This document shows, one piece after another, positions 1-64,000 of a stretch of 64,000 nucleotides of DNA (the stretch's first letter is position 1; each line of letters begins with the position of its first letter). The position numbers were made by a program, and so were the translations under genes. The DNA is from Mytilus californianus (taxonomy: Eukaryota). The stretch covers positions 80,476,001 to 80,540,000 of the forward strand of contig NW_026262690.1 in NCBI RefSeq assembly GCF_021869535.1, written 5' to 3'. Below the pieces are notes generated by a model. That model saw only the letters and a list, made by a program, of their open reading frames with translations, did no database searches and was not told the DNA's origin.

Positions 1-371
1 AGTAAAACAAAATACATTGTCTGTTTAGTTCTCAGTGTGACCATTTGAATAACTGGATGGGGAGGAATATGATATTTTTTTGTTATTTAAAGTATTTTTT
101 ATCCGCCATTTTCAGGAATAATTGTTCGTTTTTAAGGCAATACTACATGAATTTTTATTTTAATAAAATGCTTCGCTGGGGCGCAGCTTGATACGACCGC
201 AGAGGTCGAACCCTGAACAGTTGGGGCAAGTATGGACACAACATTCAAGCTTGATACAGCTCTGAATTTGGATTGTTATTAAATATTTGACACAGCATAG
301 GTTTCTGACACAGAAAGAATGTGGTCTAAGAACTTGAATTTTTTTAATTTACCTATTATGGTCCAATGTCC

Positions 372-1985
372 AAAATCAAAATACATGGTTAGATTCAACA
401 TATCAAAGAACCCCATATATTCAATTTTTGTTAAAATCAAACAAAGTTTAATTTTGGACCCCAACTTGGACAAACTTGAAAACTGGGCCCATAATCAAAA
501 ATCTAAACACATGTTTAGATTCAGCATATCAAAGAACCCCAAGAATTCAATTTTTGCTAAAATCAAACTAAGTTTAATTTTGGACCCTTTGGACCTTAAT
601 GTAGACCAATTTAAAAAACGGGACTTAAAATTAAAAATCTAAATACACGGTTAGATTTGGAATATCAAAGAACCCCAATAATTCAATTTTTGATGAAATC
701 AAACAAAGTTTAATTTGGACCCTTTTGACCTCAATATGAACCAATTTGATAGCGGGGCCCACAAATAAAAAATCTAAATTCATGGTTAGATTCAGCATAT
801 CAAAGAACCCCATATATTCAATTTTTGTTGAAATCAAAAAAAGTATAATTTTGGACCCCAACTTGAACCAACTTGAAAACTGGGCCCATAATCAAAAATC
901 TAAACACATGTTTAGATTCAGCATATCAAAGAACCCCAAGAATTCAATTTTTGTTAAAATCAAACTAAGTTTAATTTTGGACCCTTTGGACCTCAATGAA
1001 GACCAATTTAAAAAACGGGACCCAAATTAAAAATCTAAAAACACGGTTAGATTTGGCATATCAAAGAACCCCAATAATTCAATTTTCGATGAAATCAAAC
1101 AAAGTTTAATTTTGGACCCTTTTGACCTCAATATGAACCAATTTGATAGCGGGGCCTACAAATAAAAAATCTAAATACATGGTTAGATTCAGCATATCAA
1201 AGAACCTCATATATTCAATTTTTGTTGAAATCAAACAAAGTTTAATTTTGGACCCCAATTTGGACCAACTTGAAAACTGGGCCCATAATCAAAAATCTAA
1301 ATACATGTTTAGATTCAGCATATCAAAGAACCCCATATATTCAATTTTTGTTGAAATCAAACAAAGTTTAAATACTGGACCCTATCTTGGACCAACTTGA
1401 AAACTGGGCCCATAATCAAAAATCTAAACACATGTTTAGATTCAGCAAATCAAAGAACCCCAAGAATTCAATTTTTGTTAAAATCAAACTAAGTTTAATT
1501 TGGACCCTTTGGACCTCAATGTAGACCAATTTAAAAAACAGGACCCAAAATTAAAAACCTAAATACACGGTTAGATTTGGAATATCAAAGAACCCCAATA
1601 ATTCAATTTTAGATGAAATCAAACAAAGTTTAATTTTGGACCCTTTTGACCTCAATATGAACCAATTAGATAACGGGGTCCACAAATAAAAAATCTAAAT
1701 ACATGGTTAGATTCAGCATATCAAAGAACCCCATATATTCAATTTTTGTTGAAATCAAACAAAGTTTAATTTTGGACCCCAATTTGGACCAACTTGAAAA
1801 CTGGGCCAAAAATCAAAAATCTAAATACATGTTTAGATTCAGCATATCAAAGAACCTCATATATTCAATTTTTGCTAAAATCAAACAAAGTTTAATTTTG
1901 GACCCTTTGGACATTAATGTAGACCAATTTGAAAACTGGACCCAAAATTAAAAATCTAAATACACTGTTAGATTCGGCATAACAA
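372..1985 (+). repeat. Tandem array of ~126/135/136-bp monomers forming a 397-bp higher-order repeat
   Basis: About 12-13 monomers each begin aaaatctaaa. Three diagnostic variants occur in the order A B C A B C A A B C A (A/B) C-partial. Equivalent ORFs start at 746 and 1143, 397 bp apart. Confidence 0.92.
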
Positions 1986-2423
1986 ATAAATAAATGTGAT
2001 CAAAGATTTTACAAATCTAATGCGCCATACTGTGCAATTAAAGATTACTTCTTGAAATTTTTCAATATTTGAAATTTGAAAAAAAAAAAATATTTGAAGA
2101 ATAATTCTTTTTAATTTCTGAAATCTGAAATGAGAAAAAAATTGGCCCCCCCACAATTTCTTTTTATCCCCCCCCCCCCTTTTTCCCCCAAAAAAATTCT
2201 TTCCCTCAAGATATGGTCATAATCTCAATTCAAATTTCCAATGGAGTTGGCAACCATAATTACCCATTTAAATTTACCATAGTGCTAACTTAATCTATTT
2301 TATAATAGAATTAATAAAAATATAGTGTCAAATCTTTCATATGGATTTTTTTGTAAAAAAAAAAGATGAAAACATTTGCAGATATTTTTACTGGTCTTCC
2401 TTTATAAATATGCATTTCTTTAA

Positions 2424-2608
2424 ACATAATTTAAAAGCAGTGTAAGGGAAGTAACCAAAACATTGTATTTGGATTACCTCCCTTACACTGTTTTAGATTA
2501 TCTTTATGTTCATTAACCATTACTTTATACATAATTTAAAAGCAGTGTAAGGGAGATAATTTCAATGATGTATTTGATTTATCTCCCTTACACTGCTTTA
2601 AATTATGT
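2424..2608. repeat. Two tandem inverted-repeat hairpins inside the family A element
   Basis: acataatttaaaagcagtgtaagggagataa (2529) pairs with ttatctcccttacactgctttaaattatgt (ends 2608). A degenerate second copy lies at 2424-2503. Confidence 0.85.
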
Positions 2609-2966
2609 TTTGTACTAAAGTATTTGTCCATTAACCAGGACAACCTTGTTTTTCCCCCTTTTTTGCCCCTAATTCCTAAACGGTTTGAGCCATAACCCCC
2701 CAAAGCAAATCCTAACCATCCCTTTGTGGTATGGAAACTTGTAGTATAATTTCAGAGAGATCCATACACCGTTCCACAGTTATTGTCTGGAAACTAGAAA
2801 ATGCTAATTTTTGGCCCCTTTTTGGCCCCTAATTCCTTAACTGTTGGTACCATAACCCCCAAAATCAATCCCAACCTTCCTTTTGTGGTATTTAACCTTA
2901 TGGTCAAATTTCAAAAAGATCCATTCACTTAAACTAAAGTTAGAGTGCGAAACCAATATGTATTCG

Positions 2967-3012
2967 GACGACGACGCCGGACGACGACGCCGGACGACGA
3001 CGACGACGACGC
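2967..3012 (+). repeat. (GAC)n/GACGACGACGCCG microsatellite at the element's 3' end
   Basis: Directly visible. Confidence 0.95.
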
Positions 3013-3247
3013 CAACGTCATACCAATATACGACCACAAAATTTTTTTGCGGTCGTATAAAAATAACTATATACAAAATGCTATTTGGTATATTTATATT
3101 CAACCTGAATTTGGAGAAATTTATTTTCACTTCATGATTTCTCCAGCCTAGATATTACAGGATAAGAATAATATCCCATTCAAAAATTAGAAGAAGTAGT
3201 CATCTAACTCATGTCTCTCCCCATACTTCACCAACACCTTAACTCAC

Positions 3248-3364
3248 CAGTTGCTGAGGAGCATACTGTGGGGAATGAGGCTCTCCAGTAGAGTCATAAC
3301 AATAATCAAATGTAAAAGTTTTTATCCTTTCTCTACTATCTCCATATTCTGCTTGGCTGTCTAC
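3248..3364 (-). CDS. STARD9: Kinesin-3 (STARD9/KIF16-like) coding exon 3; gene continues beyond the left edge
   Basis: tgtag acceptor and GTGAGT donor, 117 nt. Translates VDSQAEYGDSRERIKTFTFDYCYDSTGEPHSPQYAPQQL, resembling the STARD9 motor segment VDNRPDGFGDSREKVMAFGFDYCYWS (recalled). Confidence 0.85.
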
Positions 3365-4661
3365 CTACAATCATAAAATAATAATTTCAATAAATATACA
3401 TCATTTAATGACCTAATAAAAAAAACCTTTTGTTCTTTTCTCTTCTATTGGGGCGGGGGTATCTAACTATTCTGCATGTTCTGTAAGAATTTTGCTCACG
3501 TTACAGGCGGAACAGAGGTCAGTAGTTGTTTACATTGTTGTCCTTTGGTGGAAAGTTGATTACCATATCTCCTTATTTTGATACATACATGAATATCAAA
3601 GATGGTAAGATGAAATTTTGTGTAGTAAATTCACAATCATTTTCATCATTGATGACTGATGTGACATTCATTATATGCATCATTTGTTAGAGATATCTTT
3701 CTTTTTTCAGAAGGAAGGGGTCATTACTAAAGCCATAAAATAAGTCTGCTAAATAGAGTATCCCTTTACATGTATCTTACATGACTCAGGTGTATCTTGG
3801 TTTTTTTGTGACATTGGGTTGCTGTCTTATTGTTCAGTCACATTGACATAAACACCACAACTTAAACTATTAATAATATTATTAAGACCTGTTTTCAAAT
3901 CTCAGTGCAGATAAAAATACAGACCAACATGTACATGTGTATACATGCAGTTAAGGCAAAGACTTCAACAGACATCTACATATCTTTATCAAATGTTTAT
4001 CTGAAGGGAAAACTGCAAAAGGTTTAACTTTAGGCAAAAACAAGTTAATTTTGAATACTTTCTGTATACTTGTACTATATATGTTGGGATCCTAGAATTT
4101 TAGTATTATGAGTATTTACATTATTAACCTTGTATCCTGCTTATACATTGTATAATGGAAAAGATTATTTTAACATTGAAAAGTGAATTCAAGAAGCCTT
4201 TTTATTGTTGAATTATGTCCAGGACATCCCTGTGTATAGTTTTAACCCTGGAGTGATTTTTGGCAGGAAATATTTGAAATGACACAGAAGATAACATCAC
4301 TGATGTTTGGACAAGGACTTAAATCTTGTGACATATCAATAGGAATCTACCACTAAATCAACAAGCAATAGATTTTTGGTGTAAACACAATTCATCTAAT
4401 GTAAATCTGGTCCAGGATCTTTTAATTTCATTCTTACCCTGGAATGTATATATATATACATGTACTGTAGTTTTTTTTAAATATGAATTTTTCTAAGAGG
4501 GGGATTTGATTTTTAATTTGACAAAATTTTGTAGTACATTGTATATCTATATGTAGGTTTTATAATGCCTATTGACTTTCCTTTCCAAGTTTTCTTGTAT
4601 ATTAAATTAATCCTTAAATGGAGATTTATACTGCAGAAACTTCCTCAAGCAATTAATGATG

Positions 4662-4870
4662 GTTGGCTGCTTAATGTCCAGTGGCAAATTAACTGCATAT
4701 TCAGGACGAGAAACATGTTAAAGTTTTTTTGGTGGCCTTGGGCTGTTTTCTGCTCTTTGGTCAGGTTGTTGTCTCTTTGACACATTCCCCATTTCCATTC
4801 TCAATTTTAATGTGATACATGTATGAATATGAACCCTGCATTTTACTAGACCAACACCATGAGCCAGACT
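4662..4870 (-). mobile_element. 3' fragment of the tRNA-SINE family seen at 48275-48648, interrupted by a ~90-bp insertion
   Basis: gctgcttaa...gcatattcaggacgagaa and aaccctgc...tactagacc match 48300-48400. Foreign sequence occupies ~4722-4808. Confidence 0.6.
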
Positions 4871-7454
4871 TATAAATTGTCTTGATCTTGCTGTAGGTGT
4901 GAGCTTATCAGCTCATCTGTGATCACCTTCCAGCGACTCTTTAAGATGAAGAACAGCAATAAAAGCAGTATTTCTTTTGATTCATTAATTATTTCCTTAT
5001 ATTTAAAGAGTTTTTGTCTCTTGTACAATCCACCCAGTATCCTCTCTTTCCTGTTGATTCATTGTCATGACTCGTTGGATACCAATTTTCAAGGATTTCG
5101 TGTGTAAAGGTGGACAAGGAATTTAAGTGTTCAACAAAGTACATATCTATTATAGGCTTGTAAAATGTATACAGACTTTGACAAAACCATGAAATCAAAA
5201 TTCCAACAAAAATACAATTTTTTTTCTCAATCCACAAACATTGATGCCCAGGAAAATAAATGAATCCACTGTGTGAGTATCATAATCAGCATTTGCTACA
5301 TACATGTACCTTTGTGATTTTTGCAATATCATGCTACGGATCAACAGTCATGGCAGTCAGTAGCATATTACATGTATATTGATTTTAAAACTTTGCATGC
5401 TCTATTATATTCACAGTTATATCATAGTTCAATAAAAAGGATTATAAGAACATACAAAAATAGAAAACAATTATCATTTTTTTCCTTTAAAATTTGCATA
5501 TATATTACAAAAAGTGAAATGTAAATACTTGATCATTTTAAATACTAGAGTGTCTAATCATGCTAATTTTCAGTTTCAATACCTAGGACATTTCAAAGGA
5601 AATATTAGCATAAATTTAACATTTAAAGCTTCACAACTGTCAAGAATTGTAACATACACGATTTTCAAATACATGGGCATGTATGATATTTCCATAACAC
5701 ATTCTTCATACATTGTATATAAATACAATACAAAATGATCATGATGATAGCAGATTTTTAAATTTGCTAGTCTATGACAATTTTTGTGTAGATCATTCAA
5801 AATAGTATCAATGTAGAAAAAAATCTTTTATTTTTCATGGTATTAAAAAAATGGTTCCACTCCATGGTTTTAAAAATCTGCCGTTATTGAATGAATTCCA
5901 AGGTGTAAACTGTTATAATATGGATCACAGGATTACCTGTGTTGGTTGTACAAAATAGGGCATTCTCTTTAACATAGTTTAAGCATGTAATAATAAAAAT
6001 ATTTATGATATTACAAAAACCTATTGTCTTGTAGGCGGCAGTTAATATGTGATAAACCATGATTAATTTTTTATGGAGTTACGCCAAAACTGCCCTTTTA
6101 TTTCAATGCAGTTCGGGTTTTAAGGTCATTTTCAAGATATGACAAACACTGAGTGTACATGTATAGGGGTTAACTAATACTAAAAACGTCACAGCAAGGG
6201 GAAACCAGATTTACAAAAATTATTGATTTTTTGGTTACACTTTCAAAATTCATTTAGTAGATATATAATTTATGATCTAAGGATCGTACTGTTGCAAGCT
6301 ACATGTAATGCATTATGGATATAAATCTAATACTGGCAACAATCCCATCAGTGACTTTTAATTTTTGAATTTATCATACATGTACAATAACATGATGAAT
6401 GTATTTTTCTCTTCAAATTTAACATGTTTAATGTCAGTCAAATTGTACTGCTCAAAAATTAAATTCAACAATTATAGAACACCAGCCTACATGTACATTG
6501 TACATGTACATTTACTGTCAAACTTTTAAAATACAATTTGTAAATACAAACTTCATAATTTCAAACGGAGTTAAATTACATCAATAATCGTAATAATTAA
6601 CGAATGCAGATTTAAGTGCAATGTACATGCATGTGTAAAATGTATCATATGACACAAACATGTTCTAAATCAATATTGCCATCACTTGAAGCATCGTAAT
6701 ATGAAATAACTATAGTTTCTCAATCAACCAATAGAAAAATAAATAATAAAGCTGCTGTACATGCTGTAGCTCTAGGATAAAATTTTAAACAATCGAGAAA
6801 TACAATACATTGTGTGTTTAGGTACATTTTGTAACATCCTTTACACATGTAATTGTATATTCAGTTCATTTGCATAACATAAATTATATTTCATTGACTA
6901 AATCAATAAATGTAAACAACAACAATAGGTTTATAGTTATGATAGTGATAGGATAATCATCTAAGATCATAATAATATCAGAGGAAACAAATAATGCAAA
7001 TAACTATTTGTCCAGTTATAAAAATAAAAACATACATGTATCTTAAAAAAATAATACTGGCCGAGAAATGTTTTTGTTAATATAATGATAATATTTCCTA
7101 ATGAATAATTCTTTACTTTTAATATGGTAGCATTAGCAATATAAGTGCTCAACTCCCTGTCTGAAATTGATGAATAACAATAAACCCTTATAGGTAGAAA
7201 GAGAAGTAGGCACCCATTGATTAAGCAAACATATATGCATTGGTCCTGCTGGGGCGTTTAAAAGCCCCAAACCCCTTTCTTATTATGGTGACCACCGGTC
7301 CCTTAAATTCGGTATCCCCACATATTTACCTAGTAACTTCCTATGACGAAATGCTGCAAAGTTTTGACTTAATGGAAAATTGTGCATTTTCTGCCTTCAA
7401 TGTACAAACTAGGAAGGTATAAAAACTTCCAAAACGTGACTTATATTGTCTTAC

Positions 7455-7524
7455 CTTGATATTCGTTACACTAATAGCATCCCCATTTGTATCCACGATA
7501 TTTTTGCCATTTTGTTCTAATTCT
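7455..7524 (-). CDS. STARD9: Kinesin-3 (STARD9/KIF16-like) coding exon 2
   Basis: tttacag acceptor and GTAAGA donor, 70 nt. Translates (R)ELEQNGKNIVDTNGDAISVTNIK; phases match both neighbouring exons. Confidence 0.88.
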
Positions 7525-7653
7525 CTGTAAATATAAAACACAAAATTTTATGTTATATCCTCAGTAAATGACAGCTGTGTCTGCATTGATTAGCGCGTAT
7601 AAAAAACTTAAATTTATATATTACAGTTCTCTGAAAACTTTGCTAACTTTTAC

Positions 7654-7700
7654 CTTTTATTTATTGGACGAACTCGCACCGCTACTTTAACATTCGACAT
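7654..7700 (-). CDS. STARD9: Kinesin-3 (STARD9/KIF16-like) coding exon 1
   Basis: ATG at 7700 gives MSNVKVAVRVRPINK(R), the classic kinesin motor N-terminus. 47 nt, GTAAAA donor. Confidence 0.92.
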
Positions 7701-8379
7701 CGTATCATTTTTTATCCATTGTCTATTTTTGTCCTCCAAATAAATAAATACATTATAAAGAACGATTCCAAACTGTTAGAAAAGTTTAATCTCACAGCTC
7801 CCACAATATTCCAAATCAACTTTGTTGATCACGGTCATTTAACTACTCGATCATAATCATTGAAGCGTTTGACTCAAAGGTAAAAAAACCTATAAACACC
7901 AAGGTGCGCTCGTTTGTAATATTAAATGCCATATCAAGAAAATATTGATATACAGACGTACACTTTTAAAGATTATATATATAAATTAATTAAAAAATTA
8001 ATTACAGAAACTTGAACATAGAAATGAAAGATAATAAGTCCTAACAATAATTATGTTTTATTTCAATTTTTTTTCTGACCTTGACCTCACTATACGGGTT
8101 CGAATAATTGAATGAACGTATAAGCCTTCATTTTTCTTATAATTATCGATCAATTTTAACGATTACTATCTGTTGGGTTTGAATGTGTCTTCTGTTTCTA
8201 TTTCAAAATCTGTCTCAGGTTTTATCTCTATCGATTTATAAATGAGTTTCGAACAGCGGTATACTACTGTTGCCTTTATTTTCATCTGGGAACAGTATAT
8301 CTAAGTCAAGTCCCGTCAATATATATGTTCCTGTTTTCATGGACCTTTGGTCATTGTTTTTGGTTGTCTTTTCTCCTTA

Positions 8380-8660
8380 GGGAACGACCATTTAACCTCA
8401 AAGGGTTGGGTTATGGTTTTTTCCTAAAAAAAATATTCTGATCCCAATTTGATGAAAAAAAATATTGTGGTCAAGCAGATGACAAAAAAAAATATTCTGA
8501 ATCCAGATTTTCCCCATACCTTATAGTGTTTAATTTTGAAAAAAAAACACTTTGATTGATAGCGTTGAAAAACTAAAAAAAACGTCGCACTTTGCATGAA
8601 AAAAAAATTCTGACTCAGACAAAAAACCATACCCCCCTATGAAGTTAAATGGTTACTCCC
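8380..8660. mobile_element. PIF/Harbinger-type MITE 1
   Basis: Imperfect TIRs gggaacgaccatttaac / gttaaatggttactccc, flanked by TTA at 8377-79 and 8661-63. Confidence 0.75.
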
Positions 8661-8663
8661 TTA

Positions 8664-8684
8664 GGGAGCCACCATTTGATTTTT

Positions 8685-8715
<31 letters not shown>

Positions 8716-8934
8716 CTAGGATGAAATTTGAAAAAAAGGCAGGACAGGAGTTTTGAGTAAAAAAAAAAGGCAGAATGAGCAACTTGGCAAAAAAAAAAAG
8801 GCAGGATGACAATTTATGTAAAAAAAAGTCAGGAAAACTAATAAAAAAAAAGGCAGGACCGAATAGAGTGAAAAATAAAAAGGCAGGACAGAGATTACAA
8901 CTAAAAAAAATGCAGGACAAAATTTTTCATCCTA

Positions 8935-8968
<34 letters not shown>

Positions 8969-8987
8969 AAATCAAATGGTAGCTCCC
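8664..8987. mobile_element. PIF/Harbinger-type MITE 2 with long poly-G/poly-C tracts in its TIRs
   Basis: TIRs gggagccaccatttgatttt..G-tract..ctaggatgaaa / tttcatcctag..C-tract..aaaatcaaatggtagctccc. TTA at 8661-63 and 8988-90. Internal aaaaaaggcaggac repeats. Confidence 0.8.
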
Positions 8988-11224
8988 TTATGTCAAAAGG
9001 CTGCATGGTGCTCCTCAGCATGATTTATTTCTGTCTATTGTATATCTTTGAATTTTATATACAATTATAAGGACACAATAAAAAATACATTCTGAACACT
9101 TAACTCTATTAAGTTCAATAATATTGTCACAATTTAAAACAATACTATATATACCATTTTATAAATAGAAAATTTCAATTTACAGGACGCCTAGATAAGT
9201 ATTTACCATGTAAATAATGAGGCAAGTGGCAAGGGCATAGAAGGGGAGGGGCAAGGCAAACTATGTTTTTGCCCCACTCACTTTTTGACAAAAAATTATT
9301 GAAAATTAAAAAAAAAAAAAAAAATAAAAAATGAAACAAAACACTGGCTTAATTCTAGACTAATAGACTAGATTTTTTTGATACCTCTGAATGTAACCAG
9401 TGAAAGAAGATGACCTGGATGTTACTTTTTGGTTATCATATACATTTGTACTGTAATTTCAAAAGTTTTCACATTAATTATTGTGATAGAGGAATTATGG
9501 GTAAAAAGTTTGATTTATCATGTGATTTTAAAAAGGGATTTTAAAAAATGCAGCAAACAAATCAGTGGGGGATCTAGAATTTTTTGCAATAATAAAAATA
9601 TTGCAAAAGTTTCAAAATTTACAGTTTATAAATTCCCGGGATATTGTATGCTTTACATCATGGCAATCCCTTTCAACGGGTAAGTTCAAGTGCAAACGTA
9701 AAAAAAGTTTTGGATTCACTTGTATCGACTTGTATATTTATTTTCTATTTATTGATTTTCGACTGTTATGAGGTACCTCCTCTATTTATCTAAACAGCAA
9801 GCAAGCTCACAGTTCTTTATTATTTCATAATGCCATGATACCTTTAAAGTCAGGGTCTGTCTTTATAGCAGAATGAAACAAGAACTCTGTTATATCATGG
9901 AAGTAAAATGAATATGATACTTCCATGGTTATATGAAGCTGAATAATAATCCATTGTATAAAGAATTGGCCCGATTAAAAACAACTGGTATTAATGTGAC
10001 TGGTTCAATAGTTACAAATTATAAAATCAAAAGTTATTTTTAAATGTTGAAAAGAACCAGCATGAAACAGTACATGTATACCTGTTAAAATTCACATATC
10101 AATATGTATGGCCATTTCATAAATTGCAGAATGCACTAAAAATTGATGTGGGGGAGGGGTCCATGGAAAGTTGAAGGGAAATAAAGTTTTTTGTGCTTTC
10201 CTTGATTGTTTTTTTTTTTTGTTTGTTTATAACAAGAAAAAAAAATATGTTAATAGTAATCTTTTTTTGTGATTGATTTTATTGAAATTTAATACTACTT
10301 ATAAAGTATCTTATACTTTACAAGCTTTTAAATTAGTTCTGGATGGAATTGGGGATCAGAGACAAAGATTAAACCCTCTATCTTCATCACCACACACAAC
10401 TACCTATTCTGCTGCCTACGGTCAATTTCTTGAAAATAATTATGTAAAAAATGATAAAAAAATATTTAGAAAAATTTAGAAATATGAATATCAAAAATTT
10501 GAAACATGACCCACAAAACAATAGAACAGATAAATATGGCTTATTAAAAATGAAAGGCTAATATATACAAATATGCCTAAGTGGTATTGCATGGTGCATA
10601 TAAAATTTGATTTAATAATATTCTTCTGAAGGGATTAGTAATGACAGTTATGCTTAAAATATAAAACTTGTATTCTTTTACACCAAAAATAGTAAAAAAA
10701 ACTCCTTTTGGATGTTTATCCACTATACTCAGTGTAAAATCTTGGAAATAAAAACTAGAAGATTAGAAAAATGTCAGAAATATGTCTCATCTGTACCACA
10801 AGAAATAAAGGAACAAATACTTATAATAACAAATAAAGTTAATATTATTAGTAATGCTAATAGACAAAAAGCAGACTGATGTAGAAAAGTAAGGTCTTGT
10901 GTTAAAGGGTATAATTTTCTCAAAGAGAATTATTTTCCCTAAGAGAAGGAGCGAAACATAGAATTCAATTCTTTGGATTGTACACTTACTAATCAAAGGG
11001 AGATAATAAGAAAACAAATATTTAAGTAAATAGTTTTTAAATCCCTTGCATAATTTAAGGAGAATTCTCTGTATGTTGCAAATAGTTTTTGGAATATGTT
11101 TAATAAACACTAAAAAGGAGTATGATAACATGTTACAGTTTATGAACAAATAAACTGTTCTACTTTTGACTTTTATTCAGTGTTAAATATTGATGATATA
11201 TTCCAGACAATGTGCAACATTATG

Positions 11225-11400
11225 GCCATGTTTGTAGGCAGTAAGGGTCATCAGACTCATTTTTAAAACTAAGATTCCCTATGATGATTGTGGCAAAGTT
11301 TGGTTAAATTTTGCCCAGCATATTTAGAGGAGATGATTTAACAGAAGTTAACGGACGAAGATGACAGATGACAGATGACGGCCACTAAGTGATGGCTAAG
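11225..11400 (+). mobile_element. 3' fragment of a HINE-like element (related to 39050-40285)
   Basis: atggccatgtttg...aaactaagattccct...gatgacagatgacagatgacgg...aagtgatggc resembles 40085-40255. Confidence 0.5.
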
Positions 11401-12227
11401 TAGAATGTGTTCTTTGAAACAGATATCCATGTCCCAAAAGATGGCAGTGTTCAGAAAGCAGAACCACTTGCAAAATGAAAATCAGAAATCAAACTTGACA
11501 ATAATGTTGTCTATTTTCCATCTTGTTAAAGGGAAAAACCTGAGAAAGACATGTGAACATGGTGAAATGTACATGTATGTATAAATTCATTGCATTGCAT
11601 AAATATATTAAATGATTTCATAACTGCATGCTCAAGGTACTGTACTGCAGAACTAAGAACAAATTAAGCAACAAAAAATAAAAAGTGTATCAAATGCAAT
11701 CACGACCCATAAAGAAAAGAAACCATAAATTTGTCTGCTTTCCACATTACATTGGGCATATCTTTTGACAAATAAGTGTGTCAAATATGAAATTAACATG
11801 TGTATTGTCCCCTGTTTAGTGGTAGAATTGTATTGAAATAGCAATGGCTTTTATTGTATATGGTCAAGATATTGATCAGAAATTAAAAAAAAAATGAATA
11901 TTTTCTGCATTATTACAGGACATAACTTTAAAATGATATATGAAATGTGTCAAGTTCAAACCTAACCTGTGTTGAATGCTTCCTAACACCGTGATATAAC
12001 TGTAATGATCTCATAAAAGTATACACAGATCTATGAATGGACAGAAATCAAATTTATTTTTTAGTATTATCAAGGGACATAACTCTTGAATGACACATCT
12101 GAAATGAGTAAAATCAATACTCAACCTGTATTTTATAGGTTCTAAGCAGTGAGCTAAATTATCAAATTATTTTGTTCAATCATTGTCATAAATTTGAGCA
12201 AGAACCTCAATTTGAGGGTAATTACAC

Positions 12228-13100
12228 TTAATACAGGCATAAAAGAGAGGCGGAAGAAATTAAAGGTATAGTCAAACTCATAAGTTGAAAATGAACAAAC
12301 ATTGCAACTGTAAAAAATAAAAAGCAACATACAAGTCTATAAAACATAACATGAAGGCTGAGCAACGAACCCCTCCAAAAACTGGGAGTGATCTCAGGAG
12401 CTCCGGAAGGGTTAGCACATCTTTTAAACAAACTAGTGCTGGTATCAGGTGCTCTGGGAGGGTAAGCAGATCATGTTTCACATGTGGTACCTACTGTGTT
12501 GCTCATATATGTACAAACCTGGTGATAAGTCTAATTATGTAGGTCACTTTTGAGGAAAAGATGACAGGATTGTGGTCATGACAATTGGAACATATCCTTC
12601 CTCCTCTGTGAAACAGATATTCTATAACAATCAATTAACTTGTGATGGTGTCGGTAAGATTTCAGCTACACCACATGGAAGAGGGTAGAAGTGCCCTTTA
12701 CCGTCTGGCGTCAAACCATCATTTTCGGCTACCGTTCGTGTCAATTTGGTTAAAATTTTATCGTGATTCATCAGAGGTCTCAAATGATTATCTGTTACTG
12801 TATTTTTTTAAAAGAATTTAACGTGATTTGTCAAAATCAGTCGATTTTCTTATCGTCATAAAGAAAATGTACATTTTATCGTCATACTTCAAAAACTACC
12901 ATTTACAACTTTTGGCAAGATTCTATATCGTTATCCGTCATTAAAGGTACCCCTATGGAACTCTTGGTTTAATAGCTTTCAGGTAAGCTGCAACTCTCTT
13001 TGCAAAAATATCATGATAGGAAATGCAAGCTCTGGAATATCATATCAACTGGGAGATATCTACTTCATATACAGGCGCTGCTGGAATATTGTAACATAAT
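12228..13100 (-). mobile_element. Decayed Penelope-like retroelement 3' remnant, split by a ~290-bp insertion
   Basis: 12965-13095 (-) translates NIPAAPVYEVDISQLI*YSRACISYHDIF. ~12575-12660 (-) gives YRHHHKLIDCYRISVSQRRKDMFQLS*. Both resemble the recalled PLE RT C-terminal motifs SNIPxxPAYGVYISQLIRY and KFYGRHH. The 3' flank matches the repeat at 30330, 40385 and 62925. Confidence 0.65.
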
Positions 13101-16100
13101 TCTCAAATGAAAGAAGATAAAAGTGTTTGCTTGACATTAGCCTGTGTTTATTAGTTCCTTATAATGTGTTCCAAAATTCCAAATGATATCACAGAAGCAT
13201 ACTCCGTGAGTAGAAACCTAAAATATAGCCCACAATATCATCTGAAATGACTCCAGGTTATAATCTTTAGCCTGGTACCTATGATGAGTTTATTTGTTTA
13301 TTTTCCATACTACCAAGGGGCATTACTCTGGAATAGCAAATTTGAAAACTGTCAAAATATGTGTTGACCAATGTGAAGTGGTCCCTAACAATATTTCAAA
13401 ATTATTTCAAAACCAATTCTGTGACCTACTGACATATGAATGGACAAAGGTAAACTTTATTGCACTGGACACTTTTGGTAGCGACATAAAGCTGTACAAA
13501 GTACAACTAAATAATCACACAAAATAAAATTTTGATTGAATTTTCTTCATAGAGTGATGCTGAATAAACTCACTTACATATGATGCAAACAGTATCTTTA
13601 ATATCACTTATCATAGAAGATGAATTATTAATCATAAAAGAATATTGCAAGGTTAGTCATTTTATTCATTATCTGTATGTTGGAGTGGCACACCTGAAAT
13701 TGTAACTGTTTTGGACAAGAGCTTACATTTTTAATAGCTTTAGACATCTACTAATGACAATTTAACATTTCACTCATCAGTTCTATTTCTAGAATAGAAA
13801 TTATTGCCCTCATAACTCCAATAAGGTATATGTTTGCCAAAAGATAGATTGTTTCTTGCTTAATGTCCAGTGGCAATGATTTCTTGCATATTTTGAGGAC
13901 AATCAATATAAAGAACAAAAGGCAACATCGCTTAAAATCTTTAATTTTTGTGCATGTATTTCTACAACATAGTGAAGTAACAAGATAAAGAGATATAAAA
14001 AATATCACAATGTAAACAGACAACAGATAAAAGTTATGAAACAACTAGCCTAATTTTTTACAGGTTTTATAATTAACAGGGCAAAATAGACAACAATGTG
14101 TATTAGTACCTCATTCTTATCAAGGCAATTTTTAGGTATATAATACAAATATTAATTTATCTAATAACAGTTTTATTAAATTCTAAATTAAAAGCCTGAA
14201 TAAGATGGAGTGAGAAGGAATTGAAATCAAAGATATATATAGGAAAGATCCCTACAATACATGTATATTCACAGTGAAAATGTCTGATAAGTTTAAAGGG
14301 CTGTTCCATTAAAACACATATATGGTACTCAGGGATGGCACTTTGAGAATGAGCTAACCATCTATAGAGGCAATTTTAACCCATAGTTGAGATTTCAAAG
14401 GGAATTCCCTGGTCTCATAAATGCTTTTTATTAAGCATCCCAAAGAGTTTTAAGCATTGATTTCATGCATTGAAATTTGGAAAGAATAGGAATTAATTGG
14501 CTAATGACTTACAGTGAACTTTATAAACATTCTAGCTTGTAAATGAATATATCTTCCTCAATTGTTCATGAATTTTAAATTTGCATTGGCAATGTACCAT
14601 TTTCATTTACAGTCACATTTAAGTACAGTCCAAATAAAGCTATGTAAAATGAAATATATGTTCTGATCTTGCATCATTGATTGTATACATGGATAGAACA
14701 CAATTTTACAACACATTTAAAATACATTCTTTGCAGGAAAAATTAAAGCATAAACAACCAATTTTTTTTTATCCTATGTTAATTATAAAATATTATTTAT
14801 ATTTCATGCTTAAATGTGAGATTCAAACAGTTACACTCACCCTCATGTAACAAGGAAATAACATACATATTGCCGAGTATATACTCTGTGCATTTGTGTA
14901 GATCAATGTATTGCACCATTGCGACCATCAAATTGTTGCATAAAATTCTGAGTATGATTCATCAAATATATACGAATGTTTTGAGTACATGTACATGTAA
15001 ACTGTAAATAGACTTTGGCTAAAAGTTACTTTTTGGTCACAATTTATGTAAATATTGAAATGTGTTACATGAATATTAACAAAACAATTCAGTCTAATAA
15101 ATGATAAGATGGGTTAGAAAATTTTGTAACTTTGATAAACAAAATCATTCACTATCCAAATATTATTGTAGCGCTCTGTTATCTATGCTTGATTCTTAGA
15201 AATATTTTTCCTTTAAGCTGAATTGTGTGGTTTGGAAGGTAGTTTCTCATTTGAAATTCAGGCAAACTTTGGTTCCTTGAGAGTGGGGAAAATTTACATT
15301 CAATATCAATTTTACCAAGCATATGGCTTGAATAACCTTTATAATGTTATCCCTTATGGAATGCTAACAATATAATCCAAACAAAGATAGCAAATAATGT
15401 CGCTTTGTCAGAGAAAAGATGTCATCTAGCATTGTATTATCAATTTATGCCAGGCAGTTTCATTTATTTCATTCATTCTCTATTTTTTCACAACCCTAAA
15501 AATAGTTAAGAATAACAAGACATATGGAATGTTTGAAAAGATTAAACAATATACAACTTACATACCATTTATACCTAATAGTGTAATTCACATGTTTAAA
15601 ATCAATTTTCTAGCAAATTGTAAGTTCTACTTCAATTGCATTTAAAGCTATTTAAAAACAGTCATTACTTGGCAATTTTATCAAAATATCAACCATATCT
15701 AATTAGCCTAAAATAAATCAAAATAAAATTGCTCACGTGCAAGAAAACTGGTTAATACATATATGATTTACATTGCAATGTAACACATACATCTTACATT
15801 AGTTGTTCTCAACTATTACTATACAAACAAAATATAACAATAAAGAGAAATATATATAAAAAAGTCTAACAAAAATGAACACTAATTTAAAGGAACTTTG
15901 GTTTTTGTCTCTGTGAGTTAACATTTACTCGAAAGAAAGACACTGATCATATTTTTATTTGATTTTGTGCGTAAACAGTAAGTAGTTTTTATATCACAGT
16001 TGTAAAATCACATCTTCTTGAATTAAATCATTTAGCCTTTACTCTAGTAATTTGTTTAAACTTAAATAACATAGGATGCACATATGTAATTTATAATAGG

Positions 16101-16789
16101 TCATCACAATTTGCCTAATTCATCCCCTTCCAAATTTGCTCTAATAAAACATAATATAAGACAATGGAGCATAAAATGTAGGTCTGAATGACTTACTTGA
16201 AGAGATTTCTCTCCTTAGGGACATCCCTATAATACGTTTTATGATAACAGTAACATCTTTGTATAAAGGTCACCCTGGGGAGAAAGTAAAACTGACCTTA
16301 AACGAGAGGCGACCTTTGAATTAAAGTTCAAAATGCGTAGGTAGAGAGCACTTGCAAAGACAGGTTTTTGCTTGATAAAGATGACTTTTATAGCAGGTTT
16401 GACCGTACATGGTATTTAGAATCTTTGAACTGCATTTGGTAATATTTATAAGATTCTGTACAATAAATAAATTTGAGAATAAGCTGTTTATGTAGATAAG
16501 CCTATTGACAATGCATTCTCTGAGGATATCTAAATCTTAAAATTTGATTTTTTTCAAAAATAGCTTATCTCCCTTTATAAAAGAATTGAAAGTGTAAAGA
16601 AACTTAATATGGCCATTTATATATTCATAGGGTTATATTTATTATTATATGCACTGCTTTATATCTATACATGTACTATAAAATCATATATAAAAAAACT
16701 GAACACTTTAGGTATGAAATGAAAAAAATGGATACTGCAAGAGCATTATTTAACCACAACCAGAATAAAAGATTGTCAAAAAAAATCAT

Positions 16790-16975
16790 TAGAATGTAAA
16801 AAAAAAGTACAACAAAACAAGTCAATATAATGCACTTAGTAAAAAAAGAAGAAGAAAAAAACAATTGTATAATGTCAGATACTGGTATAACAAAACAAGT
16901 CAACATTATGCTTTAATTAAAAAAAGAAGAAAACAATTGTATAATTTAAGATACTGGTAAAGGTATAACAAAAAT
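16790..16975 (+). repeat. Degenerate ~75-bp tandem repeat (about 2.5 units)
   Basis: aaaaaaagaag..aacaattgtataat..agatactggt..ataacaaaa recurs. Confidence 0.6.
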
Positions 16976-17576
16976 AATATGTAAATAAACTATATATATT
17001 CAGAGATTAACATTTTGATGATATTAATATTCTATTACCTATTTATTATTTTAATAATATTTTATAATAACCAATCCATAACTAGTAATATTCATATTTG
17101 TATTGAGTATATGTGCTTATTTTGTGTAAAGAAACATCAAAATATTTCATTGGGACTATCTTAATTTGTCGGTTATTAACAACATATCACAACAATGTGA
17201 GTATACATTTCATTTTTCAGTTAAAAACATTACTGATGCATGAAAGATACTGGACCCAGTGTCTTAGTCAATAATAAAGAAGACAGAGCAAATAAAGTCA
17301 AAGTTTACAAAACTTTCAATGAAAATATACATCTTATTTAGCTGTAAGGTCAATAACAATTTTAGTTTTCCAAATAACTTAATATGACGACAATTGTCAA
17401 CATGTAAAAACAGGTAAAACTTTTTTAATGACTATCAATTTTCCTAGGGTAATAATATTTCTTTCACAAAGTATGCAATTTTGACAAGAAAAATTGTTAA
17501 AAGGAGAACAAAAACAACAGAATTTTTTATAACAATAACTTTGTAAAATGCCACAAATTCACATCCTGTGTTCAAA

Positions 17577-17677
17577 TCAAGACTCCAATAGCACGTGCCA
17601 GCGACAAACTTGATCACCTTTGTTTTCCCTCATGTCTGTCCAATGAGAAAGCTCTTCTTCACCGCTACTGTTCAACC
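17577..17677 (-). CDS. SYT14: Synaptotagmin-14/16-like, last coding exon (9)
   Basis: ttcttcag acceptor. Translates (G)[32 protein letters not shown], closely matching the recalled SYT14 C-terminus [32 protein letters not shown]. Confidence 0.95.
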
Positions 17678-18247
17678 CTGAAGAAAAATTAAGATTTCAT
17701 AAAACTGTTAAATATTTGCCTTTAGACCTTAAGCAACCAACAATCAATCAATACTCCTGTTAAGAGCATAAGTTTTTAAATGATAATGGGTCAAACTTGT
17801 TCCCCCCACTTAATGAGTGATTACTGTGTTCACTGGGGTCCACTCTCTATTTAGGCTACAGTTAGCTGCATGTATTGACATTTTCAGTCATGCAGGTCAA
17901 GACCAGGATGAAAAATTGTCAAAATTTATGTTTTTTGCAGCAGATGACCAACTTTGGGGCAGCGTGTTGCTTACCTTAAGGTAAAGGTCAACGGTCATTC
18001 TTGAAGACAATAAAGGAACATGTGGATTGTATGTTTTCAATTTGCCTTCCTGTTATTTTTTTATGGAATGTTGTCACTTTGGCAATATTACTTAACTCCA
18101 TTATTTTTTTAGTTTAATATATATAGAATACAATACATCCAATGAGAAATAGTTTTCTTGTGGCCACTTGAAATTGTGATTTTAAGAATGCTGATTTTTT
18201 TTAAATACCCAAAATGTCAGTTATTTTGAAATTGATATACAACAAAC

Positions 18248-18460
18248 CTAATGAAAACCATCCAATCATCTCTTTTTTCTTCATACTTCTTTTGTTATAC
18301 ACAGAAACCATCAGGGTCACTTCAGCTAACTGAAACAATGCCACCTGGAACATGAACGTCTCCTTAAACAATGGATTTGGCTGTCCCCTTCTAACAGAGG
18401 TCTTACTTCTTGTGATTTCCTGACCAGTTGGGGACATTAAGGTTAGTTTGGCATAAGTAT
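18248..18460 (-). CDS. SYT14: Synaptotagmin-14/16-like exon 8 (C2B)
   Basis: 213 nt, phase 1-1. Translates (D)[70 protein letters not shown]. Confidence 0.95.
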
Positions 18461-19899
18461 CTGAAATTGGAAATCATGTATAATTTAATCTATTGCTCTT
18501 GCTGTGAATATGTGTACTAAAAAAATATGCTTCCTTGTACTGTATTCAACTACTATATAAATAATTTTATTCTGATTTTTTTATGTTTAATCTTAAGATG
18601 TGCCCTTTTGAATTCCATTATTGTTTATTGCTTTTGTCATGATAAAAATTGTCTCAGATCTAATTATATATAGATATAAACTTAAAGAAAGGCCTCATCA
18701 AAAACTCAATACCCCATGCAAGTATATCTTTACAAGAAGACTTGAACTTTTCTATATATATGTTCTCTAAAAAAGCATACAATGAAAAAAATAATCAAAA
18801 ATGAATGCAATATCTTTATTCAATTGAAAATTGAAAGCAGATGCTAAGGATACAATTTTTAGTGTAAGCATGTACATGAATTTTTTTCTTTCCAAAAGTT
18901 ATAGCACTACAAGTGCTTTAATTTTACATGCTTTTTAAATATATTCTGATTTTTACAACCAAAATGAATGCATTAATTTTCAACTCTATAATAAACAAAC
19001 AAAATAAACATTAAACAAAACTTAACAAGGAAGAGAAAATTCCTACTATCACCAAAAATCTTTAACTTAACCTCGTATTCTTATGATCGCTGGAATATCA
19101 ATATATAGATTACATTTATATAACTATGGCAACAATAATGAAGTCAATGCCATTCATATTTTATCAGTTGAAAAATAAAGCAATTTTTTGAAACTGGTTA
19201 AAAAAAACCGCTGCAAGCCTATAGAAAACATGATATCTAGCAGTTTCACTTAAAGGGAGATAATTCACATTTGATAATTAACCTAATACCTTTTTACATT
19301 GTTATTCAAAACAAACTTATCTGGAGGTCATTAAAGCTGCAATTTAAGCTTCTATTTGACCTAAGACATATTGTAGCATTACTTTTATGGTAAGAAATAT
19401 TATTAGTTTGGGAAGTTTCTGAAAAAAATGCTTCAAAGACCAATACCTACTTTCTTATGAAACTTCCCTATAAATTTACAGACTGTGAAATTTTAAAATG
19501 CTTTCACATGATACTGTATAATAAAAGTACCATCAAAAATGGGACAGCAAATACAGGTTGTACCTCAAAAACCTCTCAATTCTACAAACAATTGATAGGC
19601 GAAGTTATCCTTTACAGGCCTAGGGAGGGAGAAAGTGTACAGTTCAATTTGCAAGAACAGGAATTAGTTAGAGTCATTTGCAATTAATAACTTTATATAC
19701 CTATATAAAATTCATGAGCTGATAAAATTTAAGACACTTTTAACTTCTATACCATTTGGTCTCTGATGGAGAGTTGCCTCATTGACAATCGTACATATCT
19801 TCTTATTTTTATATTTTTCTATATTTGAAATCTTTGATTAGTTTTTCTATAATCATCTTTCAATATTAATACACTACATTAGCAATGAATTAAGTTTAC

Positions 19900-20089
19900 C
19901 TGGGGCTCTGTTCATGGCCATGTTTCTGAAATTACTTCCTTTTATGACTTCAACTGTCAATCGACCAGTTGTTCCATTATAACCAAGACCCAACAACAAT
20001 TCTGGCATACCGCCATGCTGCATGGACTGGGTAGAAGATGCACTGTCACTCCTTGAAAGGCTGGAAACATCAAATTGGGACTCTCCACC
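19900..20089 (-). CDS. SYT14: Synaptotagmin-14/16-like exon 7 (linker and start of C2B)
   Basis: 190 nt, GTAAAC donor. Translates GGESQFDVSSLSRSDSASSTQSMQHGGMPELLLGLGYNGTTGRLTVEVIKGSNFRNMAMNRAP. Confidence 0.95.
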
Positions 20090-20204
20090 CTAAAAATACA
20101 TAGATATTTTATATTTTATAGAGATATCCACAACTTATTTGGTCAAACCTTTTTTTAGTTTTCAATCAAAATATTAAACATCATGAACCAAAATGAAATA
20201 AATA

Positions 20205-21688
20205 TGGATAGTGTCCACAGATGATGACCCCGCTTGCATATCATATAGTTATAAAGGGACATAACTGAAGAACGGTAAAAGTGACGCTACTTAAATTTGA
20301 ACTTGATCTGAGTTTTGTGGTAATAAGCACTGTGTGTAAGTCTCTTAACATTTGGTTGAGGCTAACTTAAGTAGAGAACAGAAACTAAAAATTCAGCAAT
20401 TTTTCTATTTGTAAACACGCATAACTCTAGAACGGTTGTGTATAAGTTTTATAACATTTGGTTGAGACAAACTAAAGTTAGAGAACGGAAACGAAAAATT
20501 CAGCAATTTTTATGTTTATAAAGGGACATAACTCAAGAATGGTAAAAGTGTTCCCACCAAATTTCGTACTTAATCTGTATTATGTAGTAATAAGCATTGT
20601 GTATAAGTTTCATAACATTTGGTTGAGGCAAACTAAAGTTAGAAAACGGAAACAAAAAATTTGTACTTGATCTTAGTTTTGTGGTAATGAATATTGTGTA
20701 TAGGTTTCATAATGTTTGGTTGGGGCAAACTTAAGTTACAGAATGGAAACTAAAAATTTTGCAATCTTTCGATTTATAAAGGGGCATAACTCAATAATGG
20801 TTAAAGTGACACTACCCAAATTCAACTTGATCTGTGTTTTATCGGTGGAAGTCAAAATTAAACATTGCATTGTATAAAGCATTGATTATAGTTGATTCAA
20901 TTATAATCATGGAAAAAGAAAGATAAGGTATATGTACGATTTTAAAAATAACTTGATATTTAGAAGAAAATAAAAATTTAGCAATTTTTCCTTTTCAAAA
21001 GGGGCATAACTCTAGAACGGTTAAAGTGACGCCACCAAAATTCTAACTTGATCTGTGTTTTGTGATAATAAGCATTGTGTATAAGTTTCATAACATTTGG
21101 TTGAGGCAAACTAAAGTTATAGAATGGAAACGAAAAATTCAGCAATTCTTCAATTTGTAAAGGGGCATAACTCTAGAACCGTAAAAGCGACGCCACGAAA
21201 ATTCAAACTTGATCTGTGTTTTGTGGTAATAAGCATTGTGTACAAGTTTCATAACATTTAGTTGAGGCAAACTAAAGTAAGAGAACGGAAACGAAAAATT
21301 CAGCAATTTTCCATTTGTAAAGGGGCATAACTCTAGAACCGTAAAAGTGACGCCACCAAAATTCAAACTTAATCTGTGTTTTGTGGTAATAAGCATTGTG
21401 TACAAGTTTCATAACATTTGGTTGAGGCAAACTAAAGTTAGAGAACGGAAACGAAAAATTCAACAATTTTCCATTTGTAAAGGGGCATAACTCTAGAACG
21501 GTAAAAGTGACGCCACCAAAATTCAAACTTAATCTGTGTTTTGTGGTAATAAGTGTTGTGTATAAGTTTCATAACATTTGGTTGAGACAAACTAAAGTTA
21601 GAGAACGGAAACCAATTTTGGGACGTACGTACGTACAGACGTACAAGGGTAAAACTTAATGCTCCCTCCGCTACGGTGGGGGCATAAA
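20205..21688 (+). mobile_element. HINE-like element, family B, with a 160-bp tandem array
   Basis: Units beginning ggggcataactc lie at ~21001, 21161, 21321 and 21481, with degenerate units upstream. A (GTAC)n microsatellite is at ~21621-21644 and a terminal hairpin atgctccctccg-cta-cggtgggggcat precedes aaaaa. Confidence 0.75.
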
Positions 21689-22505
21689 AATTCTGTAATT
21701 TTGTGATGTTTTTATTTGGTGGAAAATGATGAGATTAGCATCGCATTATATCAAACATGTTTTTAACATTCTGATAGCATCTTTTTGTATGCAGCATTAC
21801 CTGACATATTATTAATCATTTTTTGTCTGTTGATCAACAATCACATTAATTGTTTTTATGGTAGATAATTATAAAAAGAATAGGCTGTATGAGTAAATAT
21901 TCAGATATAAATATATATATCACTTAAATGTATAAATATCAGAACCGAGTTTAGTTTTCCATGTTAGTGAATTAGGTCAAAGGTTCATTCAATTAAGGCC
22001 ATATCGAACTTAGGTTGAGTACTTGCATAGATGAAGTTAAATAAGCCACATCATAGTTTTATGATTTCTGGCTGTATACCTATAAATCTTAAGATAAAAA
22101 TTCTAATCTTTACTTTAATTCTGATGAAACAAACAAAATTTTAAATCATGTAGAGTAATCTTCTGTTTCATAATTTGAATTTTTTACATATCACTTTACT
22201 ATCAAAACCAACTATAAACTTGTCTGGATGATAAGATTCTGAAAAAAATATGTACAGTAACCAGTCTATCAAGATTTCTTGTCTTTCTTTGAAATTAACC
22301 TAGATTTCTGTATCTCCAGCTGTCAGAAAACAATATTTGCAATATTTCCTATCTGAAACTGTCAATAACATGAATCTGCGGCTTAAGTTTATTCTTTTGC
22401 AGCTAAAATATCACTATATTGAAGTTGAAAGTCCTAATATTAAAATGTATAGTACAAAGTTAGAAGCCCTGCCACAAACATTCTTATAAGCAATTTATAA
22501 CTTAC

Positions 22506-22663
22506 ACTCAGGTTACTCCTGGGTTCAAGAATGACAAAATGTGTTGAAGCACTATCAAGATTCAATGAGGCAAATCCTATTATACTTTCTCCTATCATTC
22601 TCTCTCTCCTCATCCTCTCTACACCATACAGACGGATACGTATTCCCATACTATGGACTTCCT
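22506..22663 (-). CDS. SYT14: Synaptotagmin-14/16-like exon 6 (end of C2A)
   Basis: 158 nt, GTAAGT donor. Translates (E)EVHSMGIRIRLYGVERMRRERMIGESIIGFASLNLDSASTHFVILEPRSNLS. Confidence 0.93.
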
Positions 22664-22789
22664 CTGAAATATAATATTAAGAAGTTGTATCAATAATGGT
22701 ACCACTTTAATAAACTTCTTCCAATCCCATGAGTCTGTGTATACAAGGATCTTCAAGATTTATTTGATGTCACTTTTTTTGTGAGAAAC

Positions 22790-23808
22790 CAGGGTTGGCA
22801 AAGTATTACCCGGGCGGGAAAACCCAGGTGGGAAACCCCAGGTTTTCCCGGGCTGGGCAATACTCCCAGAAATGGGTAATACTGGGCAATACGCTTTTTT
22901 GAGCTTATTTTTACACAAAATAGTAAAGAAACACTGTAGTTTCATAGCATTATTGCTAAAAATACACATTTTATACAGATAACCATGTCATTGAGAGTCA
23001 TTTTCAGAGAATAAACAAATTAAAATCTTCCTTTTCTTTAATAATTTTATGTAGGCAGAATACCTATAAGTTTTGCTAATTTTTTGATACCTTGTTTATT
23101 TCTCAGCTTTGATTGAAAATGCATTTTAGTGTTGTGTATTAGTACAATAAACTGGAATATATAATTGATTTCAATCATATTGCTAAATATACACCCTAAG
23201 GGGACAATTCACTCACACTTAAAGAGATGAAAAGACTTATTATTGCAGTATAAACAAATCTGTGTTATAATCTAAATAATTACTTATTAATAAGTGATGT
23301 CTATGTATAAAGTTATCATGCTAAAATTGTTTCAAAAATAAAAATAGGGATGAACAAACATTGTTAAATAATCATTTTCCATTTCCATTTTAGTTATAAT
23401 TATAGAAAATAATCAGAAAGAATACTTTGGCTACCATGTTAAGAGTTTGACCAATTAAGACAGAATGGCAACTTAATTTGTACATGTTTCAGCAGGGTTA
23501 TCTATAAATTTTTTTGAGAAAACTTTTCACATAAGTCTATTTGTGCTTCTATTTGTCTCAAGAGTTGCGGGACAGATACTTTTTTCAAATTAATACACTT
23601 TTAAAAAAAATTATGTATTTTAATTTTTTTTATTTTTATATGTCCTATAACTATATCTTTTGTATGTATTGCATTTGTAATTGAACACAGAGTCTTCTTT
23701 TAAAGTTTCAAACCAGTATTTCTTTATTACCCAGTAAAACCCGGGTTTTCCCAGTATTTCCCACTGGGCTGGGCAATACTCATATAAACCGGGTTTTTGC
23801 CAACCCTG
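22790..23808. mobile_element. Non-autonomous hAT-like DNA transposon
   Basis: TIRs CAGGGTTGGCAAA / TTTGCCAACCCTG. 8-bp flanks tgagaaac / tgagaaaa match at 7 of 8. Subterminal cccag/ctggg repeats; AT-rich filler with no transposase ORF. Confidence 0.85.
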
Positions 23809-24786
23809 TGAGAAAACACGTACAAGAACCACCTGACCAGATTTTTTCATGGACAATAAAGTATATGTCGTAAAATTTTACAGTTACTACATGAGAGGTG
23901 TTCCCCATTATATATTTAGAATTGGAATATTTTCAGGTTTCCAGATATTTTGTTAAGTACTGTTTGACCAATAGTAAATGTGATGCAAAATACTAGCATT
24001 TAAACTCAATAATGTAAACAGTAATAACTATTTTTTTGTTTTTTTGACGTAATAAAAATAAATTAATGACCATAAAATAGAAGTAGGCTAGTTTTTGGCA
24101 GATTTGACATTTACCTTTATGTCCCTTTAACATCAGGAACCTTTAGATTTCAAGAAAAAGAATAAAGATACCCTTTGTTTTGCTCTGCTTTTTATGCATT
24201 TATTAAATATATCTGCTATTAAATGCTAGTGCTTAATAATTTATTTATTTATTGTTTTTATGCTTTTTAGTTTATTATTTTATGATATTCAAGTGATTTG
24301 CTGATTCCCCCGTTCAGTGCACATAGAGGCGCTTGCCAAATGAGCTTTGACTCTGGAGGCTCATAAATCAAAAAATTAATTTGCTTTCATTAAATTTGCA
24401 TGCTTTTTCATTTTTATTTATTAGTATTTGCATGATGCTGCATGATTTTTTATGTGATAGTCGGTTAAAGAGCTCATTAGAGCTCATGTTTTTTTGTCTG
24501 TTATTATGTATATATATGCCGACTCTGAATAAAATTTACTTACTTACTTACTTACTTTACTTTGTCCAAGTTTTCAATACAATTTAAAAACATCATCTAA
24601 ATCTTTACATTTTTGTCAATGTCATAGATCAAAAATCACCGTTTAAGTAACCCAACAATACAAATCCGCAAGAAAGATATCTAGAGCTTATCATATGACA
24701 TTTAAAATTAACCAGCACCCAATTAGTTAAATAATTATAAATCTAATAATATTACTTGAAAGAATAGAACCATGTGATAACATTAC

Positions 24787-25066
24787 CTTGTGGTATTTTA
24801 CTAAAGACAAAACTCTCTTGGTATACAGGACTCTGGCCAGATTTGACTTTGGTTTTAAACTTCTGTTTCTTGGTAGGCAGTAATACAATCCTAACTTGAG
24901 CATGACTAGCACCTCCACGTTCAACACTAGGAATTTCCTGAGCTTGGTGTACAGTTATTGCCATTCTGCCACGTTTGGGGTCGTAAGAAAAGGTCATCTC
25001 TATGCTGCCACATTTTGATATTAGAGGTGGTTCCTTCTGAAGGTCACTGACATCAAATAAATGTTC
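24787..25066 (-). CDS. SYT14: Synaptotagmin-14/16-like exon 5 (C2A)
   Basis: 280 nt, ttctag acceptor, GTAATG donor. Translates EHLFDVSDLQKEPPLISKCGSIEMTFSYDPKRGRMAITVHQAQEIPSVERGGASHAQVRIVLLPTKKQKFKTKVKSGQSPVYQESFVFSKIPQ. Confidence 0.93.
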
Positions 25067-25078
25067 CTAGAATTGTCA

Positions 25079-25720
25079 AAGAATATGCTAAATTAAAAAC
25101 AGGTACTAGTATGTGATATACGTCAATAAGACAGCAACACGACAAAAAACATCAAAGACATCTAGAGATTTCCATAGACAACAAGTGTCTTCACAATATG
25201 TCAACTTTAAATCAAGAGACTCTGAATTTAGCATCAAAACCAAAATGGACAACTGGCAAATTAAACGGATACAAAACTATGCTGAATTTAAACAGATATG
25301 TGTTATACATCAATGAGACAGCAACCCAAAAACACAAAACATCAAAAGACATCTAGAGTGTTCATACAATATATCAAGCTTTAAATCACAGAGTCTAGCA
25401 TCAACAATCAAAATGTCCAACAACTGATAAAAGAATATGCTGAATTAAAATAGATACCGGGTATGTGTTATACATCAAAAGACATCTAGAGGTCTTCATC
25501 AATAGACAAGTGTTCATACAATATGTAAAGCTTTATATCAAAACCAAAATGGACAACTGATAAAAGAAAATGCTGTATTTCAATAGATATGTGTTCTACA
25601 TCAATGGCATGGATACAAAGAACCAAAAGAGATCTATTAATAGAAAAAGCTTCCATGCAATATGTGAAGCTCTTAATAGCCTGGAGTCTAGTATCAACAA
25701 CCAGAATGACTGGTAAAAGA
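25079..25720 (+). repeat. Degenerate tandem repeat, about 4 units of 130-200 bp, abutting the exon 5 acceptor
   Basis: Recurring motifs aagaatatgctgaatt, tatgtgttatacatcaa, gacatctagag and aaaccaaaatggacaactg. Confidence 0.75.
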
Positions 25721-26950
25721 AATAATTACTATAACAACAGAACTTTTATAGATTTTTTTTTGTCCTACAGGGAATTCAGAAGTGTTAATCTCTCTGAAAA
25801 ATACTAAATGATTAGTAACACATTAATTAAAACTTGCATCCCTTAATCTGGTGGCTTTATTTGTATACTGCATTTTACAAAATTACATTAAATGATCAAT
25901 TGACACACATTTTCATCTGTTGATCAACATAAGTAGAAATGAATGCATGCAATAATTTCTGAAGGTGTAGTTTTTGTTAACATAATGCTGGAGCATAGCA
26001 TAAATCCAAAGAAGACTTCTTGTATAATTTTGATACAATGTACACAACATAATATTAATTTCCTGCGATAAAAAAATAAAATTTTCTTTCGCCATCAACA
26101 AATTAATTAACTCACATAGCTCACTGCCATATGGATTTGATATTTTCCAACAGCAAGTTTATATTCCCATGATTAGTATTGCTTTTTTCCATGTTTTGTT
26201 CTAAATTCCATTATATTGCAAGACAGTTTCATATAAATGTTTATAAATCCTTCACTATTGTATTCTATCAGACTATTGTATTGACATTTAACTATTTGTT
26301 GCTTGACCTCATCTTACAGATCACTAATTAATTAATCAATAACAATTAGTGTAATTATTGTGACACAAACTCCAATTTCTGTTGCATTGGCATATGTATA
26401 CAGCCAGCTTTACAAATGTCACTTCTTAAAAATGCAACTAATTTGATATTTTTAGCAATGAAAGAAATTTTTCATAAGATGTGGTTAGATTGACAATAAC
26501 ACAACTGTCCACTGGAAGACCAAGGACAAGGATGTAAACACATACACATCACTGCTCAGCCAATAATGAAGTATGGTATTGGTAGCTAAAATGATTCTTA
26601 TAATATCATCTGTGTGTTTTTTTTTTTATTTGGAGGGAGGGGGGCAGGAGTTCACAAATAGAATTTTTCAAAGAAAATGAAAATCATCAACAGTTGTGCA
26701 TCATAGAAGGCTATTTATTAAAACTTGTAGATTTAAGGGAAGAAAACCTGTTGTAATATCATAGTATGTGGTCTATAAAAATAGTACATTTTGAATAGTA
26801 ATGCAGGATTAGACCATAAATTTTTACCAGAAAATCTGAGTAATGTCCCTTTTTACTGGTCGTCCTTCGATTAGCAGTTTATTACATCATAAGATTTGTT
26901 TACTTGTACTGTTTGGCAGTGAAGATGCTTTATAATTCATAGCAGGAAAA

Positions 26951-27363
26951 AAAGAATAAATTGCTTCGCTGAGCGCAGCTGGATACGGCTGCAGAGGTCC
27001 AACCCTGAACAGTTGGGGCAAAAATGGACGCAATATTCGCGCTTGATACAGGTCTGAATTTGGATTGTAATTAAATATCTGACACAGAATAACTGTAGTC
27101 AAAGAACTTAGAATTGGTTATATGATTCGAATTTATATTGTTGTTTTTATTTTATATTATTTATATGTTGCAAATTGTTGGTACCATAACCCCCAAAATC
27201 AATCCCAACCTTCCTTTTGTGGTATTGAACCTTATGGTAATATTTCATAGAGATCCATTCCCTTAAACTAAAGTTATTGTGCGAAAACCAATGTGTTTTC
27301 GGACGAAGACGCCGATGACGCCAACGTCATACGACCGCCAAAATTTTTTGCGCTCGTATAAAA
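26951..27363 (+). mobile_element. Family A HINE-like element, internally deleted short copy
   Basis: Same head as 165-330 and same tail as 2840-3062 (gacgccaacgtcatacgaccgcc..tttttgcgctcgtataaaaa). The 397-bp array is absent. Confidence 0.8.
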
Positions 27364-27882
27364 AGTAGATACAAAGTGATTTTGAGGATTCTTTTAAGGT
27401 TACACCAACACGCTTACAGTCAAGATTCATAAGAGGTTTGACTTCAATATGAAAATGTCTACCATAATGACATTTTATAAATAATTTGTTCTAAACATTG
27501 CTTCAATGAATACTAAATTGTTGCTTTGTGTTCTATCAAGAAACTTAATGCATATTGGTAATTTGAATATTTTTTCTAGTCATTACTCAATTAATGATGC
27601 TGAAGGGAAATTAAAATAATGGTAATGTAAAGCATAATCAAGGTTATCTTTTATTCATATCATGTTTTCAATGGTTTACACAGAATTTTCACTTAATTAA
27701 CAAGTACATTTTAAAGTTTGTTTTCAGAACTTATATCAATAGTTTTATAACCATCCAACCAATGTTGAATCCAAATTTATTATGAAATGTCCATATGATA
27801 CAAGTTTTCATATTGAAGTTAAACCTTTTTCATACTTGTGTGCTAAATAACAATGTGTTTTTTATTCACAATATGCATATTT

Positions 27883-28099
27883 CTGTAAATACAGAAATTA
27901 TTGCATGCATTTTTTATTGCGATTTTTGAAGATTGGACAAAAATGTAAGATTAATTTTTGCAATTTCAGGAAAATCTGCATACAGATATCATGGATATAT
28001 ATGTATCAGATATCACTATGTGAGTTCTTATTATTGCAATACTCACACAGTTGCATTATTAGCAATAATAAAACCTTGCAATAATTCATGAATTTACAG
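27883..28099. mobile_element. ~215-bp MITE (Tc1/mariner-like termini)
   Basis: TIRs ctgtaaatacagaaattattgc / gcaataattcatgaatttacag(ta). Confidence 0.65.
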
Positions 28100-28544
28100 T
28101 AATTACAAAGTCATATTAACTAAAGAGTCAATCATCAAAATTTGATGCAATGGAAATAGTTAATTACACTGAGCCTGCTTTACACCTATTCATACTACAA
28201 CTTGAGAATTCATCAAATATATCAGTGTTCTGGAAGTATAAACCTCTGCATGAGCACAGTAATACATGAATACATTTGTTCACTTGTTTATTCTCTTGAA
28301 TACCATCAATTGAAAGTTTCTGCCTAATTGTTGCTTTTCCCTTTTCAGGTTGTTTGAGGTGACTTATATTTGATTACAGAGTACAACTAGATTTGTAGAG
28401 AAATCCTTGTTTGAAAATTTATGACCTTGTAGGTTCAGTCTTTCACATAACAAATCAACAACTATTATGCTTTCAATTGTGTGTCAAATTCATTGAAAAC
28501 TGGATCCCTGTACATAGACTGTTTGTTTATTTCTTGCTTAATAT

Positions 28545-28749
28545 TGTAAATTCAGAAATTATTGCAAGGTTTTTATCAATGCGAATAATGCGACTGCGTT
28601 GGTATCGCAATAATAAGAACTCACATTTTGATATCTGATACATTATCTTTATGCAGATTTTTCTGAAATCGCAATAATTAATCTTGCATCTTTGTCAATT
28701 TTTCAAAAATCTCAAAATTAAATGCATGCAATAATTTCTGAATTCTCAG
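28545..28749. mobile_element. Second copy of the same MITE, in inverted orientation
   Basis: tgtaaattcagaaattattgc...gcaataatttctgaattctcagta. The internal sequence is the reverse complement of 27883-28099. Confidence 0.65.
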
Positions 28750-28827
28750 TACACACTGGAAATTATTTCATGCATATTCAGGACAACCTATAAATAAAAG
28801 TAGTTTCCCTGGAATAATAATACATAC

Positions 28828-29060
28828 ATCTTGGGACGTGGTTTCCTGTAATTCTGCTGTATATTCACTTCCAGATAATGATGGTGTTGGCTCTGTCTGG
28901 TATGCTTTATTGTCAAATATTAACTGCTGTTGTGAGCCTGAATCACATGGCATATCTCCTATGGCATTGCCAGTCGTGTCTTTTCTTTTTACAACAGTTT
29001 CTGTATCACTAGAGTCTACCAGTTGATCAGCTAATGAATCCTGGCTACTGGCAACAGGAT
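28828..29060 (-). CDS. SYT14: Synaptotagmin-14/16-like exon 4 (low-complexity linker)
   Basis: 233 nt, phase 1-0, GTATGT donor, open frame (D)PVASSQDSLADQLV...FDNKAYQTEPTPSLSGSEYTAELQETTSQD. Its phases fit both neighbours. Confidence 0.8.
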
Positions 29061-30329
29061 CTGTTATGATATAAAAAAGGTTTTAAGTTGAACTAGAGCC
29101 TGTTTTGTCCACCATGGTCCATGCATAACACAAAATCAATCATTATACCAATAATGTACAATTATGCTCATATTGGATATAATACTGATACCACACTCAC
29201 TTGTAATGATTCAAATGTGGTTAAATTTACCCAGTTAATTCAGGAGAAAATCTTTAATTCAACTATTAAAAGTCCAATCGAGTTGCAATAATACATAATA
29301 TACTGGTATATGTAGGGAAATTCATAAACAAAGCACATAATCTTAGGAAAATCAGAGCACTGGTGGATGGGTAAGATGTCAAGAATTCATCAAATATATT
29401 TTGGAACAGCTGTCATGTATCATTTAGCTTAATTTTAGACCTTGTGAGGATTTTTTAAAAATAATTGTTTTGACTTCTGTTATATTTTTGGAAATGACCA
29501 CAGCTACGTTCGATAACTAATGGTAATTATCATTTGTCTTAAAGCATCAATAACACCTATTAGTGCCTGACGAGATTTTGTGAGGAAGATTAATCAGGTT
29601 TTAAAACATCGAATAATAGAAAAACAAAGGATATTGGGTATCCATCCATGACACAAAATCAGTACATGCACAGCAAAAAACACACAAAAAGCAAAGGAAC
29701 AGTGCTTTTATTGCTGTTCTTCATCTCAAAGTCACAGTGAGGCCTTAGTCTTATATCGTTTAGAAATGGGATGTTATATTTTGACATGTTTTACTGACTA
29801 CTTCCATTTGGATTAACAAGCATCACAAACATTTAACCAAAGTATGTTAGCAATTGCAACTTTACTGATATTTTTCAGAATTTTTTTAATGAACTATTCT
29901 ATTTTAGTTGCAACTAAGTTTGAAGGCTACTGGGGTGTTCAACCATAAGCCTTTAAGAGAATCATAAATATTTATCATTCAAAATAAGAAAGGTACCAAT
30001 TAACCAGCAGTCAAATATTTAATTTTAAGGTGAGGTGGACACTTAAAGCTAAAAGATGTAAACATAAATTTGAAATTAAAGTTGATCACTGTTTCAATTT
30101 GGGTATAGGAAATAAAGACTCCAGCTGGCACTAAAGTTGGCTCTAAGTTTTTCAAACTGCCGACAAAATATAGCAGCTGGTGCTTTTTCTGGCTCCAACT
30201 TTTTTTGGAGCCAGAGCAGCCTCTGTGGTGGTCATGAAATTGTTCAGATGATGGTTGAGATTATCAACAATACTATTAAAAGGCCATCAACAATACATTA
30301 TTTTCAAAACTTGGCAGCTATATGACCTT

Positions 30330-30530
30330 AAGCAGGATCTGCTTACCCTTCGAGAGCACCCCCGGTTTTAGTTGGGGTTCAAGTTGCTTAGTCTTTAGTT
30401 TTCTTTTTTTTTGTGTTTTGTATACTGTTGTTGGTCTTTTTCTCTTTTTTCCATGGCGTTGTCAGTTTATTTTCAACTTACATGTATGAGTTTGAATGTA
30501 CCTTTGGTATCTTTTGCCTTTGTTTTACTG
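30330..30530 (+). mobile_element. Dispersed repeat: 3' end of the Penelope-like family
   Basis: gcaggatctgcttaccctt..gagcacc..ccatggcgttgtcagtttattttcaactt..ctttggtatc is shared with 40385, and in reverse with 12228 and 62925. Confidence 0.65.
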
Positions 30531-32060
30531 CATCTGTCAGGATTTTTTAATAATAGAATATTTTATTCAATTTTACATCTATCACCTTTTTTTTGTGTAA
30601 CTTCACCCATGTTTTTTTTATCAGCAAAAACATCAGACTAAATTTTTAAACTAGATACCTTAGGGATCATTATGATAAAGTTTAGTTTCTATCTGCCTAA
30701 CAGTTTGAGAATAGAACTATTCAAAGGTTTATGCTGGTCAATAAACAAATGCCAAATGGTGAGAAAAGCCCACACTGGTCCATTGAGCCAGTCCGTTTCT
30801 GACCTTACTTAGTTCATTTCTTAAAGACTTTGCTTTACATATTCTATGTATTTTGAACTGCAATGTATGAGAAATTTACTACAGTCATTGTATGATGTAT
30901 GTTATATATCAGGATTCCCAAGAGATGAAAACTAAATTTTGTTAATATTTCTCCAAGGATTCATTGCCAAAACAATTCTGTTTAAACAGAAGAAATGGAT
31001 TTTGTTAATCATAGTTTACTACCATTTTTGTCATTTCAGCATATCCTGTTGTCTCTAGTGCTTTCTGGAAAGGTGTTAGGTGTTGGGAAAGATAAATGTT
31101 TTTTAATATCTAAGACTTCAAAATATTTTAGAATTAATAAATTCTACTCTATAACTTCCTGAATAATTAATCAGTACTTAAGATGGTTAGAATGCTGGCA
31201 ATAATTTCACAGCATTGTACTAATAGAACATTTCTCAAAGAAAACAAATCTCCTGTGCTTTAGCAGGAATTTAATAAATCTTAATCTTTCTTTTGAATGA
31301 CACCCGTAGTTTTAGTCATTTTAATTTCTTAACATCTGTATATTTTTTTGTTGGTCTCATTTACAAGAAGAGGAAATACAAGAGCATGTGGAATGCCATC
31401 AACCTTCAATGAGTCACTATAACACTACTAGTTTTACATATTATTAAATAAAGTGAACTTGCCATATTTGAAAATGATATTGAGCAAATATTTTACGTTA
31501 AACACTGTGGTAACAGCATCAAATGTATTTGTGAAAGTACAGAATGTCTTTGTGTTTTGTTAACTGCTTTTTCTTGTTACTCTTGATTGTGTTAATACTG
31601 AACTATGTTACTTTTGTTTTTTTACTTGGCCCATATGTGTTCAATTAGCAAACAAAGTTATAGTTATAGCTATGTATAACAATGTATAAAAGAGAATCAG
31701 ACTGATGTTTAAAAATACATGAACTAAAACTATGAAGCATGATATAATATAATTGTCTGCCATTTTTCTAACATTCATCACTTCAAATTAATTTCAATTG
31801 TTGATGGGCATGTCTCTATATTCAATAAGAATATATTAACTCAGTTTCACAACTCACTGATATTATAAAGTACATTTTATAATAGTATATATGTTAATGT
31901 AATTATATGACTTCAATCAATACAATAATTTTGACATTTTAAGTCCAATTCTTTCACTTTTCTAATGGAGTATCTCTATGGAAATAAACTTGCTATGCTG
32001 TAGCCAAATGCCTTCCACCCTCTCTATTACATGTATACGGTAGTTTTCAAGACAATACAC

Positions 32061-33883
32061 AACAAGAGTGCACACGCTGAAATGTCTCGCCTTCTTTACT
32101 AATCATTGATATTATGTTGATAGTCCTAAATATAAAGCTTTATTACAACTGTCACATAAACTTAACATTAACCAAGTAAACTAAACATTGACCAATGAAC
32201 CATGAAAATGAGGTCAAGGTCAGATGAACCATGCTAGGCAGGCATGTACAGCTAACAATTCTTCCATACAACAAATAGAGTTGACCTATTGCTTATAGTT
32301 TAAGAAAAACAGACCAAAACACAAAAACTTAACACTGAGCAATGAACCTTGAAAATGAGTTCAAGGTCAAATAAAACCTGCGTGACTGCCAAATAGATCA
32401 TAAAATATTTCCATACACCAAATATAGTTGAACTATTGCATATAGTATAAGAAAAACAGACCAAAACACAAAATTTTAACTATAACCACTGAACCATGAA
32501 AATGAGGTCAAGGTCAGATGACACCTGCCAGTTGGACATGTACACCTTACAGTCCTTCCATACACCAAATATACTAGACCTATTGCTTATAGTATCTGAG
32601 ATATGGACTTGACCACCAAAACTTAACCTTGTTCATTGATCCATGAAATGAGGTCGAGGTCAAGTGAAAACTGTCTGAAGGGCATGAGGACCTTGCAAGG
32701 TACGCACATACCAAATATAGTTGAACTATTGCACATAGTATTAGAAAAAAAGACCAAAACTCAAAAACTTAACTTTGACCACTGAACCATGAAAATAAGG
32801 TCAAGGTCAGATGACACCTGCCCGCTAGACATGTACACCTTACAATCATTCCATACACCAAATATAGTAGACCTATGGCATACAGTATAAGAAAAACAGA
32901 CCAAAACACAAAAACCTAACTATAACCACTGAACCATGAAAATGAGGTCAAGGTCAGATGACACCTGCCAGTTGGACATGTACACCTTACAGTCCTTCCA
33001 TACACCGAATATACTAGACCTATTGCTTATAGTATCTGAGATATGGACTTGACCACCAAAACTTAACCTTGTTCATTGATCCATGAAATGAGGTCGAGGT
33101 CAAGTGAAAACTGTCTGACGGGCATGAGGACCTTGCAAGGTACGCACATACCAAATATAGTTGAACTATTGCACATAGTATTAGAAAAAAAGACCAAAAC
33201 TCAAAAACTTAACTTTGACCACTGAACCATGAAAATGAGGTCAAGGTCAGATGACACCTGCCCGCTAGACATGTACACCTTACAATCATTCCATACACCA
33301 AATATAGTAGACCTATGGCATACAGTATAAGAAATACAGACCAAAACACAAAAACTTAACTATAACCACTGAACCATGAAAATGAGGCCAAGGTCAGATG
33401 ACACCTGCCAGTTGGACATGTACACCTTACAGTCCTTCCATACACCGAATATACTAGACCTATTGCTTATAGTATCTGAGATATGGACTTGACCACCAAA
33501 ACTTAACCTTGTTCACTGATCCATGAAATGAGGTCGAGGTCAAGTGAAAACTGTCTGACGGGCATGAGGACCTTGCAAGGTACGCACATACCAAATATAG
33601 TTATCTTATTACTTATAATAAGAGAGAATCTAACATTACAAAAAATCTTAACTTTTTTTTCAAGTAGTCACTGAACCATGAAAATGAGGTCAAGGACATT
33701 GGACATGTGACTGACGGAAACTTCGTAACATGAGGCATCCATATACAAAGTATGAAGCATCCAGACCTTCCACCTTCTAAAATATAAAGCTTTTAAGAAG
33801 TTAGCTAACGCCGCCGCCGCCGCCGCCGCCGGATCGCTATCCCTATGTCGAGCTTTCTGCGACAAAAGTCGCAGGCTCGACAA
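32061..33883 (+). mobile_element. HINE-like element, family C, with a 440-bp three-monomer higher-order array
   Basis: Starts aacaagagtgcacacgc. About 11 monomers of ~147 bp carry gaggtcaaggtc. Marker atatggactt occurs at 32601, 33041 and 33481. A (GCC)n microsatellite precedes the terminal hairpin tgtcgagc..ctgcgac-aaaa-gtcgcag..gctcgaca. Confidence 0.8.
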
Positions 33884-34174
33884 AAATGAAAAAGATTGGT
33901 AAGGGCAATAACTCCTTTAAGAAGTTGTCGGTGAAGTTGACATAAATGGACATTAGGTAAATCTCAACATTCTGAAAATGTCTGTCCTTGTCAGAGACCT
34001 CGACCAGCCCTTTGGACACACTGAGCTAAAAAACAATCACTCTATTTCAGGTATTCATTCAGTCAACAAAATGGCTGTGACACAATACCAATAAAAGCCA
34101 CATGTCTTTTAAAAATAGTACTGAACCATTTACATGATGGGAAACACATGGTAAGGGTTAATATTACTACCCAC

Positions 34175-34333
34175 CTTTACGACTAAGTCGCCTGCCTGCT
34201 TTACCACTTTTGCTACTTTTAATACTGTGCAGTGTGTCTGAACGTTTTATACTATGTGCCTTATGAAACTTGTTTTGCATCTCATCATCGCTATCACTAG
34301 ACGATTCTTCATCCTCATAGGCAAAAGCACTTC
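34175..34333 (-). CDS. SYT14: Synaptotagmin-14/16-like exon 3
   Basis: 159 nt, phase 1-1. Translates (G)SAFAYEDEESSSDSDDEMQNKFHKAHSIKRSDTLHSIKSSKSGKAGRRLSRK; compare the recalled SYT14 segment SSSESEDEALGKYHEA. Confidence 0.9.
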
Positions 34334-37300
34334 CTGTAATAAAGTTAATATATGTACTGACCACATCCAAAACATCCAAACTATCCTGTAATTGACAGTC
34401 TCACTGCTACCAATATTCTTAATGTTTAATATCTATCATCAATACATTATGATACAGTCTGTTTATATGTATAACTTCTGTATCAATTTTATCCAAAGCT
34501 ATTTAAACAGCTGCTTGGTATTTAAATAAATACGGGGTATTCACCATTGCAACTGGCTTGTTTTGGGTGACTTTACCTTAGATTTATCTAAGTTCAAACT
34601 AAGCAATTTAAACTTTGATACAATTAAAATAGAATTCAAAACTTGAACAAATGAGTGGATAACATAAGTATAGTTACAGTTGTAAGATTAATTCACATGA
34701 ATAAAAAGGAAACTTGGGTACAAAAAATGTACATGTCAATGAGGCTGCAACCTAAAAACACAAAACAGTAAACTTTCTTGTTAAGTTGTTCGCCTTTTTC
34801 AATTAGTGATTTCTACCTCTACCAGTAATCAAAGATCAAACTTCTGCAATTGTCTATATGGGGTAGCTAACTCACTTCAACTGAAAGGGATTGTCAGTTC
34901 AATCATTGGCAAGTTAAATGAAGGACTTTGAAGCTGGTATTTTCTACCTATCCTCCCAGCATTTCAGAATAAGGAGGAAGATTGGTTGACTCAAGAGTCA
35001 GAATAAGGTGTATAGGTAGGGTGGAATTTTCATGGAATATAAGTTCCTTTTTTATATTAGTTCCAAATGAAAGAAACATTCTTGAATATTATTTCCACTG
35101 AAAGAAATATAGTACAGTATTTGTTCCTGACAGAACAAAGGGTATGGAATATTTGTCCCAACAGGACTGAAACTTTGACACACATATTCTTCCTAGCATG
35201 AAGGTATAGTGCAAAATGTGGAAAATTCATAAGACATTTTTATGTTAATTCAAAGGTCAATGTTAGTTCATGTTTGTCATATTTGTTTTTTGTTATTTGT
35301 ATTGTATAAATAACTCCGTTGTTTTTCTCTTTAAATATATTTCACATTTTTCATGTCAGCGCCTTTCATAGAAGACTATACAGAATGAGTTTTTCATTGT
35401 TGAAGGCCGAATGGTTACCTATAATTGCTTTTATCCTCGTCTTTTGAACTCTGGTTGATAGTTGTCTCATAGGCAATCATACCATATCTTTACTTTCATA
35501 TTAATATTACTTCAAGATCAAATGTGGCCAAAAGGTCAACTGCATCTAAGTTAAAGTAAGGTTACATGCTTATCTATTCTTCTAACTATCCCCAACAGAT
35601 TGAATAATTAAATCAACTGAAAGCAATTTCAGGACAGACATTCCTTAGCAATCAAATAAATAACTGTTTGACTTTATTTGCTTATGCTTTTAATTAAAAC
35701 ATGTTTTATACAAAATTCTCATTTCTCTTGAAATCATCCATGTTCATAACAATATAACATACAGTACAACTTAGTTACCTGATTTTTATTTTATTTTTTA
35801 TCAATATTGAAGTCATTTTATAAAACATTAATCAGAGTTTACATGGGACTGCTTAAACTTAATTTTAATGGTCCCGATGGAAAAGGGTATTGATTTATGG
35901 TGTACAAGGCATAACAATCTTTTACCAACATTGTTTTAGCCGCAAACCTTTTAACCTTCAGATGGCTTGTGCAAATATTGTTTTTTGTAATTCTTTGGGT
36001 ATTAAATATAGTAAACAGTATTAATAAATCAATATTTTTTTCTTTTTCAGGTGAAAAAAAAGCAAAAGTAAAAACGTTTTTATTTCTAACACTCTCAAGT
36101 CCTTGTCAGCAAGTCTACTTTCTACTTAAAATATGTAAAAGAGAAATATTTAAAACATTACACTAAGAAACTAGTATTCATTTTTCTGTCATGGGTATCA
36201 GTTATTTTGTATTACATAAAGACCTTTCTTCTATCATGAGCATGTTTAGACTGTGAGCAACAGGAAGGTTTGAGGACAATCTGATTAAAATGCAGATCCT
36301 ATGTCCACCCTTTGCTTACAAGCATCCGTCTATTCTAGTAATGAAAACATCAGCCGATGAAACTTCTGCCTCCAACCTTTTTAAGGTATGTATCATTACA
36401 ACAAAAAAAAAGAACCCTGGAAAGTCTTTAAAACAGAAAGTAGAATGTAGCCCTTTCAGATCCTTGTAAGTAAAGGATGGACACAGGATCTGTAATTTTT
36501 TAAAGGTTGGTTTGAGGAATAAACAAAATAAATGTTTCCAAATAATGCAATATGCATCCTAAAGTTAAACTTATGTCAATGATATTGAGAATATGCTATT
36601 ATCAATTAATAATAAACAAAGCCATGTAATATTATATTTGCTTATTCTATAAACAGTTTCAACACTACCTTTAGTATGACCATTATTAGGTTTATCAAGA
36701 CTCTGACTTTCATATCATATTATTGAAGTTTAATTTTGAAACAATTTACTTGTCTCCATAATTTTCACAAACTTACTCTCAGCAGATTTATCTATGTAGA
36801 CCTATATGAATGAAGTCAAGCATCTTTTGCTTGAAAAACTAAATGACAGTCATGTACTGGTCAAAGTTGGGTGATTAACTAATAATTCAAATTTGAAAGA
36901 AAAACAACCCACCAAAATTAATCTTATTTTGTTTTTCAATTTAATAGTTTGTTTTTCAAATTTGAATTACCGGGGTATTACTAAATAATACATTTATATC
37001 CGGACTTTAGTTTATAAAATTACTGTCAGCTATGAAAGACCACATCACCATTATCCAGCAATGAACTATCATCATTTTGACAAATACATTAGCATTGTAA
37101 AATTTCCATTTTTTAAGAATCATAATCCAACTTTCAAAATTCTACACATAATTGTCTCTTCAAAGAAAATCATCTGACAGCAAGTGATTTATTCATAACT
37201 TCTTTATTTACATCTACAAAAACATAGTCTGCTTTTTAGTGCAAGAATTAAGGGTTAAAAAAATCACCTGATTTCTGAATATTCACACAATGCTTGGACA

Positions 37301-37621
37301 CAGTAACTTATAAACAAATTCAAAAAATATAAAATTTATTTGCATGTCCTAAGCAAGATAATTTACCACATGCAATCAATCTCTAAATACTATAAAAGAG
37401 ACTAAAATGTAGATTTCCTGGAACCTTCTTACAACACCTATTTTTCTCACAATTTAAATTCAAAAAGTGTACAAATGACCTATCTGTTTCTTTACCTAGA
37501 AGCAATGCATTGTCCGTTCCATTCCATTTATACATAATCTGTTATATAACATTCCTATATGGCTGGTCAGTAAATATAACGAATGAATAATTAATAAAAT
37601 CAATTGAAATGTAGCTCTTAC

Positions 37622-37784
37622 CATTCTTGTCCGTAGAATCTTCCTTTTTCACTTCCTCATACTTCAAATTTTTATTATTTTTAGGAGTTTTATGTTTGTC
37701 CACAGATTTTTTCCTGAATAGTCCACAACAAGAAAATAGTTGTGTCTTTTCACCAGTATCAAAGCTTAGTATCTTTCTAAACAT
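37622..37784 (-). CDS. Candidate alternative first coding exon of the synaptotagmin gene (no TM helix, Cys-Cys motif)
   Basis: ATG 37784 follows an in-frame stop upstream. Translates MFRKILSFDTGEKTQLFSCCGLFRKKSVDKHKTPKNNKNLKYEEVKKEDSTDKN, then a G|GTAAGA phase-1 donor compatible with exon 3. Confidence 0.55.
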
Positions 37785-39049
37785 CTCAATAATAGCTTTT
37801 TCATTATCATTGATTATTCTGCGTACTTTTAAGACAATAATCAGAATTTATGTGCACCGTGGGAATCATTATTCCAAAAAGGTATGATACATACCCTGTT
37901 TCTATCTGAATATCATAGCTAATAAACTGACAAAACTCGAAGGAAATCAACAATCCATAGTCTTTAACCTCGCTTATCCAAAAATATAAATAAAATTTAT
38001 TATTAAGATACATGAACTCATTAGGCTTTCGAGATGTGACACTATAATGTCTTTTTTCCTTTCACCTATAGTCATGCAAGATGCAGATAATTAGAACTGT
38101 AACAAAACATAAGAAACTTTCTAACAATATCAATTATTAATAGGATTCCGGGTTGTCAATATACATGTCAAAAACTATCATGTGTTGATTATTAAGGTGA
38201 TTCATAACTGTTTTACTCCAACGAGTTAGAATGAGTCTTGAATAAGTATCCTGTTTGTTCTATTGTAGTAACAGACATTAATTTCATCAACTGAAGATCA
38301 CAAATATTGTCATCCAATCAGAGACATACAATACAAAAGCTTTTGAAAAATAAGTCTCTCTGGAATCTGTGTTGCTTACCTGGCACATTACAATAAATTT
38401 ATTTACTAAACTTTTTATGATTGAATGGAGGACTGAGATTGGAGAAAGGACTTTAATGTTGTTTGATTAGCATCTAGTGGCAAATATTTCATGCATATTC
38501 TGATCATGACTGGGAGAAAAGGGGTGGTAAAGGAGTTTATTGTTTAACGGATGACTCTGGGATATGATTGACTGTTGTTTGTTTAACATCCGGAGAAAAA
38601 TATTGCATGCATATTCTGGTCAGACATCCTAGATAAATGAAAATTAAAATTTCCTGTATTGTAAATGATTCTCTTCTTATATATGTACCTCAGATTAAAT
38701 GAAAAGGATTGGTAAATGTGAAAAAAGAGTAACTCAATATAAGCCATACTCCTTGATCCAGTACGGTTTGTCATCAGAACAGCAGATACCCCGGTAAATG
38801 AAGTTCTAATATCATACTAAATATGAGAAAAAAATAACATCAAAGGAGATTGTACATGAAGGACAAGGACACGTTCTGGACCCATTGAATTAAAAAAAAA
38901 ACCTCATGGCATTATAGGTCTATCAAATAACCTCCCTATAATGTGTATGCATAAATATTTATTGTTGTGTCAATAGATATAAGAAGATGGGGTATGAGTT
39001 TCAATGAGACAACTCTCCATCCAAGTCACAATTTGTAAAAGTACCAAAA

Positions 39050-40285
39050 AAAACAATAACTCCTAAAGGGGTCAATTGACTATTTTGATCATGTTGACTT
39101 ATTTGTAGATCTTACTTAGCTGAACATGTATTGCCATTTATTGACTTTCTATCTATTTTAATATTAAAGAAAATAACCAAAAACAGTAAAATTTAATAAA
39201 AATAAACTATTTCCAACAGTAACACAACAATGGGTTGTCGAACTTGTCTGAAAATTTCATTACAGATAGATCATGACCCATTTATTACTTTAACTTCTTT
39301 CACTTTTCACTTTTGCTCTAACTGCTGTAGTTTTTGAGATATAAGCCAAAAACTGCTTTTGTCCCCTATGTTCTATTTTTAGCCATGGCGGCCATGTTTG
39401 TTGATGGATCAAAACCTCGGAAACAATTAACAAACTAGATTCCCAACAGAACATGCAGTTAAAGTTTGGAAGTATTTGGCCCAGTAGTTTCAGAGAAGAA
39501 GTTTTTTGAAAAAGTAATAGACTTGCACGAAAAAATGTAAAAAATAAACCTTTCAAAGGCAATAACTCCTTAAGGAGTCAATTGACTATTTTGATCATTT
39601 GACTTATTTGTAGATCCTCCTTAGCTGAACATTTTTGCCATTTACACTTTCTATCTATTATAATATTAAAGATAATAACCAAAAACAGCAAAATTTCATA
39701 AAAATAAACTATTTAGGACAGCAATCCTACAATGGGTGGTCCAATTGGTCTGAAAATTTCATAGCAGATAGATTTTGACTTATTCATCACTTTAACTCCA
39801 TGTCACTTTTGCTCTAACTGCTTTAGTTTTTGAGATAAATGATACAATTTATAAACAAGTTACCCTAAGGAACATTCAGTTAAAGTTTAGAAGTATTAGG
39901 CAAAGTAGTTTCAGAGGAGAAGATTTTTAAATGTTATCAAACATGATGAACAAATTGTGTAAAATTGTCTTTAAAGGGCAATAACTCCTTAAGGGGTCAA
40001 TTGACAATTTTGGTCATACATGTATCAACTTTTTTGTAGATCTTACTTTGCTGAAAATTTTTACCCCTATGTTCTTTTTTTAGCCATGACGGCCATGTTT
40101 GTTGATGGATCAAAACTTCATATAGTTTTATAAACTAGATACCCTAACAAACATTCATTTAAGTTTAAAGGTATTTGGCCCAGTAGTTTCAGAGAAGATT
40201 CTTGAAATAGTTTACGATGACAGACAACGACGACGACAAGTGATGGCATAAGCTCACATGGTCCTCAAAGGGCCAGGTGAGCTAA
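39050..40285 (+). mobile_element. HINE-like element, family D (decayed array, intact 3' end)
   Basis: aataactcct..ggggtcaattgac recurs at ~39055, 39560 and 39980. A GAC microsatellite at ~40220 precedes the hairpin agctcacatggtcc-tcaaa-gggccaggtgagct and aaaaa. Confidence 0.7.
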
Positions 40286-40384
40286 AAAGGATAACAGGAA
40301 TTCACAAAAATATTGGACAGTTCAAATTGCTATTAGGTGATGTCTTATCACTATATATAACTTATCAACATATTCTATAAGAGT

Positions 40385-40570
40385 AACACGACCGGTGTCA
40401 CATGTGGAGTAGGATCGGCTCACCTACCAGAGTACCTGAGATCAACCCCAGTTTTGTGTTGGGTTCGTGATGTCTAGTCTTTAGTTTTCTATGTTGTGTT
40501 TTGTGTACTGTTGTTTGTCAGCTGGTCTTTTTCTTTTTTAGCCATGGCGTTGTCAGTTTATTTTCAACTT
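40385..40570 (+). mobile_element. Dispersed repeat: 3' end of the Penelope-like family
   Basis: Matches 30330-30530 and the reverse complement of 12228-12500. Confidence 0.65.
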
Positions 40571-42714
40571 ATGATTTTAATGTCCCTTTGGTATCTTTCG
40601 CCTCTCTTCAACAGACCCCACCTGAACCACCAATACCTAATTCTTCCCCCAAAATACTTGTAGACGTACATACAAAGAAAAACAACAAATGATCCAAATA
40701 ACATGGCTTGGTTACAGCTTATCATGTCTATTGTGAATTATCAACACTTCAGTAAACTTCATTAGTATCCATAAATAATTTATATTGTATTCCCATTAAC
40801 ACTTCAGAACCTTATAACATTTTCCTTTTTTATTTTCCATTTCATGTATCAATCACAGATTAATTAGAAGGTCTAACGAAGAAAGAGAGATACTTCAATG
40901 TAATATTAACAGCATTGAATTTAAAATAATGATAACCGACAAGTAAATAATGAACACGGAAAGTTCAATAAAACATTTATTCCGCTGTAAGATAATCTTA
41001 AATTTGTTAACAATCAATATCCTATCAAATTCAATAGGATGAAAATATTGCTGCAGGTATTTTGTATTGTTCGACAAGATATTGTCATTCAAATAACAGA
41101 ATAGATCCTATAATTGTATTTTGGATTGTTTATTGTTATTTAGGATACATGTATTCATGTATGGATCAACAGATTATGTAATTTTGTTGATTATCAGTTG
41201 AAATAGAATACTTGATACACTTTAGTGGAACATTATTGTCACTGAATGAATACATGAATTACATAATTATTATCTCCAACAGGGGTATTTTCCATTTAAA
41301 CTAGCTTTAACCTTACATTATTCTTAAATAATTGCCTTACAAAGTAAAATTTGTTCCAAAGTGAGAATTTTAATAAACATATATTTACATTTTTGTTTAT
41401 TTCATTATTGATAATGATATAATTTAGCTGTTTTAAATTATAACTAGTTATAATTACTGTAAATTAGGAAATTAATACATGCATTTATCAATGGGATTTA
41501 CTGATTACTGGTTGAAATGAGAGATATAATTACTGCAATTGCAAAAATTTTGTGAAGGAAAACCACAACTGAAATCATGATTGCCAGTTTTATTATTGGG
41601 AACCTGGTACTGTCACATTTATCGAATTATCAAACCCATTGCAACAATTTCTGAATTTACAGTACATGTATATACTTATGCCTAACAGAAGACAACCCTG
41701 GATTTCTGATATTTTAAACCAACAGGGAACTACACTTGAATGGAGGACTAGTGAGGAATATTGTTAACAGAAGGAGTACAATAGTTTGTTGAATATGAAA
41801 AAAATCTTCTGTACCTATTGACTCAGTGGCCTTGCCATTATTTTAATCAAAAAGGCTCTGACCATATAGGACTTTTCTATTACTATCTATAGCCCGTTAC
41901 TACATTTTGTGTACAACTTCAACTCTTGACCTTATCCCAGCTTTTAATACCTGATCAATGTTGAATATTACCCTTCAATAAAATTTTCCCCACATTATAC
42001 TATGCCTCAAATATTCATAGAAAAAAAACCCAAATGATATCACCATCCATTTGAAAATTCTGCGAGTGAATTATAGTGCTTCATTCATTTTATTGATTAA
42101 ATTATTGGCATTTAATATCTATTAGCATATATAACATGCATTTTGAAGACAATGACATGTAATTTCACTTAATATAGTCTGCTCTGAAGTAGATTAACAT
42201 AATGTAACATGCAAGCAGAGTTCTCACTAAGGATTTTTGAAAGCTAGTCCATGGACTCAACATTTTTGGTCATGGCAAGTCCAACAGTGAGAAGATAAAA
42301 TTCTATTGCTTTATGATTCATTATTTCAGTCCCCATAACAAAATAGAGCAAGTAAATGACATCAAATTCAGATTATTTTTTAAAGTTTTGTTATAAAATA
42401 ATAACACACATATGTACTCAGTCGATTTCACAGTCTTCATGCATCTTTGGACTCACCAGTTTTGAAAAAGATGAGTCCAAACAGATTTTATGAGTCCAGA
42501 ACTAATGCCCTAGTGCTAGATCACAAGACAACAGTCTACTGGATGAAATGTCACCTTACCTGTAAATTTGTTTCTATAACTCACCCAAACTTTAGTTGTC
42601 CCAACTACTAAATAATTTGCTAAGTGGAAAAGCAGCAGATCCTTCATTATGAGTTTGGTTGGTTTGGCTAAGCATTTGTGGATGAAACCCACAACCTTAC
42701 ACAATCAACTGATT

Positions 42715-42945
42715 GGTTGATTGGTGTTTAACACCATTTTCAGCACTATTGTTCTATTTCGTGGCTGTCAGTTTTTTTTATTAGATGAAACCGGAGTGCC
42801 AGAAAAGGACCACCAGCCTTCTGTATGAAAACTAACAATCCTAGTCAATTAAGACTGGAGTCTAGCCCATCTGCCACGTGCGGGATTTGAACTCAAAACC
42901 TCAGTGTTAGACAGGCTAGTGATACAGTAGTTTAACTCTAACAAT
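42715..42945 (-). mobile_element. tRNA-derived SINE-like repeat, second family
   Basis: gattggtgtttaac..cactttcagcactatt..ccggagtgcc..caatcctagtcaattaaga..gggatttgaactcaaaacctcagtg is also at 46715-46835 and 50915-51150. The minus strand carries a B-box-like gagttcaaatccc. Confidence 0.6.
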
Positions 42946-43432
42946 CAAAGTGAGCATGCTACCAACAGACGACTGAGGCAGCTCTGTTCATCATTCGTTT
43001 GTAGTTAATTCATACTACACTGTACCATATATTCAGTGTTTACATGGAGTTAATTCACTGAAATTCAATCTGTAATTATCACGACCATATGCCAACATTA
43101 AGTGAAAAACTCTTTCTTTTCACAAAATATTAATTCTCTTTGTCAATAATAAACATATATATACTAAGATTTGAGTGTTCGGCTCATATAATTCAAGTCT
43201 AAATATTTTCATTACTGGCAATTCTTAATGTGAAATCTGAACAAGGTTTTTAAATAAGAAAGAACCAGTCCCCTATTGGCTTTTATATGTTTAATACAGA
43301 AAACAATATTAGTATTTTCACTACAGACAATCACGTTGTCAGAAACCTCCAAATTTATTGATAAAAAAATAATCAAGATTTAGTCTGGATTAGCTACAGC
43401 TTAAGTTCTAATAAAAAGTGTGAGAAACATAC

Positions 43433-43597
43433 CTAGTTTGTCTTTACTTGATTGCTTTTTCTTTGGAGGTTGATCAATACATGGAAATCCTCCACAATTC
43501 TGGAAGCAGAACAGTTTGTTCAGGTACATAAAGAAGATGATCAAAACAATCAGAAATGATCCTACAGCACCAAGGAAAGCTACTGCTTCTGTTGGTA
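43433..43597 (-). CDS. SYT14: Synaptotagmin-14/16-like exon 2 (transmembrane helix)
   Basis: 165 nt, ttttcag acceptor, GTATGT donor. Translates (L)PTEAVAFLGAVGSFLIVLIIFFMYLNKLFCFQNCGGFPCIDQPPKKKQSSKDKL; compare recalled SYT14 PEAVGFLSAVGVF...YINKKFCFENVGGFP. Confidence 0.95.
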
Positions 43598-43653
43598 CTG
43601 AAAACAAAGAAAAATTTTACAATAAAAAATCTATGGATCCTCTTTTGCTTTAA

Positions 43654-44329
43654 AGGGGCACTAGCTGTCAAAATCATGTTCACCGATTTGACTCAAATCT
43701 CATATTTGATTTATAACAAATAAAACACATATCCAAATTACAAAAAGTCTGAAATAAACAGTTAACAATGCATATACTAGATAATATATATCAGAAATTA
43801 AGTCTAGACGCCATCTAATTAACTATCAAGATGACCTCTGAAAACTGACGACAGTCACATAACACAATAGAAACATAAACATAAATATAAATAGATAGCG
43901 ACCTCCTGCAATTGGATTTTTCTATGTCTGTTTGATTTCATGTTATAGGTTAAAAAAATAAGTTATCGTTTTTACCTGTATAAGAATGAGTTTTTGTGGA
44001 TCGAATCAGTCAATCAAATGATTTACCTTTGTTTCATGTTCAATGTTGACATTCTTTTCCTTTTAATAACTGAACACGCATAATTCATGCGTAATCCATC
44101 TCTAGCTAAGGGGTTAAATTGAAGGTCACATGAATAGAGATTCAATGAGGTTGATTTTTCACTTGCAAGTGAATAATTAATCATCGATGTTTCTTAGTTT
44201 ATTTTGACAAAATTGAACCATACTGGCTGCTAAAAGCGAATTATTATTTCACTATTTCACTTTCATTAATGACTGAACAAAAAAAAATCATATTTTAAAT
44301 TTTTTATATACCTCGTAGCTAGTGCCCCT
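43654..44329. mobile_element. Non-autonomous Kolobok-like DNA transposon
   Basis: TIRs AGGGGCACTAGCT / AGCTAGTGCCCCT with TTAA at 43650-53 and 44330-33. Purine termini favour Kolobok over piggyBac. Confidence 0.8.
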
Positions 44330-46426
44330 TTAAGATTTTGGAAATTAAATTTTTACATCACCAAACTTAATTATATTTCATACATTATAAAAACAACAGT
44401 CTTTTAAATTGGAAATATAAACAAAGTGATTGATATAAGTAAAAACAAATATTTCTTTTTCAAGATTAATCCTCTTCCATAAATATCAGAAATCTTGATA
44501 AAATGAAGTGAATTTGTAAAATCTCATCAAGACTTTTACACATAATTACTTAGACTGGAAATGCAAAATGGTGTCCTGAATAGATCAAAGAGGTAGGGCT
44601 AATTTTCCCTGAATTTATCTAAAATTAGGGTCATTTTATAAAATTACTTCAATCCTTACCAAAAGTCACAGTATCATAAATTCTTATGTGTAGTTTAATA
44701 TTTTCACCATATTTAGTTGTATTTCTGAACACGCCATTAAATCATAATTGTTATATAAACTCAAATATTCAATTCAAATTATTGGTTTAAACAACTTTCT
44801 GATTCTGCCTCAGTGAGAGACAAATACAGGTACAGGGAAAAATTGGCCCCACCTCTTTGTTATACACTGCATGATTAATTAAAGTCAGTTTTGTTTTAAA
44901 CATTTTAACTAGCATGCCAACGAATTGTTTTCTTTGGAAATAAAAAAATATTAGAAACAACACAAAATAAAACAAAAAAACACAGTCTCAAGTCTGGTAA
45001 AAACAAACATGTCGGGAAAAAATTTTTTTTTTTGTCAAACTTACCTGTTGATTTGTATAATTTTATTTGAAGTGTTTATGCTCTAGCAGACCATTTGCCA
45101 TATTCATTTTTACTTATAAAGAGAAACACAAAGTTTTTGTCTAATAATTATTTTCTATTTAGAAAATACTTTTATTTTACCTTCTTCCATGCACAAACTA
45201 CATGTACCTTCAGACATGAGGCCAGAGAAAATCAAGCATAGATATGTAAGTGTATGCTCATTCTACCTCAAAACTTTTGTTTTCTCTACCATGTCAATAG
45301 ATCACAAATTATTTTTCTTGTTCATTAAAAAAAAAATTGTTGAATGTAAAAAGTGCTTAACTGAAAAGTTTAGCCTCCATGTGACAGTCAAGTCAAGTCA
45401 AGTACAAATGAAGGAATAACAACTCTCAAAAAAAACTGTAGAAAAAACAGTTTACCTAATAAATGCAAAACAGCTGAAAAAAAAAATATTTCTGTTAAAA
45501 TTACTAATGTACAACATATTAATTTACATGTTTTAAAAAGGTTACTTATTAAAGCAGTTTTGTTGTGAGCAGCAAAACATTTTTTTTCATTGAATATCCC
45601 ACATTATACTACGTGTACATGTATATACAAAATAACAATGATTGTATTTTGTTTTTGAATTATTTTAAAACCATTTGTCCCATTTTTCTGAAGTTTTCAA
45701 CAAGAATATGGTATCTTTCGCAGAAATGTTGTGCCTTCGAACATTTGTATGAAGCAAAATATTGTCTGACATGTCTGATGGAAAAATATCCACAGGACAA
45801 AATTTCATGATTATCTACCATTATATTTTGTCCCCTTCCACAGAAGGACAATTTTCCATATGAATTTTGCCAGTTAAAAAGACTCTATAGGTAGACAATA
45901 TCTTATAGATAGATAGTAATGAAAATTGTCTCCTTAAAGCAAGTTTATTTTAAGTTATATTTTGTCTATATTGAGACAATATTCTATGGATTGATTGTCG
46001 TAAAATTTTCTCATTAAAGGGAGGTTATTGAAAGTAATATTTTGGACAATGATATCTTGAATTACCATCTGCTATTGTATGATGCTTAATCACTTGATAA
46101 TCTGATATACATGCAACTAATCAACATATTTTGTAGGAGTAATACTACTGGTGTAACAATTGGAGAAGGTCGCTAAATTTTCATGAGTACCTGAGATCAC
46201 CCCTGGGTTTTGGCAAGATTCCCATTGCTCAGTCCATAGTTTGCATTGCTATGTACATGTAGTGGTTTGTTTTTTCATAATTTTCATGGATAGCATTTCA
46301 TTATAAAATATTTCCCTGGACAGCATTTCACTGTATTTTAATATATATACATGTAATATAATATTGTCTGCAGACAATACTTTGTATGAAATTTAGTCCA
46401 GAGGACAATATTTCACAGGGTACATA

Positions 46427-46528
46427 CAGTGGCGGATCCAAAGGGGGGGTGTTCCGGAGGTTGGAACCCCCCTTTTTTTTGGACGATCAATGCTTTTGAA
46501 TGGGGACAAATGGCTGGATCCGCCCCTG
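46427..46528. mobile_element. Short MITE remnant
   Basis: TIRs cagtggcggatcca / tggatccgcccctg; no TSD detectable. Confidence 0.65.
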
Positions 46529-46714
46529 ACAATTTTTTATGTTACACAACATCCCGAAATCCAGATTAACATTTTAATCACTCTAAATTGATACCTGCAT
46601 AATTTTGGATTTACATGTACATTATCATCTTACAAATATAGTTAATGTAATGGCATGCTCATAATGAAGGTGAACATTGTTAACCATTGTAATTTTTCTT
46701 TGACAGTATTGATT

Positions 46715-46835
46715 TCATTAGATTGATAGGTGTTTAACGCCACTTCCAGCACTATTGTGCTATTTCATTAGTTTTTATTGGTGGAGGAAGCCGGAGTGCC
46801 GAGAGAGAACAACCAACCTTTGGTAGGAAAATCTT
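46715..46835 (-). mobile_element. Truncated copy of the second SINE family
   Basis: Matches 50915-51030. Confidence 0.6.
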
Positions 46836-47946
46836 TTGACAATACAAAAGTAACAATACAACTGTTTTACAGATTTGGACCAGCCACTTAAATGTGTTAA
46901 AATAAATGACTGTTTAGGATATAAATTCATAGTCAACAAATCTTAATCTTTGATCTTAGCAAAAAATATTGATAAAAGCATTTGTTAAGATTTGATCAAT
47001 ATTAATACAAGCAACTTTTCCAGAACATGAAAACCACCATTTCCTAAGGGATCAATCTCATATCTGGTATCTGTCTGTATCTTTATCTGTGAAAATATGT
47101 TGTAGCTCCCAAAAAATTTTGGTATTTAAACGATGATCAGAAAAGTTGTTAACCAAAAGCAGTTGCTATTCATTTAATCGTTTGCAAATTATAATACAGG
47201 TATGTATTTTCCCTAAAATCATTTTTTTTTGCACAATAAATCTTTATCTCAAACAGGTTATTTATATAACTATTTAATTTTGTCCCAATCTGTGATTCTT
47301 CCGGGGGAGTCAGAATCTCCCTCTCATTAATAATAATTCAAATCCTTGTTTTTTTCTTCAAAATTTCAACCCCAGAAAAATTGGTCAGTTTCTATTTTTC
47401 ATTACCATTAATGTCATTCCTAATAACGTTTTTTGCATCACTGATGAGGGTAATTCTTACCTGTAAATCAAAGAACTAATGTAATTATATGGCTTCATTT
47501 GACAGATTGGGTGTCAAACATACTATTAATTAACTTCTTTCACCTCAGGCTAATTGCAGTTATGTAATAAAATTAAAGCTCTGTGTTGTCAACGTATATT
47601 TGTTCCGCCTAACAGAAGTTCCACTGGAAACTTTGTTATAAACAATGTCATAATATCTGTTCCTGTTGGAACAAATATTCTATACCATTTATTCCGTTAG
47701 GAACATTTACTGTAATATTTATTCCAGTGGAAATATTCCAGAATATTGTTTCCATTTGGAACTTATATTATGAAGGAACTTCTATTCCGTGACAGTGTAT
47801 TTAAAACACTTGATAGAAATTTCGAGTTACTTCCCTTGTTTTACCATGCTCCAATAATGTAAATTGATGAAAAATATAAAAAAATACAAATTGATGAAAG
47901 AATTATATAAGGAAAGTAATTTAAAGATTTTAAATTTCTTAGGACA

Positions 47947-48274
47947 AACTAGATATCATTGAGATGGGTGCCATCTCTGTGGGCCCCACTGTGAATAATG
48001 TGTGGTAAAAAATTTGTATCTTTACCATAGGACATGGGGTTGTCAACTGAAACCAAAGTTTTTGACCTTGGCCTTTGACCTAGGAAGTTGTACATACATT
48101 ATGACACACCCTCTGGTGTTGGTTAATATACATGTCAAGTATAAACTCTGAAATCGTAACAGTTCTCTAGGCATAGAGTGGACACAATTTGTAACGGACC
48201 GACGGACAGACGGAGGGATAGACGGATGGACAGACTGATCACTATAGGGAGTCCGCCATTTGGCGGGGCCCTAA
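47947..48274 (+). mobile_element. HINE-like element, family E, with a single internal unit
   Basis: Starts aactagatatc with short 5' palindromes. A (GACG/GACA)n microsatellite precedes the hairpin gggagtccgcca-ttt-ggcggggccc and taa. It is the reverse complement of 52303-52950. Confidence 0.8.
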
Positions 48275-48648
48275 TGATGATGATGATGATGATGATGGAT
48301 GGCTGCTTAACGTTCAGCTGCAAATTAATATGCATATTCAGGACGAGAACATGTTAATGTAATATGAATATAAACCCTGCTTTGTACTAGACCGACACGC
48401 TGAGCTGAATTTTAAACATGCTAGTTCACAAGTTCACAACAGTCCGCAGGAAGACACATCACCTTACAAGGACACATTATTTTGACTCTGCGCCGACCAG
48501 TCTTTGCTCTTACCCCTAAATGTTGCGTGCTTAGCTGAGAAGCAGCAAATACCAATTTTTTAGACTTCAGTTTGACCCGGCTGGAGTTCGAACCTACGAC
48601 CTCCAGCACTCAAGGCGAACACACTACCACGAGACCACAGAGGCGGTT
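48275..48648 (-). mobile_element. Near full-length tRNA-derived SINE
   Basis: The minus strand has an A-box-like TGGTCTCGTGG (~48637-48627), a B box GGTTCGAACTCC (48594-48583), a non-tRNA body and a (CAT)n tail at 48275-48300. Confidence 0.8.
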
Positions 48649-49222
48649 GGGACAAATAAGAAAATAATATGAAAATCATTTAAGTGATCTATAATTCTTT
48701 TCAATGCTTAAATTGAAATTGACATACTATCTATTTACATCTACCTACAATCAAGTCTAAAGTTAGCAGACCTTTATTTATCAGGATTTTACTCTTTTTC
48801 ATAAATGGGTCGAGTTGGCAGACCTTTATTCATCGGGAGTTTACCCTTTTAGTTTTTCATACGTGGGGCAAGATGGCAGGAGTAAATTCATTGGGATTTT
48901 ACACTTTTTCACAAGTGGGGCCAGTTGGTGAAAAAAGTGGGGTGATTTGGTGTGGGGCAATTTGGCAGTGGAGCGAGTCGTCCTGGATTCCTCTGTCACA
49001 TGTACGTGCAACATGGTTTCCAGTAAAGACGACATAACTTATAGAGACTGTTAACCACTTTTCCCCATCATACATAACATGAATCTTTATGTTAAATTTC
49101 ATTTACAAAATTGAGGCATTTGTATATATAATTTGTACAGTAACATGTTTATCCTTGAATTTAGTTAATGTTTACATTTTTCAAATTTGTATATCATTTA
49201 TGCACGTGTTTAGCGTACTTAC

Positions 49223-49232
49223 ACGTCACCAT
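49223..49232 (-). CDS. SYT14: Synaptotagmin-14/16-like exon 1, coding part (ATG GTG ACG T)
   Basis: aaacATG context and a perfect GTAAGT phase-1 donor. Joining to exon 2 gives MVTLPTEAV. The total CDS is 1509 nt (502 aa) with all phases consistent. Confidence 0.75.
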
Positions 49233-49624
49233 GTTTTAGTCAATTTGTGATGTTAATAATATCTAACAGACTTGTCAATATTTGACTGTTGGTTGCATGC
49301 TTTTGGTTCGCACAAACTAACAACAATTTGTTTATCAAAATTGTAAATTAATCAGCCAGTAAAGTGGTCTTCCTGTTCTGTGGAAGGGATCGGATTCGGA
49401 TTGATTAAGCCGTTCTGAAAATTACAACCAGTCCTAGCACATTTTGTTATTATTGTGTAAATAGGCTTAAGAAATAATTGCATTTATAGCCTCATAAATA
49501 TTTTGTTACAAAATTTGTTACTTTGAACTAAAACAGTGGAAAATAATATCCGCTTTGAATTCCGTATTTGCTTTAACAATGATTTATAAATGAAAACTTC
49601 CGGTTGCTCCATGCAGACGAAGTC
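49233..49624. promoter_or_regulatory. Putative bidirectional promoter and 5' UTRs shared by the synaptotagmin gene and OPA3
   Basis: 392 bp separate the divergent ATGs. An ETS-type motif ACTTCCGG lies at ~49596-49603, and CpG is locally more frequent than in the flanks. Confidence 0.6.
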
Positions 49625-49751
49625 ATGTTGCCAATATTAAAATTGGCCACTCTACTTATCAAACAGTTTACAAGACCCGTCGTAAATACCATCAGTGAAT
49701 CGGCAAAGCAATACCCTAAATTTCGTTCAATTATTGTAAAATTAGCACAAA
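49625..49751 (+). CDS. OPA3: OPA3-family protein exon 1 (not in the ORF track)
   Basis: Translates MLPILKLATLLIKQFTRPVVNTISESAKQYPKFRSIIVKLAQ, then an A|GTAAGA phase-1 donor. It resembles the recalled OPA3 N-terminus PMAKLLYLGIRQVSKPLAN. Confidence 0.88.
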
Positions 49752-49783
49752 GTAAGAATTATAAAATAACCATAAATCATTAA

Positions 49784-50366
49784 GGTTCATCATAACAAAT
49801 GGACAAATATGGCCGTATTTTCACCTCAAAAACTACTCTGTGTACAGACTTACCTGTGCAGTTTGCAAAGTTTTAAGGCCTGGCATCCACTAGATATATA
49901 AAAGTTAAATTTATTTTGCATATCAGAAAGATAAAATCGTTTTTGGATTTTGATGGGCATTTTTTTTCCTTTCTGCAGAAGATGTAAAAATAAACAAACA
50001 CCTGAGTTGCATTTGATATGGTCCACTCAATTCCTACCTTTAACTCACCTATAGATGTGTAGATATCTATTGTCCATGCCAATCAAGGACAATCAATACA
50101 ATACAAACCAGTTGTTACCTGAGAGGGAGCATCTCAAAATTGTTTCCCAACTTAGTTATTTTTAACACCTTCTGCAGGAACGAAAAAAAATGCCCATCAT
50201 AATCCAAACAAGATTTCATGTTTCTGATATGCAATATAATTTAAACTTTTATATATCTAGTGGATGCCAGGCCTTAAAACTTTCCAAACTGTACAGGTAA
50301 GTCTGTACATAGAGTAATTTTTGAGGTGAAAATACGGCCATATTTGTCCATTTGTTATGATGAACC
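49784..50366. mobile_element. Foldback element with ~200-bp TIRs and a TTAA target duplication (Kolobok-like)
   Basis: ggttcatcataacaaatggacaaatatggccgtatt... (49784) is the reverse complement of ...ccatttgttatgatgaacc (50366). TTAA occurs at 49780-83 and 50367-70. Confidence 0.88.
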
Positions 50367-50914
50367 TTAAATGCAGTATTTGAACAATGACAACATACTT
50401 AGGTACATTGCATCATGTGGTCACACATGCACTTGTCTCTGAAAAAAAAACCCCAATATACTTCAATTTAACACAAGTACCAACTCTTATTTTTGAGAAA
50501 TGATACTCATTCCTGAAATTTCGATTCTGGGGTTGTCTATCCCAAATTTTTATGGCACTGAAACTTGTTATGTCATAGATCTACATTCGATTATCTACAA
50601 AATGGTGTATAATATTACTATTTCTTTTGTTGGAATCATTAGTAGCAGGCCTTCCAAGTAGGTCAACAGTATTTAAATTATTCTCACAACGAAATGGCAA
50701 CTTCTCTGAGGTCATAAACAAATATATGTCTGTTTACGGTTACCCGACTGACCCTAATTTGAGTGCCAACTGTAAGTCATTTTATTTCGTCCATAGAGTT
50801 AAAAATTAACTGAACTCGTGTCAAAAGCAAAGAGTTGCCAATGAATTTAAGCAATTGCCTGATGCATCCAAATGTTCACAATCGTGAATATGACAGCTGC
50901 TTTAAAGATTAATT

Positions 50915-51150
50915 GATTGATTGATTGGTGTTTTAATGCCACTTTCAACATTATTGTGCTATATCGTGGCAGTCAGTTTTTATTGGTGGAGGAAGCCGGA
51001 CTGCCCAGAGAGAACCACCAACCTTCTGTGGGGAAACTGACAATCCTAGTCAATTAAGATTGGAGTTGAGTGCACCTGTCCTGTGCGGGATAGGAACTCA
51101 AAACCTCAGTGTTGACTGGCTAGTGATACAGTAGTTGGACTACTTGGACC
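50915..51150 (-). mobile_element. Second SINE family, most complete copy, with (ATTG)n tail
   Basis: Matches 42715-42945. Confidence 0.6.
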
Positions 51151-51674
51151 TGTTATAAGGAAAATTGTGACTCGTGTGATGAAATGAACATGTTGCCGCC
51201 ATTTTAATCCCTACCAATAATCAAGGGAAATAATCATTAAAATACAGGTAAACTCGGCCCATGGACAACTCAGACCACGGCAAGAGTGACTGCATGACTC
51301 AAAATCATGTCGCAAAAAATGAGATGAAAAAATAAAATAAAATGCATATACTGACCTACCTACAATGTACCTTATTTTTTAGACGACAGCAACATTTTTG
51401 TATTGGTATTATGTTATGGCAATGTCTGCATCGTCGTCCGAAGACATTTGTCATCCTAAGACATTTTGGTTCACAGACAATAACTCCAGTATAAGTGTAT
51501 GGATCTCTATGAAAATTTTATCACATGGTTCCATACCGCAATAGGAAGGTTGGGATCGATTTTGGGAGTTATTGGTGAAGCTGTTTAGTAATTAGGGACC
51601 GAAAACAAGAATTTTCTGGTTCACAGACAATTACTGGAGTATAACCAATAAAAACAACATGTTATAAATTTCAT

Positions 51675-51716
51675 GCATCCGAAGAGCTTTTCTGGATTTA
51701 CCTTCATCAGGAACGC
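51675..51716 (-). ncRNA. Minimal type I hammerhead ribozyme-like motif inside a ~190-bp insertion
   Basis: Minus strand reads GCGTTC-CTGATGA-AGG taaat CCA-GAA-AAGCTCTT-C-GGATGC. Stem I pairs (GCGTTC/GGATGC), both core strands are present, and stem III is a palindrome with one mismatch. Confidence 0.6.
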
Positions 51717-52302
51717 TCAATGCCAAATATTTGAAAGCCACGGATGAGAAAGAACAGAAACAGTTGAAGAGCTACATGTATACAACCAAAAAGGACCTAA
51801 AAAATAGCCAAATCCATCTATGGTCAACTTTGACATATAAGTGTATGGATCTCTTATGATATGTTAGCAAAAGGTTCCATACCATAATAGGAATGTTGGG
51901 ATTGATTTTGGGGGTTATTGTTTTAACTGTTTAGGAAATAAGGACAAAAAAAAGGGGCCAAAAGCAAGCATTTTTTCTTGTTTCAGGACAATAACTTGTG
52001 TATAAGTCTTTGGATCTCTATGAAATTTTACCACAAAATTCCATACCTCAAAAGGAAGGTTGGGAGTGATTTTGGGGGTCATTGCCCAAACCATTTAGGA
52101 ACTAAGGGCAGAAAAGGGAAAAAAAAAACTAGGATTTTCTGGTTTCTGGACAATAACTTGAGTATAAGTCTATTGATCCCTATGAAATTGTACATCAAGG
52201 TTCTATACCATTACAGGAAGGTTGGCATTGATTTTGGGGGTTATGACCCTAACTTTTTAGGAAAAAAAGGGGCCAAAGGGTCCAAAATTAAACTTAGTTT
52301 AA

Positions 52303-52950
52303 TTAGGGCCCCGCCAAATGGCGGACGCCCTATAGTGATCAGTCTGTCCATCCGTCTGTCCGTCTGTCCGTCCGTCCGTAACAAATTGTGTCCGCTCTTT
52401 ATCTAGAGAAACGTTATGATTTCAAAGTTTATACTTGACATGTATATTAACCAACACCAGAGGGTGTGTCATAATGTATGTACAACTTCCTAGGTCAAAG
52501 GTCAAGGTCAAAAACTTTGGTTTTAGTTGACAACCCCATGTCCTATGGTAAAGATTGTGTCCGCTCTATATCTTGAGAACCGTTATGATTTCAAAGTTTA
52601 TACTTGACATGTATATTAACCAACACCAGAGGGTGTGTCATAATGTATGTACAACTTCCTAGGTCAAAGGTCAAGGTCAAAAACTTTGGTTTTAGTTCAC
52701 AACCCCATGTCCTATGGTAAAGTTCGTGTCCACTCTATATCTTGAGAACCGTTATGATTTCAAAGTTTATACTTGACATGTATATAAACCAACACCAGAG
52801 GGTGTGTCATAATTTATGTACAACTTCCTAGGTCAAAGGTCAATGTCAAAAACTTTGGTTTCAGTTGACAACCCCATGTCCAATGATAAAGATACACATT
52901 ATTCACAGTGGGGCCCACAGAGATGGCTCCCATCTCAATGATATCTAGTT
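52303..52950 (-). mobile_element. Family E HINE-like element with three 169-bp units, nested in a family A array
   Basis: cgttatgatttcaaag occurs at 52412, 52581 and 52750. The termini match 47947-48274, and the host monomer aaacttagtt..|..tcatcaaaaattg resumes on both sides. Confidence 0.85.
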
Positions 52951-54917
52951 TCATCAAAAATTGAATGATTGGTGTTCTTTTATATGCCAAATCTACCCAT
53001 GTATTTAGATTTTTAATTTTGAGGCCTGTTTTCAAATTGTCCACATTAAGGTCCAAAGGGTCCAAAATTAAACTTTGTTTGATTTAAAAAAAATTGAATT
53101 CTTGGGGTTCTTTGATATGCTGAATCTAACCGTGTAATTAGATTTTTTATATTGGGACCGGTTTTCAAAATGGTCTATATGAAAGTCTAAAGGGTCCCAA
53201 ATTAAACTTAGTTTGATTTAACAAAATTTCAATTCAAGGGGTTCTTTGATATGCTGAATCTAAACATGTATTTAGATTTTTGATTTTGGGCTCAGTTTTC
53301 AAGTTGGTCCAAACCGGAGTACAAAATTCAAAATTTGTTTGATTTCAACAAGAAATGTTTAACATTCTGAATCTAGCCGTGTATTTAGATTTAAGTTTTT
53401 TGGGCCCTGTTATCAAATTGGTCCACATTGACATTTAAAGGATCCAAAATTAAACTTTGTTTCATTTCATAAAAAATTAGATTCTTGGGGTTCTGTGATA
53501 TGCTGATTCTAACCATGTATTTAGATTTTGGATATTGGACCATAATAGGTAAATGTCCATTTTCAAATGTTTAAGTTCTTAGACCACATTCATTCTTTGT
53601 CAGAAACTATGCTATGTCAGATATATAATCACAATCATATTCAGAGCTGTATTGCACAATTGATAGAAATTGTTAGAAGATTCATAGTTAAAAATAGATA
53701 TAGCGTCAACTTCTAATTTTAGAAATCATGTATAAATATAGTTTGAAATTAGTACTGTTCATTATTAGATATCTTGAAAATAATCAAAGGTAAGTTTTGT
53801 AGATTTTTTAATGACATTGTATTAATGAGGAATGATATTTTGGAAATTGTTTTTTTTTTTCATTTTTTTGTGAATTTTTTGAAGAGCTTCATTGTAGGCT
53901 TTTTAGTTATTCTGTATAATTTAATTTTCAGAATGCTATAAATATATATTTTTTGATGAAGTGAACCCTTTTAAAAACTTAGTTAATATTGTCCATTAAT
54001 AAATAAATAAATTAAATTCTTGGTGTACTTGGATATGCTGAATCTAACTGTGTTTTTAGATTTTGAATATTGGACCATAATAGGTAAAAGTCCAATTTCA
54101 AATTTTTCTGTTCTTTGACCACATTCACCCTGCGTCAGAAACCTATGCTGTGTCAAGTATTTAATCACAATCCAAATTCAGAGCTGTATGAAGCTTGAAT
54201 GTAGTGTCCATACTTGCCCAACTGTTCAGGGTTAAACTTCTGCGTTCGTTTCAAGCTGTGCCCAGTGGAGTGTTTTATTTTATTTTACAATAACAGCAGT
54301 TTAAACGTGCTGTCTTTCTATTGTTATGTAGAGAATAAAAATAGAGAGGCAGCATGTATAAACTACTTTTATTGTATGGTCATATGAATAGGAACAAGAA
54401 TCAACTAAGTGAAAATAAGTAGAAATTTGTAGAAATTAAAAAAAACAACTAATCTATACAAACATCCGGGAAAAAGGAAAAAAAGTCCATGCCCTCAAAT
54501 AATGCCTGTGGTTTCACTAACGGTTGAAAAGTTCGAAAGGATAAGGCGCTTTGAATTGACTCTTGTGAAGGCAAAATAACAGATATATACAATTTGTCAA
54601 AGATAAAGGATTTCATTTAGTAACTTATGCTGATTTTGGTTCTGAGGACCAACTGTGTCTACCTGTGAAGGAAGTTAGAATTTATTCTAAAAAACCCTAT
54701 ATGGTCTAAATACTCATCTGGTCCGACTTGTCAAACGAGGATATACTCATACCATGTGAGTATACACAAATGGTCAGGAACATATACAAACTTTAAACTT
54801 TTCATTATTTTGAAGAAGATAAAATTATTTTTCCAATCCATACATGACTTTAACTCCTTAAAAGAGTTAAATCTATATTAAGGTAAATTTTTAATTGCAT
54901 TATAATTATTTTTTCAG

Positions 54918-55285
54918 GGTATCATTTAAGTGATTTTACCTCACAAAGTAAACTTTTTGGTTTTGGTAAACCGTTACGAGTGAAACCATTATCTGAAGAT
55001 GAAGCTCTAAATTTAGGAACCAGATTACTTGGAGAAACATTAGTATATGGAATTTCTGCAGGACTTTTGTTAGCTGAATACAATAGGTCTTCAAAAAATG
55101 ATCAGATCAAGGAAGAAAAGAGAAAGTTTGAAATAGCTACACTTCAAAGAAAAATACATGATTATGGAATTGTAACAGAACAGCAAGCAACTGAAATTAA
55201 AGAATTGAGAAGAAAAATGTATCAATTAGAGGACAACAATAAGAGTTTAGCAAGCAAATTGTTTTCCTCTCTTAAAACAGGATAA
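54918..55285 (+). CDS. OPA3: OPA3-family protein exon 2
   Basis: tttttcag acceptor, phase 1. Translates (R)YHLSDFTSQSKLFGFGKPLRVKPLSEDEALNLGTRLLGETLVYGISAGLLLAEYNR...SSLKTG*, containing the KPLxEExAxxLGxxLLGE motif and a C-terminal coiled coil. Total CDS is 495 nt. Confidence 0.92.
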
Positions 55286-55420
55286 TATGTACCGGTAATT
55301 GTAATATATGTAAGAAACTACGTTTATACTAAAATAATAGTAAATGTACTCACAAAGTTTTCTATTATAAGTGTCTAAAGATCATAGAATCAAATATCAA
55401 CATCATGTTACTGAATAGGT

Positions 55421-55745
55421 TATGGAATCTCTACAGGCCTCCAAATATGATCTGATCAAAGCAGAAGAGAGAAATTTTGAAATAGCAGTACTTCAAAGAC
55501 AAATACATGAATATGGTAATACAACAGAACAGCATGAACTTTAACTTAATGAACTGAGGATGAAAATGCCTGATGTAGATAAAAGAAATCAGAGTTTAGA
55601 AAGTAACATGTTTTCATCTTTAAAATCAGGTTACTTTGTGATACAATATAATTCATTTATAATTTTAGGGCCTTACTTAACCTTACACATATTACATGTA
55701 TGAGTGTTTAGATAATATGGAATCAAATATTGACATCATGTAACT
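55421..55745 (+). pseudogene. Decayed tandem duplicate of the OPA3 3' coding region and proximal 3' UTR
   Basis: Translates ..SKYDLIKAEERNFEIAVLQRQIHEYGNTTEQHEL*LNELRMKMPDVDKRNQSLESNMFSSLKSG, aligning to the OPA3 C-terminus (TAA at 55542-44). The UTR motif gaatcaaatat..acatcatgt is also duplicated. Confidence 0.85.
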
Positions 55746-58700
55746 TTCAACATTGATTTACAAAGATATATATTCTATTTTAATCAAAGAACAGAAAACT
55801 TAGTGTGTAATTTAGATGGTATTTAATATGGGAATGAAGTGATGAAAATTTAAGCATAATGTCAAACTTTTTTGTGAGGTTAAAACATTTTGATAATCAG
55901 GTTCTATAACATATATGCAATAGAAATGAGAAACAGAGAAGTATTTTAACTGAGGTTAACAACAATACATTTCATAGTAAAGCTTTTTTTTATTATTTTT
56001 TAAAGATTTAAATCTTGAATATATTTATGTATGAAAATGATGTCAAATCCAAGATAATATACAGTTTCTTTACTTATTAGTTTCATGCTATGATGATTTG
56101 TAATCATTTGTGGTTTCAAATTTCTGCAAGAGAAACACATTTTTATATTTACCTCCGAGCTTTACAACTGTGTTTGAATGTTTTACTGCCATTTTAGTCA
56201 GATGTATGTAAGTATTGAAATCTTCCTGTATTTTCTGACAATTTACTAGTCCTTTGATTCATTGTAAGATTAACTTTGAACCTCAATATTTTTTGATTAT
56301 GAGAATATATAGATTGTTCATTTGTATGTAATGTTAAATTATATAAAGTCCTGGTGACTTTTGTTTTTGTTAACAAATTCATTGATCATAAATCTTGATA
56401 TGTTAAATTAGAATTTTGTTTCGCCACTGTTATGATTACCTGCACTACATTTAATATGTAATTTTAACGACTGATATTGAATCTTATATTTAATCTTAAT
56501 TACCAGGATTCACATACATCACTCTGTATCCCCTATGCTGGATATTTCAAACAGTGTAATGCAGATTGCAATCAGTGTACAGTCATTTGTGAAAGCTGAA
56601 ACAAGTGACAAAGAAATACAACTGGATCCTGGAAAGATTTTGTGCTTAGATATTGTTAAAATAAAGAATTATCTCCCTTATCTGCAAGTTTCTTGAAACT
56701 AATACCAGTATGTATATGCTTTGCAAAAAGCAAGGGAATATTGTCCATCATTACTGGAACAGCAATTTTCTCCTTTTTTTAATTGAGAAATAATGAATGC
56801 ATGCATACAATATACAATAAGGAAACACCAAACAATACTTAAGTATTCTTTAGACTTGATATCTGTCACCCTGTTTTATAGCCTTCTTATAAAAATGTTT
56901 TATGTCATGTAGGAATGCTTTCTATAAAAAAAATGTGGTTTGCTGTAAATTATTTAGTTTGTATACTATGTATTGCATAAATTAAAGATTATAGGTGTAC
57001 TGCAAATGAAAACATTGGCACTTATAAAATGTAAATTGAAGGGTAATCTGCTATAAATAAATTTATAGAAATGGTAAATCAAACATCAGGAATCATGTCA
57101 CTAAGGTTTTCTACAAACAATTCTGGGTTTGTTTTGGTTTGGGAAATCCTGTCCACAGAGGCAATCTTTCAACACAGATTGCCCTTATGCAATCCCTTCA
57201 AAACTGATCTGTTACCAGACTAAATGGTCTTAAATGTCTCTTGAATGTAGACAGCAAAAATTGTGGCAAAATTTGTAAAATTGTTTAGGAAGATAATTGT
57301 TCTAACCTATTTTGAATATACAATGACATACTACATTGTAGTATATGATTTGTGCAGTTGAAAGTAAATGAAGTATATTTACTGCATGATTTCTACATAT
57401 AACATTAATATTCTACCTCCTTAAATAGAAACTCTTTAGTTTTGTTTTTTTTTCATATAAGTGCATAAAAAATAGTGAAAAAAACCTTTTTGTACAATTT
57501 TATGAAACTTCAAACTGTGATAAAGGAAGAAAGAATCCAGCTAACACATCACAAATTGTTGAAAAATTATATAAAATTTGTTCTTCTACAAGTAAAAACT
57601 ATATTTTAAATGCAATTGTTCAATCTTTGTTACTGTCATCATCATCCATATGTAGGTACAAATGTTTGTTTGATAACATGGTTTATCTTGAAAAAATTGG
57701 AAGTAGCCACTGAAGGAAAATTGGAATTGCAAATAAAAATTGTAGCTTAACCAATTGTAATAAAAAAGAGGCTTGAAATAGCTTTGTCATTTTGTTTTAT
57801 TTTTTTCAGCCTTCATGATTCATTTTCATAATTTTCATTCAGGGTAAAATATAAGTATTTCATAAGAAACACTACAATTCTTATTCAACCTCCTTATAAG
57901 CTATTATTTTTTCAAATGTAAATGGGCATTTTATATGTTTGCAATTTGTTTGTTTTGTTCATGAGTTACTCTAACTTTCTATAAATCTGTTCACTGTATG
58001 CAAAATTTGTTTTAAATTGTTTCTTTTGTGTACACAAAATAAAATGTTTTAAAAAAATATTTTTTGAAAATGTCACTAAATTTGTTTTGCTATTTTTCTA
58101 TTTTAGCTATAATTAGCTAATATCATTGATGCATAATTTGAAAACTTTAGCAAAATTGAAGCCTGTAGAAATATATATAAAATATATGTTAAAGGTGGAG
58201 ATACTTTAGATTTCAAGCTTTTAAAGTGTTCCAATAATGATCAATTGTTTTGTACCAGCTGTGTTTTTATAATAAGAACCTTCTGAAATGTTTTGTGTGC
58301 TTTTTGTAAAAACAGTACATGTTTTAATAAAAAAAATATGTGAATATATATAAATTGTCTGTTTTAGCATATTTACATTTTGTCATCAAAATGAAATAAG
58401 AGGATACCAGTATTTTGCCTTCCCACAAAAAAAGTAACTGCTTTGTAAGTCTGCTGATGTGAATTGAAATGGTTTTCCATCATGCTGGCTTACTTTGCTT
58501 GTCCATGAACATACATATCAACAATAATTTTAACTAAAAATATGGTTCTCATAAGGATAGTTTACCATTTGAAAGCTGTAATGTAAACTTGATCACATTT
58601 TCATGATACAGTGGAAGATTTAAACTTATAGTATTAAGTTGATTTTTTTCTTGGTAACTAATAGGAGGTAAATCTACAATATTTGGCATGTAGATTTTTT

Positions 58701-59737
58701 GAACAAGGAACTTATCCTTTCCCTGGTTTCAGAACTCCAAGAGTCTATAAAAAAATATAAACAAAAATACCAAACTCTATGGTAATTTCAAAAAAGGGGA
58801 AGTCCATAAAACCGGAGAAAATCAAACTCTCAACTATATGGTTTTATAGCTAGCTAAACCTCCCACTTGTATGACAGTTGTTTGTAGTTCTGTTATATTA
58901 ACAAATTAGGTGAGCAACCCAAACATACATAATAAAAGGGACAATGATTAAGATCCAGTAGCCAAAACTATGTAAACATGAATCACAGACATACAAACTG
59001 ATTAAAAAATTTGAACGAACATACAAATAAATCTGACAAAGAAGCAACACAAAAAAGGTTTTTGTAGTTGATGGTGTATACAGTATTGCAAAACATAATT
59101 TTATATACACTTTTCCAATAATTGGGATCCAGCAGCCAAAACCGTGTAACATGCATCACAGACATGCACACACAAATGACTTAAAAATTCAAACAAAAGT
59201 ACAAATACATTTGATGCGTGATATACTTATTGTTTTTAATTTACCAGAGCTGAGAGGTGGGTAAAGTGATAATATTTTTTCATTTAAAGAACTTATATAC
59301 ATATTTTTCTGACTATACCCACTATTGCATGGAAAATGGTCAAATGATGAAGAGTTGTTCAATATATTGAGTTTTGCCCCTTTGAATTTAAAATAAATCA
59401 ACTCTTGCTTACATCCTTTAAGACTACCACTGATATAAAGGGAGAAGATATGGTTATGCCATGGTGTTGCCAGTTTGTCTTCAACATAGGAGTTTGACTA
59501 TCCCTTAGGTACATGTATCTTCTACCTCTCTCTTATCAATTCGTGACATAAAATCATTCACACACATGAAAAAGCAAAAACAAAGGAACATCTATTTTAT
59601 AACTGTTCTTCATCTCATAACCACAATGATACAACATGAAGCAAAATTCCTCACCTCATTGCAAATTCAAAATGGCCCCTAGCCCTATTTTATGCAGTTT
59701 ACAGATAATCACTTTACTGATGGACTGCTTGTCCCTT

Positions 59738-60175
59738 AGGGTATCACCAGCACAGTTACTGTCATGCAAATACGGATATTGTGTTATTTAGTTTTGATGT
59801 TTTAAAATTTTTGTCATTATTTTAAGTTAAGGAAATGTCTCCCTCCTGCAAAGCCCTGAATCCTTGCACGACTTGGACTACTAGTACTTTTTGTCCATTT
59901 TGGTTTTGTCAGCTCTTCAATTTTTTAATAAGTCAAATATTTTGACCTCGAGCATCACTGAAGAAACTTTGATTGTAGAAATGCGCATCTGGTGCAGTAA
60001 AATTAGTACATTAAGTGTAGTTACTACCACTGGGATGATTCCTCTGCTGGTGGAATGTTTGTCACTGAGGGTATCACCAGCCCAGTAGCCAGCCAGTGCT
60101 CTAGTACTGGCATGAAAATATGGATATTGTGTTATTGAAATTGATCGTCGAAATGCGCATTTAGTGCATCTAGTA
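59738..60175 (+). mobile_element. Retrozyme / Penelope pseudo-LTR-like partial tandem repeat (~330-bp unit)
   Basis: ggtatcaccagc..ggatattgtgttatt occurs at ~59739 and ~60070, and gaaatgcgcat at 59978 and 60150. Contains a hammerhead motif. Confidence 0.7.
59952..59995 (+). ncRNA. Minimal type I hammerhead ribozyme motif
   Basis: GCATCA-CTGAAGA-AAC tttgatt GTA-GAA-ATGCGCAT-C-TGGTGC. Stem I is GCATCA/TGGTGC, the core is CUGANGA/GAAA, stem III is palindromic and the triplet is AUC. The stem II closing pair is mutated. Confidence 0.72.
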
Positions 60176-60417
60176 CCAATGTACAAAATACTTTTTATGA
60201 CAAAAACATTTGCCTAGAAATATTTTTATAGCCTAGTTTAAACTGTTGAAAATCTGTTTCAAAAGTATCATGATAAAAAGCAATTAACCATATTTGATTA
60301 CAAATGAAATGTTGTCATGAAATCTAAATGAAAATTATGTAGTGTCAACATTTTCAATAATTCATACATAAAAGTTGTGTGTTTCCATGTATGAACAAAG
60401 AAATTTGCCCTGAATGA

Positions 60418-60496
60418 ATGAAGATGATGATTACTTTTGGATATGTTTTTTTTCAACTGATGATTATGGCTACAGCCGACTGCAGTCCAAAACTTG
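60418..60496 (+). CDS. C1q-domain-containing protein exon 1 (signal peptide)
   Basis: ATG follows an in-frame TGA. Translates MKMMITFGYVFFQLMIMATADCSPKL, then a G|GTAGGT phase-1 donor. Confidence 0.75.
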
Positions 60497-61183
60497 GTAG
60501 GTTCATTATTTAACTTTTAAGATGTTGTTTTTAAGACAATATACCTTGTTCAAATATTTCATATATGTTTGAAATGGCTATGTTTCACCTGATGCCTCTA
60601 TTTCTACACATTATTTGGAACCAATGCAACTTCTTTCTGAGGGGTCCTTATTGGCTTGTTGAAAAGAAAACTTTCTGTCCCCTTTCTACTAACTCCTCAT
60701 TTACCAGTTGCAGTCAAAATTTTCTGTCCTTCATGGCAGTAAAACAGCATGTAGTATTAATTGTTAATGTTACTGTACTTACTGCCCTGGACACCATTGT
60801 TAATATGTTCTCTTCTTAAACATGCATGAAACATTTTCCTCTGGACCGTATGCAATCAACAACAGATCAGTCAATCAATGTAATTGGGTGTTTTAAATAA
60901 AATATAAATCATTATAATAGCATTACTTCTAAGAAGTTTTATTGATAAAAAAAGTAAAGCAAGAATACCGAACTCCAAGGTGAACTCAAAGTTCATAAAA
61001 TTGACAAAATCAAACGTGTGACTCTATCAACCAACGGAACTAATTGGAAACAACCGTCATATTCCTGACTTGGTACAGGCATACATTACAAATAAAATGA
61101 ACTTTGCTTTATGAAAGAATTCATCTTTCCAGTTCCTAATGGTTAATGAATAGAGTTTCTTTAATGTTAACTTTTTTATGCAG

Positions 61184-61237
61184 ATAATGCAGTAGTTGAA
61201 GACCTGTTGACAATGCTTGTTAATTATAAAGGACCGG
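61184..61237 (+). CDS. C1q-domain-containing protein exon 2
   Basis: ttttttatgcag acceptor and G|GTAAGT donor, 54 nt, phase 1-1. Translates (D)NAVVEDLLTMLVNYKGP. Confidence 0.8.
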
Positions 61238-61575
61238 GTAAGTTATTCAAACAATTTTTAAATGAGTAAAATGCTCCTTCCAAAAAACCTACAAGGCTAA
61301 CGATGCTCAGCAATATTTTGTCTTCAGTTTTGATAGGATTTATTAAAACATTATGCAAGATAGTTTCCATTACCCATCCGAGCAAACAAAAATGCTCGCA
61401 TCTCTTCCTACACGATTTATGAGATTTGAAAATCGGTAAACTACTGTCACCTTAATACATCAATATGTATACACGCTAATGAAGTAATGGTCTCTGAAGA
61501 TATTTAAAATGTAATTTTCACAAAAGCAGTGTATAAAAACTTTGGTGTTAAATCTAGATTTTTATATTCATATAG

Positions 61576-61985
61576 ATTTTAGAAACACCAGAAAATGGAG
61601 AGATATTCCAGCCTTTACTGCATCTTTATTAAATGAAAAGAATATTAATGCCAAAGAAATTGTGAAGTTTGACAAAGTTTGGACTAACAATGGAAACCAC
61701 TACGATCCTAACACGGGAATTTTCATAGCTCCAAGAGAAGGGCTGTACCATGTATCCACTACAGTCATGTCAGTATCTGGAAAAACTGTTTATGCTCACA
61801 TTTGGCAGAATGAAACAAGGACTGTTGGTCTGTTTCCTGGTACCGGCTATAGTGAAGCTACTGCTAACATTGTGTTACAACTAAGTAAAGGGGACAAAGT
61901 TACTGTGAGAGGTTCTGGTAACCATCCCTATCTATACAGCAGTTCTAACCACTACAGTATGTTTTCTGCCTATCTCATAGCATAA
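61576..61985 (+). CDS. C1q-domain-containing protein exon 3 (globular C1q domain)
   Basis: Translates ..PAFTASL..IVKFDKVWTNNGNHYDPNTGIFIAPREGLYHVS..LQLSKGDKVTVR..YSMFSAYLI, hallmark gC1q motifs. Total CDS is 543 nt (180 aa) with no collagen region. Confidence 0.95.
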
Positions 61986-61989
61986 TAAA
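61984..61989 (+). terminator. Candidate polyadenylation signal overlapping the C1qDC stop codon
   Basis: TAATAAA at 61983-89; a second AATAAA lies at ~62030. Confidence 0.5.
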
Positions 61990-62924
61990 TGCACACGAAA
62001 TGAATGAAGTTTTACTTAATTAAACAAAAAATAAAATTCTTTGTTCTGTTTTCTTTCTTCAAACATGTTTGAAATGATGCATTTTGCACAGACACATATA
62101 TTTTGTTGAATATAAGATAAGGAGATGTAGTATAACTGCCATTTAGACAACTATGAAACAGAGTCTAAAATGAAGTAGACTTAAGTACTTAATTATAGGT
62201 CACCGACTGCCGTCAACAATAAGCATAAACCATACCATATAGTCAGTAATAAAAGGCCCCGACATGACAAAATGTGGAACAATTCAATCGGAAGAACCAA
62301 CGGGATGATTTATGACAAAGCAAGGTATATCGCTTTGTATCTTTTAATTTTTTGTTATGTCGTTAGCTTGTTGTCTCATAGACACATACTCAACATCTCT
62401 ATATTTTCATATGTCAATCAGACGCCGTGAACTGATGACCCCTTTGGCTTCTGTGTTGTAGCAATTAATGAATATACAGCTTAAGTCAGTGCTAGTGACA
62501 TTACGGCGTGAGCTTAGGTTTAGTTCCTTTGATATTTTGATTTTGTCAAAGCTTTTTTTTTTTTTAAATTTCTGATTCATTTATATTTTTAAGTCATCAT
62601 CCAAATGACACTGCATAGTTCTGACATTACAATCAAAAGTGACTTGTTGGTTGATGGGAGAACACACACACTGTATTCTAGATACCATATTAATTATTCT
62701 GTCCTAGTTTTATTTAAAATTCGTCCAATGTTTTTAGAGGAGAAGGTATTTAGACAACGGACTACAATGAGGGTAATGGCAATAGCATGAACTCTTTACA
62801 TTGATCAAATGTTCATGCATTATTGAGCTTTGTCAGCTTAAAAATTTCAAACATCAGCACCTTTTAAATATCAAACGTAAAATTCTACTAAATACGATGT
62901 CATTAAAAAAGTCTGACCATTAGT

Positions 62925-63240
62925 TGTAAGAGAAAGGCAGAAGATACCAAATTAAGGTACATTCAAACTGATAAGTCGAAAAGAAACTGACAACGCCATG
63001 TCAAAAAACGATAACAACCAAAGAAAAACAGCTACAAACACGACATAAAAAACTAAACACTGAGCAACAGGAACGCACCCAAAACGGGGGTTGATCTCAG
63101 TTGATCCGGAAGGGAATGTAGATCCTGCCTTACATGTGGCACCTGATGTGTTGCTCATGTAAGTACACACACGGTAATAAGTCTATTTCAGTGATGTCAC
63201 ATACGTTGAAAAGAAGACGGGATTGTGATTGCGACAATTG
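62925..63240 (-). mobile_element. Dispersed repeat: 3' end of the Penelope-like family
   Basis: Colinear with 12240-12600. Confidence 0.65.
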
Positions 63241-63370
63241 GAAAACACTTTGAATTTTTTTGGTGAGAGGACATAAAACGTAGAGCGGAACGTGAATCTA
63301 AAGAAAAATGCTAGCATACCTGGGGTTAATTACATACAAAAGTAATTAATTACATTTCAATAACATTGAT

Positions 63371-64000
63371 TTTTGTCTCGCCTGTGACGAAAGTCGAAGA
63401 AATCGAGACATAGTGATTGCTTCTCCGGCGACGACGACGGCGTCAACAATTGGTAAGTTTTCTGCTTAAGTTAGTTTGATAGGAACTACTTGTGATAGAT
63501 CATTGATATTTAATATAAAGTTGCATTACTATCCGTACATATCAGTTTGACGACTATTTTGAGGCCTTGTCCCCTAGGTCATGGTTCAGCGACTTTGAAT
63601 TAATTAGCAATTTTCAATGTTAAGTTTTCTGCTTAAGTAAGTTTGATAGAAAATGCTTGTGATAGATCCTTGATAATTCGTATGAAGTCGAATACATATC
63701 AGTTTGATGACTACATTGATGTCTTCCCTCCTAGGACTTGGTCCAGTGACTTTGAAATAATTATCAATTTTCGATGTTAAGTTTTCTGCTAAAGTTAGAT
63801 TGATAGGATCTACTTTTGATAGATCAATGACATCCTGTATGAAGTAGCATTACTATCAGTTCATATTAGTTTGACGACTATTTGGAAGCCCTGCTCCCTA
63901 GGTTATGGTCCAGCCACTTTCAATTAATAAGCAATTTTTAATGTTAAGTTTTCTTCTTAAGTCAGTTTGATAAGAACTACTTGTGATAGATGAATGATAT
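63371..64000 (-). mobile_element. HINE-like element, family F, with a ~160-166-bp array running off the window
   Basis: ttttgtctcg..gac-gaaa-gtc..cgagaca hairpin, then a GAC microsatellite at ~63430. aagttttctgc(t)aagt recurs at ~63455, 63621, 63780 and 63946. Confidence 0.75.

Follow-up and report, generated by a model that had tools for sequence, protein, structure and literature searches.

An alternative first exon in intron 2 of the synaptotagmin-14-like gene of Mytilus californianus appears to be a real, conserved exon that gives this Syt14/16 gene a second protein form without a transmembrane (TM) helix, a reading to which we assign a probability of about 85%. The exon was studied in a genomic stretch of 64,000 nucleotides (hereafter, the window), which holds no N characters. 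The reading rests on annotated isoforms with the same junction in other bivalves, on an N-terminal motif kept in the bivalves and gastropods compared, on protein-level constraint among Mytilus sequences, and on RNA contigs that leave the genome at the exon's donor.

Structure of the host gene

The gene was found through a search with its C2A exon, which led to the Haliotis synaptotagmin-14-like protein (P0003), and through a word search with P0003, which returned the mollusc orthologues that were mapped back to the window. The exons map with these orthologues at 70–100% identity and have GT-AG sites throughout, giving nine exons in the TM isoform (Table 1). The resulting 502-aa TM model is 100% identical to XP_052105924.1, and the closest relatives of the gene are all named synaptotagmin-14/16. 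Exons 4–9 (17577..29060, minus strand) encode the linker and the C2A and C2B domains, and Pfam PF00168 finds two C2 stretches in the orthologues P0266 and P0275 (E = 1e-32 to 1e-34). In the TM isoform the Kyte-Doolittle maximum over 19-residue windows is 2.77, at residues 9–27, and the helix is followed by CFQNCGGFPC. By orthology, the host gene is a Syt14/16 gene (Craxton group 4) with a tandem C2A-C2B, a TM helix and juxtamembrane Cys.

Two points of the exon structure concern the N-terminus. The residues of the optional microexon match P0270 and the N-termini of M. edulis isoforms X1–X3, which read MVT[S/P]VLHLLVPTEAV. The TM exon and the alternative exon both end in phase 1, so that either one supplies the G of the Gly codon completed by exon 3.

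Table 1 Features of the synaptotagmin-14-like gene in the window. Positions are those of the window; a slash marks an exon boundary.
Feature	Position	Strand	Details
Exon 1 of the TM isoform, coding end	49223..49232	-	ATGGTGACGT/gtaagt; MVT + 1 base
Optional 18-nt microexon between exons 1 and 2	45456..45473	-	cag/CTGTTTTGCATTTATTAG/gtaaac; SVLHLL
Exon 2, TM helix VAFLGAVGSFLIVLIIFFM and juxtamembrane Cys	43433..43597	-	donor CTAG/gtatgt, phase 1; replaced by the alternative exon
5′ leader of the alternative exon, to the reach of the RNA-seq contig	37785..38027	-	run X2 record 10; 8 upstream ATGs
Alternative first exon, coding part	37622..37784	-	orthologous to the N-terminus of XP_063427941.1; dN/dS 0.05–0.08
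Donor of the alternative exon, GTAAGA (AATG/GTAAGA), phase 1	37616..37621	-	same in all Mytilus sequences compared; RNA contig leaves the genome here
Stretch between donors, ending at a second phase-1 donor, CTAG/GTAAAG (37496/37495)	37496..37621	-	126 nt past the first donor
Exon 3, common to all isoforms	34175..34333	-	acceptor ttattacag/GAAGTG; phase-1 entry (G+GA = Gly)
Exon 4, shared	29060-28828	-	orthologue mapping
Exon 5, shared	25066-24787	-	orthologue mapping
Exon 6, shared	22663-22506	-	orthologue mapping
Exon 7, shared	20089-19900	-	orthologue mapping
Exon 8, shared	18460-18248	-	orthologue mapping
Exon 9, shared	17677-17577, stop included	-	orthologue mapping

The surroundings of the gene have features of their own. 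Exon 1 (49232, minus) lies ~370 bp from the first exon of an OPA3-like gene on the opposite strand (49604, plus; MLHADEVMLPILKLATLLIKQF...), a divergent neighbour also present in M. trossulus (L005:1-609, PF07047), and the start of a kinesin-like gene (MSNVKVAVRVRPINKR; 7653-7775, minus) is found downstream of the synaptotagmin gene. Intron 2 contains a repeat at 38972-40000 whose depth is very high in all runs (summed contig depth to about 3e5) and which has numerous internal joints; it resembles an abundant transposable element whose transcription mostly shows the first mate on the plus strand. Two repeat-like islands (35244-35641 and 36239-36636), covered on both strands in all runs, lie between the alternative exon and exon 3, and a tandem array with a period of ~440 bp occupies 32300-33900 of intron 3, with ORF pieces recurring at 32303, 32764, 33204 and on.

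The alternative first exon

The minus-strand frame that opens with the ATG at 37784 runs for 54 codons plus one base (MFRKILSFDTGEKTQLFSCCGLFRKKSVDKHKTPKNNKNLKYEEVKKEDSTDKN), its last base at 37622 being followed directly by GTAAGA; Cys19 and Cys20 sit within QLFSCCGLFRKK, and an in-frame TAA stop lies upstream at 37850-37848. A scan of both strands of the window found only two ATG frames of 50 codons or more that lead into a GTRAG donor; of these, 37784-37622 alone does so in phase 1. Joined to exons 3–9, the exon yields an uninterrupted protein of 498 aa.

This spliced model reproduces what the initial annotation had proposed from the letters of the sequence, namely a 54-codon frame, a phase-1 donor, an in-frame join to exon 3 and a 498-aa product. 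The absence of a hydrophobic helix, also claimed there, is borne out by a Kyte-Doolittle maximum of 1.68 in 19-residue windows, as against the 2.77 of the TM isoform helix, and none of these windows outside the C2B core of the 498-aa isoform has TM-like hydropathy. A further claim, that the alternative exon echoes the TM exon, found no support, as the two peptides gave no BLASTP alignment at E ≤ 100. Duplication of the TM exon as the source of the alternative exon was rejected on the same result.

One of the upstream ATGs in the leader opens a 14-codon uORF that overlaps the start codon and is kept in contigs of the M. edulis complex. With eight upstream ATGs and this overlapping uORF, translation from the ATG at 37784 should be damped, and the leader may thus damp or regulate translation of the TM-less isoform. 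Just upstream of the assembled 5′ end, a 72-nt segment (window 38020-38091) is tandemly duplicated in contigs that apparently belong to the M. edulis complex (L001:1059-1128, L002:864-933 and L004:127-196).

The second phase-1 donor (Table 1) closes a mini-ORF of its own, MYKWNGTDNALLLG (37535-37496, minus), and joining this frame to the common exons gives a protein of 457 aa. This form, which has neither the TM helix nor the Cys pair, matches 'synaptotagmin-16-like isoform X4' of M. galloprovincialis (P0283), in which MYKWNRKDNSLLLG is joined to SAFAY.

Counterparts in other molluscs

The alternative exon has a direct counterpart in M. trossulus, where synaptotagmin-14-like isoform X2 (XP_063427941.1, P0275, 505 aa) has the N-terminus MFRKIVSFDTGERTSQLFSCCGLFKKK...DKNG followed by SAFAYEDEE. 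Its start, as given in full, is MFRKIVSFDTGERTSQLFSCCGLFKKKVDKHKTPKNNKNLKYEEVKKEDSTDKNG, and the junction DKNG/SAFAYEDEE is the predicted join between the alternative exon and exon 3. The 498-aa model is 91% identical to this protein over its full length, and the TM isoforms X1 and X3 of M. trossulus come from the same gene as the TM-less X2. The order of exons also agrees: the TM exon, the alternative exon and exon 3 follow one another at 4424-4597, 9640-9810 and 12664 in M. trossulus (L005) and at 14417-14581, 22082-22354 and 25188 in Crassostrea virginica (L006). In C. virginica, isoforms X1–X5 begin MFHKKLEGLDV...LFCCC and X6–X8 have a TM helix, while in M. gigas a single cluster holds both 'synaptotagmin-16 isoform X1' (CCC) and 'synaptotagmin-14 isoform X4' (TM). 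These RefSeq isoforms of M. trossulus, C. virginica and M. gigas agree with the earlier proposal that one mollusc gene makes both TM and TM-less forms.

With the RefSeq isoforms of these three species, the M. californianus exon shares its intron position, its phase-1 junction and a start of the form MF.K..L...D...CC; it differs from the oyster exon in length and in its Cys cluster, the oyster exon being longer (about 91 aa) with CCC, whereas that of M. californianus has 54 codons with CC. The M. californianus product that was retrieved is the TM form only (XP_052105924.1), without an isoform label. Since the isoform is annotated in sister mussels and in oysters, what we describe fills a gap in the annotation of M. 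californianus and is not something new in kind. The gene model of this species gains an isoform, an incremental gain given that orthologous isoforms are already in RefSeq.

The same start recurs more widely. A beginning of the form M-F-x-(K)-K-L-x3-D ... [LI]-[FL]-x-C-C-[G/C/W], with basic residues after it, is shared by the TM-less isoforms of oysters, pearl oyster, scallop, Solemya, Mactra, Patella and several heterobranch snails. Among 18 N-termini from bivalves and gastropods, M1, K4, C19 and C20 never vary and F2 and D9 hardly do, and when the motif was used as a regular expression, the alternative exon was the sole match in the window and likewise in L005 and L006. The motif and its invariant residues indicate that the exon is common to bivalves and gastropods and that it is translated. 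Syt14 and Syt16 are among the least understood synaptotagmins, and a conserved Cys-pair N-terminus is hereby documented for the bivalves and gastropods compared.

A putative lipid anchor

The 498-aa product would keep the acidic, Ser-rich linker and the C2A-C2B tandem of the 502-aa TM isoform and would place before them a helix-free N-terminus of 54 residues, in which hydrophobic residues (LF..GLF) and basic ones (RKK) surround the invariant Cys-Cys. Within the TM-less N-terminus, this pair is the best conserved feature. We infer, by analogy, that it is S-palmitoylated and holds the isoform on the cytosolic face of a membrane, so that a reversible lipid anchor would replace the integral attachment of the TM isoform; the reading of the pair as a lipid anchor has a precedent in Syt17, to which we return below. 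Dual palmitoylation sites usually have hydrophobic residues before the Cys pair and basic residues after it, and GAP-43 and SCG10/stathmin-2, two proteins unrelated to synaptotagmins, have short dual-palmitoylated N-terminal anchors in which adjacent Cys are flanked in this way.

A TM-less isoform might nevertheless be made in which the Cys pair is no lipid anchor. Such a protein would be soluble, or its Cys would serve in dimerisation, metal binding or redox sensing, and any contact with membranes would come through the C2 domains or through pairing with the TM isoform. The M. galloprovincialis isoform X4 described above speaks for this possibility, being a plainly soluble form that is also annotated, and Syt14 and Syt16 proteins reportedly oligomerise without Ca2+. 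We consider it unlikely, although with a real share of the probability, since Cys-Cys is invariant in the 18 mollusc N-termini while nearly everything around it varies, since its hydrophobic and basic flanks are those usual at dual palmitoylation sites, and since Syt17 is a direct precedent for such an anchor. On the lipid-anchor reading, the exon lets one C2A-C2B protein be switched, in a natural and conserved way, between an integral form and one that is probably lipid-anchored, and would offer a clean handle on what membrane attachment contributes to Syt14/16 function.

Transcription and splicing of the alternative exon

RNA contigs place the alternative exon in transcripts. In run X2, a true RNA-seq library, one contig (record 10; 435 nt, depth 7.3) follows the genome over 38027..37621 and then carries 28 letters without a match there, while another (record 9; 1587 nt, depth 26.1) lies on exon 3 and stops exactly at 34334. 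Counting the last G of the exon (37622), one ambiguous G (37621, which could equally be 34333) and the 28 letters gives 30, or k-1 for k = 31, which is the overlap expected of two contigs that meet at a branch where AATG/GAAG and CTAG/GAAG converge. The donor of the alternative exon is used in RNA: colinearity of the contig ends exactly there. Its join to exon 3 in M. californianus (37622 to 34333) is suggested by the k-1 overlap arithmetic together with the sister-species model.

The other runs add coverage on both sides of this join. In run X1, a 257-nt contig lies at 37633-37884 and record 1 on exon 3; exon 3 is crossed in this run by a 2088-nt contig with 295 upstream letters absent from the examined stretch, which fits the TM form. 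Raw stranded reads of run X21 cover the alternative exon (0.28) and exon 3 (1.1–2.2) in the same orientation, the coverage of the alternative exon in a same-species RNA run being very low (0.28 versus 1–2 for exon 3). Run X6, which is DNA-like and colinear across the donor, was excluded from the expression evidence. For the oyster orthologue, spliced Logan transcripts are available (P0190–P0194). Contig depth, a poor measure, suggests that the TM-less isoform is a minor one, accounting for about 15–30% of transcripts.

Transcription of this isoform would start at the alternative exon itself (38027?-37622, minus), inside intron 2 and from a promoter of its own, because the X2 contig starts, at its position 1, at 38027 without foreign leading letters and because coverage further upstream is lacking (depth 0 at 38030-38228 in runs X2 and X1). 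Such transcripts would lack exon 1 and the TM exon; their translation would begin at the ATG at 37784, and 37622 would be spliced to 34333.

The exon could also be real but internal, a cassette reached from exon 1 or from the TM exon, in which case the choice of isoform would be made by splicing and not by promoter. An acceptor-like polypyrimidine-CAG site lies upstream at ~38097 (tgttttgttacag/) and would permit such a join, and the 300 nt upstream of the exon are moderately conserved, with 9–20% divergence versus 25% in the deep intron. The clean start of the X2 contig and the zero depth beyond it count against a cassette, as does the in-frame TAA at 37850-37848, at which any frame joined from upstream would stop before reaching the ATG. 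We regard a cassette as improbable.

Purifying selection on the exon

A word search with the 54-aa peptide returned only two 57-aa Logan ORFs, both from contigs of the M. edulis complex that are genomic and unspliced. Four Logan genomic contigs (L001–L004) and the M. trossulus sequence (L005) were aligned to the window; the four contigs are apparently of the M. edulis complex, their peptide being close to that of M. trossulus. Divergence from the window was 3.1–7.5% in the ORF, 9–20% in the leader, 10–11% in the 126 nt past the donor and 25–27% in the intron beyond 37495. The deep intron was taken as the reference, since the immediate flanks include the 126 nt of the longer alternative exon and so make the contrast look smaller than it is. 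Measured against this reference, the exon is 3–7 times less diverged (Fisher p = 2e-6 and 6e-8).

The substitutions have the pattern of a coding sequence. Nei-Gojobori dN/dS was 0.049, 0.079 and 0.068 in three pairs, with dS of 0.2–0.47, comparable to the intron divergence, and the replacements in the ORF are conservative (L/V, K/R and D/E). The ORF has two indels, each of 3 nt and thus in frame, against flank indels of 1, 2, 6 and 10 nt, and the donor is kept. Judged from these alignments of Mytilus sequences, purifying selection acts strongly on the protein sequence that the alternative exon encodes. A chance open frame without function in an AT-rich intron has next to no probability: the peptide is Lys-rich on an A-rich strand, which lengthens chance frames, and its stop-to-stop length of 101 codons falls in the tail found elsewhere in the window, but the idea is refuted by a RefSeq isoform with the identical junction, by the low dN/dS and divergence, by an oyster exon at the same position and a motif kept in the bivalves and gastropods compared, and by an RNA contig that breaks at the donor.

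Age of the N-terminal module

The exon may have counterparts outside molluscs. The synaptotagmin-14 gene of the brachiopod Lingula anatina has an unannotated ORF with a Cys cluster (MSVIKGICGTISSCSTCCFFPAFCMKPHKPR...GEEKTNG; L007:10714-10909, plus) in the same intron, after the TM exon and before exon 3. This ORF, which may be the brachiopod counterpart of the alternative exon, ends at a phase-1 donor, CTAATG/GTATTC, that shares AATG/GT with the donor of the mussel exon. Annotated TM-less forms with CC occur in a nemertean, a termite and a cuttlefish as well. Taken together with the Lingula ORF, these forms suggest that the module may predate molluscs.

We tentatively extend this to a broader proposal, for which we see somewhat less than an even chance: the MF.KKL...D...CC[G/C/W] exon would be a lipid-anchor module that is ancient in lophotrochozoans and perhaps protostome-wide, and vertebrates would have swapped in an unrelated N-terminus after the duplication that gave SYT14 and SYT16. 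If this is true, the single invertebrate Syt14/16 gene would have two membrane topologies, one integral and one reversibly acylated.

Comparison with known synaptotagmins

Syt16 has been described as the parental gene of the Syt14/Syt16 pair (Craxton 2010, BMC Genomics 11:37, PMC2823689). The Syt16 genes of Ciona, S. purpuratus and vertebrates have N-terminal variants without a TM domain, as does human SYT14; in vertebrates, Syt16 has the TM form as well (PMC2823689). For the Lottia Syt16 in the same collection no variants are given, N-terminal variants being mentioned in the text only for Ciona and S. purpuratus (PMC2823689). A literature search on mollusc synaptotagmin-14/16 isoforms gave nothing specific.

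The mussel gene resembles these Syt16 genes in that one gene of the Syt14/16 type uses alternative N-terminal exons to make proteins with and without the TM helix. The initial annotation had started from the contrast that vertebrate SYT14 has a TM helix and SYT16 lacks one, which is too simple, as Syt16 occurs in both forms and human SYT14 is also found without the TM domain (PMC2823689). Its suggestion that a single mollusc gene makes SYT14-like and SYT16-like proteins stands as far as the pair of TM and TM-less forms is concerned, but the likeness does not extend to the N-terminus of vertebrate SYT16. The N-terminus of vertebrate TM-less SYT16 (MVLAMASQDVQNFFQP...) has no Cys pair, unlike the mollusc motif, and inspection of Craxton's additional file 32 found no motif shared between the vertebrate TM-less module (MVLAMASQDVQNFFQPFSSW...) and the mollusc N-terminus. 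One gene with both forms is a published pattern, and a TM-less, Cys-anchored synaptotagmin, Syt17, is known too.

Syt17 offers a precedent for how the mussel isoform might work. With no TM domain, Syt-17 is attached to membranes by fatty-acylated cysteines at its N-terminus (PMC6684635, citing Fukuda & Mikoshiba 2001). Like Syt17 (the B/K protein), the TM-less mussel isoform has two C2 domains, no TM helix and an N-terminal Cys cluster, the acylation being known for Syt17 and putative here. The two differ in that Syt17 is encoded by a separate gene, has no TM isoform and carries a string of acylated Cys, versus the two Cys of the mussel isoform. The mussel gene, a Syt14/16 orthologue, is not an orthologue of Syt17; its TM-less product is an analogue that may work like Syt17.
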